Source of the DNA: an uncultured Moraxellaceae bacterium
Lineage (GTDB): Bacteria > Pseudomonadota > Gammaproteobacteria > Pseudomonadales > Moraxellaceae
Assembly (NCBI GenBank): GCA_964347985.1
Contig: CAYGBB010000001.1
Span: 1 to 33,837 of the forward strand
Direction of reading: 5' to 3'
Length of the DNA: 33,837 bases
Part shown: positions 1 through 33,837 of the stretch, in pieces
How positions within the stretch are numbered: position 1 is the first letter of the stretch
Layout: every line of letters begins with the position of its first letter
Notes under the pieces: generated by a model
The model's database searches: none
The model's input: the letters and a program-made list of their open reading frames with translations, nothing else
Told to the model about the DNA's origin: nothing
Translations under genes and position numbers: made by a program

Positions 1-1
1 G

Positions 2-1114
2 TCCGAGTCCATTCGCAATGCCACACAGTCGCTCGATATTCCGGATGATGTAAAAGCCTGCATTCCCGAAGCCGCTCAAACCCTGCATCGCCTGCTCGGT
101 GCGCAAGGGGATACGGGCCGCTACCGTCACGATGCCGGCAATCCGCTGGCGTGTGATGTGCTGCTGGTTGATGAAGCCTCCATGATTGATCTTGCGCTCA
201 TGCAGGCCGTACTGGCTGCCTTGCCGGATGAGGCGCGCCTGATATTGCTGGGTGACCGTGATCAGCTGGCCTCGGTAGAGGCGGGCAGTGTGTTTGGCGA
301 TCTGTGTGCCAGCGAGGGCATGAGTGATGCACTCAGTCAGGCACTCGCACCCTATGATGTGGCGGTTGCTCCGGGAGTCATCAGCAGCCCCTTGGCAGAT
401 TGCCGCGTGGAACTCACCCGCAGTTACCGCTTTGCCGCCGATAGCGGCATTGGTGCGCTGGCTCGCGCCTCGCGTGCGGGGGATATCACCGGTTTTCTGG
501 GCACACTCGACAGCAGTCCTGATCTTTCACGCTGCAGCACAGTCCAGTTGCGCGAACAGATGCAGCAGGGTTATGCGGCTTATCGTGATGCCGCCAAAGC
601 CGGTGACACAGCCGCAGCATTCGCCGCCTTCCTGAACTTCCGGGTGCTGTGTGCCCATCGTCAGGGCCCCGCCGGCGTCGAAGGCCTCAATGCCCTGATG
701 GAGCCGTCAGGCACCGTCTGGTATGCCGGCCGCCCGGTGATTGTGCGCGCCAATGATTACGCACTGCGCCTGTTCAATGGCGATATCGGTCTGTGTTTGC
801 CTACTGCCGAGGGGCTGCGTATTTTCTTTGAAGCTGCACCCGGGCAATACCGCGTCTTGTCGCCCGGACGCCTGCCGGCACATGAGTCCGCCTGGGCCAT
901 GACCGTGCATCAGTCGCAGGGTTCGGAGTTTGATGAAGTGCTGCTGGTCTTGCCGGAGGTGGTGACACCCGTGCTGGACCGGCCGCTCATCTACACGGCC
1001 GTCACGCGCGCCAAATCACGCTTTGCCCTGTGCGGTGCAGCGCCTGTGCTGGAAGCGGCACTGGCCACGCTGCCGCAACGGGAGTCGGGGTTGGTGGAGA
1101 AGCTGGGTTTATGA
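2..1114 (+). CDS. recD: Exodeoxyribonuclease V alpha subunit RecD, C-terminal part (5' end outside window)
   Basis: The frame is open from the window edge. Helicase motifs VLLVDEASMIDL, LLGDRDQLASVEAGSVFGDL, AMTVHQSQGSEFDEV and IYTAVTRAK closely match those of E. coli RecD. Confidence 0.9.
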   Translation, partial: SESIRNATQSLDIPDDVKACIPEAAQTLHRLLGAQGDTGRYRHDAGNPLACDVLLVDEASMIDLALMQAVLAALPDEARLILLGDRDQLASVEAGSVFGDLCASEGMSDALSQALAPYDVAVAPGVISSPLADCRVELTRSYRFAADSGIGALARASRAGDITGFLGTLDSSPDLSRCSTVQLREQMQQGYAAYRDAAKAGDTAAAFAAFLNFRVLCAHRQGPAGVEGLNALMEPSGTVWYAGRPVIVRANDYALRLFNGDIGLCLPTAEGLRIFFEAAPGQYRVLSPGRLPAHESAWAMTVHQSQGSEFDEVLLVLPEVVTPVLDRPLIYTAVTRAKSRFALCGAAPVLEAALATLPQRESGLVEKLGL

Positions 1115-1217
1115 TTCAGATGATCATGTTGCCGCCGGAACTCCGGCTTGTTTGTGATCCATGCCTGTCAATTGTCGATTTCCGGGGGATATACTCGACC
1201 CGCATGGAGGCCTGCTT

Positions 1218-1853
1218 ATGAAAACCACCCCTGTTACCAGTCTTACGCCCGATGCCCTCGATACGTTGCTGTCCGGCATTCCCTTTTATAAAGACCTGAT
1301 GTTCAACGATCCTGAGCAGATGAAGTTACTGCTGAGCCACTCCCAGTTGTTTGAGCCAGCACCAGGGGAGGTGGTTATCGAGAAGGGTGCCCGGGACAAG
1401 ACGTTCTATTTTCTGCTGTCAGGCATGCTGGCGGTGTATCCCGATGGCAAGAAGAAGGGGCCGGCACTGAATTATCTGTCTGCCGGGCAGATCCTGGGTG
1501 CGCTGTCGTTGCTCTGCAATTCACCACGCACGGCAACATTGGTTGCTGATCCAAAATCCCTCAGGGTGCAATTGTTTGGTGCTGATTTCTCACCATTTGG
1601 TGAACTGACCGACTTCAGCAAGATCAAGCTCTCCACCAAGTTGATTCTGTGGCGCATGGTGATGAATAACACGCGCTGGAAGTTGGGCGTGTACAAAATG
1701 CAGAATCCGGATCATCCCCTGACCGAGGCATTACCGAAGGTAGAGGTTTTTACCGGAGAGAAGAATACTGTTGAAGAGTTGCAGAGCCTGGATCGTCAGA
1801 TCCATCAACTCACAGACCTCATGCAGCAATGGAATGAGGCCTTGAAGGGGTAG
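1218..1853 (+). CDS. Cyclic-nucleotide-binding domain protein with no recognisable output domain
   Basis: GGAGG lies 7 nt upstream of ATG 1218. The segment FYFLLSGML...GQILGALSLL...SPRTATLVA fits the CAP-type cNMP-binding beta-roll. No HTH is visible and the C-terminus looks helical or coiled-coil. Confidence 0.75.
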   Translation: MKTTPVTSLTPDALDTLLSGIPFYKDLMFNDPEQMKLLLSHSQLFEPAPGEVVIEKGARDKTFYFLLSGMLAVYPDGKKKGPALNYLSAGQILGALSLLCNSPRTATLVADPKSLRVQLFGADFSPFGELTDFSKIKLSTKLILWRMVMNNTRWKLGVYKMQNPDHPLTEALPKVEVFTGEKNTVEELQSLDRQIHQLTDLMQQWNEALKG

Positions 1854-1879
1854 GGAGCAAGCAGCTTCCAATTCCCCGG

Positions 1880-2494
1880 TCACGCCACCCAGACAATATT
1901 CTGCCATGGCCGGGGCCTTCTGGCCGCGACACCCCGTAACCACTCACTCAGCAGCAACAAGCCCTCCGGCCAGTCGCCCAGCTCCGAGTCGGCATTGATA
2001 TGGCCTGCTCCATATAGAAGGTGGAATTCGGCCCCCCAGTGGTCAGCGAGTTCAGCCGAACGCCAGGCGGTGCAACAACGGTCATTGTCGCTGCCAATCA
2101 CCAGGGCAGGAAAGGGGAGGCGAGAGACGGGTATTGGCCCGAATCGACGTAATACCGGGGACACGGTGCGGCGTTCTACGTCTGCAGGGGCTACCAGTAA
2201 TGCTCCGGCAACCCGGTGTTGATGCTGTCGGGCCCAGTGAGCAATGGTGACGCACCCCAGGCTGTGGCCGATCAGCAGAACCGGCCTGGTGCATTCGTCG
2301 ATGGCATTGTCGAGTCTGGCAATCCAGTCTTCGCGGTGCGGGGTGTCCCAGTTATTCTGTTTGACCCTGTGAAAATCCGGAAACAGCTGTTCCCAGTGGC
2401 TTTGCCAGTGTTCTGGGCCGGAGTTGTGCCAGCCGGGCAACACCAGCACATCATAGGTATCGAGTTGTTTACGAAGATTGACCGGAATGTGCAT
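1880..2494 (-). CDS. RBBP9/YdeN-type alpha/beta serine hydrolase
   Basis: It has VLVLPGWHNSGPEHWQSHWE at the N-terminus, a GHSLG nucleophile elbow and GHIN near the C-terminus. This is the typical layout of about 190-aa YdeN-family esterases. Confidence 0.7.
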   Translation of the reverse strand: MHIPVNLRKQLDTYDVLVLPGWHNSGPEHWQSHWEQLFPDFHRVKQNNWDTPHREDWIARLDNAIDECTRPVLLIGHSLGCVTIAHWARQHQHRVAGALLVAPADVERRTVSPVLRRFGPIPVSRLPFPALVIGSDNDRCCTAWRSAELADHWGAEFHLLYGAGHINADSELGDWPEGLLLLSEWLRGVAARRPRPWQNIVWVA

Positions 2495-2716
2495 GATGGC
2501 CTCACGATGCAGGTGATGTGAGGAGTTTGGGGCAGGTTGTATATTCTTAAAAATATCTTTTTGTGATTCATATATAACAAATTGTGCTTTATATGATTTT
2601 CCGGGTTGGCAGCAAATGTCCTGTTGTAGTGTCGATGAGTCATTGGGTCTGTCAGGGGAGTGCCTTTACAATCGGCCCTTGAATTATTTTCTGCCATTGA
2701 TTTGCCATGAGGCTGT

Positions 2717-3889
2717 ATGAACAAGCTTGTTGACCGTTCTGTTCGCTTCTACAAAGCCGGCTCTGCGTTTGTGAACAATGCCGTGCAACGCCGTGTGAAC
2801 AAGGCGCGCTACATCCAGGCGGACAAGTCGGATTATGACGTGATCTGCTCGGATGGCCTGATGACTGTCCGCCACTACAAGCCCCTGCCGGCGGGTGCTA
2901 CGGAGCTGATCGATGGCAAGCCCTATGTGGTGCGTCAGCGTCGCTTTGCCATCCCGATTGTGCTGGTTCCACCGTTGGGTGTGTTTGGCTGGATCTTTGA
3001 TCTGCTCGCCGATCGCAGCATGGTCAAGTATTTTCTGGCTCACGGCTTTGCGGTGTACCTGATTGACTGGGGTGCTCCGCGGGAAGATGACAGTGATATT
3101 TCGCTCGAAGATTATGTCTGCCGCTGGTTTCCCAAGGCGATGGCGGCCATTCGCGAGCACAGTGGCAGCGAGCAGCAGTCACTGGTGGGGTATTGCATGG
3201 GGGGCTTGCTGGCATTGATGTATCTGGCCTCCAGCCAGGATGACAAGGTCGAGAATCTGGTGACGATTGCCTCTCCGGTCGACATGCACCGGATGGGTTT
3301 TGCCGGGCCGTTAAGCCGCGTGCTGAGCAAGCCGGTATGGGCCATTGGCAAGATGACGGGGCTCAAGATCACGGAAATGGAACGCCGCTTTTTCCATGTG
3401 CCGGGCAAGCGTCTTTCGCTCATGTTCAAGATGACTAATCCCATGGGTACGGTTTCCAGTTATGTGCAGCTGGTGCGCAACATGGCCGATGACGAGTATG
3501 TGTCGCGCTACATGACCATGAATGAATGGTTTACCAACATGCCGGACTATCCGGGTGCGACCGTCCAGGAAATGATTCGCAAGATGGGTTTGTACAACCG
3601 GATGGCGAAAGGTCGTTTCCGGATCGGAAATCGCGTGGCCGAATTCAAGAGTATCGGTGCCAATTTGCTCGCATTTGCCGGAGATAACGACAAGATCGTC
3701 CCGGTTGCAGCAGCTGAAGCAATCATGGGCGTGGTCAGTTCACCCGACAAGACCTTTCATATTGTGCCGGGCGGGCATGCGGGTGTGTTTACCGGCAGCA
3801 AGGCAGCACATACCACCTGGGCCATCAGCAAGGACTGGCTGGGCGAGCGTTCCTGTCCGGTGGCGGCTGAAATTGCGGCTTCCACCTGA
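2717..3889 (+). CDS. PhaC class III-like alpha/beta hydrolase (PHA-synthase-like, cysteine nucleophile)
   Basis: It has a lipase box with Cys (VGYCMGG), VYLIDWG upstream, GDNDKIVP (Asp) and PGGHAGVF (His). The size and motif order match class III PHA synthases. No phaE, phasin or phaAB genes are nearby. Confidence 0.65.
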   Translation: MNKLVDRSVRFYKAGSAFVNNAVQRRVNKARYIQADKSDYDVICSDGLMTVRHYKPLPAGATELIDGKPYVVRQRRFAIPIVLVPPLGVFGWIFDLLADRSMVKYFLAHGFAVYLIDWGAPREDDSDISLEDYVCRWFPKAMAAIREHSGSEQQSLVGYCMGGLLALMYLASSQDDKVENLVTIASPVDMHRMGFAGPLSRVLSKPVWAIGKMTGLKITEMERRFFHVPGKRLSLMFKMTNPMGTVSSYVQLVRNMADDEYVSRYMTMNEWFTNMPDYPGATVQEMIRKMGLYNRMAKGRFRIGNRVAEFKSIGANLLAFAGDNDKIVPVAAAEAIMGVVSSPDKTFHIVPGGHAGVFTGSKAAHTTWAISKDWLGERSCPVAAEIAAST

Positions 3890-4035
3890 GTCCTGACGGA
3901 TGGTGTCCTGCCTCGGGCAATCCGGGGCATGACACATTCGCTCATGCTCTTCTGCTTTTCCTGTCACTTGATGTCATGCCATCCCTGCGCGGGACCCTAT
4001 AGAATCCGGTGACTTGCTGTTCACGGATACTGCCC

Positions 4036-5076
4036 ATGAGAACGCGCATCACCGAATTGCTGGGGATCACCCACCCTGTGCTGTCCCCGGGAATGACTTA
4101 TGTGTCCAATGCTTATCTGGTGGCCGCAGTATCAAATGCCGGCGGGCTGGGCATTCTGGCGGTTGGCCACCTGACACCAGAGGAAACCCTGTCTGAAATC
4201 CGGCATGTCCGTACGCTGACCGACAGGCCTTTCGGGGTGGGAATCGCCCTGATCATGCCGGGAGCCGTCCAGAATGCGGATATTGCCATCAAGGAAAAGG
4301 TTCCGGTCATCAATTTTTCGCTGGGCAAGGGTGACTGGATCTGCGAGCGCGTACATGCGTATGGCGGCAAGGTCATTGCCACGGTGGTGAATGAAAAACA
4401 TGCGCAGGCGGCGGAACGCTCCGGCGTGGATGCCCTGATCGTGACCGGGCATGAGGCTGCTGCACATGGTGGCGATGTCACTTCACTGGTACTGATTCCT
4501 GCCATACGCCAGATTTCATCATTGCCAATCATTGCGACCGGAGGCTTTGGTACCGGCGGCGGCCTGATTGCTGCACTGGCGCTGGGCGCCGATGCAGTGG
4601 CCATGGGGACTCGCTTTGCCACCTCGATCGAAAGCCCGGTGCATGCCAACACCAAAAAGCTGATCACGGAAAAGTCCGTGAGCGATACCCTCTATACCCC
4701 GAATTTCGATGGTATGCCCTGCCGCATCATGAAGACGCCGCCCGGTATCGAGGCGGCCGCGAAGCCATTGTCCTTGCCTCGTGTCATGTTGAAGGCCCTG
4801 CAGGCTGCTCGTGAACTGGGTCGACCGTTGTCAGGCCTGATCCGTGACCTACTAAAGCAGGGCTTTGCACAGACCCTGCAACTGGCTTATTTTGGCGCGG
4901 CCACGTTGCAGATTCGCAAGGCAGTGATCGAGGGTGATCATGTCACCGGCGTACAGCTTATCGGCCAGGTACAGGGGCTGGTAAAAGATGTGCCCAGTGT
5001 GGACGACATCATGCAGCGGGTGATGCAGGAGGCCGAGGCGGCCCTGGCGGCAGTCGGTTCGCAGGCACAGGTGTAA
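4036..5076 (+). CDS. Nitronate monooxygenase / FabK-like NAD(P)H-dependent flavin oxidoreductase
   Basis: ITELLGITHPVLSPGMTYVSNAYLVAAVSNAGGLGILA and the later IIATGGFGTGGGLIAALALGADAVAMGTRF are hallmark NMO (2-nitropropane dioxygenase) motifs. The start is uncertain: ATG 4036 or GTG 4009. Confidence 0.85.
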   Translation: MRTRITELLGITHPVLSPGMTYVSNAYLVAAVSNAGGLGILAVGHLTPEETLSEIRHVRTLTDRPFGVGIALIMPGAVQNADIAIKEKVPVINFSLGKGDWICERVHAYGGKVIATVVNEKHAQAAERSGVDALIVTGHEAAAHGGDVTSLVLIPAIRQISSLPIIATGGFGTGGGLIAALALGADAVAMGTRFATSIESPVHANTKKLITEKSVSDTLYTPNFDGMPCRIMKTPPGIEAAAKPLSLPRVMLKALQAARELGRPLSGLIRDLLKQGFAQTLQLAYFGAATLQIRKAVIEGDHVTGVQLIGQVQGLVKDVPSVDDIMQRVMQEAEAALAAVGSQAQV

Positions 5077-5166
5077 GCGGGGTTTGTTGCGCTTTTGCTG
5101 TTCCTTTCGCTGTTAATAACTGAGCACTGTCATCGCAGACGGTTGTCACACCAGAGAGCCTGATTC

Positions 5167-5727
5167 ATGGATGCTATTCAAGCCCTGCTTACCCGTCGTT
5201 CGCGCGGTCAGCTTGCCCTTCCGGCACCTCCACGAGAGGTACTGGAAAAGGCGTTCACCTGTGCGTTGCGTGCGCCGGATCACCGGTTGATACGTCCCTG
5301 GCGATTTCTGGTCATCCAGGATGAGGGGTTGGTCCGGCTGGGTGAGGTTTTTGTTTCCGCCTCAATGGCCGACAAGCCCGAACTTGAGGCGGTAGAAATT
5401 GAGCGTCTGCGCAAGATGCCGCAGCGAGCACCACTGATTGTGGTGGCCATCATGCGGCACCATGACGATGCGAAAGTGCCGCGCGATGAGCAGGTGCTGT
5501 CGACGGGGGCTGCAGTCGAGAATTTATTACTGGCCTTGCATGCGCAGGGCTATGCAGCGATGTGGCGTACGGGTCCGTTATCGGCCCATCCGGTGGTGAT
5601 GGCAGCATTGGGGCTGACGGTGGGGGAGACGATTGCCGGTTTTGTTTATATCGGCACGGGAGTGACTGAGCTCAAGCCGCAGGCACCGCTCGCCGTCACG
5701 GATTTTGTGCAGGAGTGGCGCGAATGA
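5167..5727 (+). CDS. ydjA: NAD(P)H nitroreductase, YdjA-like
   Basis: The full length is colinear with E. coli YdjA as I remember it: LLTRRS...LALPAP, RAPDH..IRPWRF.VI, RAPLIVV, KVPR.EQ, W.TG, GF.YIG. Confidence 0.8.
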   Translation: MDAIQALLTRRSRGQLALPAPPREVLEKAFTCALRAPDHRLIRPWRFLVIQDEGLVRLGEVFVSASMADKPELEAVEIERLRKMPQRAPLIVVAIMRHHDDAKVPRDEQVLSTGAAVENLLLALHAQGYAAMWRTGPLSAHPVVMAALGLTVGETIAGFVYIGTGVTELKPQAPLAVTDFVQEWRE

Positions 5728-6191
5728 GTGCGCCTGATCCCAGTGAACTGATGCAACAGGCTGCGAATCAAGTCAGGCAGCTGCATATCGAGATTCCGCT
5801 GACAGCGGCCATGCAGGTATCCCTGCAGTCCTTTGACGGTGCCACACTGGTGCTGCAGGTACCGTTATCGCCCAACGTGAATGACAAGGGCACAGCATTT
5901 GCCGGCAGTATTACCTCGTTGGGATGCATCACGGGATGGACACTGCTGACCCTCTGGAGTGAGCAGGCCACCGGGCAGCATTGCCAGTGTGCGGTGTATG
6001 ACGCGCAGTTTCATTTCAGTCAGCCCCTCAGGGGTGACTTCACTGCGACGGTAAGCCTGCCCGATACGGCGCACTTGCTGGACAGTATCCGGCGCAAGGG
6101 CAAGGGCAAGATATCCCTGGATATCGCCCTGGCCGATAGTGATGGAGTGGCGGCACGGCTGCATGCGCGTTACGCCGTGTGGCGTGCCTGA
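5724..6191 (+). CDS. YiiD C-terminal-type (hotdog-like) thioesterase domain protein
   Basis: ATG 5724 overlaps the upstream stop (ATGA) and AGGAG lies 8 nt upstream. IPLTAAMQVSL.SFDG..L.L.VPL.PN.N.KGTAFAGSI.SL matches the stand-alone YiiD_C family. Confidence 0.7.
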   Translation: MSAPDPSELMQQAANQVRQLHIEIPLTAAMQVSLQSFDGATLVLQVPLSPNVNDKGTAFAGSITSLGCITGWTLLTLWSEQATGQHCQCAVYDAQFHFSQPLRGDFTATVSLPDTAHLLDSIRRKGKGKISLDIALADSDGVAARLHARYAVWRA

Positions 6192-6215
6192 GTTTCTGGC
6201 AGTCAGTATTGACCG

Positions 6216-6866
6216 TCAGGCCGCGCGTATACCGGCAAGACTGAAACGTACAATGTGTGCAGCCAACTCATCAATTTCGGCATCGGTTCGCGGAATTTTT
6301 ATCCCCAGCCTGGTCAGCATTGGCTCGGCCAGTCCATAGTAAAAGCACTGGCTGACCAGGCTGACGGCATGCCGGCTTAACTCTTCCTCGCTCAGCTCCC
6401 GTCCTGCCACTGCAGTCACTACCGAACGGGTGATGGCATGCTGGTGAGTCACAATTTCCTTCACCAGAAAGTCCAGGGCTTCGGTCGGCTCGACAAACTC
6501 ACGCACACACATGCGGGTCGGGCGATCCTTTTCATCGCTGCCCAGTACACGCCGCAGGATGTTCCTGACCAGCCACTGCAGTCGTTCTTCCGGGGTCGCA
6601 TTGGCAGTTTCTGCTGTCTCCAGCGGAAAGTTGGCAATCATCTGCTCTGACTGCGCTTTCATCACCGCCTGATACAGCCCCATCTTGCTGCCAAAGTGGT
6701 AGTTGATGGCAGCAATATTGGCCTTGGCACGGTCGGCAATGTCGCGGATGCGGGTGGCTTCAAAGCCCTCATCGGCAAACAGCGGGGTGGCTGCCCCAAT
6801 AAGGGCGGCACGGGTAGTGGCACTGGAATCGGTGCCGGCAGAAGACAGGGGGCGAATACGGTACAT
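6216..6866 (-). CDS. TetR/AcrR family transcriptional regulator
   Basis: The N-terminal HTH is TRAALIGAATPLFADEGFEATRIRDIADRAKANIAAINYHFGSKMGLY. The size is typical at about 216 aa. Confidence 0.85.
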   Translation of the reverse strand: MYRIRPLSSAGTDSSATTRAALIGAATPLFADEGFEATRIRDIADRAKANIAAINYHFGSKMGLYQAVMKAQSEQMIANFPLETAETANATPEERLQWLVRNILRRVLGSDEKDRPTRMCVREFVEPTEALDFLVKEIVTHQHAITRSVVTAVAGRELSEEELSRHAVSLVSQCFYYGLAEPMLTRLGIKIPRTDAEIDELAAHIVRFSLAGIRAA

Positions 6867-7024
6867 AAAAGGGGGCTGCCGCTATTGATCAATCGATTCA
6901 AACAGTTGATTTAATCTACTGCTTTGTCGTTGTTATGGCAAGTCATTATGCCAATTCGCGGGTCTGGATTAAGCCGGGACAACAGGTTTTCAGGAGGGAT
7001 TAATCTGGGGTTTAACCTGTTGGT

Positions 7025-7942
7025 ATGTACGCCATACCGATGGGTATGCTACAAGATTCAACCTCTTCAATAGATGTTCCTGCTGTCATGAGAGAGCAAT
7101 TGCTTGCTGCCCTGCGTGAAGCGTCGCAACGCCTGTGCCCGGATGTGCCCTCCGAGGAAGAGGTGGCGCGGGTGGCGGGTGTGGATGCGGCCACCGTGAA
7201 AGCGCATCTGGGCCCGGCGGACAACTACATCGCCTTGCTGTCATATCAGAGCCCGGCCTCGGACACCCGTGACCGGATCATTGCCAGTGCCGCCCGGATT
7301 TTCAGCCAGAAAGGTTTTCAGCGCGCCAGCCTTGATCAGGTGGCCGCCGATGCCGGCCTCACCAAAGGGGCCATTTACTGGCACTTCAAAAGCAAGAACG
7401 ATCTCTATTTTGCCCTCCTGGATGCACGGTTCCAGCGTGATACCTCCACCATGCGGGGATCGGTTGCTGAAATGGCCGCGGCGGCAGGCAATACCAGTGT
7501 CGTCAAACTGATGGCCTCAGTGTTCAGTTCCGGACTGGAGCAGGCGACCACGGACCCTGACTGGCCACGATTGTTTGTGGAAGTGATGGGCCAGTCTCGC
7601 GAGCCGGAAGTACGTGACCGTATTGCCCAGTTTTATGAGCAGGGCTGGGATGTTGTCGGGCGTATGGTGCGTGACATGCAGGCGGCGGGATTGATCCGTA
7701 CGGATATCAATCCTGACATGATGGCCACCTTCTGGTTTGCCCTGGGTGACGGGTTGATACTGGCCTGGCTCTCTCAGCCAGACCGGATTGATTTTTCTTC
7801 TCTTGCCGAAGGTATTCTGGACATGATGTGGCGCGGGATTGCGCCGCCCCCCGATACACCCGCTTCTTCCTCCCCGATTCCAGAAAATACGACTTCCGAC
7901 ATTACTCCAGACAAAAACGATACCGGAGCTGCCGCAACATGA
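7025..7942 (+). CDS. TetR/AcrR family regulator with about 80-aa N-terminal extension and Pro/Ser/Thr-rich tail; first gene of the RND pump operon
   Basis: The HTH RDRIIASAARIFSQKGFQRASLDQVAADAGLTKGAIYWHFKSKNDLY begins near residue 83. The stop overlaps the next start (ATGA). The true start is uncertain, with alternative ATGs at 7046 and 7088. Confidence 0.8.
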   Translation: MYAIPMGMLQDSTSSIDVPAVMREQLLAALREASQRLCPDVPSEEEVARVAGVDAATVKAHLGPADNYIALLSYQSPASDTRDRIIASAARIFSQKGFQRASLDQVAADAGLTKGAIYWHFKSKNDLYFALLDARFQRDTSTMRGSVAEMAAAAGNTSVVKLMASVFSSGLEQATTDPDWPRLFVEVMGQSREPEVRDRIAQFYEQGWDVVGRMVRDMQAAGLIRTDINPDMMATFWFALGDGLILAWLSQPDRIDFSSLAEGILDMMWRGIAPPPDTPASSSPIPENTTSDITPDKNDTGAAAT

Positions 7943-9072
7943 ATTACCCCACAGCAAATAACCAGCGCCCGACCTCGATGGTGGCTCTGCTCGCACTGTT
8001 GTCCGTATTCGGTCTTGCCGGTTGTGGTGACAAGAAATCCGAATCTACTGCAGAGGCCGTGGTGGAGGCACCACTGGAGTTGTTGCCTGCTGATGTTGCC
8101 ATCGTGTCTCGAGGCACACTGACGGGTGGATTGCCGGTGACAGGAACCCTGCAGGCGGTGCATCAGACTACCGTGCAGTCGCGAGTGGCCTCCGATATCA
8201 CTGATGTGCTGGTGCGCGAGGGTGAACGTGTGGCGAAGGGGCAGGTACTGGCCCGACTGGGCGTACAGGATCTGGACGCTCGTGTGAAGCAGTCAGAGGC
8301 ACAACTTGCCAGCGCCAGTGTGGAGGCGCAGCTGTCGCGGGCACTGGTAGACCGCAACCGGAAATTGTTTGAAAAGAATTACTTCTCTGAAAATGATTTT
8401 GCCCGTAGCCAGGGTGAGGCCGAAGCCCGTGAAGAAGCGGTTCGTGCCCAGCAAGCCATGGTGGATATTGCCCGCAAGGCGCTGAATGATGCGGTGGTGC
8501 GCGCTCCCATGAGCGGTATTGTGGCCAAGCGTTATGTCGAACCGGGTAGCAGTGTCGGCATGGATGCCCGACTTTTCGAGATTGTGGATCTGGGTGAGAT
8601 GGAGTTGCAGGTATCGGTGCCGGCACCGGAGGTACCGCGTTTGCGTGTGGGCCACCCGGTGAAATTCACTGTGGATGGTTTTGGTACGCGGCGCTTTGAC
8701 GGGCAGATTGCCCGTATCAATCCGGTTGCCGATGCCGCAACTCGCGCAATTGCCGTGTATGTGCGCGTGAAGAATTCCGATGCTGCGCTCAAGGGCGGCA
8801 TGTTTGCCCGTGGTGAAATAGCCTCAGGCTCAGCGGAGACTGCATTGATCATGCCGCTCTCTGCCGTGCGTCGTGGTGACAAGGGCTCCAGTGTATTTGT
8901 CCTGAAAAACGGCAAGCTGGAACTGCGTCTGATTACGCTGGGTGCCGTTGATGAGCGTGCAGGTCAAGCCGTTGTCAGCAGTGGTGTGGCGGATGGAGAG
9001 ACTGTGGTGGTGGCCAGCCTTAATGAACAGGCCGCCAATCGTCCCGCCAAAGTGGTTGCCCTCGGCCAGTAA
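7939..9072 (+). CDS. RND efflux periplasmic adaptor (membrane fusion protein), lipoprotein
   Basis: ATG 7939 gives a signal peptide with lipobox LAGC. The sequence has the HlyD/AcrA-type layout: coiled-coil region, APMSGIV lipoyl motif and beta-barrel. The longer ORF from 7828 runs inside the TetR gene. Confidence 0.9.
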   Translation: MNYPTANNQRPTSMVALLALLSVFGLAGCGDKKSESTAEAVVEAPLELLPADVAIVSRGTLTGGLPVTGTLQAVHQTTVQSRVASDITDVLVREGERVAKGQVLARLGVQDLDARVKQSEAQLASASVEAQLSRALVDRNRKLFEKNYFSENDFARSQGEAEAREEAVRAQQAMVDIARKALNDAVVRAPMSGIVAKRYVEPGSSVGMDARLFEIVDLGEMELQVSVPAPEVPRLRVGHPVKFTVDGFGTRRFDGQIARINPVADAATRAIAVYVRVKNSDAALKGGMFARGEIASGSAETALIMPLSAVRRGDKGSSVFVLKNGKLELRLITLGAVDERAGQAVVSSGVADGETVVVASLNEQAANRPAKVVALGQ

Positions 9073-9096
9073 GCCGCTCGACAGGAGTTAATTGCC

Positions 9097-12000
9097 ATGT
9101 GGCTTACGCGCGTCAGTATCAATAATCCCGTTTTTGCCGCCATGATGATGTTTGCGCTCATGGTGCTGGGGCTGTTTTCCTGGAAGGACATTGGTGTCGA
9201 GGAGTTCCCGAATGTGGAATTTCCATTTGTCATCGTCAATACCACCTATATTGGCGCTTCGCCTGAGGTGGTGGAGTCGGATGTCACCCGGAAAATCGAG
9301 GATTCAGTCAATACCATTTCCGGTGTAAAGCGGGTTTTCTCAACCTCGTATGAAGGTCGTTCCTTCGTGGCCATCGAGTTTTACCTGGATGTGCCGGTAA
9401 ACGTGGCCGTACAGGATGTGCGTGACAAGATTGCGCTGATCAAGAACGAGCTGCGTGATGAAGTTGATGATCCGATTATCGAACGCTACAACCCTGGTGC
9501 AGTGCCGGTGGTGTCTCTGGCGTTCACATCCACAACCCTGACGCCGCGCGAAGTCTCGACCTGGATCGAGCAAAAAGTGAAGAAGCGTTTCCAGACGGTG
9601 TCCGGCGTGGGCAAGGTGGAAGTGATCGGCGGGGTAAAACGCGAGATCCGTGTCTTTATTCGTCCAGAGCGCCTGCGCGCCTATGGTGTGGGTGTGGATC
9701 AGGTGGTGCAGATGTTGCGCACCGAAAACCAGGAACTGCCTGCGGGTTCGCTTACGCTTAATAATGTCGAACAGATTGTCCAGATCAAGGGGCGCATTGC
9801 CAATCCGAAGGATTTCCGCCGCCTGATCGTGGCGCAGCGTGCCAGCGGCCCGGTATATCTGGAGCAAGTCGCTGATGTGGTTGATGGTGAGCAGGAGCTC
9901 GAGTCCTCCGCCATGATCAATGGCGAGCGCGCTGTGTCCGTCGACATCATCAAGTCTTCCGGTGCCAACACCATCGAAGTGGTTAACAAGTCGCATGAAG
10001 TGATGGCAGAGCTGAAGAAAGAGATGCCTGCCGGCGTAACAATGATCGAGGTGGCCGATAGCTCGAAATCCATTCGGGCATCATTGCTGGATGTGCAAAA
10101 GACACTGGTGGAAGGCGCCTTGCTGGCGATTCTCATTGTCTTCCTGTTTCTGGGCTCCTGGCGCTCGACAGTCATCACCGGCCTGACATTGCCGATCTCG
10201 TTGCTGGGCACGCTGTTTGCGGTCTATTTCTTTGGGTTCACCTTGAATCTTATGACGCTGATGGCGTTGTCGCTGTGCATCGGATTGCTGATCGACGATG
10301 CCATTGTGGTACGTGAAAATATTGTCCGCCATGCCTCCATGGGCAAGGATCACCGCACGGCGGCAATGGATGGCACCAAGGAAATCGGTCTGGCGGTGCT
10401 GGCGACTACGCTGGCAATTGTGGCGGTATTTCTGCCCGTGGCCTTTATGGGCGGCATCATCGGCCGTTTCTTTTACCAGTTTGGTGTGACGGTATCCTCG
10501 GCTGTCCTGCTTTCAATGTTTGTGAGTTTTACGCTTGATCCGATGCTGTCGTCGATCTGGCCAGACCCTGATGTGCATGGCAGGAAAAAAACATCCTGGC
10601 TGGGCCGGGGACTGGACTGGTTCTCGGACCGGCTGGACAGCCTGGGTGATGTTTATGTGCGACTGGTCGGTTGGGCACTCCGGCATCGGGCGGCCACCAT
10701 GGGGATTGCCCTGGGCAGCCTGGTGGGAGCCTTTGTATTGGCAGCCAATATTGGTGGTGAATTTGTCCCTGAACCGGATCTTTCGGAAATCGGTGTGAAA
10801 TTCCAGACACCAGCCGGTTCATCACTTGAATACACCCAGCAGAAAGTGCTGCAGGTCGATGCCATTATCCGCGAATACCCGGAAGTGCTGGCCAGCTACG
10901 CCACCATTAATACCGGTATGAATATCGGCAAGGATCATGCCGGTATCCGGGTGAAACTCAAGCCGAAATCCGAACGTGAGCGTAGCCAGAAAGAGCTGGT
11001 GACCCACATGCGCAAGCGCATTTCGCTGGTGGCAGGCATTTCCCTGACGTCGGTGGCCGCGGCAAAAGAGGCCGTGTCGGGTGGCCTCAAGCCCATCATG
11101 CTCTCGGTGCAGGGTGACGATCTGGAGCAGCTGCGCAAGATTTCAAATGACATCGCAACCGGTATGCACAAGATCCCGGGGCTCGTGGATATTGAAACCT
11201 CATTGCTGGCACCCAAGCCGACCGTGGCAGTTAACATCAATCGTGAGCAGGCCGCCGATCTGGGGCTGAGTGTCGGCCGTCTCGGTGCGACACTGCGCCC
11301 ATTGCTCGCCGGTGACGATGTGACGACCTGGCAGGATGCCAGTGGTGAGAACTATGACGTGAATGTGCAGTTACCACGTGAAGAGCGCCGCACCATCAGT
11401 GATCTGGGTGCTTTGCCTGTTGCCAGTGGCGTGATTGATCCGGCTACCGGTGCCCAGAACATGGTGACGCTGGGGCAGGTCGTCGAGATTTCTGAAACGA
11501 CCGGTGCCGCGCAGATCAATCGTCGTAACCTGTTCCGCGAAGTGCTGATTCAGGCCAATGTGGAAGGACGCCCGGCCGGTGATGTGGGCACGGATATCAA
11601 GAAACTGCAGGAAAGCATCAAGCTGCCACCTGGATACCGGTTCGAGACAGAAGGCCAGAACAAGGACATGGCGGAGTCCATCGGCTATGCCGGCTCTGCA
11701 CTTCTGTTGGCCGTGATTTTTATCTACATGTTGCTGGGTTCACAGTTCAACAGTTTTCTGCATCCGGTTTCCATCATGACCTCGTTACCGCTGTCACTGA
11801 TCGGTGTGTTTGCCGCGCTGTTCCTGTTTGGCAGCACGCTGAACATTTTCTCGATCATTGGCGTGATCATGCTGATGGGGCTGGTGACCAAGAATGCCAT
11901 CCTGATTGTCGATTTCATCAATGTGGCGGTACAAGGGGGACAGGATCGTACAACCGCCATTCTGAATGCCGGCCGAACGCGTTTGCGCCCCATCCTGATG

Positions 12001-12210
12001 ACAACATCAGCGATGGTGATGGGCATGGTGCCACTGGCGCTGGGCTTGGGGGAAGGTGCAGAGCAACGCGCTCCAATGGCTCATGCCATTATCGGAGGGG
12101 TGATTACCTCCACCTTGCTGACCCTGATCGTGGTGCCCGTGGTCTATACGTATCTGGATGATCTCAAGCAGTTCGCGTTTCGCTTGATCGGTGGTCGCAA
12201 GGAGCAATGA
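9097..12210 (+). CDS. RND multidrug/efflux permease (AcrB/HAE family), 1037 aa
   Basis: It starts [18 protein letters not shown] and has the 12-TM AcrB architecture with two large periplasmic loops. The conserved motif is [24 protein letters not shown] lies 9 nt upstream of the ATG. Confidence 0.95.
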
Positions 12211-12290
12211 TCCATTACCCGTAGTGCGAAGCAGTTCTTGATCCGGGTAACATATTGCTTCTGATGCTTTTCTGCGACCAGGTACAAGAG

Positions 12291-12644
12291 ATGACTCAGC
12301 GGAGCGTGCTACAGGTTCGTACCCGCCTGATGCGGGATGACGAAATTGCCATGGGCCCCGGCAAAGTGGACCTGTTGCTGGCAATTGAAGAGACGGGCTC
12401 CATTTCGGCGGCTGCCAAGCATATGGGCATGAGTTACCGCCGTGCCTGGCTGCTGGTGGACACCATGAACCGCTGTTTCCTGTCGCCACTGGTAACCTCA
12501 TCCGCCGGTGGGAGTCATGGTGGCGGGGCTGTGGTGACCGATAAGGGCAAAGAGGTTTTGCAGCACTATCAGCAGTTGCAGGTCGCTCTGGAAGCTGTTG
12601 CTGATGGGTATCGGGATGCACTGGACAAGCTGATCAGGCAGTAA
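12291..12644 (+). CDS. modE: ModE-type molybdenum-responsive regulator, N-terminal wHTH domain only
   Basis: GPGKVDLLLAIEETGSISAAAKHMGMSYRRAWLLVDTMN matches the ModE N-terminal domain. The ORF ends after about 117 aa with no Mop/TOBE repeats. The start is uncertain (ATG 12291, ATG 12264 or TTG 12255). The 3' end overlaps modC by 11 nt, convergently. Confidence 0.75.
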   Translation: MTQRSVLQVRTRLMRDDEIAMGPGKVDLLLAIEETGSISAAAKHMGMSYRRAWLLVDTMNRCFLSPLVTSSAGGSHGGGAVVTDKGKEVLQHYQQLQVALEAVADGYRDALDKLIRQ

Positions 12645-13293
12645 TTCCCTGATCGGCGGGTATCAGGATGCCTGCTTCAATAATCCATATTTCTTCAGAC
12701 AAATAACGTACCTCCTCCTGAACATGGCTGACAAACAGCATCGGCATTTTCAGTTCGTCGCGAACACGGAGGAGGAATGGCAGTATCTGTTGTTTGCGCT
12801 TTTCATCCAGAGATGACAGCGGTTCATCCAGCAACAAGAGTCGAGGCGAGTACAGCAGCGCCCGGCCAAGGGCCACGCGCTGTTTCTCTCCTCCGGACAG
12901 AAGGCGAGGGTGCCGTTCCAGAAGATGTCCGATTTCCAGAAGGCTGACAATTTCCTCCAGCGAAAACTTCCGTTCTTCCGGCGTCAGGCGATGAAAGCCG
13001 AAGAGAAGATTATGTTTTACAGAGAGATGAGGAAATAGCTGAGCATCCTGGAAGACAAGCCCGATGTGGCGCTTCTCCGGGGGCAGAAATATTCTTTTTC
13101 GGGTGTCGACCAGCGCCTGCCCATCAAGCACGATATAGCCGGAATCCGGCTTTTGCAGGCCTGCAATCAACGCCAGTAATGTGCTTTTCCCCACCCCAGA
13201 GGCCCCGCACAAACCTGTCACCCTGCTATCCATGCGGGCAGTGGCCTGCAAGGAAAAGTCGCCACGCTGCCAATGCAGATCCATCTCAAGCAT
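12634..13293 (-). CDS. modC: Molybdate ABC transporter ATP-binding protein ModC (short form, no C-terminal TOBE domain)
   Basis: It has Walker A GASGVGKST, signature LSGGEKQRVALGRAL and Walker B LLLLDEP. The MLEM start resembles E. coli ModC MLEL. The protein ends just after the ABC domain. Confidence 0.85.
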   Translation of the reverse strand: MLEMDLHWQRGDFSLQATARMDSRVTGLCGASGVGKSTLLALIAGLQKPDSGYIVLDGQALVDTRKRIFLPPEKRHIGLVFQDAQLFPHLSVKHNLLFGFHRLTPEERKFSLEEIVSLLEIGHLLERHPRLLSGGEKQRVALGRALLYSPRLLLLDEPLSSLDEKRKQQILPFLLRVRDELKMPMLFVSHVQEEVRYLSEEIWIIEAGILIPADQGITA

Positions 13294-13984
13294 GGTCACG
13301 ATACCCCAGCTGTTTCTGTACCCGCCGCGTCATGGCATTGCTGATCAGTAATGCCCCCAGCGCCAGGGCGATAGAGAGCCAGATCAGACGCATCGCGGGC
13401 GCTTCACCACCCGGCTGGTGAACATAAGAATAAATGGCGAGTGGCAGGGTGCGGGTTTCCCCCTCAATGTTGCCAACAAACGTGATGGTCGCGCCAAATT
13501 CGCCGAGACTCCGGCTGAACGACAGGATTGCTCCAACCAGAATGCCCGGGAGCGACAAGGGCAGGGTAATGGTAAAGAAAACACGCCAGGGGCCGGCCCC
13601 CAGAGTACGCGCTGCATTTTCAAGTCGGGAGTCGATGAGTTGAAAGGCGAGCCGGATGGGTTGGATCATCAATGGCAGTCCCATGATCAGCGACGCCAGT
13701 ACCGCGCCCGTCCAGTTGAACGCCAGGCTGATGCCAAACCATTCATGCAGGAACTTTCCAGCCCAGCCGTTTCGTCCAAAAGCAACCAGCAACAGATAGC
13801 CAGGTACTACCGGGGGTAGCACCATTGGCAGCAAGATCAGTGCATCCACCAATCCTTTTCCGATGAACTCTTTTCGTGCCAGCAACCAGGCCAGGGCAAT
13901 GCCGGGTAATAGCCCCAAAACCATGCACCAGGTCGCCACTTTCAGCGAGAGTTCAAGTGCGCTCCATTCTTCAGGGGTCAGCAT
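13286..13984 (-). CDS. modB: Molybdate ABC transporter permease ModB
   Basis: It shows the CysTW/ModB pattern with the EAA loop ENAARTLGAGPWRVFFTITLP. It sits in operon position between modA and modC, overlapping modC. Confidence 0.9.
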   Translation of the reverse strand: MLTPEEWSALELSLKVATWCMVLGLLPGIALAWLLARKEFIGKGLVDALILLPMVLPPVVPGYLLLVAFGRNGWAGKFLHEWFGISLAFNWTGAVLASLIMGLPLMIQPIRLAFQLIDSRLENAARTLGAGPWRVFFTITLPLSLPGILVGAILSFSRSLGEFGATITFVGNIEGETRTLPLAIYSYVHQPGGEAPAMRLIWLSIALALGALLISNAMTRRVQKQLGYRDHA

Positions 13985-13993
13985 GCGGACAAC

Positions 13994-14743
13994 TTAGCGC
14001 TCAAGGATGACGAAGCCATGGCGCACAAATACTTTCTGTGCCTCTGGTCCGATCAGGTAGATGAAAAATTCACGTGCGACGGGAGATGCCTTGGGCAACA
14101 GGGCAAATGGATAAACGACAGGGTCATGCAGGCCCGCAGGGAATCTGCCTGCCACCATGACCTTGGTGCTTGTTCTGGCATCGGTTTGATAAACGATTCC
14201 CAGTGGGCATTCACCGCGTTCAACAAACGCCAGTGCAGTACGAACATCTTCCGTACCCACAATGTTTTTTTTCAGCGCCGGCCACCAGCCAAGGTTTGTC
14301 AGTGCCTGTTTGCCATAGATTCCGGCGGGAACACTTGCCGGTGCTCCCATGCATAACCGCCCTGTTACCGCAGGCGCTTTGCCTTTCGTCATGGGTATTT
14401 TTCTGGCTTCGGAAGCCGGTGCGATCATCACCAGTGCATTGCCTAACAGGTTGCGTCGCGACGACGGGATGATCAGCTGCCGGCTGGCAAGGTAATCCAT
14501 CCATTTAATGTCCGCAGAAACAAATATATCGGCGGGTGCACCTGCTTCGATTTGTTTGGCCAGTGTGGAGGAGGAGGCAAAAGAGCTTTTGATGGTGACT
14601 TTATGGGTGGATTGCCAGTGGGACGAGACTTCCTTGATGGCATCAGTAAGGCTCGCTGATGCATAGACCATGACTCCGTCTGCGTGGCTGGCTGTGCTCA
14701 GCAAGCAGATGAGGAGGGCACCCCAGATTATTGCCGGCTTCAA
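13994..14743 (-). CDS. modA: Periplasmic molybdate-binding protein ModA
   Basis: TTG 14743 lies 9 nt after AGGGAG and gives the signal peptide MKPAIIWGALLICLLSTASHA. The mature part (VYASASL, SFASSSTLAKQIEAGAPADIFVSAD) is ModA-like. The longest ORF, starting at 14803, would run through the ModE operator. Confidence 0.85.
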   Translation of the reverse strand: MKPAIIWGALLICLLSTASHADGVMVYASASLTDAIKEVSSHWQSTHKVTIKSSFASSSTLAKQIEAGAPADIFVSADIKWMDYLASRQLIIPSSRRNLLGNALVMIAPASEARKIPMTKGKAPAVTGRLCMGAPASVPAGIYGKQALTNLGWWPALKKNIVGTEDVRTALAFVERGECPLGIVYQTDARTSTKVMVAGRFPAGLHDPVVYPFALLPKASPVAREFFIYLIGPEAQKVFVRHGFVILER

Positions 14744-14781
14744 GGCGGTGTTCTCCCTGTGTCTCGTAAAAACGATCATGA

Positions 14782-14817
14782 CAATTGCGCTATATTCAAT
14801 CATATATAGCGCAATTG
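14782..14817. promoter_or_regulatory. ModE operator in the modABC promoter
   Basis: This is a perfect 14-nt inverted repeat, CAATTGCGCTATAT-N8-ATATAGCGCAATTG. Its core TATAT-N7-TATAT fits the E. coli ModE consensus TATAT-N7-TAYAT. It is centred about 56 nt upstream of the modA start and overlaps a plausible -10 element. Confidence 0.75.
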
Positions 14818-14943
14818 GTCACGCATCAATACGGGCAAACTTATATTCAGGAGTACGCCAAAGGGGATGCGGGATACGAAGTGTGGCTCCCCCTCTACCA
14901 AGTAGTTCCAGAGAGGGGGGGCGTACCAAAACGTAAGCAATTC

Positions 14944-15654
14944 TTAGTTCAGGACTTCCTTCAGCTGTTGTGACCGCAACGCTACCGTTGGTGTGCAGTT
15001 CAGGAAGCGTGAGCGGCTTAACCATTTCTTGTCTGGATAGTACGAAAATACAAAGTGGCCGCCTTTCAGCGTGTCGATGATTTCACGTGCCACCCCTTCC
15101 CGAACTGCCGGGCAGCCCCAGCTGCGGCCCAGTCGACCGAGCTTCTTTGCCGTGTCTGAATTCACATACGGCGCACCGTGCATCACGATATAGCGCTTCA
15201 TGGCCTGATCATTGAAGCCGGGCTCCAATCCATCCATACGCATCGAATACCCGTTGCCACCCTGATAAGTATCCATGGTGCGAAACAGGCCCAGGCTGGA
15301 TTGCAGGCTGCCTTCTTCGTTCGAGAAGCTTTTGGCCAGGTTGTCACCTGTGTGTTTGCCGTGTGCCACCAGTTCGCGATACAGCAGGCGGCCTTCATCC
15401 CGGGTTTCAAATACCCAAAGGCGAGGCGAGGTAGAAGGACGAGAGTAATCGATGACTGCCAGGCGACCGGAGGGAGTCATGCCATGGGCGGTGGCACAGC
15501 TCAGCGCATTGGCCGCGAGCTGCAGTACTGCCGGATCGGCATCGGGAGCGGCGGCCTGAAGTCGACTGCCCAGGCTGGTCTGGCCGGCATGGGCGACCAG
15601 GGGAGCCACAGCAAACGTAATGGCGAGGGTGAAAGCAGACAACAAATGGCGCAT
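14944..15654 (-). CDS. L,D-transpeptidase catalytic-domain family protein (YkuD_2-type), secreted
   Basis: ATG 15654 lies 8 nt after GGAG. The signal peptide is MRHLLSAFTLAITFAVAPLVAHA. The catalytic region is IVMHGAPYV...GRSWGCPAV. Confidence 0.8.
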   Translation of the reverse strand: MRHLLSAFTLAITFAVAPLVAHAGQTSLGSRLQAAAPDADPAVLQLAANALSCATAHGMTPSGRLAVIDYSRPSTSPRLWVFETRDEGRLLYRELVAHGKHTGDNLAKSFSNEEGSLQSSLGLFRTMDTYQGGNGYSMRMDGLEPGFNDQAMKRYIVMHGAPYVNSDTAKKLGRLGRSWGCPAVREGVAREIIDTLKGGHFVFSYYPDKKWLSRSRFLNCTPTVALRSQQLKEVLN

Positions 15655-15854
15655 AAATAGCACTCCGCGAGGACAAGGTCATTCACGCTCCCTAACCAGA
15701 CAGGAGCCTTTCGTGGCGCAATCCCTCGCAGACGTTCTGCGTAATAAGTTCATCCTGCCAGTTTGGGGCAGGATGAACAAGGTAGAATCGTAACCAACTG
15801 CAACACGCCTTTCGGGATGTGATATGGCGTGCATGCACTGCAAGGGAGGATGTA

Positions 15855-17459
15855 GTGAGTAAAGCTAGTATGGTTCGGCTGATGGTTATTGGGTGGTTGT
15901 TTATGGCACCACTACTGGCAGTTGCCCTTGAGCCTGAGGTGGAGACCGCCCCGTCATTGGATGCCGAGGGCGCGGCTTTGATGAGCCGCAGTATGGCGGA
16001 CCGTGATGAAAGGGCCATGGCCGTGGCAGTTGCCAGCTTTACTCCCAGGCTTGGGTCCGGTCCTTTCTGGATGGCGAACGGTCGCCTGGCCGCCTTGCTG
16101 ACGGCGCTTGATGAGGTAGCCACGGATGGCCTTGCTCCTGCCGATTACGGGGTAGAGCGGTTGCGGGACTGGCTGCAGACAGGGGGGGCATCTCCTGAGA
16201 TGGAGATGCTCGCCACCCGGGGGTATTTGCTGGCCTTGCTCCATCTGTACCGCGGCAAGGTCGATCCGGCAGCGCTGGACCCGCACTGGAACTTCACCAG
16301 TAACCAGCAAGGCGTGGGTGAGCTGTGGGCCAAGGCAAGTGAGGCTGCCGAATCGGGCCAGCTAGCCGGTGTGTTCAGCTATGCCCGTCCGGCGCGGCAG
16401 GAGTACAACGGCTTGCGTTCTGCCCTGGCACGTCTGCGCGGGCTGGCAATGGAGGGCGGCTGGCCCATGTTGCCGGCTGGCAAGTCGCTAAAGCCCGGCA
16501 TGACTGATCCCCGTGTTGTCATCCTTCGCACGCGTCTGCAAATTGCCGGCCTGGCGACCTATATTCCTCAAGGGGTGCCAGCCTTTTTTGACGATGAGCT
16601 GGCCAAGGCTGTCATACGCTTCCAGCGTGAGGCCTACCTGACTGCGGATGGCAGTGTGGGGCCGCAAACCGTGAATGCGCTCAATATTCCCGTGCGAGAC
16701 CGTATTGACCAGATTCGTGCCAACCTTGAACGGATGCGCTGGGTGCGGGATATGGGCAAGGGCCCGATGGTCGTGGTGGATATTGCCGGCTTTCGTATTG
16801 CCTACATAAAGGACGGCAGGGCGGTATGGCGCTCACGTGTCCAGGTGGGCAGGGCCTACCGCTCGACCCCGGTGTTTCGGGCCAGCATTACCCACCTGAC
16901 CCTGAACCCGACATGGACCGTGCCACCGACCATCATGGACAAGGATGTGCTGCCCGCCATTCGCAAGAACCGCAACTACCTGAAGAAGCACCGGATGAGG
17001 GTATTTACCGCTGATGGCCGCGCGATAGCGGCGTCGGCAGTCAACTGGTGGCGACCGGGCAACATCATCTTGCGCCAGGATGCGGGCGAGAAGAACTCAC
17101 TGGGTGAGTTGGCCATCCGCTTTCCCAATCCCTATGCCGTTTACCTGCACGATACCCCGCACAAGGAGTTGTTCGACTCCAACCAGCGGGCTTTCAGCTC
17201 AGGCTGTATCCGTGTCGAGAATGGGCATGAGCTGGCCGTTTTGTTGATGGATGACCCGGTGCAGTGGGACCGGAACGGGCTGGATGCTGCCATTAGTGAA
17301 GGCAAGACCAGGCAAGTCAATCTGGTCACACCAATTCCGATCCTTTTGGCGTATTGGACCGTCGACATAGCGCCGGATGGCTATGTGGCTTTCAAGATGG
17401 ACATCTACGAGCGTGATCGCCCGCTTGTGGCGGCCTTGAACCGGCTAGTGCTGATGTGA
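15855..17459 (+). CDS. YcbB/LdtD-like murein L,D-transpeptidase with peptidoglycan-binding domain
   Basis: The PG-binding repeat is ELAKAVIRFQREAYLTADGSVGPQTVNAL. The YkuD active site is YLHDTPHKELFDSNQRAFSSGCIRV. The start is either GTG 15855 (GGGAGGA upstream) or ATG 15870. Confidence 0.85.
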   Translation: MSKASMVRLMVIGWLFMAPLLAVALEPEVETAPSLDAEGAALMSRSMADRDERAMAVAVASFTPRLGSGPFWMANGRLAALLTALDEVATDGLAPADYGVERLRDWLQTGGASPEMEMLATRGYLLALLHLYRGKVDPAALDPHWNFTSNQQGVGELWAKASEAAESGQLAGVFSYARPARQEYNGLRSALARLRGLAMEGGWPMLPAGKSLKPGMTDPRVVILRTRLQIAGLATYIPQGVPAFFDDELAKAVIRFQREAYLTADGSVGPQTVNALNIPVRDRIDQIRANLERMRWVRDMGKGPMVVVDIAGFRIAYIKDGRAVWRSRVQVGRAYRSTPVFRASITHLTLNPTWTVPPTIMDKDVLPAIRKNRNYLKKHRMRVFTADGRAIAASAVNWWRPGNIILRQDAGEKNSLGELAIRFPNPYAVYLHDTPHKELFDSNQRAFSSGCIRVENGHELAVLLMDDPVQWDRNGLDAAISEGKTRQVNLVTPIPILLAYWTVDIAPDGYVAFKMDIYERDRPLVAALNRLVLM

Positions 17460-17479
17460 CGGTCTCACCGGAAGGCCAC

Positions 17480-18328
17480 TCAAAAGCGGCCTTCGCGGTA
17501 GTCCTGAAACGCCTGCTGGATCTCCTCCTGTGTATTCATGACAAAGGGGCCGTAACGGGCGACTGGTTCGCGCAGCGGCTGGCCTGCAATCAACAGCAGG
17601 CGTGTACCAGCACTGCCTGAATGAATTTCAATGGTATTACCAGTTCCGAGCACTGCCATTTGCCCTTGCGACGCCTTGTGTCCAGAATCTGGTCCTACCA
17701 ATGCATCTCCCTGAAATATGTAGAGAAATGCCTGGTGAGTATCGGGTACCTGCGCTGCGTAGGCCACATCGGGCGCGAGTGTGATGTCCCAGTAAAGTGG
17801 GGCTGTAGCAATGCCTCTTACAGGACCCTCCGCTCCCTCCAGCTTTCCGGCGATCAGCCTGATTTCAGTCCCTTCAACTGGTATTACCACGGGGATCGAC
17901 TCTGGCGAGAACTCCTGATAATGCGGAGCAACCATCTTGTCCCGGGCAGGCAGGTTTACCCATAGCTGAAAGCCCCACATAAGGCCGTCTTCCTGCTCCG
18001 GCATTTCTGAGTGCACAATGCCGCGGCCTGCCGTCATCCATTGCACCGAGCCGGGCACCATGAGGCCGCTATGGCCATGATTGTCGTGATGGCGCATACG
18101 CCCGGCCAGCATATAGGTGACGGTTTCAAAGCCTCGATGCGGGTGGTCGGGAAAGCCGGCAATATAGTCGCCGGCCTGGTCCGAGCGGAACTCGTCCAGC
18201 ATGAGAAACGGGTCAATATCCGGCACAATGGAAGTGCCAATGACACGGTTGAGTTTGACGCCGGCGCCATCACTGGCGGGGACACCTCGAACCAGGCGGG
18301 TGACGGGGCGGCTGATGGTGGCAGACAT
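17480..18328 (-). CDS. Pirin family protein (bicupin, quercetinase-like)
   Basis: GFPDHPHRGFETVTYMLAGRMRHHDNHGH is the pirin metal-binding motif. GAGGAG lies 6 nt upstream of ATG 18328. Confidence 0.9.
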   Translation of the reverse strand: MSATISRPVTRLVRGVPASDGAGVKLNRVIGTSIVPDIDPFLMLDEFRSDQAGDYIAGFPDHPHRGFETVTYMLAGRMRHHDNHGHSGLMVPGSVQWMTAGRGIVHSEMPEQEDGLMWGFQLWVNLPARDKMVAPHYQEFSPESIPVVIPVEGTEIRLIAGKLEGAEGPVRGIATAPLYWDITLAPDVAYAAQVPDTHQAFLYIFQGDALVGPDSGHKASQGQMAVLGTGNTIEIHSGSAGTRLLLIAGQPLREPVARYGPFVMNTQEEIQQAFQDYREGRF

Positions 18329-18486
18329 GGTAATCTCCTCTTGCAATGATCATAGTTTCCTCTATTCGTGAAAGGGGAAAAATCCGTGTTTTGCTGATTG
18401 TCTGTTGCTGCAGGGAGAACAATCGGTCCGGTAATGAGTCCTCCCCTGCGATTGCTGGCGAGGTTGGCCTGGCGAGGCTGACCAGG

Positions 18487-18514
18487 CAAAAAAAATCCCC
18501 GCCGTAGCGAGGAT
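18487..18514 (-). terminator. Rho-independent terminator after the small ORF
   Basis: On the minus strand, an 8-bp stem AUCCUCGC/GCGGGGAU (one G-U pair) with loop UACG is followed by a U run of 7-8. Confidence 0.6.
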
Positions 18515-18532
18515 CTTGTTTTGTGCAAGGGC

Positions 18533-18589
18533 TGAGTACTCAGGCACCTTTTGAATACTCAAGTACCTTCTGAATACTCAGGTACCATG
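18533..18589. repeat. Three tandem 19-bp direct repeats (consensus TGAATACTCAGGTACCTTY)
   Basis: The copies are TGAGTACTCAGGCACCTTT, TGAATACTCAAGTACCTTC and TGAATACTCAGGTACCATG, head to tail. They lie between the small-ORF stop (18594) and its terminator. Confidence 0.9.
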
Positions 18590-18593
18590 GGCG

Positions 18594-18764
18594 TCAGTTG
18601 TTGTTACCGGGAAACTGCCAGTGCTTCATGAGTTCGTCGCAGGCCTGCATGATCATCTCTTCGGTGATCGGGATTTCCCGTCCCTGATCATCCAGCAAGG
18701 CGGCGCCATGGAACGGATTGCCGCGGGACAGATCGGTCATCAGGTTCTCTTTGGCTTGCATCAT
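18594..18764 (-). CDS. Small conserved hypothetical protein, 56 aa (resembles the family I remember as PA1571-like)
   Basis: It is below the ORF-track cutoff. GAGGTGA lies just upstream of ATGATG. The translation is MMQAKENLMTDLSRGNPFHGAALLDDQGREIPITEEMIMQACDELMKHWQFPGNNN. The core GREIPITEEMI..AC..L is recalled from small proteobacterial proteins. A terminator follows. Confidence 0.55.
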   Translation of the reverse strand: MMQAKENLMTDLSRGNPFHGAALLDDQGREIPITEEMIMQACDELMKHWQFPGNNN

Positions 18765-18916
18765 TCACCTCGCTTGGCCATCTTGTGGCACTGGCTGCAG
18801 TGGCAACCGTCAACTCATCAATTGCCGTGGTGTGACCGGGGTCACCTTTCATGAACTCAGTATAGGGAGCCGTTTTCCCGGCGTATTGCATGAGTCACTG
18901 TAATGTGTAACGAACT

Positions 18917-20104
18917 ATGAAAGATTTGACTGTAAATAATTCGCATTTGCGGGGGGAAGCCTTCCGCCTGGGGCTTCTCGTCAATCCTCTGGCTGGGCTG
19001 GGTGGGAGCGTGGCGCTCAAGGGCAGTGATGGCGTGGCTGCGGAGGCGTTGGCGCGCGGCGCAACAGCGCAGGCGCCAATACGGGCACGCGCCGTCCTGG
19101 AGGCATTGCTGCCCTGGCGAGACCGTATTCAGGTACTGACAGCAGCTGGAACAATGGGGGCGGATCTGGCTCTGGAGCTGGGATTTGATACCACGACCGT
19201 GCATACCCCTGTTGCCGCAAGCCCCATTGCCACTACCTCTGCATTTAATACTTCTGCTGCCGATACCATTGCTACCGCGCGGGCAATACGGGAGGCCGGT
19301 GCAGACCTGCTCCTGTTTGCGGGTGGCGATGGTACGGCCCGGGATATCTGCAGTGCAATTGGCCTGGCCTTGCCGGTATTGGGGGTTCCGGCAGGGGTAA
19401 AGATGCATTCCGGGGTGTTTGCCGTAACACCCCGTGCAGCGGCTGAAGTGGTGCAGCTGTTACTCAAGGGCGAGCTGGTACTGATCGAGACGGCGGATGT
19501 TCGTGACATTGATGAAGGAGCCTTGCGTGCCGGTCGGGTACAGGCACGCCATTTCGGTGAAATGCGCGTACCTGCCGAGGGGCGGTATCTGCAGCAGGTC
19601 AAATGCAACGGCAAGGAGATCGAGGCACTGGTGTTGCAGGAAATAGCCGCCGACGTTGTCGAGCGCATGCAGGAAAAGGGCGGGACCTGGATTATAGGCC
19701 CGGGCACTACCCCTGCGGCCGTCATGGAGGCGCTGGGCCTGCCAAATACCCTGCTGGGCATGGATGTGGTGCGGGATGGTGAGGTCGTGGCCACGGATGC
19801 TGATGCTGCCACTCTGGAGGCATTTGCCCATGCCGGTGATTGCCATCTGGTCATTACAGCGACGGGCGGACAAGGCATGCTGCTCGGGCGAGGGAATCAG
19901 CAGCTTACGCCGGCGGTACTGCATGCCATTGGTCGCGAGCACATGCTGATTGTTGCCACCCATGAAAAGCTCAAGGCATTGCATGGACGGCCCTTGCTCA
20001 TGGATGTCAGTGACCCCGGACTGGAGCAATCGCTGCAGGGGTTTGTCGAGGTCGTGACCGGTTACCGGAGTCATGTACTTTACCGGCTGGCCACACATTC
20101 CTGA
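18917..20104 (+). CDS. ATP-NAD kinase family protein (AcoX-like)
   Basis: LLVNPLAGLGGSVALKGSDG, LLLFAGGDGTARDI (the GGDGT motif) and LGVPAGVKMHSGVFA match AcoX-type NAD-kinase-fold proteins. Confidence 0.75.
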   Translation: MKDLTVNNSHLRGEAFRLGLLVNPLAGLGGSVALKGSDGVAAEALARGATAQAPIRARAVLEALLPWRDRIQVLTAAGTMGADLALELGFDTTTVHTPVAASPIATTSAFNTSAADTIATARAIREAGADLLLFAGGDGTARDICSAIGLALPVLGVPAGVKMHSGVFAVTPRAAAEVVQLLLKGELVLIETADVRDIDEGALRAGRVQARHFGEMRVPAEGRYLQQVKCNGKEIEALVLQEIAADVVERMQEKGGTWIIGPGTTPAAVMEALGLPNTLLGMDVVRDGEVVATDADAATLEAFAHAGDCHLVITATGGQGMLLGRGNQQLTPAVLHAIGREHMLIVATHEKLKALHGRPLLMDVSDPGLEQSLQGFVEVVTGYRSHVLYRLATHS

Positions 20105-20146
20105 GTCTTTATTGCCGGGCCGTTTTTCGCCTGGTCCGGAGTGTCC

Positions 20147-22861
20147 TTAAAAAATTTCCAGCAGGGGGTATGTTGCCAAGGCTGTGGCGGCGCTTGAAAA
20201 GGTCGCCCAGATGTGGGCACGTATGTCTGAGTTGCCTTGTGATGCCTGCAGGATGGCTGCCATGCGATTGCTGACTCCGAGCTTGGCAAAGATGTTTTTC
20301 AGATGCCATTTCGTGGTGGAAAGCGCAACGCCGATCCGGGTACTGATTTCGTTGTTGCTGAGCCCGTTGCGCAACAGTTGCAGTACTTCCTGTTCCTTGG
20401 CGGTCAAAAGGGTGGAGTCATCCCGTAATTCTGCGTCTGCACTGAGGTTGCCCTGCAGCAAATCCTTGAACATTTCCACATAAATGGCAGGCAGGGGCAG
20501 GTTGCCGACTTCGTGACAGCGTTTGAGAAATCCTCCCAGCCCAGGTGCTTCGTCAAATACCGTGCGGTTTATGCAGGCGATGCTGTAGTGGTCGACCAGT
20601 TTTTTCAGTCGATGCAGAGCAACATTGTCGTCACCCATGAGATGGCGGGTCAGGACAAGATTGGCCTCCACGACTACGGCTCGTGAGTTGGCTCCACTTT
20701 TTTTCAGGGCGCCCAGGATTATCTCAAGGATATGTTCGGCCTCTTCAAAACGCTGGTGAGTACATAACCAGAGTGCGGTAGCCAGCCCGTAACGTTCCCA
20801 TGCCTCGTCGTAGGGGCGGGTGCGTCGCCATGTGCCATTGGCCAGCCGTTCCTGCAGTTGAGAGGCCTCAGCAATGCGGTCCATTGAGTCACGATCATTT
20901 TCTGCATGAGCCTGACGCAGTTCTTCAAAGACCACCTGACTCATGAAGCGATCATAATTCCCGAGTTGCAGAATGCGCTTGAGTTGGGAGAGCAAGCGGG
21001 CTGCCCTGGCAGTCTCGTGGCGAAGGCTTAACAGGCGCGAGAGGGTGAGATAGGTGTAGGCAATGATTTCTGTTGCGCAGGAGGAGCTGACTACCGGGAC
21101 CAGCTCTTCGAGAAGATTAAGTGCGTCTTGTGTCCGGTTCTGTTCATATCGAACGACGGCAGCAGCCGTTGCCGCATTAATCCAGGTTGGTGTATGCGGA
21201 ACGTGGCGCAGTTGCTGGTAATTGTTTTCTGCATTCTGCATGGCTTCAAACATGCGCCCGGTGTTGCGGTGGCAGAGAATCAGGATGAGGTCGGCATAAC
21301 TGCCCAGATAGTCATAACCAAGCTGCTCCAGAACGACTTTTCCCTGTTCGGCGTACTGGAGCGCATTGTTGAAGTCGCCATGCAGAAGATAGTGATACGC
21401 CAGAATAGCCAGAGAGAATGCACGAATGTCATGATTCTGGCTGGACCGTATCAGCAGGGCCTGGTCGGCATTGAGCCGGAAATCAGTGTCATGCTGGAAA
21501 AGTTGCAGCATCAGTTCCAGGAAGAGCAGTGTGGATTCGTCAAGTGTTTGCCTGTTTTCCTGTTGCGGCAGGGCATCCAGATAGTAGCGGGCCTGATTGA
21601 ACCGGCGCGACAGTATCAGTGCGCTGATGAGGGATATGCTGAGATCCCGATCCGAAAGAACAACGTCGTCGGGCAGCGGGTCCAGCCACCGGATGATGTT
21701 GCTGCAGTCGCCCTTGCGGGACCAGCGCTCACAGCTTTTGCGCAGAACTTCCAGAAAGAATCCGGGACGTTTTGTCTGCTCGGCATGGCTCAGTGCCATT
21801 TCATCTTCGCCACGGAGAAGCCACTCGCGAGCCGCTGCTTCGTGCAAAGAGGACTGACGATCCGGTTGTTCTATGGTCAGGCGGTTGCGCAGGAAGTCCT
21901 GGAACAAGGGGTGATAGCGAAACCAGCCCGGGCGTTGCTCGATCATGTGCAGGAACAGTCCCTGCGACATCAGGCGGTCAATCAGACCTGCCGAGTTTTC
22001 GCGCACTAGTACGGTATCGCACAAGGCAGCATCAAAACGCTCGAGCAATGACGAGAACAATAAAAAGTCACGCTGATCTTCTGATAATCCACGCAATACC
22101 ACGTGAGCAAAATAGTCCACCAGTTCTGGCTGCGAACCACTGAATGCCGACAGGGCACTGTCTCCGGCACGCGCACAGGCGAGCAAGGCAATTTTCACGC
22201 CTGCCATCCAGCCCTCGGTTTGTTGCAGCAGCTGGCTGATATGGCTGGCATCAGGAATCTCAATGTCCATTTTTACTGCCAACGCACTGACCTGGGCTGG
22301 CGTAAGGCGCAGGTCATGCCCATCAATCAGCAGCAGGCGGTTGGCCAGTTTGAGGCGGCTCAGGGAAAAATCCGGGTATTCACGGGTGGCAATGATGAAA
22401 TGCACTTGCGCTGGCAGGTACTCGAGCAAGGCAGAAAAGGCATCCTGGACCAGTTGGTGACGGGCTAGCTGGAAATCATCGAGCACGATGAACAGTTCAT
22501 CTTCCACTGCCTGAAAGGCCTGCAGCAGCGACTCGGCTACGCTGTGTGCAGGCAAATGGATGTCGGCGCCCAGCGGGGTATAGGACACCGTATCAAAGTT
22601 GGTGACCACTTCACGCAGGGCATCGGTCAGGCGGGTAAAGAAATGCACCGGGTCGGCATCGCGAGGGTCGAGAACCATCACGACAGTACGTCGTTCCGGT
22701 AGTTGCCATCGCCATTGCTGGAGGAGGGTGGTCTTGCCGAAGCCGGGAGGGGCAAGCAACAGCGTCAGGGCATAGTCGGCACTGCGGTCCAGCAGGCTCA
22801 GCAGTTCTGGACGAGCAATTCGGTTGCCCGGCTCGCGACCGTGGTTTTTTTTACCAGGCAT
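20147..22861 (-). CDS. Large ATP-binding LuxR-family (LAL / MalT-like) transcriptional regulator
   Basis: It has N-terminal Walker A LLLAPPGFGKTTLL, Walker B FIVLDDFQ, a long helical/TPR-like middle and a C-terminal LuxR HTH LTAKEQEVLQLLRNGLSNNEISTRIGVALSTTKWHLKNIFAKLGV. AGGGAG lies 7 nt before ATG 22861. The alternative ATG 22867 is too close to the SD. Confidence 0.9.
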   Translation of the reverse strand: MPGKKNHGREPGNRIARPELLSLLDRSADYALTLLLAPPGFGKTTLLQQWRWQLPERRTVVMVLDPRDADPVHFFTRLTDALREVVTNFDTVSYTPLGADIHLPAHSVAESLLQAFQAVEDELFIVLDDFQLARHQLVQDAFSALLEYLPAQVHFIIATREYPDFSLSRLKLANRLLLIDGHDLRLTPAQVSALAVKMDIEIPDASHISQLLQQTEGWMAGVKIALLACARAGDSALSAFSGSQPELVDYFAHVVLRGLSEDQRDFLLFSSLLERFDAALCDTVLVRENSAGLIDRLMSQGLFLHMIEQRPGWFRYHPLFQDFLRNRLTIEQPDRQSSLHEAAAREWLLRGEDEMALSHAEQTKRPGFFLEVLRKSCERWSRKGDCSNIIRWLDPLPDDVVLSDRDLSISLISALILSRRFNQARYYLDALPQQENRQTLDESTLLFLELMLQLFQHDTDFRLNADQALLIRSSQNHDIRAFSLAILAYHYLLHGDFNNALQYAEQGKVVLEQLGYDYLGSYADLILILCHRNTGRMFEAMQNAENNYQQLRHVPHTPTWINAATAAAVVRYEQNRTQDALNLLEELVPVVSSSCATEIIAYTYLTLSRLLSLRHETARAARLLSQLKRILQLGNYDRFMSQVVFEELRQAHAENDRDSMDRIAEASQLQERLANGTWRRTRPYDEAWERYGLATALWLCTHQRFEEAEHILEIILGALKKSGANSRAVVVEANLVLTRHLMGDDNVALHRLKKLVDHYSIACINRTVFDEAPGLGGFLKRCHEVGNLPLPAIYVEMFKDLLQGNLSADAELRDDSTLLTAKEQEVLQLLRNGLSNNEISTRIGVALSTTKWHLKNIFAKLGVSNRMAAILQASQGNSDIRAHIWATFSSAATALATYPLLEIF

Positions 22862-22965
22862 GGCCATCTCCCTGATTTTTATTGTTTTTTTATGGATGAA
22901 CGACTGCTTTCAGGTGATGAAAGGCTATCACGGATACCCAAACCGGTAAACATCGTGTTCCTTTC

Positions 22966-22996
22966 GCCTCCCCAAGGTCCTTTTACCCTCCCAAGG
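22966..22996 (+). promoter_or_regulatory. Two C-rich CCAAGG boxes upstream of the di-haem gene
   Basis: GCCTCCCCAAGG (22966-22977) and CCCTCCCAAGG (22986-22996) are 19 nt apart on the coding strand. A third copy, CCCCCTCCAAGG, sits on the coding strand upstream of the dioxygenase gene (33547-33536). Function is unknown. Confidence 0.35.
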
Positions 22997-23074
22997 AAGG
23001 GGGGCTGATGGATGCTGGATGTGCAAGATGCACTAGCCGGAATCCATAATGCCGGTGCCAGGAGGGTGACCATC

Positions 23075-25393
23075 ATGAAAACAACAAGAACAGGACAGGC
23101 ACTGGGGTTATTGACCCTGCTGATACTGCCCGGCTGGAGCCTTGCGGCTCCCAGCTTCCCCGAGCAGGAAAAGGTCTGTAATTACGATGCCACGCGCGAG
23201 TTCAGGCGTACGCTGTCGGCCATGTCATTTCCGACGCCAGTAGCCAGCAGCATGCTGGTGAATGGTGTCCAGGCATGGACAGCTGGTTCCACGGCTGTTC
23301 CAACGATCAAGCCGGGCGACACGATTACCTTGCGTGGTACCGGCTTTGGTCAGGGAACGGATATCGACTTCAGCAAGATCATGATTGGCAACAGCCGGGT
23401 GCTGGAAACCGATCTCAGCATGTACAAGCAGATGCTCGATATTATTGCCGAAGTAAATTACGAGCTGGATCAGAAACACAGCACCTGGCCGAAGGATGTT
23501 CTGGGCTGGACGGATACCGAAGTGAGATTCAAGGTGCCGGTACATGCCAGTGCGGGTCCGATCCGGCTTCAGGTGCAGAAGCGTGTCGGACGCATGGGCT
23601 CTCTGACCAAACCGGGGCAGGCTCACAATGTGATTGACGCACAAACCAAGCGTATCACCAGTGATTTTTATCAGCACAAATGCGATGTGGTTTCCGAGCT
23701 GGGTGCCGAGACAAAGGCCATCACACCCATCAAGGTCAATGTCAGCAATACCGGACTGACAAGCCTGGTCGCACAAGGGCGGAAGATTTTCTGGTCATAT
23801 GATTACAACATCGGGCTGGCGCACAAAATGCGCGATCTTGATTGGGCCAAGATATTTTCATACAAGACAACAGACCCGATCACGCGTCAGCCGGCTGACC
23901 CGCGCAAGCTGTTTGGTGCTTACAAGACAGTAGCAGGAGAGGTGCCGGCCGAGGCGATCAACGATGTGTATTTTGATCCCTACCCCATGCCGAATCCGAT
24001 TCCGGGCCTGCTGCTGGTAACGCCGCAAAAAACCAAGGGCAATACGAAGAACACTGGTTGGGTAGGGTACCGCACGGCGGAATCGAGCCATCCCTACACG
24101 GGCAATGGCGCGTGGTCGGGGTTCAACTGTGCATCATGTCATGGCTATCGCATCAGCTACGAGAAAACACCCGGCCAGCAGGTAACGAAGGTAGTCCCCG
24201 GGTTGCCCAATCCGGAATGGAGCATGAAGTGGACGGTGCTGGGTGACAAGGCCGGTGCAACCACGGCGACATTCAAGGGAATTGAAGGCAATGAGGCCGG
24301 GCCATCCTGGGCACCGGGTAATGCCGACATCGACAAGACTACGCTTCTGTACTACATGCCAGCCGGCGTAGGTGAACACAACATCGTGCGCGCGACGGGT
24401 GAAGGCAGTGAGACTGACAATGATTACCAGTTCTCGCCGATCACGATTCCCAATGTGACTAACTACATGCCGATCCGGCGTTCGTTGTCGCACACGGAAT
24501 CGTACGTGGGGTTTGAAGGCTCCTATATCCATTCCGAGGAACCGGATGGTGCCATGGGCTCGATGCGTGCGGATGACCTGAAGGCGCTGACTGCCTACAT
24601 GACGACGCTGGATGGTGATGACAATGATCTGCGCAATGTGGGTCTCTATCGCTGGCTGAAGTCGAAAGGCCAGCTTGCAGCACAGACCGGTAATGCATCT
24701 CTGACGGAGGGCCAGTTTGTGCAAGGGGGATGGAAATCATTCCCGGGTGTGGTCAGCTCGGTTAATCAGGGCAAAACAGCGTTTGATCGCGATTGTGCCA
24801 GCTGTCATGGTGACAAGCTGGGTGCCAATACCAATGAGCGCATGTTCCGTCTGGACCAGGTTGGTCGCTTCTTTACGCCAACGATTTACCAGAAGGATCA
24901 GCAGTCCATTCGTGCCACTTTCCTGCGCGACATGTACTGGGTGCAGTCACGTGGCCTGTTGACTGATGGCCATGTGCGCAACATGGAAGATCTAGTGAAT
25001 CCGGATCGTTGTACGGAGGGTACTGCGCTCTACAACCAGTACTACACCCTGCATGCTGCGGTGCGTCCTGCACTGGGTTCCCCTGACCAGCCTGCCGCAT
25101 GGCCGGACCTGAATCGCAAGGGTGATGTGTTCCGGGTATACAAGAATGTGGAGTACAGCACCACCGACCCGTCTACCAAGCGCAATCGTTTCATTGAGCG
25201 TCACAAGTATTTTGTGACAGTGCCGTGGGATGATGGTCACTACTACTGGGATTACCAGAAAATGCGCCGTGAGTATGGTCCTGGTGAAATGGGAACTGCA
25301 CAGCCCATTGGCATGCCAGCTGCGCCGCATCCCTGGTGTGCAGCAAATGGTGGTGACGTTGATAGCCTGACGCAGTATGTACTGACGCTGTGA
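23075..25393 (+). CDS. Secreted IPT/TIG-domain + di-haem cytochrome c protein (CCP/MauG-like), 772 aa
   Basis: GGAGGG lies 8 nt before ATG 23075. The signal peptide is MKTTRTGQALGLLTLLILPGWSLA. The IPT-like segment is IKPGDTITLRGTGFG...VRFKVPVHASAGPIRLQV. Two CxxCH motifs occur (CASCH at nt 24128-24142 and 24794-24808). The second lies in the context GKTAFDRDCASCHG and is followed by FLRDMYW..RGLLTDGHV..MEDLV, which resembles the CCP PSLRN...PY.H.G segment. Confidence 0.8.
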   Translation: MKTTRTGQALGLLTLLILPGWSLAAPSFPEQEKVCNYDATREFRRTLSAMSFPTPVASSMLVNGVQAWTAGSTAVPTIKPGDTITLRGTGFGQGTDIDFSKIMIGNSRVLETDLSMYKQMLDIIAEVNYELDQKHSTWPKDVLGWTDTEVRFKVPVHASAGPIRLQVQKRVGRMGSLTKPGQAHNVIDAQTKRITSDFYQHKCDVVSELGAETKAITPIKVNVSNTGLTSLVAQGRKIFWSYDYNIGLAHKMRDLDWAKIFSYKTTDPITRQPADPRKLFGAYKTVAGEVPAEAINDVYFDPYPMPNPIPGLLLVTPQKTKGNTKNTGWVGYRTAESSHPYTGNGAWSGFNCASCHGYRISYEKTPGQQVTKVVPGLPNPEWSMKWTVLGDKAGATTATFKGIEGNEAGPSWAPGNADIDKTTLLYYMPAGVGEHNIVRATGEGSETDNDYQFSPITIPNVTNYMPIRRSLSHTESYVGFEGSYIHSEEPDGAMGSMRADDLKALTAYMTTLDGDDNDLRNVGLYRWLKSKGQLAAQTGNASLTEGQFVQGGWKSFPGVVSSVNQGKTAFDRDCASCHGDKLGANTNERMFRLDQVGRFFTPTIYQKDQQSIRATFLRDMYWVQSRGLLTDGHVRNMEDLVNPDRCTEGTALYNQYYTLHAAVRPALGSPDQPAAWPDLNRKGDVFRVYKNVEYSTTDPSTKRNRFIERHKYFVTVPWDDGHYYWDYQKMRREYGPGEMGTAQPIGMPAAPHPWCAANGGDVDSLTQYVLTL

Positions 25394-25406
25394 GTCAACC
25401 GGGTAC

Positions 25407-25440
25407 AAAAACAACGGCCGCAATTGCGGCCGTTGTTTTT
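25407..25440. terminator. Bidirectional hairpin terminator between convergent genes
   Basis: This is the perfect palindrome AAAAACAACGGCCGC-AATT-GCGGCCGTTGTTTTT, with A/T runs on both sides. Confidence 0.85.
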
Positions 25441-25451
25441 GGCAGGATTTT

Positions 25452-27623
25452 TTACCAGGTCTTCGTTACGCCGACATGAGCACTGAGGCGTTCATCCGGC
25501 AGGCCGCCATCGGCGTTGTACATTGCCGGTGCAATGTTCTTCCGGTCAAACAGATTGCGGATATCGAAATTGAGCTGGTAATTACGTGGCTTCCAGTTCA
25601 CATGAACGTCGGTTCTGAAATGGTCTGGCGCAGCTTTTGCCCGAGTCATGCCGAGTGAGTCGGTACGGGTGCGATCGAGCAGGGCGCGCTCATTCAGCCA
25701 GGCCTCCCAGTCTGTCAGGAAGCGGTAACCCAATCCCAGGTTGAGTGTCCATGTAGGGAAGGCGTTGTATTCACTCTCGGATGTCTTGTTCCTGCTTGTC
25801 ACATAGGCGGCATTTCCCTCCAGTCGCCACGCCCCCCACTGGTGATGATGGCTGAGTTCAACGCCCTGGGCATTGTTGCGCCCTGTATTCTGGTACTGGT
25901 TTTCTCCCAGCCCAACCGGGCCGAGCACAATGCCATCCTTCCAGTGGCTGGAGAACAGAACCAGTTCGGTCGCTTGTTGCTGGCTCTTGTATTGCCAGAT
26001 CATTTCAAGGGTATCGATGGTTTCTGCCTTGATGTCCGGGTTTGGCAGCTGGTTCGAGCCGGTGCCCCCGCCATATTGCTCGGCAGCGCTGGGTGCGCGG
26101 AAGGCGTGACTGTAAAGCAGTTTACCCGTCCAGTTCTTGCTATGCGTCCAGATGAGTCCAAGACGGGGCGATGTTGCGCTGCCCACATCGCTGTAGCCAT
26201 CCCAGCGCAGCCCGTAGACGGCAGCAAATTTGCCATCATGAAAGTCACTGCGTACATGCAGCAGGGCATGATCAATGTGGCGGGAAGCGCCTTTGTACGG
26301 GGACTGAGTTTCCACATAGAGGGGGGCATTATCGGGTTGGCGCCGGACAAAGGCGTCGGTGATGGTCAGCCAGTTGCGTCCGAATCCAACGGCCCAACGG
26401 GTATTGCCGAACAGGGCATTTTGTGGACGCAGCAGCGCCTCCAGTCCACGTCTCCGGTCAGCAGTGCCCTGCGACAGTGTGTGAGGACAGTAGAGGGGGG
26501 AAACACCGGTTTGGCCCGGGCTGGTGCGGCATGGCAGGACAACATTACCGAGGGTGGTGAGTGAGTCAGGGTAGTCCTGCAGGTTGGCTATCCAGGTCTG
26601 GTCACTTTCCCACTGGAAAGCCTTTATTTCGAGTTCAAGCGAGTGTGTCAATTCTCGCTGGTGCAGTAATTGTGCTTGCCAGAAATCAGACTCCTGCCCC
26701 ATGACGTCATGCGCACCAGAAAGGCTCAGGCTGGCAAGTTGAAAACTGTTTTGCAGTGGTTGATAGAACTGGGTGCCAATGGCGGGAAACCCGCGTGAGT
26801 CATAACGGTTGCCATACAGGCTGAGTCGCCATAGACCGAAGTCTGATGGGCTTTCGCCACTTTCAACATGCAGGAAACCGGAGGCATCATGTTCATGATT
26901 GTCGCGTACACCAGTGCCTGCCTGCCCGGTGAACGCATCAGTGTATGTATAGGTAAGATCACGGTCGCCCTGATGGGTCAGGGCCAGTCCGCCATCAATG
27001 CGAATGGTTTTTGTGGCGGTATTGCCGATCAGGCTTAGCGATCCGTCTTCATGGCTGCCAGCACGTGCAGCAAGGTGCCTGCTGGCATCACCCAGGCTGC
27101 GCGTGTGGATATCCAGTACACCATGAAAGGCATCCGAACCGTAGAGGGTGCTGCCGGGCCCCCTGATCATTTCGATCCGGCCCAGCAGATCCAGCGGGAT
27201 GAAGGGCAGGTCGTAGGCAGAAGTGGCGTAGCTGTAATTGTTGAGCGGGACGCCATCCAGCAAGGTGGCGATACCGCGAGCGGATAATTCGGTGGCGTAT
27301 CCCCGCACAGCAAACATGCGTGCGCCACCCAGAGATGTGTAGGTGGATACAGCAGGCACCTGTTCCAGGGCTTCGCCCAGTGTCTGGGCGGCGCGCCGTT
27401 CCCAGTCTTCCGGTTGCAGCACAGCGACAGAGGCGGCAGCGTTGAAAACCGTTTCTTCATAGGGAGAAGCCACCGAGACGCGCACTTCCATCAGTGACTC
27501 AAGCGGCATCTCGAACAGATCCGGTTCGGCGGACATTGCTAATGGCGCAGCGCACATCCACGCCCATGCAGCAACTGAAAGAATGATTGTTTCAAGTCTG
27601 GCATGAGCCTGGTGGCGAGACAT
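25452..27623 (-). CDS. TonB-dependent outer-membrane receptor
   Basis: It has a signal peptide, then DLFEMPLESLMEVRVSVAS (the N-terminal motif of the TBDR subclass linked to YfiR/CHASE8 modules). The plug contains IEMIRGPGSTLYGSDAFHGVLDI. A long beta-barrel follows and the protein ends in an aromatic residue (..TKTW). The start overlaps the kinase stop (TGATG). Confidence 0.9.
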   Translation of the reverse strand: MSRHQAHARLETIILSVAAWAWMCAAPLAMSAEPDLFEMPLESLMEVRVSVASPYEETVFNAAASVAVLQPEDWERRAAQTLGEALEQVPAVSTYTSLGGARMFAVRGYATELSARGIATLLDGVPLNNYSYATSAYDLPFIPLDLLGRIEMIRGPGSTLYGSDAFHGVLDIHTRSLGDASRHLAARAGSHEDGSLSLIGNTATKTIRIDGGLALTHQGDRDLTYTYTDAFTGQAGTGVRDNHEHDASGFLHVESGESPSDFGLWRLSLYGNRYDSRGFPAIGTQFYQPLQNSFQLASLSLSGAHDVMGQESDFWQAQLLHQRELTHSLELEIKAFQWESDQTWIANLQDYPDSLTTLGNVVLPCRTSPGQTGVSPLYCPHTLSQGTADRRRGLEALLRPQNALFGNTRWAVGFGRNWLTITDAFVRRQPDNAPLYVETQSPYKGASRHIDHALLHVRSDFHDGKFAAVYGLRWDGYSDVGSATSPRLGLIWTHSKNWTGKLLYSHAFRAPSAAEQYGGGTGSNQLPNPDIKAETIDTLEMIWQYKSQQQATELVLFSSHWKDGIVLGPVGLGENQYQNTGRNNAQGVELSHHHQWGAWRLEGNAAYVTSRNKTSESEYNAFPTWTLNLGLGYRFLTDWEAWLNERALLDRTRTDSLGMTRAKAAPDHFRTDVHVNWKPRNYQLNFDIRNLFDRKNIAPAMYNADGGLPDERLSAHVGVTKTW

Positions 27624-29992
27624 CAGAGTCGGCTCCCGGGAACAGTGGTACCGGGCCTTGTGCCCGTGATTGGTAACCAGCGACGCAATATGTCCAGCAG
27701 TTCGGCACGCCGGAATGGTTTGCCCAACACATCATCCATGCCGGATTCCATGCAGGCGGCGCGTTCGTCGGCCAGAACACTCGCGGTCACTGCCACGATA
27801 GGAATATAGCGCTTCCGGCCAGCATTGTTATCGGCATCCCGTATGAGCCGGGTTGCGGCAAAGCCATCCATTTCCGGCATTTGGCAATCCATCAGGATCA
27901 GGTCGTATTCCTGCGTGGCCCAGGCCTCAACGGCTTCTCGACCATTGGTGACGATGTCCACGGTACATCCCAGTCCGCGCAACATGGCCTTGGCGACTTC
28001 CTGATTTGTAGGAGTGTCTTCTGCGAGCAGAATACGGAGTCCTTCCCAGGCGGGATCTGGTCGCCGGGAGGGAGACTGGCTTTCATCGACCGGGTTTGTT
28101 TCAAGGCAGCTACGCATGGCCTCATAAATCTCGTGGGTGCGTGCCGGCTTGTTCAGGTGATGTGAAAAGCCTGTGGTGCGTGCGGTGAGCAGGTCTCCGG
28201 GATTCAGCAGGGAAGTCAGCAGGATCAGACGTACACTGGAAAGTGTGGGATCTGTTTTAATCGCAAGGCCAAGGGCAATGCCATCCATTTCCGGCATTTG
28301 CATGTCGATAAGGGCAAAGTCGTATGGGAGGCCATTGTTTTGCGCGGCGCGCAGGGTTGCCAGGGCACTGGCGGCATTGCCCACCGTATCGCAGTGCATG
28401 CCCAGCATGCTGGTCTGGTGCTTGAGGATTTCCTGATTGGTTGGATGGTCGTCCACGACCAGCACTCGCAAGCCATTCAGGTCCGCAGTCATGCCTGAGG
28501 TAATCATTGTTTCCGAGGGCTGCAGCGTCAGGCTGAAGCGAAAGTGAGTGCCTTGGTCAGGGATGCTGTCGACCTGAATGCTTCCTCCCATCAGCTCTAC
28601 GAGTTGTTTCACAATCGCCAGACCGAGTCCGGTACCACCAAAGCGGCGGGCATGTGAGCTGTCCGCCTGAACAAAGGGCTTGAAAAGCTGTTGCAGGGTT
28701 GAGGCATCCATGCCGATACCGGTGTCATGCACGCCGAAAAGCAGGCGAGTGGTCTGGGCTGTGTCGACAGCAATCGACACAACCACCGCCCCCCGTTCGG
28801 TAAACTTGATGGCATTGCTCACCAGGTTGAGCAGGATCTGGCGCAGCCGGTGCGGGTCGCCCTTGACGGCCATCGGTACGTTGGAGTCAATCCGGCTGGC
28901 CAGCTCAAGGCCCTTGCGATGTGCGCGTTCTGCCAGCAACCCCACAACGTCTTCAGTGATCTGCGACGGGCTGAAGTCGATTGATTCCAGCTCCATTTTT
29001 CCCGCCTCGATTTTCGAGAAGTCGAGAATGTCATTGATGATGGTGAGCAGTGCCTCGCCGGAGTTGTGAGCGGTCTCGGCATAGCGCCGCTGCGTAGAAG
29101 AAAGGTCACTGTCCAGCAACAGTTCGGTCATGCCCAGTACCCCATTCATGGGGGTACGTATTTCATGACTCATGGTGGCCAGAAACTGTGACTTTGCACG
29201 GTTGGCTGTTTCTGCCGCATGACTGGCGTCGCGCAGTTCATGTGTGCGTTCCTCCACCAGCTGCTCCAGGCTTTCCCTGTGTCGCTTGAGTTCGGCATCA
29301 CGCAGTTCAATCTGCTCCAGCATTTCGTTGAAGCTGTCGACTAGATGACCGATTTCATCCTGACCACCAGGTTGTGCGCGCAGTGAGTAGTTCTTCTTTA
29401 ATGATACTTTTTCTGCCAGATTGGCGAGATCAACAATCGGTGTGGTCACAAACCGGCGCAATCGCATGCCGAGGATAGTGGTGATGGTCAGTGCAGCCAT
29501 TGCGAGAAGGGCCATCACTAGCAAATAGAACAGCAGGGTGCGCCAGACCGATGAAATATCGGCAGTAATATAGAGCGTGCCCAGTTGCTCGCCTTCAAGA
29601 AGGATGGGTTCGCTGACATGTACATGACCACTGAAATATTGTGTGACGCCGGTCATGTTGTGATGACAGTGGAAATCCTTGCTTTTGTGCAGCTGCAGGA
29701 TGGTGAATATCTTGCCATTTGTAACAACGCAGGCATGCATGACGGAGGGGTCTGCCTGCAGTGAGCCAAGCAAGGCATTTGTTTCTTTTACATCCATGAA
29801 TGCCAGGGCCGCTTGCACATTGTAGGCGGTGGCACGTGCAAGCGTGGAGAGTCGCGTACTGGTGTCGTCATACAGCTTGATGGACGCCACGACAGCAAAG
29901 ATCAGCCAGGCCACCAACAGGGCGGATCCCGCAGACAGAAGCAGAATGCGCATGAATTTCTGGTGCAGGGGTAGGTCACGTAAGTGTGTCAT
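27623..29992 (-). CDS. Hybrid sensor histidine kinase (CHASE8-like periplasmic domain, HAMP, HisKA, HATPase, two receiver domains)
   Basis: The periplasmic segment between two TM helices is [40 protein letters not shown]. It also has a HAMP domain, H-box [16 protein letters not shown] and N/G boxes [25 protein letters not shown]. The receiver domains are VLVVDDHP...[10 protein letters not shown] and ILLAEDTP...[10 protein letters not shown]. Confidence 0.9.
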
Positions 29993-30540
29993 TTTTCCCC
30001 CGACCGCGGTGTACGGGCTAGTTGCAGCATTCGGGCGCTGATTTTCAGGCCGGCCTGCTGTGCGGTATCGAGATTGATCATGAACTGCACCCGGTTTGAT
30101 TCCACAAACAGCTCGATCATGCCGCCATTGTGGGTGAAGTCCGGAGCATCACTTACCGTGAGGGTGGCATTATTGGCAGAAGGCTTGAGCAACTGTGCTA
30201 GCTGGCGTGCCTTGTCCCGCGTAATGAACATGACATGACAACCGGCCTGATCGTCTGCCGGTTCGAGGAGGCGTACCTGCAGCAGATGTCCCTGAGCCTC
30301 ACGGCCATGCAGTTGACGCAGCCTGTTACCAATGTCGTTCTTGCCCATGATGCAGATTTGCATGGGGGCTTCGGGCGCCAGGGCTGTAGTCGGCCATTCC
30401 ACGAACTTGGTGAAGTTGTAGATGAAGGCGGCCTTGACATCTGTTTCCGAGCTGCCTGCATTGGCCAAATCAGCCTGAAGCAACCAGAAAGCAGACGCCA
30501 AAGTCCCGAGCAGCTGCCTGCCTTTTGTCATGGTTTTCAC
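29989..30540 (-). CDS. YfiR-family (DUF4154) periplasmic protein
   Basis: It has a signal peptide ending LANA, and [16 protein letters not shown] is the family hallmark. The stop overlaps the kinase start (ATGA). The start is GTG 30540 or ATG 30531. Confidence 0.8.
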
Positions 30541-30640
30541 GGATAGGGGGGTGTTTTTACTGAGTGTAGTTGTTTTTGGGGGGGAGAAGCTGGTTTTTTA
30601 TATCAGGCTGGAAGGGTAGTGGCAGGCAGGGATGACGGGC

Positions 30641-30672
30641 AAAAAAAACGGCCGCATGTGCGGCCGTTTTTT
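30641..30672 (-). terminator. Rho-independent terminator after the dioxygenase gene
   Basis: AAAAAAAACGGCCGC-ATGT-GCGGCCGTTTTTT lies 16 nt beyond the stop at 30688. It uses the same stem as the terminators at 25407 and 33609. Confidence 0.85.
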
Positions 30673-30687
30673 ATCTTGCAGAGGGTG

Positions 30688-33435
30688 TTACTTGTCTTCG
30701 CTACGCTGGTGCTTGAAGAACACACCGTTGTCACCGAAGGCAGACACGATCAGCGGGGAGGTCAGCTCCAGTTCACCAATCTTCTTGGCACTGGCACGAC
30801 GGTCCTTTGCATACTGCGTGTTGGTGGACGGGAAGATGGAAGTCTTGATTTCCATCGAGGTGGCGTAGACGTCATACAGCTTCGAGCCGGCACCCAGGGT
30901 GGCCAGGTCGTGACGGAAGTCATGCGGGGTGGAGACAAACTTCGTCTTCACTTCAGGACGCGGCACAAAGTAGATCTGTGTCGGTGCCTTCGGTGTAGCT
31001 ACAGTGGCGCCGGCCTGTGTCACTTCTGACATGTCGTTCATGATCACGAGGGTCGGCTTGGTGCTGACGGCCGAGAACAGGATGGTGGAGCCCAGTTCGT
31101 TGGCATCGGTCGATACATAGTTCGACAGTTCGTTGGCAAAGAAGTTGTAGTTGGTACCCTGACCGGCCAGCGTGTAAAGCGCAGACACGTTTTCCGATGG
31201 CTTGCCGTTCACAAGAGCCTTCCAGGCCAGACCAGGCTGGAACTTGTTGCTTGCAGCCGGATTCTCAGTGACGGACAGACGCAGCAGGCCGTAGTCCGAG
31301 CCCTGGAACAGGCCCGTGTAGCCGTTGGCGGCAACTGGTACAAACTTCACCTTGGCCATGGCAGCATGACGGTGGATCGGCTTGACGTAGTCGGCAGGGG
31401 CGACATCAGTACGGGTCTGCACCTTCTTCCAGAGGATGGAGCTGATCAGGCCGCCAGTATCCGTTTCTGCCAGGGCAGGCATGGTGGTCTTGTACTGTGT
31501 GCGCTTGGCACCGTTCACCCAGAGGTGATCGGCCTTGGCGCTGGCATTCCAGCTTTCGTAGTCAGCGGTCATGTTCAGGCCCCAGGGCTTGAAGGCATTT
31601 TCCACTCCAGTCAGGCTGAGTGCCAGTTCCGGGTTGTGACGCTTGATCACATCCACCATGGTGGTGTTTTCGACCCAGTCGTAACCTACCTGGGTGTACA
31701 CCTCAGGACGGTAGTCCTTGGTGTAGAAGCGGTCAGTCATCAGACGACGCGAAGCGTTCAGGATAAAGATCTGGAAGGCGGTTTCACCGAAGGCGAAGCC
31801 ATCCGGACGGGTGGTTTCCGCCATGATGCCGACGATGGTATCGATCTTCTCGATATCGTTGCTGTAGATACGCTTCAGGTTGGCCAGTGTCGCCGGATCG
31901 GTCGTCAGGTCTTCGAACTTCGTGATCGGGTTCAGCTGGATCTGGCGGCGGAACTCGTTGTAACGCGGAACACCTCGCTCGCGGTCACGCAGGATGTCGG
32001 TCGTTGCCAGATCGATGTTGCCGACCAGCGGGATATCCAGGTTGCGCAGGAAGTTCGGGTAGTTGTTCAGGGTCAGCGAACCCGGGTTGGTAATACCGAA
32101 GGAGTACCACATGCGCGACGGGGTTTCCGTGTTCAGCATGTTCTCGGCCTTGCCTTCGCGGGTGTCCGGCAGGGAAACGGTCTTGACCGGAGTATTGTCA
32201 CCAATGTCGTAAACCTGGACATTGTCACGCATCAACGGGTGCATGCGGTACACGGAAACAAACTCTTCGGTCAGGGTATACGGGACGCCATAGTTGTTCG
32301 GGTTGGCCGAACCGACCAGGCCAGCAATGGCGTGATCCAGCGTGCCGCTACCGACATTACCAGCGAGGTTGGAGTCAGTACCGAGGATGGTCTTGATGAA
32401 CGAGTCGGTCTTGGACAGGTCTTCGTACCACTGGCGGGTTTCTGCCTGGTACTTGTCACGGCCTGAAGCGTTACCGATGAGGCCCCACCAGTTGGCGTAC
32501 ATGGCGCGCTCGGTGACCGGGTTGGCGATCACGGCAGGTGTCCATTCCACCGTGTGGATTTTCGCCATCAGTGCAGAGGTGACCAGACGGGCCTTGTCAT
32601 ACAGCCACTGGTCGGATGCGGTCGGGTACGTCTGCTTCAGCCGGGTGGCAATGGCATTGTGTTCCTTGGTGAAGATCTGATGCAGCATGCTCAGACCAAC
32701 CCACCAGTTGTCGTTGAAGCCGGTAACCGGCTTGCCGTTCAGGAGTTCGGTCGGCAGGGTGCCATTGGCATTGATTTTCAGCTTGCCGTCGACAAAGGAA
32801 CGGATCTTGTCGTTCTGGGCCTTGCTGCTGCCATACAGCTGCGAGCCATCCCACCAGTGGGTGTTGTGGTTGCGGTAAGTGTTGATCTTGCCGGCGTCGG
32901 CGGCTGTACGATCCCAGTCGGCCTTGGTACGACGAACATCGAGATAGCCGGTGCCGAGGGCATCACCGGAGGGCAGGGGTACCTTGATCGGGTTGGTGGA
33001 CGGGTTGGGGCCGTGATCCACCCAGTCGTGCACCATGAACTGGATCCATGACGCTGCGATGAAGTTCAGGCTGGGGGCCGGCTTGAAGGGGCCACGGGCC
33101 ATCAGGGTGTTACTGACCTCACGGGGGTTGGGGCTCAGCAGGCCGGTTGCTTCGGTTTCACCCGCAGCAACGGTCGGGTTAACGTTGCGGCCAAAACGCA
33201 CATAGACCGAGCCTTCGGCCGGGTTTGACAGGATGTTGCAGGTACCGTCTTCGGTACGTGCCGTCAGGCTGCGTGTGTCGCAGGTGATGGTGCTGTTGCG
33301 TTTAGGATAGTCCTCGAGGTCAAACATGTTTTCGTCAAGGAGATTGCCGCGCTCTACGGCCAGTGTGATAAGGCCGGCCGCGATACCCAGCGTGCCGAAC
33401 TTGGTCAGTGCTGGCCAAGTTACCCAAATTGCCAT
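30688..33435 (-). CDS. Fatty-acid alpha-dioxygenase / cyclooxygenase-type haem protein (animal haem peroxidase superfamily) fused to a C-terminal domain of about 270-290 aa of unknown function
   Basis: GAGGGA lies 7 nt before the ATG and the N-terminus carries a hydrophobic anchor. Residues about 50-620 are colinear with plant alpha-DOX. Shared motifs are RTEDGTCN, RFGRN, AASWIQFMVHDWVDH, WWDGSQLYG, FTKEHNAI, ARLVTSALMAKIHTVEWT, PYTLTEEFVSVYRMH (catalytic Tyr context), RDRERGVPRYNEFRR and GETAFQIFILNASRRL. The ORF continues without a stop for 294 more residues. Confidence 0.9.
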   Translation of the reverse strand: MAIWVTWPALTKFGTLGIAAGLITLAVERGNLLDENMFDLEDYPKRNSTITCDTRSLTARTEDGTCNILSNPAEGSVYVRFGRNVNPTVAAGETEATGLLSPNPREVSNTLMARGPFKPAPSLNFIAASWIQFMVHDWVDHGPNPSTNPIKVPLPSGDALGTGYLDVRRTKADWDRTAADAGKINTYRNHNTHWWDGSQLYGSSKAQNDKIRSFVDGKLKINANGTLPTELLNGKPVTGFNDNWWVGLSMLHQIFTKEHNAIATRLKQTYPTASDQWLYDKARLVTSALMAKIHTVEWTPAVIANPVTERAMYANWWGLIGNASGRDKYQAETRQWYEDLSKTDSFIKTILGTDSNLAGNVGSGTLDHAIAGLVGSANPNNYGVPYTLTEEFVSVYRMHPLMRDNVQVYDIGDNTPVKTVSLPDTREGKAENMLNTETPSRMWYSFGITNPGSLTLNNYPNFLRNLDIPLVGNIDLATTDILRDRERGVPRYNEFRRQIQLNPITKFEDLTTDPATLANLKRIYSNDIEKIDTIVGIMAETTRPDGFAFGETAFQIFILNASRRLMTDRFYTKDYRPEVYTQVGYDWVENTTMVDVIKRHNPELALSLTGVENAFKPWGLNMTADYESWNASAKADHLWVNGAKRTQYKTTMPALAETDTGGLISSILWKKVQTRTDVAPADYVKPIHRHAAMAKVKFVPVAANGYTGLFQGSDYGLLRLSVTENPAASNKFQPGLAWKALVNGKPSENVSALYTLAGQGTNYNFFANELSNYVSTDANELGSTILFSAVSTKPTLVIMNDMSEVTQAGATVATPKAPTQIYFVPRPEVKTKFVSTPHDFRHDLATLGAGSKLYDVYATSMEIKTSIFPSTNTQYAKDRRASAKKIGELELTSPLIVSAFGDNGVFFKHQRSEDK

Positions 33436-33516
33436 GGTGATGTCCCTCTTCCTTATTTCTTCTGGATTTTTATTGGGGTGCTGATGTCATCAGTCGCCAG
33501 CGAGTCTAGAGAGTGA

Positions 33517-33548
33517 GGGTGGGGGGTGCCCCACCCCTTGGAGGGGGG
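33517..33548 (-). promoter_or_regulatory. GC hairpin plus C-rich CCAAGG box in the dioxygenase upstream/leader region
   Basis: GGGTGGGG-GGTG-CCCCACCC forms an 8-bp all-GC/AT-perfect stem (33517-33536). It abuts the motif CCCCCTCCAAGG on the coding strand (33547-33536). Confidence 0.3.
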
Positions 33549-33608
33549 AATTCGTCTGTAAAAGTGATTATTGGTGACTTGAAAGTCTTCAAATGTGACT
33601 TGATGGAT

Positions 33609-33638
33609 AAAAAAACGGCCGCATAGGCGGCCGTTTTT
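33609..33638 (-). terminator. Rho-independent terminator after the htpX-like gene
   Basis: The sequence is AAAAAAACGGCCGC-ATAG-GCGGCCGTTTTT. On the minus strand a U run of 7 follows the stem. Confidence 0.8.
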
Positions 33639-33680
33639 CTTGTTGCAGGGTTATTTGCGCAATAACCAGAGGAAACACAC

Positions 33681-33837
33681 TTACATGATTTGCTGGTTCT
33701 GCAGTGCCTGGATACGGACTTCCAGCGGTGGATGCGACATGAACAGCTTGGCCAGGCTGAAACCTTCCAGCTTGCCGGTGGTGATGGCCAGCGCCGTCAT
33801 CTCGGCAGGCATCTGGTCGGGCAGCTCATGCTCGGCC
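33681..33837 (-). CDS. htpX: M48-family zinc protease (HtpX-like), C-terminal 52 codons; 5' end outside window
   Basis: The hand translation of the minus strand is ..[51 protein letters not shown]. The LF.SHPPL..RI.AL tail is typical of HtpX/M48 peptidases. Confidence 0.6.

Follow-up and report, generated by a model that had tools for sequence, protein, structure and literature searches.

α-Dioxygenases (DOXs) oxygenate fatty acids at C2, giving a 2-hydroperoxide and from it a Cn-1 aldehyde (PMC9305512). Their proteobacterial members are database sequences only, with C-terminal extensions that were trimmed from the published phylogeny (PMC8720084). A second route to oxidized lipids is found in Pseudomonas aeruginosa, in which periplasmic di-haem enzymes produce extracellular oxylipins that are reported to affect biofilm formation, motility and virulence (PMC5155153). 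On the regulatory side, MalT multimerizes in the presence of its inducer and ATP and then binds cooperatively to repeated G-rich boxes (PMC4381067).

Here we analyse a locus that carries genes related to each of these systems. It is probably a real, undescribed regulon in which a DOX fusion protein and a di-haem cytochrome gene are controlled by a large ATP-binding LuxR-type (LAL) regulator, with cell-envelope lipids as the probable target. A further trio of genes within it, encoding a YfiR-like protein, a hybrid kinase and a TonB-dependent receptor (TBDR), is an accessory cassette and not the sensing module of the DOX system.

The locus and its α-dioxygenase homologue

The window, that is, the whole 33,837-nucleotide stretch of DNA analysed, contains all six open reading frames of the original prediction where it had placed them, and Pfam agrees with its domain calls for the LAL, TBDR, kinase, YfiR-like and DOX proteins (Table 1).

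Table 1. Coordinates of genes, domains and sequence elements in the window
Feature	Position	Strand	Size	Remarks
LAL (large ATP-binding LuxR/MalT-like STAND) regulator gene	20147-22867	-	906 aa	GerE HTH + AAA_22/AAA_16
Palindromic element ACCCTCCC-AAGG-AAGGGGGGC	22986..23006	.		LAL/di-haem divergent promoter region; putative LAL operator
IPT/TIG + di-haem c-type cytochrome gene	23075..25393 (ORF opens 23012)	+	~772 aa (full ORF 793 aa)	
Hairpin ACGGCCGC-AATT-GCGGCCGT, flanked by A/T runs	25414..25433	.		Bidirectional terminator of the convergent di-haem and TBDR genes
TBDR gene	25452..27623	-	723 aa	Plug + barrel; trio gene 3
Hybrid histidine kinase gene	27623..29992	-	789 aa	CHASE8-HAMP-HisKA-HATPase-REC-REC; trio gene 2
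YfiR-like periplasmic protein gene	29989..30540	-	183 aa	DUF4154; trio gene 1
Intrinsic terminator of DOX gene, AAAAACGGCCGC-acat-GCGGCCGTTTTTTTT	30642..30672	-		Right boundary of trio segment
DOX protein, whole ORF	30688-33435	-	915 aa	
DOX C-terminal domain	30691..31578	-	~300 aa (aa ~620-915)	Large unannotated exported-protein family
DOX N-terminal signal-anchor helix + α-dioxygenase catalytic domain	31579..33435	-	aa 1-619	PF03098
Palindromic element CCCCCCTCC-AAGG-GGTGGGG	33530..33548	.		-111 from DOX ATG; putative LAL operator
Third ACGGCCGC-N4-GCGGCCGT hairpin copy, then T-run	33615..33634	.		Upstream of DOX promoter

By sequence, the 915-aa protein is a genuine homologue of the α-dioxygenases, retaining the catalytic His, Tyr and His together with the Arg-Arg pair. 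It matches An_peroxidase (PF03098) with 356 bits (E = 5.6e-106) in a Pfam search, and in a PDB sequence search it aligns with rice α-DOX (4kvj) at E = 2.7e-113, across the position of the Y379F mutant. The same search returned true peroxidases such as peroxinectin or lactoperoxidase at E ~1e-27 and COX at E ~1e-12; the α-DOX-type assignment made in the original prediction is borne out, as the protein lies far nearer to plant α-DOX than to COX. Without exception, 14 homologues share residues H136, H294, Y396, H399 and R563/R564; the hydrophobic N-terminus and a C52/C66 pair are conserved as well. The N-terminal helix, the conserved Cys pair and the export signals that relatives carry suggest that the catalytic domain faces the periplasm, where it would convert a fatty acid into a 2-hydroperoxy acid.

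The C-terminal domain has no Pfam match and no PDB sequence match. It belongs to a family of 1179 representative clusters (E<1e-3), mostly stand-alone proteins of 300–350 aa with Sec signal or lipoprotein (lipobox) peptides. The fused architecture, 911–923 aa long, is shared by nearly every full-length entry of the best 120 DOX homologues; in locus L071 the domain is instead a separate signal-peptide ORF adjoining a DOX with a lipoprotein signal. The best fold matches in Foldseek are the mini-catalase 3e4y (weak) and coral AOS 1u5u, and the domain does not match catalase in profile comparison and lacks a conserved Tyr ligand. It may serve in substrate delivery or hydroperoxide processing.

The regulator, the shared palindrome and the di-haem gene

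The LAL regulator combines an AAA/STAND NTPase (AAA_22/AAA_16 in Pfam) with a GerE HTH at aa 820–873. Orthology with MalT was rejected, the NCBIfam MalT score being 262 bits against an equivalog cut-off of 537. Synteny was assessed in 80 genome loci, which scored best of at least 596 and are biased towards relatives of the query. An orthologous LAL gene adjoins DOX in 40 of the 52 loci with adequate flanks (30 in tandem, 8 divergent and 2 downstream), and this adjacency recurs in several gammaproteobacterial families whose loci have no other neighbours in common. The protein is also 34–49% identical, over its full length, to LALs adjoining di-haem or ceramidase genes, so that all form one subfamily. 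From these gene neighbourhoods, the LAL is the hub of a conserved system and is dedicated to DOX, as had been predicted.

The pattern CCCCTCC-N2-5-GGAGGGG has only two regular-expression matches in the window, at the promoters of the DOX gene (~-110 from the start codon) and the di-haem gene (~-90; -89 from ATG 23075). Across 1.43 Mb, 41 of 78 matches precede a DOX by no more than 350 nt. Of 65 DOX upstream regions from different genera, about 55 have the palindrome near -109 (range -82 to -151). It is present in 35 of 38 loci with an adjacent LAL compared with 3 of 8 without (Fisher p=0.002, kinship ignored). Di-haem genes are preceded by it wherever a LAL is adjacent; it is found 5′ of them in L001-3, L006, L008, L031/59, L039, L077, L085 and L088, and is absent upstream of the di-haem gene in L084, where there is no LAL. 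This co-occurrence suggests that the LAL binds the palindrome. Judged by recurrent divergent adjacency and the common conserved palindrome, the di-haem gene is tied to the LAL.

The 793-aa di-haem ORF matches Cytochrom_C, Cytochrome_CBB3 and, weakly, TIG in Pfam, and has two CxxCH motifs. Its start is probably ATG 23075 rather than 23012, because the former (MKTTRTG...) is preceded by AGGAGG and followed by a signal peptide, and homologues are 770–772 aa long. Both CxxCH motifs are invariant; in the structure model the first lies in a β-rich region. The two motifs and the weak TIG match uphold part of the original description of this protein; its placement among CCP/MauG peroxidases is not supported. 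The window protein has no Pfam match to CCP_MauG, which appears only below threshold, around one haem motif, in 14 of 35 relatives; NCBIfam CytoC_perox scores 23.5 bits where 150 are required; PDB searches by sequence and by fold matched nothing but the Ig-like N-domain; and no CCP, MauG or RoxA fold is among the top-50 Foldseek matches listed. The protein represents an uncharacterised family and, with no CCP/MauG match at threshold, the proposed union of the two known haem fatty-acid oxygenase classes in this locus is unproven.

The di-haem gene lies beside DOX in 9 of the 80 loci (the best 80 of at least 596), from two families, and is always divergent from the LAL there; it joins DOX and LAL in Moraxellaceae and Alcanivoracaceae. 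It also occurs with a LAL but no DOX (L085, L088), alone (L084) and with other regulators (L086, L087). Its partnership with DOX, found in a minority of DOX loci, is therefore facultative. Like the C-domain, the cytochrome may deliver substrate or process the hydroperoxide.

The neighbourhoods of relatives reinforce the lipid theme. A cluster in the sister-genus species F. keumensis combines an endoglycoceramidase-like GH5 gene, a neutral ceramidase gene and a di-haem gene with two palindromes; in L003 a ceramidase gene is 9 kb from DOX; and FMO/BVMO (AlmA-type monooxygenase) genes are neighbours in Alcanivoracaceae and Marinobacter. A glutathione peroxidase gene is also found near the L003 locus.

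Starting from the observed gene content, catalytic residues, synteny, common palindrome and export signals of relatives, we propose a three-gene LAL/DOX/di-haem regulon acting on lipids, with the trio outside it, and give this explanation as a whole a probability of about 0.6. The LAL would sense an inducer, probably lipid-derived, multimerize with ATP as MalT does, and bind CCCCTCC-N2-5-GGAGGGG upstream of the DOX fusion and the divergent IPT/di-haem gene. DOX would be a haem-b fatty-acid α-dioxygenase held in the inner membrane by its N-terminal signal-anchor helix and facing the periplasm. There, a Tyr396 radical would remove the hydrogen at C2 from a free fatty acid bound by Arg563, Arg564 and His294, and O2 addition would yield a 2-hydroperoxy fatty acid, which may decay to the Cn-1 aldehyde and CO2 or be reduced to the 2-hydroxy acid. 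The C-domain and the periplasmic cytochrome c would supply substrate or handle the hydroperoxide, and the system would act on exogenous or envelope lipids in organisms living on hydrocarbons and lipids. The trio would be an autonomous YfiBNR-type envelope-signalling cassette, confined at this site to a single Moraxellaceae sub-lineage.

The YfiR-like/kinase/TBDR trio and other readings

The YfiR-like protein matches PF13689 (DUF4154) with 158 bits and the NF053591 TOL_0243 family with 145 bits, above the cut-off of 125. The kinase has a CHASE8-HAMP-HisKA-HATPase-2xREC architecture in Pfam and scores 155.7 bits against NCBIfam HK_near_YfiR_like, below the cut-off of 194; the TBDR belongs to a small family of 129 proteins. 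The overlaps behind the predicted translational coupling are present as ATGA (yfiR-like/kinase) and TGATG (kinase/TBDR), and a strong intrinsic terminator directly after the DOX stop codon makes DOX and the trio separate transcription units on the same strand, as predicted. None of the 80 genome loci (the best 80 of at least 596) has the trio, those with DOX, LAL and di-haem genes included. Homology to trio-less relatives breaks at 25393/25394 and resumes at 30688, and the nearest relatives have a 0.6-kb spacer at the site. Terminators flank the trio on both sides (25414..25433 on the left, that of DOX at 30642..30672 on the right), its promoter has no palindrome, and it recurs in identical gene order in unrelated housekeeping contexts (L081, L082). 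Thus, the conserved synteny that the original prediction expected exists for LAL, DOX and di-haem genes but not for the trio, which does not belong to the conserved system as its envelope-spanning sensory module. In at least one further diverged metagenomic lineage (L091-L093), and probably in L090 too, the trio does adjoin a di-haem gene of 90% identity. Its recurrence at the di-haem site is confined to close metagenomic relatives. A local functional link between trio and di-haem gene may exist in that sub-clade; as these lineages are close relatives, the synteny may simply have been inherited.

These observations bear on an integrated system, in which DOX and the di-haem protein make an oxylipin signal, the TBDR imports it or the YfiR-like protein and CHASE8 kinase sense it, and the LAL closes the loop. 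The close packing of the genes in the window, the envelope location of all their products, the trio/di-haem adjacency in the metagenomic lineages and the P. aeruginosa precedent of oxylipins from periplasmic di-haem enzymes (PMC5155153) speak for such a system. We nevertheless consider it unlikely, given the distribution, spacer, palindrome and terminator results above and the kinship of the lineages that share the adjacency. In addition, the LAL lacks a receiver domain, and the cluster has no Hpt protein or response regulator to link kinase and LAL.

Two other readings are less probable still. The An_peroxidase protein could be mainly a periplasmic peroxidase, with the di-haem protein as electron donor or second peroxidase, detoxifying H2O2 or lipid hydroperoxides; membership of DOX in the peroxidase-cyclooxygenase superfamily, the weak CCP_MauG-like signals in di-haem relatives, the weak C-domain fold match to a catalase-related peroxidase and the glutathione peroxidase gene near L003 are in keeping with this. 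It is rendered very unlikely by the match to α-DOX, far stronger than that to peroxinectin or lactoperoxidase, and by conservation of the α-DOX-specific catalytic Tyr and carboxylate-binding Arg-Arg/His. Plant α-DOXs are not known to have more than negligible peroxidase activity, and a stress-defence system would sooner be expected under an OxyR- or PerR-type regulator than under a ligand-sensing LAL. We give as little credence to the absence of any regulon, with the palindrome a terminator, attenuator or REP-like repeat, LAL adjacency inherited, and DOX and di-haem functionally unrelated. In several loci a T-run follows the palindrome, which there could also serve as terminator or attenuator; in tandem LAL>DOX loci it lies just past the LAL stop codon; L046, L058 and L050 have mirrored, compensatory-looking arm changes; and another hairpin family of the window clearly works as a repeated terminator. 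However, arm sequence, and not pairing alone, is conserved across families, and several sites have unequal arms (CCCTAC...GGAGGG) that would disrupt a hairpin. The palindrome is also present where the LAL is divergent or, as in the window, another gene lies upstream, and so is not simply a LAL terminator. Its regions have no Rfam match and unremarkable RNA folding, the minimum-free-energy fold in the window using a different hairpin (z-scores -1.2 and -0.9). It stands at promoters of two gene families and tracks LAL presence, and the LAL–DOX adjacency persists over several families without other common neighbours, all of which favours the three-gene regulon.

Comparison with described systems

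The catalytic domain of DOX is that of the plant and cyanobacterial α-DOXs (rice and Arabidopsis α-DOX, PDB 4kvj and 4hhr; CsDOX, CalDOX, LepDOX), with the distal His, catalytic Tyr, proximal His and carboxylate-binding Arg-Arg/His in common. In contrast to these enzymes, it carries a membrane-anchor helix at its N-terminus, a Cys pair specific to its clade and, fused at the C-terminus, a ~300-aa domain of an exported family; it apparently faces the periplasm, and it has a dedicated LAL regulator with a putative operator. In its fusion it can be compared with the fungal DOX-CYP proteins (linoleate diol synthases/Ppo) and the coral and cyanobacterial fusions of catalase-related AOS with lipoxygenase, in which a dioxygenase is likewise fused to, or located beside, a domain possibly acting on the hydroperoxide product. 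The gene fission in L071 mirrors the design logic of these oxylipin-pathway fusions, although the C-domain is neither a P450 nor demonstrably a catalase.

The regulator shares an N-terminal STAND NTPase, helical-repeat sensor and C-terminal LuxR HTH with MalT and other LAL/STAND regulators; its proposed box differs from that of MalT in being a CCCCTCC/GGAGGGG inverted repeat. AlkS of alkane degraders is another regulator of this type. The di-haem protein resembles the P. aeruginosa oleate diol synthase PA2077/PA2078, of the di-haem cytochrome c peroxidase subfamily, in being a periplasmic c-type di-haem protein in a lipid-oxidation context (PMC5155153), but falls below the thresholds of CCP_MauG and NCBIfam CytoC_perox and carries an IPT/Ig-like domain at its N-terminus. 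Finally, the trio is organized like YfiBNR and HmsCDE, which also pair a YfiR-like periplasmic protein with a CHASE8 membrane sensor and an outer-membrane partner (PMC4887326). It differs in its output, a hybrid histidine kinase in place of a diguanylate cyclase, and in its outer-membrane partner, a TBDR in place of the lipoprotein YfiB. The same pairing as in the trio is found in the NCBIfam neighbourhood of TOL_0243 YfiR-like protein, associated kinase and TOL_0244 TBDR; the kinase and TBDR of the trio both score below the NCBIfam cut-offs.

Gene models and the α-dioxygenase fusion protein

The six ORFs of the locus lie exactly where the original prediction had placed them, and its domain calls are upheld by Pfam and NCBIfam for the regulator (LAL, MalT-like LuxR/STAND), the TonB-dependent receptor (TBDR), the hybrid kinase, the YfiR-like protein and the α-dioxygenase fusion protein (DOX). 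The genes of the latter trio of YfiR-like protein, kinase and TBDR overlap by ATGA and TGATG. In a further ORF of 793 aa, two CxxCH motifs accompany a signal peptide and a weak match to IPT/TIG; the most likely start of this di-haem gene is ATG 23075, as its homologues are 770–772 aa long and AGGAGG lies 5' of the codon. For all genes of the locus, the nearest relatives are found in uncultured Moraxellaceae; the exact DOX sequence of the window has no database entry. Nucleotide divergence from the trio-less relative L001 is mosaic, with 94% identity on the DOX side (30688–33837) and only 82% on the di-haem/LAL side (22536–25393), which suggests recombination inside the cluster.

Coordinates of features in the window and in related loci
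Feature	Sequence	Coordinates	Strand	Remark
α/β hydrolases, nitronate monooxygenase, thioesterase	window	1880–6191		no link to the DOX finding
Second TetR/CecR regulator	window	6216–6866		no link to the DOX finding
TetR regulator and RND efflux pump	window	7025–12210		HlyD-type adaptor, AcrB-type transporter; no link to the DOX finding
LAL regulator	window	20147–22867	−	906 aa
Palindrome	window	22986–23006		di-haem/LAL divergent promoter
Di-haem gene	window	23075–25393	+	divergent from LAL
Hairpin copy	window	25414–25433		di-haem/TBDR terminator
TBDR	window	25452–27623	−	trio
CHASE8 hybrid kinase	window	27623–29992	−	trio
YfiR-like DUF4154 protein	window	29989–30540	−	trio
Hairpin copy	window	30648–30667		DOX terminator
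DOX	window	30688–33435	−	915 aa
Palindrome	window	33530–33548		DOX promoter
Direct repeat	window	~33574–33602	−	directly upstream of the DOX palindrome
Hairpin copy	window	33615–33634		upstream of the DOX promoter
Microsatellite	L001	3690–3765		DOX/di-haem spacer
AlmA-like flavin monooxygenase	L031	12877–14460		beside LAL–DOX
DOX ORF and adjacent C-domain ORF	L071	9869–13090		Bacteriovoracaceae MAG
LAL, GH5, ceramidase and di-haem cluster	L088	663–10316		Fluviicoccus keumensis

Residues 60–604 of DOX match An_peroxidase (Pfam PF03098, 355.6 bits, E = 5.6e-106), and residues 46–619 align with the α-dioxygenase structures of rice (4kvj, E = 2.7e-113) and Arabidopsis (4hhr, 1.4e-104). Other members of the superfamily score far lower (peroxinectin and lactoperoxidase ~1e-27, COX-2 ~1e-12), so that the protein is nearer to characterised α-dioxygenases than to COX or true peroxidases. 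The distal His, the catalytic Tyr and the proximal His are all present, in the motifs WIQFMVHDW and VYRMH, and H136 (distal), Y396, H399 (proximal), H294, R563 and R564 are invariant in 14 homologues of 63–92% identity. Tyr396 is placed at the catalytic position by an alignment that spans the Y379F mutant structure 4kvl. The ASRRL and AKIHT motifs align to the rice enzyme, and H294 and R563/R564 correspond to its carboxylate-binding residues H311 and R558/R559. Judged by these scores and invariant residues, the catalytic domain is of bona fide α-dioxygenase type. At the N terminus, a conserved hydrophobic helix is followed by an acidic stretch, and a C52/C66 pair is invariant and clade-specific; together these features suggest that DOX faces the periplasm. 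Proteobacterial α-dioxygenases have appeared only in a phylogeny built after trimming of both terminal extensions (PMC8720084), and a 2022 review counts only three soluble cyanobacterial enzymes, studied as biocatalysts, as characterised prokaryotic α-dioxygenases (PMC9305512). A search of the literature on alkane-degrader proteomics found nothing relevant on this DOX family.

The C-terminal domain (C-domain, residues ~620–915) is strongly conserved and has no match in Pfam or, by sequence and profile searches, in the PDB. An exhaustive phmmer search collected 1179 representative clusters of relatives at E < 1e-3. The majority are stand-alone proteins of 300–350 aa to which Pfam assigns nothing, and Sec or lipoprotein signal peptides are present on most. 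The domain also occurs in a few other fusions, as at the C terminus of P0398, an An_peroxidase protein of 1356 aa in which the linker is long. Further fusion partners, seen among P0468 (607 aa) and P0406 (1546 aa), are DUF2515 and a eukaryote-like PTHB1 protein; the PTHB1 fusion is perhaps an artefact of the gene model. In L071 the fusion protein is naturally split: the DOX ORF opens with a lipobox-like signal and closes at a double stop codon, and 3' of it a second ORF encodes the C-domain with a signal peptide of its own. This pattern of fusion and fission indicates that the DOX and C-domain modules are functionally tied.

Motifs noticed by eye and the structure search gave rise to the idea that the C-domain is related to catalase. 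Its AlphaFold2 model (pLDDT 73.5) has as its best Foldseek match the 33-kDa catalase-related protein 3e4y, a weak one (E = 0.011, probability 0.82, TM 0.36), and coral allene oxide synthase, 1u5u, is at rank 8 (TM 0.34). Identity as a catalase-related protein finds no support in PDB profile or Pfam searches, nor in an hhalign comparison with human catalase (probability 0.15–0.21%). In an alignment of 58 family members, R109, K129 and D292 never vary, at least 90% have H78 and H299 (H688 and H909 of the full-length protein), and no Tyr, the catalase proximal ligand, is conserved at that level. Given the profile results and the missing Tyr, we keep a catalase-like C-domain as a lead only, and a doubtful one.

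The di-haem protein belongs to a family of about 285 detectable members. Its CASCH motif occurs twice, and C352/C355/H356 and C574/C577/H578, as well as the histidine of a DGHVRN motif, are invariant in 35 homologues. The original prediction had seen in the locus both known classes of haem fatty-acid oxygenase, by comparison with PA2077/PA2078 of Pseudomonas aeruginosa. That background is correct (PMC5155153), and the profile checks it proposed recovered PF03098, PF13689 and CHASE8. They did not recover PF03150 (CCP_MauG), which has no match in the window protein and, among 35 relatives, only sub-threshold ones in 14 (best E = 0.0039). The CytoC_perox model NF040606 reaches 23.5 bits against a cut-off of 150 and covers only about 37 profile positions, and neither single-sequence phmmer nor the family profile finds any PDB sequence, and hence no CCP, MauG or RoxA. 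With the AlphaFold2 model (pLDDT 75.8, the region of aa 445–495 poorly predicted), the best 50 Foldseek matches contain only Ig-like matches to the N-terminal domain. On these sequence, profile and fold comparisons, we set a CCP, MauG or RoxA identity aside as unsupported; the protein falls short of the CCP/MauG thresholds, so the comparison with PA2077/PA2078, and with it the claim of both classes, is not established.

Regulator, synteny and a putative operator

LAL has the domain architecture of MalT, with a STAND NTPase (AAA_22/AAA_16, aa 21–154) and a LuxR/GerE HTH (aa 820–873) in a protein of ~900 aa (Pfam). The NCBIfam MalT model aligns to aa 3–514 (E = 7e-78), but the score of 262.5 bits stays below the equivalog cut-off of 537. 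A plasmid search aimed at named LAL relatives, AlkS for example, yielded no more than generic LuxR-family matches of 25–31% identity.

For synteny, one genome per species was scanned with the DOX alignment, the window proteins were compared by tblastn with the 80 best-scoring of at least 596 loci, and neighbours were then counted again for the 52 loci whose flanks extend at least 3 kb upstream and at least 6 kb downstream of DOX. LAL adjoins DOX in 40 of the 52 (30 tandem upstream, 8 divergent and 2 downstream, as in the window). The di-haem gene is in the DOX flank in 6 of 52, and in 9 of the 80 overall (five Moraxellaceae and four Alcanivoracaceae), always divergent from LAL; the trio is near DOX in none of the 80. 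The predicted linkage thus holds for LAL and DOX, extends to the di-haem gene in some lineages and breaks down for the trio. Outside these loci, an Isoalcanivorax locus (L085) has the di-haem gene and a divergent LAL with no DOX nearby, and in Thalassolituus, Solimonas and Aquabacterium the di-haem gene has no LAL beside it.

Clustering of all ORFs of the loci revealed no other cross-family neighbours besides two lineage cases. An AlmA-like flavin monooxygenase (FMO/BVMO) recurs beside LAL–DOX in Alcanivoracaceae and Marinobacter (L031, L039, L077, L035 and L054). In the Pseudomonas alcaligenes group (L010–L030), type II secretion genes (GspC/D/E/F-like) flank the LAL–DOX pair, which may be lineage-specific synteny or may hint at a secreted partner protein.

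Upstream of DOX lies a palindrome, CCCC(C)TCC(C)-N2-5-GG(G)AGGGG(G), that is shared across genera. About 55 of the 65 upstream regions inspected have it, between −82 and −151 relative to the DOX ATG and most often near −109. A regular expression for it finds 78 sites in 1.43 Mb of loci, 41 of them at most 350 nt upstream of DOX. The 33.8-kb window has only two matches, which are not significant alone, since shuffled sequence gives about 1.4; it is the positions and conservation of the palindrome that carry the weight, not the match count. The motif also lies upstream of the di-haem gene in L001–L003, L006, L008, L031/59, L039, L077 and L085, and is absent at that gene in L084, which has no LAL. 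Where LAL is adjacent, 35 of 38 loci have the palindrome, against 3 of 8 of the remaining loci (Fisher p = 0.002, kinship ignored). The scan recorded none within 350 nt upstream of the AlmA/BVMO-type gene.

The inverted repeat could also be read as a known or structured RNA, but Rfam has no match at the palindromes, its only matches being sub-threshold ones on terminator hairpins, and folding z-scores are unremarkable. Both arms keep their own sequence, and several sites are asymmetric. The G-rich arm resembles the MalT box. In MalT, ATP and inducer drive multimerisation, which is followed by cooperative binding to MalT boxes (PMC4381067). We infer that the palindrome serves as operator for LAL, with DOX and the di-haem gene in one regulon; on sequence evidence, we put the probability that this operator-like element connects LAL, DOX and the di-haem gene at roughly 0.6. 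Adjacent to the DOX palindrome is a direct repeat, CAAGTCAC-N13-CAAGTCAC, which may be the site of a second regulator; related AAGTCAC motifs are seen in other Moraxellaceae (L001, L003 and L006).

A terminator-bracketed trio

The trio had been predicted to be the sensory module of the system. Its YfiR-like protein matches PF13689 (158 bits) and NF053591 (145 bits, cut-off 125), and its kinase has the architecture CHASE8-HAMP-HisKA-HATPase-REC-REC. Kinase and TBDR score below the cut-offs of NF053592 (155.7 against 194 bits) and NF053590 (100.2 against 645), respectively. Trios of this kind are already modelled in NCBIfam, and a literature search on DUF4154 trios found nothing relevant. The order DUF4154–CHASE8 kinase–TBDR is kept in L091 and, among housekeeping genes of other Moraxellaceae, in L081 and L082. 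Within the trio, the YfiR-like protein would probably repress the CHASE8 kinase, with relief via an outer-membrane partner, by analogy with YfiBNR (PMC4887326). CHASE8 is common to both systems, but YfiBNR has a GGDEF output and the OmpA-like lipoprotein YfiB, whereas the trio has HisKA, HATPase and two REC domains and a TBDR.

Compared with the trio-less loci L001–L003, the window loses DNA homology at 25393/25394 and regains it at 30688, where the convergent di-haem and DOX genes have their stop codons, and the 5.3-kb trio segment stands in place of an unrelated spacer of 0.58–0.72 kb. The L001 spacer carries (GCTGATT)n, a microsatellite with some 11 repeat units. A hairpin, ACGGCCGC-N4-GCGGCCGT, flanked by A/T runs, occurs three times in the window (0 expected by chance), and two of the copies bracket the trio. 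The hairpins set the trio and the DOX gene apart as separate modules and may be REP-like terminators and recombination points for cassette gain and loss; L090 and L001 have single copies in common with the window. Read-through co-transcription of the trio from DOX was rejected on account of the strong terminator directly after the DOX stop codon. The regular expression finds no palindrome at the trio in the window, and Pfam finds neither an Hpt protein nor a response regulator or receiver domain in the cluster that would link the trio to the LAL system.

Scanning metagenomes with the TBDR turned up no close relatives. Three metagenome contigs (L091–L093) carry a diverged trio (identity 60% for YfiR, 74% for the kinase and 67% for the TBDR) and, 3' of it, a convergent di-haem gene 90% identical to that of the window; a fourth, L090, has a TBDR of 85% identity and ends with the same hairpin. 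These contigs contradict a one-off insertion unique to this genome and make the trio a lineage-restricted accessory at this site. As they are close relatives, the arrangement of trio and di-haem gene is perhaps inherited and says little on function. Absent from the 80 surveyed loci, palindrome-less, bracketed by terminators and found in the same order elsewhere, the trio is not part of the conserved system, and this eye-catching ‘sensor’ should not be read as a member.

Lipid context and a possible oxylipin pathway

In Fluviicoccus keumensis (L088), the gene order is LAL (42% identical to that of the window, same subfamily), an endoglycoceramidase-like GH5 protein (best PDB relatives endoglycoceramidases, E = 1e-11), a neutral ceramidase (matching 2zws, E = 1e-110) and the di-haem gene. 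The intergenic region of GH5 and ceramidase contains one palindrome, and a second, identical to the putative di-haem operator of the window, lies ~100 nt upstream of the di-haem gene. The cluster looks like a candidate sphingolipid-degradation regulon. In L003, a 92% relative of the window, a ceramidase lies about 9 kb from DOX. Such neighbours point to extracytoplasmic processing of complex lipids, freeing fatty acids; this context fits either catabolism or signalling as the purpose.

What stands of the original prediction is a real, conserved system, comprising LAL, an α-dioxygenase that carries a new domain of an exported family and, in part of the lineages, the IPT/di-haem protein, without the sensor trio or the two oxygenase classes; as far as we could find, it is undescribed. 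The locus defines a widespread proteobacterial form of α-dioxygenase with a built-in partner domain from a large unannotated family, to which some lineages add a novel di-haem cytochrome and ceramide-releasing enzymes. Its dedicated ligand-sensing regulator and recognisable putative operator offer an experimental handle on inducer and regulon. Many Gammaproteobacteria that degrade hydrocarbons and lipids have the system, among them Alcanivorax, Marinobacter, Oleispira, the Pseudomonas alcaligenes group and Moraxellaceae, and it could therefore reveal an envelope route for fatty-acid or sphingolipid oxidation, which could bear on oil and lipid turnover and on aldehyde biocatalysis.

A more far-reaching reading, which we consider quite unlikely, is a three-haem periplasmic oxylipin pathway. 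Here the C-domain would be a new haem- or cofactor-binding domain, His-ligated and distantly catalase-like, that converts hydroperoxides; together with the di-haem protein, DOX would use fatty acids of host, algal or sphingolipid origin to make bacterial oxylipins not known before, and LAL would be induced by the lipid substrate or by one oxylipin product. Were this true, the 1,100 and more stand-alone C-domain relatives would constitute a so far overlooked family of exported lipid-hydroperoxide enzymes, and the 915-aa protein would be a bacterial counterpart of the fungal DOX–CYP and coral catalase–LOX fusions.

What the first reader, a model, noticed from the sequence alone, without database searches (positions are those of the whole stretch)
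23075..25393. Unusual secreted protein: IPT/TIG-like domain fused to a widely spaced di-haem cytochrome c (CCP/MauG-like) module
Seen in the sequence:
- It has a Sec signal peptide and an Ig-like IPT segment (residues about 70-180).
- An unassigned region of about 170 aa follows.
- Two CxxCH motifs are about 220 residues apart (C352-H356 and C574-H578), wider than in canonical CCPs as I recall them.
- Each haem site is followed by a segment resembling the CCP 'P.LRN....PY.H.G' axial-ligand region: IPNVTNYMPIRRSLSHTESY and FLRDMYWVQSRGLLTDGHV.
- The C-terminal tail is Trp/Tyr-rich (VPWDDGHYYWDYQKM).

Established: CCP/MauG-family di-haem enzymes do peroxide reduction, long-range protein oxidation (MauG, BthA) and, in Pseudomonas, fatty-acid dioxygenation and diol synthesis.

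Inference: next to an alpha-DOX-type enzyme, it could process the hydroperoxide product or supply or remove oxidising equivalents in the periplasm.
Basis: partly seen in the sequence, partly recalled or inferred. Interest (0 to 1): 0.7.

Follow-up and report, generated by a model that had tools for sequence, protein, structure and literature searches.

The report
Uncharacterised secreted di-haem lipid-regulon enzyme
This gene encodes a secreted, very highly conserved two-haem protein of an unstudied family whose main body matches no solved structure, and it shares a control element with a fatty-acid alpha-dioxygenase, which points to a role in oxidising lipids outside the cytoplasm.

Summary
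ORF 23075-25393 (+) encodes a 772-aa protein with a Sec signal peptide, an Ig-like TIG domain and two CxxCH motifs (C352-H356 and C574-H578, 222 residues apart).

The family is rare: 162 of 185,579 species genomes, and 104 representatives among 1.84 billion. It is extremely conserved (about 64% identity between Moraxellaceae and Leptospira) and is annotated everywhere as hypothetical.

The CCP/MauG label is only weakly supported.
- The haem-2 domain resembles a CCP-type haem domain above shuffled controls.
- The haem-1 region shows nothing beyond CxxCH.
- Pfam and NCBIfam thresholds and the MauG motif are not met.
- A confident AlphaFold model (pLDDT 93.5) finds no CCP, MauG or RoxA among its Foldseek matches.

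A palindrome, CCCCTCC-N3-5-GGAGGGG, lies upstream of this gene in 32 of 34 loci that also encode the divergent MalT-type regulator. It also lies upstream of the alpha-dioxygenase gene in 15 of 20 loci, including both positions in this window. In Fluviicoccus it precedes a ceramidase gene as well.

Best reading: an extracytoplasmic di-haem enzyme of an inducible lipid-oxidation regulon, probably converting lipid hydroperoxides. The chemistry is inferred, not shown.

The parts
23075..25393 (+). Gene for the 772-aa secreted di-haem c-type cytochrome (uncharacterised family)
   Evidence: ORF. RBS AGGAGG at 23060-23065. 301 full-length homologues. AlphaFold pLDDT 93.5.
23075..23149 (+). Sec signal peptide (residues 1-25, cleavage SLA|AP); a lipoprotein signal in many orthologues
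   Evidence: Read from the sequence and alignment A1. pLDDT below 50 for residues 1-22.
23237..23599 (+). Ig-like IPT/TIG beta-sandwich (residues about 55-175)
   Evidence: Pfam TIG 21.8 bits against cut-off 20.9. Strands in the model. Foldseek hits are Ig-like only, best 8co1_A2 with prob 1.00.
24038..24199 (+). Beta-meander (residues 322-375) carrying haem-1 motif C352-A-S-C-H356 (nt 24128-24142); proposed catalytic haem
   Evidence: Strands E322-329, 332-339, 343-350, 357-365 and 368-375 flank the motif. The motif is invariant. The only above-noise family hit is NF040606, sub-threshold.
24707..25390 (+). Class-I / CCP-type cytochrome c domain (residues about 545-772) with haem-2 motif C574-A-S-C-H578 (nt 24794-24808), the GLLTDGHVRNMEDLV segment, invariant H752 (PHPW) and a likely C646-C755 disulfide
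   Evidence: Pfam Cytochrom_C 30.7 bits and Cytochrome_CBB3 29.3 bits, both above cut-off. hhalign to CCP profile 92.6%, above shuffled controls. The Cys pair is lost together in P0146.
22986..23004 (+). Palindromic promoter element CCCTCCCAAGGAAGGGGGG, 71-89 bp upstream of the ATG; presumed operator of the MalT-type regulator
   Evidence: One of only two matches in the window, 0.27 expected by chance. Present within 300 bp upstream of the orthologue in 32 of 34 MalT-containing loci.
20147..22867 (-). Divergently transcribed MalT/LuxR-type STAND regulator (906 aa)
   Evidence: Pfam GerE, AAA_16, AAA_22 and TPR. Same position and orientation in 33 of the 89 fetched loci (34 of 90 with the window) at 35-97% identity. 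WHD_MalT is listed in the orthologues.
33529..33545 (-). Second copy of the palindrome (CCCTCCAAGGGGTGGGG), 94-110 bp upstream of the alpha-dioxygenase ATG
   Evidence: An equivalent site lies upstream of alpha-DOX in 15 of 20 loci.
30688..33435 (-). Fatty-acid alpha-dioxygenase homologue (915 aa) with an N-terminal hydrophobic helix and an unassigned C-terminal region of about 300 aa; co-regulated partner
   Evidence: Pfam An_peroxidase 5.6e-106. PDB 4kvj rice fatty-acid alpha-oxidase 2.7e-113 and 4hhr alpha-DOX 1.4e-104. Within 10 kb of the cytochrome gene in 19 of 89 loci.

Best explanation
The gene encodes an exported di-haem c-type cytochrome enzyme. It is periplasmic or secreted here and lipid-anchored in many relatives. 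It belongs to a rare, very strongly conserved and uncharacterised family.

Architecture, from the N-terminus:
- signal peptide;
- Ig-like TIG domain, probably for surface or substrate binding;
- helical linker;
- a beta-rich module with haem 1 (H356 proximal ligand);
- a class-I/CCP-type cytochrome domain with haem 2 (H578 proximal ligand).

In Gammaproteobacteria the gene belongs to a small regulon controlled by the divergently encoded MalT/LuxR-type regulator through a palindrome, CCCCTCC-N3-5-GGAGGGG. The same element precedes the fatty-acid alpha-dioxygenase gene and, in Fluviicoccus, a neutral ceramidase gene.

Proposed mechanism (inferred). Haem 2 is a six-coordinate electron-relay haem, probably bis-His with H752. 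Haem 1 is the reactive site, with invariant E481 and H486 nearby. The enzyme acts on a lipid oxidation intermediate in the cell envelope. The most likely reaction is reduction or rearrangement of fatty-acid hydroperoxides such as the 2-hydroperoxy acids made by alpha-DOX.

What is shown: export signal, two conserved haem-c sites, domain layout, conservation, synteny and the shared cis-element. What is inferred: regulator binding, haem ligation and roles, the substrate, and the peroxidase-type chemistry.
For: Haem sites and export:
- Haem motifs and export signal.
- The six haem Cys/His are invariant, together with H486, H752, E481, D450, D631, R645, Y657 and D726, in 103 sequences. They hold in a 26%-identical relative.

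Structure:
- High-confidence model, pLDDT 93.5, pTM 0.92. Haem 1 sits in a beta-meander and haem 2 follows a helix.
- The haem-2 domain passes the Pfam Cytochrom_C and Cytochrome_CBB3 cut-offs.
- The haem-2 domain is closer to a CCP profile than shuffled controls or a c4-like family.

Regulon:
- A MalT-type regulator is divergent upstream in 33 of 89 loci, and alpha-DOX lies within 10 kb in 19 of 89.
- The palindrome lies upstream of the cytochrome gene in 32 of 34 MalT loci and upstream of alpha-DOX in 15 of 20 loci. Background is 25 sites in 976 kb of loci in which no MalT gene was detected.
- The window has exactly two matches, each upstream of and oriented towards one of the two genes.
- A ceramidase gene is adjacent in four Fluviicoccus/Moraxellaceae loci and, independently, in Turneriella.
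- Other lineages also carry a dedicated divergent regulator: AraC-type or Crp-type.

Host range:
- Hosts lean towards lipid and hydrocarbon users: Alcanivoracaceae, Thalassolituus, Leptospira, Agitococcus, Solimonas.
- That these organisms live on lipids or hydrocarbons is from general knowledge.

Partner enzyme:
- The alpha-DOX orthologues (all 19 ORFs of that cluster) have a conserved N-terminal hydrophobic helix.
- The about-915-aa type also has a conserved Cys pair.
- Both features are compatible with an envelope location.
Against: - No biochemical data exist for any member.
- Most lineages carrying the gene (Aquabacterium, Thalassolituus, Leptospira) have no alpha-DOX nearby, so the enzyme cannot depend on alpha-DOX.
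- The haem-1 region has no detectable similarity to any peroxidase beyond CxxCH, and there is no structural match to CCP, MauG or RoxA.
- The palindrome could be an RNA or DNA structural element rather than an operator; no binding was tested.
- The topology of alpha-DOX is not established.
- Model coordinates could not be inspected, so the ligand assignments (H752, H486) rest on conservation alone.
Confidence: 0.45

Rival explanations
1. An O2-dependent lipid or isoprenoid dioxygenase in the manner of RoxA or the Pseudomonas aeruginosa oleate 10S-dioxygenase/diol synthase (PA2077/PA2078). Haem 1 binds O2 and oxygenates or cleaves a double bond of an unsaturated fatty acid, sphingoid base or isoprenoid. 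Haem 2 is structural or only primes the enzyme.
For: - Same general format as RoxA and FadCcps: about 70-80 kDa, exported, stand-alone, two widely spaced CxxCH, very high conservation among orthologues. RoxA has spacing 199, 63-89% identity among orthologues and a bis-His C-terminal haem H394/H641 (PMC6311187; PMC4496055).
- Here H752 lies 119 residues after the DGH segment, similar to the 124 residues from H517 to H641 in RoxA.
- The gene is monocistronic with its own regulator.
- Hosts lean towards lipid and hydrocarbon degraders.
- Two family members give weak hits to NCBIfam RoxC (0.036).
Against: - The MauG motif PY[FLM]H[ND]GSV that RoxA, RoxB and PA2077/78 all carry is absent; the sequence here is GLLTDGHV.
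- RoxA (PDB 4b2n) is not found by sequence profile, and no RoxA entry is among the 50 listed Foldseek matches.
- No direct comparison with the RoxA or PA2077 sequences was possible.
Confidence: 0.2
2. An electron-transfer cytochrome or extracellular redox protein, for example in metal oxidation or reduction or as a partner of another oxidoreductase, with no catalytic chemistry of its own.
For: - Haem 2 lies in an ordinary class-I cytochrome context.
- The family occurs in Aquabacterium, Leptothrix and Rubrivivax next to cytochrome c biogenesis genes (ResB/CcsB) and a c4-like cytochrome.
- In this window a TonB-dependent receptor lies next to the gene.
Against: - 770 residues with about 64% identity across phyla, and many invariant polar residues around both haems, is far more constraint than electron carriers usually show.
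- No conserved redox partner gene is present.
- The ResB/CcsB synteny is confined to one lineage.
- The TonB-dependent receptor is absent in 90%-identical relatives.
Confidence: 0.12
3. A hydrogen-peroxide-detoxifying cytochrome c peroxidase of the classical kind.
For: - Weak colinear hits to NCBIfam NF040606 'di-heme cytochrome C peroxidase' in all 12 members tested (best 1.4e-9).
- Sub-threshold Pfam CCP_MauG hits in 7 of 12.
- CCP-type similarity of the haem-2 domain.
- Crp/Fnr-type regulators are adjacent in Aquabacterium.
Against: - All hits are far below family cut-offs (23.6 vs 150 bits).
- Real CCP homologues do not hit NF040606 at E <= 0.001, and this family does not hit the MauG/MbnH-type models that those homologues hit.
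- There is no fold match.
- The extra TIG and beta-rich modules, and control by MalT- or AraC-type regulators alongside lipid enzymes, do not fit a housekeeping peroxidase.
Confidence: 0.1
4. A MauG/MbnH/BthA-like enzyme that oxidatively modifies a partner protein or peptide by long-range hole hopping.
For: - Two haems and many invariant Trp/Tyr residues (W240, W257, W382, Y657, W725).
- CCP-type haem-2 domain.
Against: - No conserved neighbouring gene that could encode a substrate protein was found in 36 representative loci (targets <85% identical to one another).
- No hits to MauG or MbnH models.
Confidence: 0.05

Closest known systems
Bacterial di-haem cytochrome c peroxidase / MauG superfamily (Pfam PF03150; e.g. 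E. coli Ccp/YhjA, MauG, MbnH)
   Same: - Exported, with two c-type haems in two cytochrome-like domains.
- The haem-2 domain aligns to CCP haem domains above controls (hhalign 92.6%, score 53.1 vs 35.6 +/- 2.9 for shuffles).
- A LRD...GLLxDGHVxxLEDLV segment sits at about the distance from CxxCH where CCPs have PSLRN...PYFHDGSVxTLEE.
- C-terminal helices of the AFLxTL type follow both haem regions.
   Different: - Twice the size, with an N-terminal TIG domain.
- Haem 1 lies in a beta-meander with no similarity beyond CxxCH.
- Haem spacing is 222 against 140-208.
- The MauG-motif His is missing in the window protein.
- Pfam and NCBIfam thresholds are not met.
- No structural match.
RoxA / RoxB rubber oxygenases and P. 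aeruginosa FadCcp enzymes (PA2077 10S-dioxygenase, PA2078 7,10-diol synthase)
   Same: - Large (about 70 kDa), exported di-haem c proteins with widely spaced CxxCH that act on hydrophobic substrates.
- Strongly conserved among orthologues.
- Periplasmic or extracellular lipid oxygenation is the closest functional analogy, given the co-regulation with alpha-DOX (PMC6311187, PMC4496055, PMC5155153).
   Different: - Those enzymes keep the PY[FLM]HNGSV MauG motif and are recognisable CCP relatives (as the cited papers report; not tested here); this family is not.
- Those enzymes are not reported to have a TIG domain.
- RoxA is mostly loops and helices, whereas this protein has substantial beta structure.
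- The RoxA structure is not found by any search here.
NCBIfam NF040606 'di-heme-cytochrome C peroxidase' (524-position subfamily model)
   Same: - The only named family hit by every member tested.
- Hits are colinear: haem 1 maps to profile positions 54-108 and haem 2 to 295-337, so the haem spacing is similar (about 225).
- The match includes the strand before haem 1.
   Different: - Scores are 24-38 bits against a 150-bit cut-off, and the matches are short.
- The model's members and their function are unknown to me.
- Genuine CCP homologues do not hit it at E <= 0.001.
Plant and cyanobacterial alpha-dioxygenase pathway (fatty acid to 2-hydroperoxy acid to Cn-1 aldehyde or 2-hydroxy acid)
   Same: The co-regulated neighbour is a clear alpha-DOX homologue (4kvj, 4hhr). 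A dedicated hydroperoxide-converting partner would complete such a pathway.
   Different: To my knowledge, no di-haem partner is known for any alpha-DOX. The bacterial enzyme carries an extra, unassigned region of about 300 aa.

Membership tests
Bacterial di-haem CCP/MauG (PF03150) | Two CxxCH haem-c sites in an exported protein | tested here: met
   C352-H356 and C574-H578, invariant; Sec signal peptide.
Bacterial di-haem CCP/MauG (PF03150) | Match to the Pfam CCP_MauG model at its gathering score | tested here: not met
   No hit for the window protein at E <= 1. Sub-threshold hits in 7 of 12 relatives, best E 0.0019.
Bacterial di-haem CCP/MauG (PF03150) | Match to curated MauG / MbnH / His-Xaa-Ser MauG-like NCBIfam models | tested here: not met
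   None listed for 12 family members at E <= 10. Four genuine CCP homologues hit these models at 1e-16 to 1e-71.
Bacterial di-haem CCP/MauG (PF03150) | MauG/CCP motif P-[YF]-x-H-[ND]-G-S-V after the C-terminal haem | tested here: not met
   The window has G-L-L-T-D-G-H-V (627-634). His is present only in the divergent clade, as GLLHDGHV. Motif as given in PMC6311187 and PMC4496055.
Bacterial di-haem CCP/MauG (PF03150) | Profile-profile similarity of both haem domains beyond the CxxCH motif | tested here: inconclusive
   - Haem-2 domain: 53.1 vs 35.6 +/- 2.9 for shuffles, and 30.1 against a c4-like family.
- Haem-1 region: 42.7 vs 43.0 +/- 3.4.
- Without CxxCH, the post-haem-2 segment reaches only z about 2.
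Bacterial di-haem CCP/MauG (PF03150) | CCP/MauG fold (two class-I-like domains around a Ca site) detectable by structure comparison | tested here: not met
   Foldseek of the pLDDT-93.5 model against the PDB gave no match with E <= 0.001, and all 50 listed matches fall on the Ig-like domain. Only the whole-chain search and the top 50 could be seen, so a weak domain match cannot be excluded.
RoxA / FadCcp oxygenases | Sequence or structural similarity to RoxA (PDB 4b2n) | tested here: not met
   Not found by phmmer or hmmsearch against PDB sequences at E <= 10. No RoxA entry is among the 50 listed Foldseek matches.
RoxA / FadCcp oxygenases | Dioxygenase activity with O2 stably bound at the N-terminal haem | not testable with these tools
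   Needs spectroscopy and an enzyme assay.
NCBIfam NF040606 di-haem cytochrome C peroxidase | Score of at least 150 bits against the model | tested here: not met
   23.6 bits for the window protein; best 37.7 bits among relatives.
IPT/TIG Ig-like domain (PF01833) | Pfam gathering score and a beta-sandwich fold | tested here: met
   21.8 bits against cut-off 20.9, partial match 78-112. Beta-sandwich over residues 55-175 in the model, and Ig-like Foldseek hits.
Class I cytochrome c domain (PF00034 / PF13442) | Pfam gathering score at the haem-2 site; helix preceding CxxCH | tested here: met
   30.7 vs 21.3 bits and 29.3 vs 27 bits. Helix 557-573 precedes C574. PDB profile hits are class-I cytochromes only.
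MalT/LuxR-type regulon member | Adjacent STAND-LuxR regulator plus a shared cis-element upstream of the co-regulated genes | tested here: met
   Regulator domains. Synteny in 33 of 89 loci. Palindrome upstream of the cytochrome gene in 32 of 34 loci and of alpha-DOX in 15 of 20. Binding itself was not tested.

The most novel reading that the evidence does not exclude
This is the founding member of a structurally new class of extracytoplasmic di-haem enzymes, with haem c embedded in a beta-meander and an Ig-like substrate-binding domain. With a bacterial alpha-dioxygenase and, in some lineages, a ceramidase, it forms a previously unrecognised MalT-controlled pathway for alpha-oxidation or oxylipin formation from fatty acids and sphingolipids in the cell envelope.
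Probability: 0.3. Interest if true: 0.8.

Novelty: new variant of a known kind. Interest (0 to 1): 0.6.

Why it matters
- Bacterial oxylipin and alpha-oxidation chemistry is poorly mapped. The only characterised periplasmic di-haem lipid oxygenases are the P. aeruginosa diol-synthase pair, and no partner enzyme is known for any alpha-dioxygenase.
- This family occurs in oil degraders (Alcanivoracaceae, Thalassolituus) and in Leptospira. It is conserved at a level that implies a precise catalytic role, and it now has a testable context: a three-part regulon with a defined operator-like palindrome.
- A new haem-c fold with new lipid chemistry would interest haem enzymologists, and also people looking for biocatalysts that make fatty aldehydes, 2-hydroxy acids or oxylipins.
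- If it turns out to be merely an odd peroxidase, the interest is modest.

Tried and rejected
- First AlphaFold run used 20 close homologues and gave pLDDT 61, unusable; its Foldseek search gave only Ig hits.
- PDB sequence searches with the protein, with profiles A1 and A3, and with a 50-aa motif segment gave nothing beyond class-I cytochrome motif matches.
- hhalign of A3 against the single E. coli Ccp sequence gave 4.5%, uninformative.
- The third homologue search, seeded with E. coli Ccp, returned only hits of at least 85% identity, too uniform for a profile. I replaced it with 13 diverse plasmid-borne CCP homologues.
- The raw hhalign probabilities (71-93%) looked convincing until column-shuffled controls showed that the CxxCH block alone gives 44-70% (up to 90%). 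Only the score excess of the haem-2 domain survives.
- A search for a universal neighbouring gene (all-against-all ORF clustering, Pfam on 106 neighbours, small downstream ORFs) found only lineage-specific synteny plus regulators.
- No CCP gene was found in the fetched loci to use as a local comparator.
- Literature searches for the locus tag, for TIG-cytochrome in Leptospira, and for alpha-dioxygenase with Alcanivorax or ceramidase found no study of this family.
- The C-terminal 289 residues of alpha-DOX gave no PDB match.
- One paper search failed on syntax.
Full report
**1. The observation**

The window has an open frame at 23012-25393 (+). The functional start is ATG 23075. AGGAGG lies at 23060-23065, and the N-termini of the full-length orthologues in A1 align to this ATG.

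The 772-aa product begins with a typical Sec signal, MKTTRTGQALGLLTLLILPGWSLA|AP. Many orthologues carry a lipobox instead (LLSGC, LLAGC), so relatives are lipoproteins. Some are annotated 'putative lipoprotein' in Leptospira.

Pfam finds three things. The first is a marginal but above-threshold TIG match (78-112, 21.8 vs 20.9 bits). The other two are Cytochrom_C and Cytochrome_CBB3 matches at the second CxxCH. The CxxCH motifs sit at residues 352-356 and 574-578.

**2. How rare and how conserved**

A word-indexed search of 5.8 billion proteins gave 301 hits. The best 120 listed hits are nearly all full-length (a few are truncated) and 64-100% identical. They are named hypothetical, cytochrome c, or IPT/TIG protein.

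An exhaustive HMMER scan of 1.84 billion cluster representatives found only 104 with E <= 0.001. All were fragments or members of this same family, with no CCP, MauG or RoxA among them. Only a handful of full-length divergent members appeared, at 28-47% identity.

In one-genome-per-species GTDB, 162 of 185,579 species carry the gene. They include:
- Moraxellaceae (the window's closest relatives, 90%), Fluviicoccus and Agitococcus;
- Alcanivoracaceae, Thalassolituus, Solimonas and Ketobacteraceae;
- Aquabacterium and Leptothrix;
- Leptospira and Turneriella at about 64% identity.

Myxococcales and Planctomycetota versions also exist. Some genomes carry two copies (L015/L023, L036/L044).

In a 103-sequence alignment the invariant residues include both CxxCH motifs, H486 (GFEGSYIH), H752 (PHPW), E481, D450, D631, R645, Y657, D726, W240, W257 and W382. 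The same haem Cys/His, H486 and H752 hold in a 26%-identical member. C646 and C755 are absent together in P0146, the most divergent member; C35 and C203 are both invariant in the core family (A1) but neither is conserved in the wider alignments. Both patterns suggest disulfides.

**3. Structure**

With 20 close homologues AlphaFold gave pLDDT 61. With 103 diverse sequences it gave pLDDT 93.5 and pTM 0.92.

Layout of the model:
- beta-sandwich, residues 55-175;
- helices, 228-295;
- a five-strand beta-meander, 322-375, with haem-1 CxxCH in its middle;
- a long loop-rich stretch;
- helices, 499-553;
- helix 557-573 leading into haem-2 CxxCH, as in class-I cytochromes;
- short helices and hairpins, then a C-terminal helix.

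Foldseek against 350,542 PDB chains returned no match with E <= 0.001. The 50 listed matches are all Ig-like hits to the N-terminal domain. The model could not be cut into domains, and only the top 50 are shown. A weak match of the cytochrome part therefore cannot be excluded, but nothing like a clear CCP, MauG or RoxA fold is detected.

**4. Is it CCP/MauG-like?**

Sequence profiles against PDB chains find only class-I cytochrome motif matches at haem 2.

Family models give the following.
- The window protein does not hit Pfam CCP_MauG. Seven of 12 relatives hit it below threshold (best 0.0019).
- All 12 hit NCBIfam NF040606 'di-heme-cytochrome C peroxidase'. The hits are colinear: haem 1 maps to profile 54-108 and haem 2 to 295-337. 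Scores are 24-38 bits against a 150-bit cut-off.

I built a CCP profile from E. coli Ccp plus 13 plasmid-borne homologues of 26-54% identity. hhalign against it gave:
- 92.6% for residues 541-772;
- an alternative 85.4% alignment pairing LRD..GLLTDGHV with PSLRN..PYFHxG;
- 71% for residues 215-540.

Controls matter here. Shuffling every column except the CxxCH block still gives mean probabilities of 44% and 70%.
- The real score for the haem-2 part is 53.1, against 35.6 +/- 2.9 for shuffles (maximum 46.7).
- The real score for the haem-1 part is 42.7, against 43.0 +/- 3.4.
- With CxxCH removed, the post-haem-2 segment is only about 2 sd above shuffles.
- The clearest remaining signals are the AYMxTL and YVLTL helices, which match the CCP C-terminal helix.
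- Against an unrelated c4-like di-haem family the haem-2 domain scores 30.1.

Four genuine CCP homologues hit the MauG, MbnH and MauG-like NCBIfam models at 1e-16 to 1e-71 and do not hit NF040606. This family hits none of those models.

RoxA, RoxB and PA2077/78 all keep the MauG motif PY[FLM]H[ND]GSV (PMC6311187, PMC4496055). Here it reads GLLTDGHV, without the His.

Conclusion on this point: the haem-2 domain is plausibly a distant CCP-type or class-I domain. The haem-1 module is not recognisably related to anything. Membership of the CCP/MauG family is not established.

**5. Genomic context**

Neighbours in the window:

| Coordinates | Strand | Product |
|---|---|---|
| 20147-22867 | - | MalT/LuxR-type STAND regulator |
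| 25452-27623 | - | TonB-dependent receptor |
| 27623-29992 | - | CHASE8 hybrid histidine kinase |
| 29989-30540 | - | YfiR-like protein |
| 30688-33435 | - | 915-aa alpha-dioxygenase homologue |

The alpha-dioxygenase homologue matches Pfam An_peroxidase at 5.6e-106 and rice fatty-acid alpha-oxidase 4kvj at 2.7e-113.

Across 89 fetched loci:
- The MalT-type gene is divergent and immediately upstream in 33.
- Alpha-DOX is within 10 kb in 19.
- In the 90%-identical relatives alpha-DOX directly follows the cytochrome gene. The receptor/kinase/YfiR block in this window is therefore a lineage-specific insertion.
- In Alcanivoracaceae the order is alpha-DOX, MalT, then the cytochrome gene.

No other neighbour is shared across lineages. 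Other lineages have AraC-type regulators (Solimonas, Leptospira, Turneriella) or two Crp/Fnr-type regulators (Aquabacterium).

A neutral ceramidase gene sits next to the cytochrome gene in four Fluviicoccus/Moraxellaceae loci. A 34%-identical ceramidase is present in Turneriella.

**6. A shared cis-element**

Upstream of the cytochrome gene in MalT-containing loci there is a palindrome, CCCCTCC-N3-5-GGAGGGG.

A pattern search finds exactly two matches in the 33.8-kb window, against 0.27 expected by chance:
- 22986-23004 (+), 71-89 bp before the cytochrome ATG;
- 33529-33545 (-), 94-110 bp before the alpha-DOX ATG.

With a relaxed pattern across all loci:
- 32 of 34 MalT loci have a site within 300 bp upstream of the cytochrome gene, mostly at -75 to -125.
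- 15 of 20 alpha-DOX loci have one upstream of alpha-DOX.
- Background is 25 sites in 976 kb of loci in which no MalT gene was detected.

Fluviicoccus loci have an additional site upstream of the ceramidase (and GH5) genes.

This is strong comparative evidence that the cytochrome, alpha-DOX and, where present, the ceramidase form one regulon. The inference that the MalT-type protein binds the palindrome is untested.

**7. Mechanism**

Shown: an exported protein with two conserved haem-c sites, an Ig-like domain, and membership of a lipid-enzyme regulon.

Inferred:
- Haem 2, in the class-I/CCP-type domain, is an electron-relay haem. H752 is its probable sixth ligand. H752 lies in a loop tied by the C646-C755 disulfide to the place where CCPs carry their Met ligand, and its spacing resembles RoxA H517 to H641.
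- Haem 1, in the beta-rich module with invariant E481 and H486 nearby, is the reactive centre.
- The substrate is a lipid oxidation intermediate. The most economical proposal is reduction or rearrangement of fatty-acid hydroperoxides, such as the 2-hydroperoxy acids alpha-DOX makes, or lipid hydroperoxides met by organisms living on long-chain fatty acids.

The alpha-DOX orthologues share a conserved N-terminal hydrophobic helix, and the about-915-aa type also shares a conserved Cys pair. This is compatible with an envelope location.

The main rival is direct O2-dependent oxygenation in the manner of RoxA or PA2077. The evidence here cannot separate the two. Because most lineages lack alpha-DOX nearby, the enzyme must have a substrate that does not depend on alpha-DOX.

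**8. Novelty and verdict**

No publication or informative annotation exists for the family. It is best described as a new variant within the broad kind 'exported di-haem c-type oxidoreductases'. Its haem-1 module may be structurally new, and it has a newly defined regulon context.

The CCP/MauG label is only partly supported. The alpha-DOX link is supported on better grounds than adjacency. Interest is moderate to high (0.6).

Noticed in passing
window 30688-33435 (-), residues about 620-915 and 1-70 of the product: The alpha-dioxygenase homologue is about 300 aa longer than the plant enzymes. The extension has no Pfam or PDB match. All orthologues share an N-terminal WVTWPALTKFGTLG..AGL.TLA hydrophobic helix, and the about-915-aa type also shares a C-x13-C pair. 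Shorter paralogues (586-604-aa ORFs) occur near the cytochrome gene in L033, L037 and L065, without the palindrome.
   Followed up: partly
window 25452-30540 (-): A TonB-dependent receptor, a CHASE8/HAMP hybrid histidine kinase with two receiver domains, and a YfiR/DUF4154 protein have touching or overlapping stop and start codons (27623; 29989-29992), so they are probably one operon. The block is inserted between the cytochrome and alpha-DOX genes. It is absent in the 90%-identical relatives (L010-L013) and partly present (kinase plus YfiR) in L014.
   Followed up: partly
L008 5392-9887; L021, L026, L028; L069 6481-8394: A neutral/alkaline ceramidase, with a GH5 'cellulase' that could be an endoglycoceramidase in L008 and L028, sits between the MalT-type regulator and the cytochrome gene in Fluviicoccus. 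It has its own copy of the palindrome. A 34%-identical ceramidase lies next to the AraC regulator and the cytochrome gene in Turneriella.
   Followed up: partly
L015/L023, L036/L044, L027/L029 (same MAGs); P0248/P0254: Several genomes carry two paralogous copies of the di-haem gene. In L015/L023 and L036/L044 one copy lies in the MalT/alpha-DOX context and the other elsewhere (L029 is cut at the contig end).
   Followed up: no
P0121 and Myxococcales/Polyangiales members P0248-P0273: Deltaproteobacterial-type members are 860-970 aa long. P0121 has a Cys-rich N-terminal extension ahead of the TIG domain.
   Followed up: no
window 33600-33640 (-): A clean hairpin followed by a T-run (aaaaacggccgcctatgcggccgttttttt) follows the ORF that ends near 33683. 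It lies just upstream of the alpha-DOX palindrome, so alpha-DOX has its own promoter region.
   Followed up: no
window 23005-23025: Directly after the palindrome come two GGATG repeats (ctgatGGATGctGGATGtg). From memory they resemble E. coli MalT-box half-sites. They are not conserved in the other loci inspected.
   Followed up: partly
window 1-20104: The rest of the window looks ordinary:
- RecD-like helicase fragment;
- cNMP-binding regulator;
- alpha/beta hydrolase;
- nitronate monooxygenase;
- nitroreductase;
- two TetR regulators with two long ORFs (7828-9072, 9097-12210) that I take to be an RND efflux pair, by analogy with the L009 locus (not scanned here);
- ABC transporter with an SBP_bac_11-family solute-binding protein;
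- L,D-transpeptidase;
- pirin;
- NAD kinase.
   Followed up: partly

Follow-up and report, generated by a model that had tools for sequence, protein, structure and literature searches.

What is the segment of almost 300 residues that follows an alpha-dioxygenase (alpha-DOX)-like sequence in one open reading frame (ORF) of this uncultured Moraxellaceae bacterium, and could it act on the product of that enzyme? The window, that is, the whole 33,837-nucleotide stretch of DNA analysed here, had been described in an earlier note made from the sequence alone, which suggested a fusion between a fatty acid dioxygenase and a catalase-like domain that converts its hydroperoxide. The observation behind that note was correct, and its interpretation is supported in part. 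We place at roughly 50% the probability that the protein is a two-domain enzyme in which an alpha-DOX is joined to a haem-binding C-terminal domain that converts its hydroperoxide.

An alpha-dioxygenase fused to a conserved C-terminal domain

The ORF and the features of its N-terminal part are as follows.

30688..33435, minus strand: complete ORF, alpha-DOX domain fused to a putative catalase-like C-terminal domain (ORF listing, Pfam, phmmer)
31573..33435, minus strand: N-terminal fatty acid alpha-DOX domain as assigned from Pfam and the 4KVJ alignment, residues 1-621
30691..31572, minus strand: C-terminal domain, residues 622-915, of a large unnamed family, predicted catalase-like beta-barrel (family searches, AF2, Foldseek, hhalign)
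33355..33411, minus strand: conserved N-terminal hydrophobic helix, residues ~9-27, WPALTKFGTLGIAAGLITLAV, nearly invariant in 60+ fused homologues
33028..33030, minus strand: His136 in MVHDW (134-138), equivalent of the distal haem His of alpha-DOX in the 4KVJ alignment
32239..32256, minus strand: SVYRMH (394-399), containing Tyr396 (catalytic) and His399 (proximal haem ligand) by the same alignment
31741..31755, minus strand: ASRRL (561-565), Arg-Arg pair for the fatty acid carboxylate, aligned to rice MASRRL

A phmmer search of the PDB aligned residues 46-619 to the rice (4KVJ, E 2.7e-113) and Arabidopsis (4HHR, E 1.4e-104) enzymes, with far weaker matches to lactoperoxidase (E ~5e-27) and COX-2 (E ~2e-12). 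The Pfam model An_peroxidase (PF03098) covers residues 60-604 (31624-33258; E 5.6e-106, scoring 355.6 bits where the cut-off is 25). The alpha-DOX alignment stops at residue 619 (..AFKPWG), which corresponds to position 618 in the plant chain of 621 residues. Because this alignment and An_peroxidase both end by residue 619, the earlier note was right to draw the boundary near VENAFKPWGLN. Rice Tyr379, His382 and distal His157 are all matched in the N-terminal domain, and the position of Tyr396 is marked by the Phe of the Y379F mutant chain 4KVL. In addition, AKIHTVEW (291-298) aligns to rice AKVHTIDW, the region of the carboxylate-binding His; the carboxylate binders of the rice enzyme are His311, Arg558 and Arg559. 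On these alignments, the N-terminal domain is a fatty acid alpha-DOX of the plant/cyanobacterial type. Since the homology is full-length and the catalytic and carboxylate-binding residues are all kept, it should oxygenate free fatty acid at C-2 to form a 2-hydroperoxy fatty acid. The helix WPALTKFGTLGIAAGLITLAV is probably a membrane-association helix of this domain and not a signal peptide.

The 294-296 residues beyond the end of alpha-DOX similarity (622-915, window 30691-31572) belong to a single unbroken ORF of 915 aa with its stop codon at 30688-30690, as the earlier note had read it when it reported 294 further residues with no stop or frameshift. A cluster at 90% identity holds 13 members from independent assemblies, each 915 aa long. 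The oxygenase and the extension are contiguous and in frame at about 78 of 80 related gammaproteobacterial loci, whose carriers include Moraxellaceae, Pseudomonas, Alcanivorax, Marinobacter, Oleispira and others, and dN/dS is similar in the extension (0.09-0.29) and the DOX domain (0.17-0.28). This indicates that the extension is a real conserved domain under selection, neither read-through nor an assembly artefact, and that the earlier note was justified in treating it as a separate domain. The known plant and cyanobacterial enzymes (rice 4KVJ, Arabidopsis 4HHR, CsDOX, CalDOX, LepDOX; PMC8720084, PMC9305512) share the catalytic Tyr, both haem His and the Arg-Arg site with the N-terminal 620 residues, which are a full-length homologue, but they end where the extension starts. 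A phylogenetic study of alpha-DOX trimmed C-terminal extensions from its alignment, so the extra domain lay outside that analysis (PMC8720084).

Resemblance of the C-terminal domain to catalases

The extension has 142 close homologues and belongs to a family of 2,482 clusters at 50% identity, whose members are mostly standalone proteins of ~300 aa. No published biochemistry was found on any member, and neither the extension nor its family members matched a Pfam or NCBIfam model. The Pfam Catalase model (PF00199) matched neither the extension nor any protein in sets of 41 and 108 family members, even with E allowed up to 10; this test is poorly sensitive, because the bona fide mini-catalase domain of Anabaena, used as a control, was likewise missed. 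HMM searches of the PDB also returned no match for the extension.

Two AlphaFold (AF2) models of the domain, with pLDDT of 86.6 and 94.5, were compared with the PDB by Foldseek. In both runs the top match was MAP_2744c (3E4Y/3E4W) of Mycobacterium avium ssp. paratuberculosis, a catalase-related protein of 33 kDa, at E 2.5e-3 and a probability of 0.99 in the first run and at E 2.1e-4 and 1.00 in the second. The TM-score to 3E4W was 0.37-0.39, under the usual same-fold threshold, with an rmsd of ~11 A. Coral allene oxide synthase (1U5U, 3DY5) ranked second and third in the second, better run (probability 0.54-0.57), and fourth and sixth in the first (probability 0.21), with an unrelated pericyclase between. 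The remaining matches all had a probability of 0.12 or less, and those of the second run include lipocalins and nitrobindin. Thus, catalase-related haemoproteins of the kind that the earlier note had in mind do head the structural matches; a catalase-type barrel is suggested by the top match, but the TM-score for it is low.

Profile alignment with hhalign paired the first four of the following segments with MAP_2744c; the last is the loop that had been proposed to carry the proximal Tyr.

31366..31383, minus strand: KPIHRH (685-690), candidate distal His688 with Lys685 at -3, paired with R-A-L-H
31273..31281, minus strand: Arg719-Leu-Ser721, putative counterpart of catalase V-R-F-S, paired with I-R-F-S
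31219..31236, minus strand: PGLAWK (734-739) with invariant Lys739, putative counterpart of catalase R-G-F-A-V-K-F, aligned to RGMAVKF
30703..30738, minus strand: FGDNGVFFKHQR (900-911) with Asp902 and His909, paired with GGDIVVFDPMR
30796..30819, minus strand: TQYAKDRR (873-880), a variable loop; the Tyr875 column is a gap in 70/108

The alignment with the MAP_2744c family spans 211 colinear columns (P 0.0015), with a probability of 16.7% where two genuine mini-catalase families give 96.8% against each other. Its score of 31 was reached by none of 240 shuffled controls (maximum 27). With a merged mini-catalase profile the register was recovered unchanged at a probability of 2.7%, and there was no match between the extension family and the Anabaena mini-catalase domain. 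The residues paired with haem-pocket positions of MAP_2744c are the most conserved ones of the extension family. In an alignment of 108 diverse members, position 685 is Lys or Arg in all and position 688 is His in 106; Arg719, Lys739 and Asp902 are invariant, Ser721 is found in 100 and His909 in 107. In catalases, the Arg of V-R-F-S binds a haem propionate and the Ser bonds the distal His. A distal His with Arg or Lys at -3 and Arg-x-Ser on the next strand was therefore found here, by way of a weak alignment (P 0.0015).

All the peptides quoted in the earlier note occur in the order that it gave: KPIHRH at 685-690, LLRLS at 717-721, PGLAWK at 734-739, AGQGTNYNFF at 757-766 and TQYAKDRR at 873-880. 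Three of its four catalase-like motifs were paired by hhalign, above all 240 shuffles. Its distal-His strand and its equation of LRLS with VRFS were reproduced. For the motif RGFA..VGNN.PVFF, the match of PGLAWK to RGFAVKF held, but GQGTNYNFF falls in a different register in hhalign; the equivalent of the distal Asn is thus not established in this region, where Gln759 is kept in 100/108. The fourth assignment, TQYAKDRR as the proximal-Tyr segment, fails: the model has its lowest pLDDT in this loop, and the family ends at the segment paired with ..VVFDPMR, before the R290...Y294 of MAP_2744c. A proximal Tyr with Arg at -4 on a C-terminal helix is absent, and no Tyr is invariant among the 108 members. 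Because the proximal Tyr and its helix are missing, haem binding is not assured; His909 is the only candidate ligand and, judging from its conservation and its place in the alignment, could replace the Tyr.

MAP_2744c resembles the extension family in its length (~300 aa) and in the order of R/K-x-x-H, R-F/L-S, G-M/L-A-x-K, D-F and G-D..F. It differs in matching Pfam Catalase, in its C-terminal helix with Arg290...Tyr294 (the extension family ends ~40 residues earlier) and in having no dioxygenase linkage. At its N-terminus the extension family has ~60 additional residues, which form two helices, and its identity to MAP_2744c is ~10-17%. Together, the models and alignments support, albeit weakly, the view that the extension is very distantly related to the small catalase-like haem enzymes but lacks their tyrosine.

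Gene linkage and comparable systems

Of eight cyanobacterial or metagenomic loci with a standalone homologue of the extension, seven have an alpha-DOX-type An_peroxidase gene no more than two genes away, and some of the pairs lie 77 bp apart or overlap. The neighbouring DOX genes all carry alpha-DOX motifs, including ASRRL. The standalone homologue at locus L088 has no DOX neighbour. Across species, therefore, the oxygenase and the second domain are either fused or encoded by neighbouring genes, and the earlier idea of a dioxygenase fused to a functional partner gains from the separate gene pairs. This adjacency in cyanobacteria, along with the fusion across Gammaproteobacteria, suggests that alpha-DOX and the extension probably work in succession on fatty acids. 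The neighbourhoods of standalone partners also contain genes for a patatin or lipase, a GMC oxidoreductase, an old-yellow-enzyme and a RoxA-like cytochrome.

Three further features of the window lie near the fusion gene.

20147..22867, minus strand: MalT-like LuxR-family regulator, AAA/STAND + TPR + GerE, 906 aa (Pfam, NCBIfam)
23012..25393, plus strand: exported protein of 793 aa, with a TIG domain and two CxxCH haem-c motifs; in 13 loci a homologue lies close to the fusion gene
33436..33660, minus strand: 5' intergenic region of the fusion gene (read from sequence)

A homologue of the MalT-like regulator is present in 57/80 loci, mostly directly upstream and on the same strand, and probably controls expression of the fusion gene. 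The 793-aa protein is a possible accessory lipid-oxidising enzyme, and its link to the fusion gene is tentative; RoxA-like dihaem cytochromes are encoded near alpha-DOX/partner pairs at L089 and L090. In the 5' region, a hairpin, GGCCGCCTATGCGGCC, and a T run form the terminator of the upstream gene; a ribosome-binding site, AAGGAAGAGGG, and the ATG follow. A consensus scan of 33436..33660 detected no sigma-70 site.

Partnerships of this kind are known from other oxygenases. Coral allene oxide synthase-lipoxygenase (3DY5, 1U5U) and the mini-catalase-lipoxygenase of Anabaena PCC 7120 are natural fusions in which a fatty acid oxygenase is joined to a catalase-related domain. There the domain is known to convert the hydroperoxide; here such a role would follow by analogy. 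Their oxygenase is a non-haem-iron lipoxygenase and the catalase domain is N-terminal, whereas here a haem alpha-DOX precedes a C-terminal domain. In their domains, moreover, the distal pair is Thr-His, and the proximal Tyr that the extension lacks is present (cAOS ..RVAVY353). In Nostoc punctiforme, the catalase-related partner of a COX-like 10S-dioxygenase is reportedly a recognisable relative of catalase. That partner, a 10S-hydroperoxide lyase encoded next to the linoleate 10S-dioxygenase, consumes the fatty acid hydroperoxide of the dioxygenase (Brash et al. 2014, cited in PMC9579011, PMC13049297). By analogy, both systems would follow the same pathway logic: in each, a bacterial haem dioxygenase from the peroxidase-cyclooxygenase superfamily has as its genetic partner a small protein with a known or predicted catalase fold. 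They differ in that the oxygenase here is an alpha-DOX, as in all examined DOX neighbours of the extension family, and in that the partner is fused instead of separate, undetectable by sequence search and without the Tyr helix. Fungal DOX-CYP fusions (Ppo, linoleate diol synthases, 8R-DOX-AOS; PMC13049297) likewise have a COX-like haem dioxygenase at the N-terminus and a hydroperoxide-transforming domain at the C-terminus, whose function may be shared here by analogy. However, a Cys-ligated cytochrome P450 makes up the fungal C-terminal domain, and oxygenation occurs at C-8, C-9 or C-10 of linoleate, not at C-2.

Proposed pathway and alternative explanations

In the proposed mechanism, the DOX domain would add O2 to C-2 of a free fatty acid, and the unstable 2-hydroperoxide would be handed straight to the C-terminal domain for conversion. 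That domain is modelled as a stripped-down catalase beta-barrel without the proximal-Tyr helix. Its distal pocket may be built as in catalase from His688, Lys685 at -3, Arg719-x-Ser721 and Lys739, and the tail Asp902 ... Phe-Phe-x-His909 would take the place of the proximal Tyr helix. The domain may thus bind haem, with His909 instead of Tyr probably on the proximal side. Possible conversions are reduction to the 2-hydroxy acid, dehydration to the 2-oxo acid, or directed cleavage to the one-carbon-shorter aldehyde and CO2.

If the resemblance to catalases is genuine, the domain may still have given up haem. A domain that descends from the catalase fold but has no haem could work as a binding or channelling module without haem redox chemistry; its task might be to trap the 2-hydroperoxide or the aldehyde, to promote acid-base decarboxylation through His688, His909 and Asp902, or to deliver the fatty acid substrate. 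The missing Tyr helix, the lack of any invariant Tyr, the very low similarity to true haem catalase relatives and the lipid-binding beta-barrels (lipocalins, nitrobindin) among the weaker Foldseek matches (probability of 0.12 or less) are in keeping with such a module. We nevertheless consider it unlikely, as the residues invariant in 108 members correspond to the haem-holding and haem-activating residues of catalases (the distal His, Arg or Lys at -3 and Arg-x-Ser), where drift would be expected once haem was lost, and the near-invariant His909 is on hand as a ligand. The extension could also be unrelated to catalases, being another beta-barrel that arrived at its shape by convergence and its motifs by chance, with a role such as oligomerisation or membrane/lipid-droplet targeting. 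A TM-score below 0.4, an hhalign probability below 20% and zero HMM matches in Pfam, NCBIfam and the PDB would fit this explanation. It is improbable, however, when two independent AF2 models share the same top match, catalase-related chains alone exceed 0.12 among the Foldseek matches, and the 211-column colinear alignment, which beats 240/240 shuffles, places the invariant residues on the catalase active site. Strong purifying selection on His, Arg, Lys and Asp also fits catalysis better than targeting.

A haem-binding domain, for its part, need not make a specific product. It could be a peroxidase of the MAP_2744c kind, giving general protection by reducing organic hydroperoxides or H2O2 before they harm the cell or put the dioxygenase out of action. 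MAP_2744c, the top Foldseek match and closest structure, is reportedly an organic-hydroperoxide-dependent peroxidase (Pakhomova et al. 2009). The tight and specific linkage to alpha-DOX (fusion, overlap, 7/8 loci) points instead to a dedicated partner, and a gene supplying reductant is not consistently linked, which makes a merely protective role quite improbable.

The preferred reading, an alpha-DOX coupled to a haem-binding domain that converts its 2-hydroperoxide, extends to a broader proposal that we put forward tentatively and regard as somewhat doubtful: that the family is an unrecognised, very widespread branch of the catalase fold that lacks the Tyr helix and binds haem through His909, and that it forms with alpha-DOX a two-step bacterial pathway to a defined non-aldehyde product (e.g., a 2-oxo or 2-hydroxy acid) under MalT-like control. 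If this is true, the C-terminal domain would be a histidine-ligated haem enzyme of the catalase fold, with ~2,500 clusters in bacteria and apparently eukaryotes and no Pfam model. Free fatty acids would then end up as something other than the aldehyde that forms spontaneously, notably in Gammaproteobacteria that degrade oil and lipids.

The fusion protein and its C-terminal extension

The gene at 30688-33435 (-) is a single, uninterrupted ORF of 915 aa; it lies behind the hairpin terminator of the previous gene, with a ribosome-binding site before its ATG. Residues 60-604 of the product match Pfam An_peroxidase (E = 5.6e-106). In a phmmer search of the PDB, residues 46-619 aligned with the alpha-dioxygenases (alpha-DOX) of rice and Arabidopsis (4KVJ, E = 2.7e-113; 4HHR, E = 1.4e-104), and the matches to cyclooxygenases (about 1e-12) and animal peroxidases were far weaker. 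The alpha-DOX hallmarks are kept: MVHDW (distal His136), AKIHTVEW, SVYRMH (Tyr396 and His399), and ASRRL, which by alignment to alpha-DOX represents the carboxylate-binding Arg pair. The Y379F mutant chain 4KVL has its Phe exactly at the position of Tyr396. Given the conservation of these hallmarks, the N-domain (residues 1-621) is very probably an enzyme of the alpha-DOX type, judged by its sequence. For cyanobacterial members of this type, haem content and the production of Cn-1 aldehydes have been demonstrated (PMC8720084, PMC9305512).

A hydrophobic helix lies within the first ~27 residues. This stretch is almost invariant among the fused homologues and is similar to the helix region at the N-terminus of standalone alpha-DOX, which makes a cleavable signal peptide unlikely. 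The helix is followed by a pair of cysteines:

33235-33288 (-): residues 50-67, the Cys52...Cys66 pair (ITCD...DGTCN)

The pair is conserved in the fused proteobacterial forms examined and absent from plant alpha-DOX and from the standalone DOX of Nostoc C117, the one cyanobacterial DOX compared. The two cysteines could be disulfide-bonded or bind a metal; in the former case, the compartment of the protein becomes a question. Two ORFs antisense to the DOX gene, at 31366-32466 (+; 366 aa) and 32554-33051 (+; 165 aa), showed no evidence of being genes and are by-products typical of GC-rich coding sequence.

The alignment with plant alpha-DOX stops at query residue 619 (..AFKPWG), three residues short of the plant chain end and near the point where the earlier note had placed it. 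The 294 residues that continue past this end (622-915; 30691-31572), likewise read by that note as an unbroken continuation of the ORF, are a true extension, conserved and under selection. Searched alone, this C-domain found no match in Pfam, NCBIfam or the PDB sequences, even at E = 10. The 90% cluster of the fusion protein holds 13 members from independent assemblies, each of 915 aa. In a scan of one genome per species, 262 loci encoded relatives, and the best 80 of these were analyzed. All 80 belong to Gammaproteobacteria, including Moraxellaceae (Agitococcus, Fluviicoccus), the Pseudomonas alcaligenes/oleovorans group, Alcanivorax, Marinobacter, Oleispira, Thalassolituus and Teredinibacter; the DOX domain and the extension are contiguous and in one frame in about 78 of them. 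Compared with the window, related loci share 57-97% identity in the extension and 64-97% in the DOX domain. The window itself is from a Moraxellaceae bacterium and is 97% identical to locus L003. For dN/dS, the extension gave 0.09-0.29 and the DOX domain 0.17-0.28, approximate figures as dS is near saturation. That the fusion is real and conserved is virtually certain.

Catalase-like features of the extension

AlphaFold2 modelled the extension with a pLDDT of 86.6 from an alignment of 41 sequences, and with a pLDDT of 94.5 and a pTM of 0.92 from 108 sequences (representatives at most 50% identical). The model consists of two N-terminal helices and then eight main strands with short helices in between. 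When the models were compared with the PDB by Foldseek, the best match in both runs was MAP_2744c, the 33-kDa catalase-related protein of M. avium (3E4Y/3E4W; E = 2.5e-3 then 2.1e-4, probability 0.99 then 1.00). Coral allene oxide synthase (AOS; 1U5U, 3DY5) came second to third in the better run, at a probability of 0.54-0.57, and fourth and sixth in the first (0.21), where an unrelated pericyclase ranked in between. The remaining matches had probabilities of at most 0.12. The best match in each run fits the catalase likeness that the earlier note had drawn from faint motifs, but the TM-score to that match was only 0.37-0.39, with an rmsd of ~11 A. The modelled C-domain bears a distant resemblance to MAP_2744c rather than superposing cleanly on it.

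For a profile-profile comparison, the MAP_2744c sequence was taken from a PDB alignment and its family was collected, which is annotated as "catalase family peroxidase" and matches PF00199. By hhalign, the 108-sequence profile aligned with this family over 211 colinear columns (score 31, P = 0.0015, probability 16.7%). None of 240 column- or block-shuffled controls reached that score (mean 15-16, sd ~3, maximum 27), and a reversed profile scored 14.7. A merged profile of the MAP family, the Anabaena domain and coral AOS left the register unchanged with a weaker score (P = 0.017). As calibration, two genuine mini-catalase families gave a probability of 96.8% against each other. No similarity was found by hhalign to the Anabaena mini-catalase domain (probability 0.2), which as a search seed collected just two homologous proteins; this domain, from the catalase-lipoxygenase fusion gene on pCC7120gamma, is genuine and is missed by the Pfam Catalase model too. 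For a single pre-specified comparison, the signal at the level of sequence profiles is faint, yet real.

The columns aligned to MAP_2744c are the most conserved positions of the family.

Conserved positions of the extension in the 108-member alignment, with their catalase counterparts
Lys685-x-x-His688: K/R in 108/108, H in 106/108; R-A-L-H in MAP_2744c
Arg719-x-Ser721: R in 108/108, S in 100/108; I-R-F-S in MAP_2744c
P-G-L-A-x-Lys739: K in 108/108; R-G-M-A-V-K-F in MAP_2744c
Asp839-Phe840: D in 95/108 (E in 11), F nearly invariant only in the 41-sequence alignment; D-F of the catalase D-P-D-F/Y helix
Gly901-Asp902-x-x-L-F-F-x-His909-x-Arg: D in 108/108, H in 107/108; G-G-D-I-V-V-F-D-P-M-R in MAP_2744c

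In true catalases, the distal-His motif reads R-V-V-H; in the R-F-S motif, the Arg is a haem-propionate residue and the Ser is bonded to the distal His. The four peptides that the earlier note had compared with catalase are all present, in the order it gave, and hhalign recovered three of its assignments (the distal-His strand, LRLS and PGLAWK). Its fourth, TQYAKDRR as the proximal-Tyr segment, has to be abandoned. The column of Tyr875 is a gap in 70 of the 108 members, which led to the rejection of this residue as haem ligand, and it lies in the least confident part of the model; the family terminates ~40 residues before the proximal helix of MAP_2744c (R290...Y294). No Tyr is invariant among the 108 members, the positions of Tyr626 and Tyr648 being Tyr in 95 and 81. 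His909 is aligned to the Pro of the catalase F-D-P segment. In catalases, that Pro packs against the haem on its proximal side, which makes His909 the obvious candidate to stand in as ligand. Haem binding by the C-domain is favored by a narrow margin, and its relationship to the catalase fold is likely.

Genetic association with alpha-dioxygenase

A word-indexed search returned 142 relatives of the extension. Some are fused forms, and many are standalone cyanobacterial proteins of ~300 aa (Nostoc, Calothrix, Lyngbya, Trichocoleus, Stenomitos) that are 40-45% identical from end to end; the annotation is hypothetical for all except one, which has the UniRef name "Catalase". An exhaustive profile search yielded 2,482 clusters at 50% identity with E <= 1e-3 (663 with E <= 1e-30), mostly standalone proteins of 290-350 aa, with a few in other architectures. 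One of these is an An_peroxidase fusion of 1,356 aa; others are long proteins in which the domain is combined with apparently eukaryotic ones (PTHB1/BBS9, somatomedin B), so the family appears to reach beyond bacteria, though some of these proteins may be gene-model artefacts. Sequence and HMM searches with the extension and its family gave no meaningful match in Pfam, NCBIfam or the PDB, and a weak PDB profile match to interferon-activable protein 202 (E = 0.006) was lost once the alignment was deepened. In the literature searched, the extension has left a single trace, in an alpha-DOX phylogeny study in which C-terminal extensions were cut out of the alignment before analysis (PMC8720084).

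An An_peroxidase gene lies within two genes of the standalone homologue in seven of the eight loci examined. In Nostoc C117, Lyngbya and the metagenomic locus L089 it is the gene immediately upstream, and in the metagenomic locus L090 it overlaps the homologue by 38 nt. All seven of these DOX genes encode the alpha-DOX motifs KIHTVEW, S/AVYRM/LH and ASRRL. Other recurrent neighbors are a patatin or lipase, a GMC oxidoreductase, an old yellow enzyme and a RoxA-like dihaem cytochrome c, as in the following cluster:

3776-11700 of an 80.8-kb contig of Calothrix sp. PCC 6303 (L085): alpha-DOX, transposase fragment, standalone partner, GMC oxidoreductase, patatin, in this order

The Calothrix partner protein is AFZ04551.1. 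Nostoc C117 has the same order minus the transposase fragment, and the cluster has the look of a compact operon for fatty-acid oxidation. Genes that are fused in one lineage and neighbors in another are a classic sign of proteins working together. Here the two parts are fused in Gammaproteobacteria and adjacent in cyanobacteria, and functional coupling of DOX and C-domain is thus highly likely. The interpretation in the earlier note is partly supported: three of its motif assignments and the fusion with alpha-DOX stand, and the proximal Tyr does not.

The sole locus of the eight without a DOX neighbor is L088 (homologue at 6771-7849). There, the gene of a 78-aa 2Fe-2S ferredoxin runs 7 nt into the start of the homologue, which hints at electron supply to the homologue in that lineage.

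Near the fusion gene, the window encodes:

20147-22867 (-): MalT-like STAND/LuxR regulator, 906 aa (AAA_16, TPR and GerE)
23012-25393 (+): 793-aa protein with a signal-peptide-like N-terminus, a TIG/IPT domain and two CxxCH haem-c motifs
25452-30540 (-): three-gene cassette of a TOL_0243-type YfiR-like DUF4154 protein, a CHASE8 hybrid histidine kinase with two receiver domains and a TonB-dependent receptor

Among the best 80 of the 262 loci, a MalT-like LuxR regulator of ~880 aa is the most conserved neighbor (57 loci, usually directly upstream), and an exported CxxCH/TIG protein of ~800 aa is found near the fusion gene in 13. In about 13-19 Pseudomonas-group loci (L020-L056), type II secretion genes (gspD secretin, gspC, gspE ATPase) flank the pair of regulator and fusion gene. 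The 793-aa protein has a faint NCBIfam match to dihaem cytochrome c peroxidase and no relative in the PDB; RoxA-like dihaem cytochromes occur near alpha-DOX/partner pairs in L089 and L090. It may be another lipid-oxidizing enzyme of the same regulon. The cassette sits between its gene and the fusion gene. The YfiR-like and kinase genes are missing downstream of the fusion in 79 of the 80 loci, only L007 having both, and no close homologue of the receptor occurs in any of the 80. Judged by gene content, the cassette thus looks like an insertion unrelated to the fusion, and its genes were rejected as functional partners.

A possible role in hydroperoxide conversion

Alpha-dioxygenases are under development as fatty-aldehyde biocatalysts and are assumed to act alone; their 2-hydroperoxide is thought simply to break down. 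We propose that the DOX domain would turn a free fatty acid into the 2-hydroperoxide, and that the C-domain, as a catalase-fold relative, would receive and convert this labile product. It appears to keep the distal His/Ser/Arg machinery by which catalase-related enzymes activate hydroperoxides. Three conversions would be chemically possible, namely to the 2-hydroxy acid by reduction, to the 2-oxo acid by dehydration, or to the Cn-1 aldehyde and CO2 by directed cleavage, and the data do not discriminate among them. The lipases or patatins of the cyanobacterial clusters would provide free fatty acids, and the GMC oxidoreductase or the old yellow enzyme could act on the products. We give hydroperoxide conversion by the C-domain a probability of about 0.45-0.5.

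The same logic is found in the Nostoc pair of 10S-DOX and catalase-related lyase, the coral AOS-lipoxygenase fusion, the Anabaena catalase-lipoxygenase fusion and the fungal DOX-P450 fusions. Here, however, the oxygenase is an alpha-DOX and the catalase-like partner is C-terminal in the fusion, and this partner has diverged so far that the Pfam Catalase model misses it and the defining proximal Tyr is gone. The C-domain is therefore not filed as a catalase family member, but as a catalase-fold-like family that probably works in the manner of the catalase-related hydroperoxide-converting enzymes. An unrelated barrel would be consistent with the low TM-score; the agreement of both Foldseek runs and the shuffled controls point instead to a catalase relative. 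A haem-free binding or acid-base module would account for the missing Tyr, and is set against the near-invariant His909 and the retained distal residues. A general protective peroxidase would fit the best Foldseek match, and is weighed against the recurrent pairing with alpha-DOX.

In sum, a dedicated partner, fused in hundreds of Gammaproteobacteria (among them Alcanivorax, Marinobacter, Oleispira, and the Pseudomonas alcaligenes/oleovorans group) and adjacent in cyanobacteria, changes the picture of alpha-DOX as a lone enzyme. It would provide a first lead to the function of a large protein family without a name in Pfam or NCBIfam, and would offer a natural test of whether a catalase fold remains workable once its hallmark tyrosine ligand is gone. 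The known pairing of a fatty-acid oxygenase with a catalase-fold partner would extend to a third oxygenase class. The conserved partner implies that the hydroperoxide of bacterial alpha-DOX is processed enzymatically, and thus the natural product and physiological role of bacterial alpha-oxidation may differ from what has been assumed.
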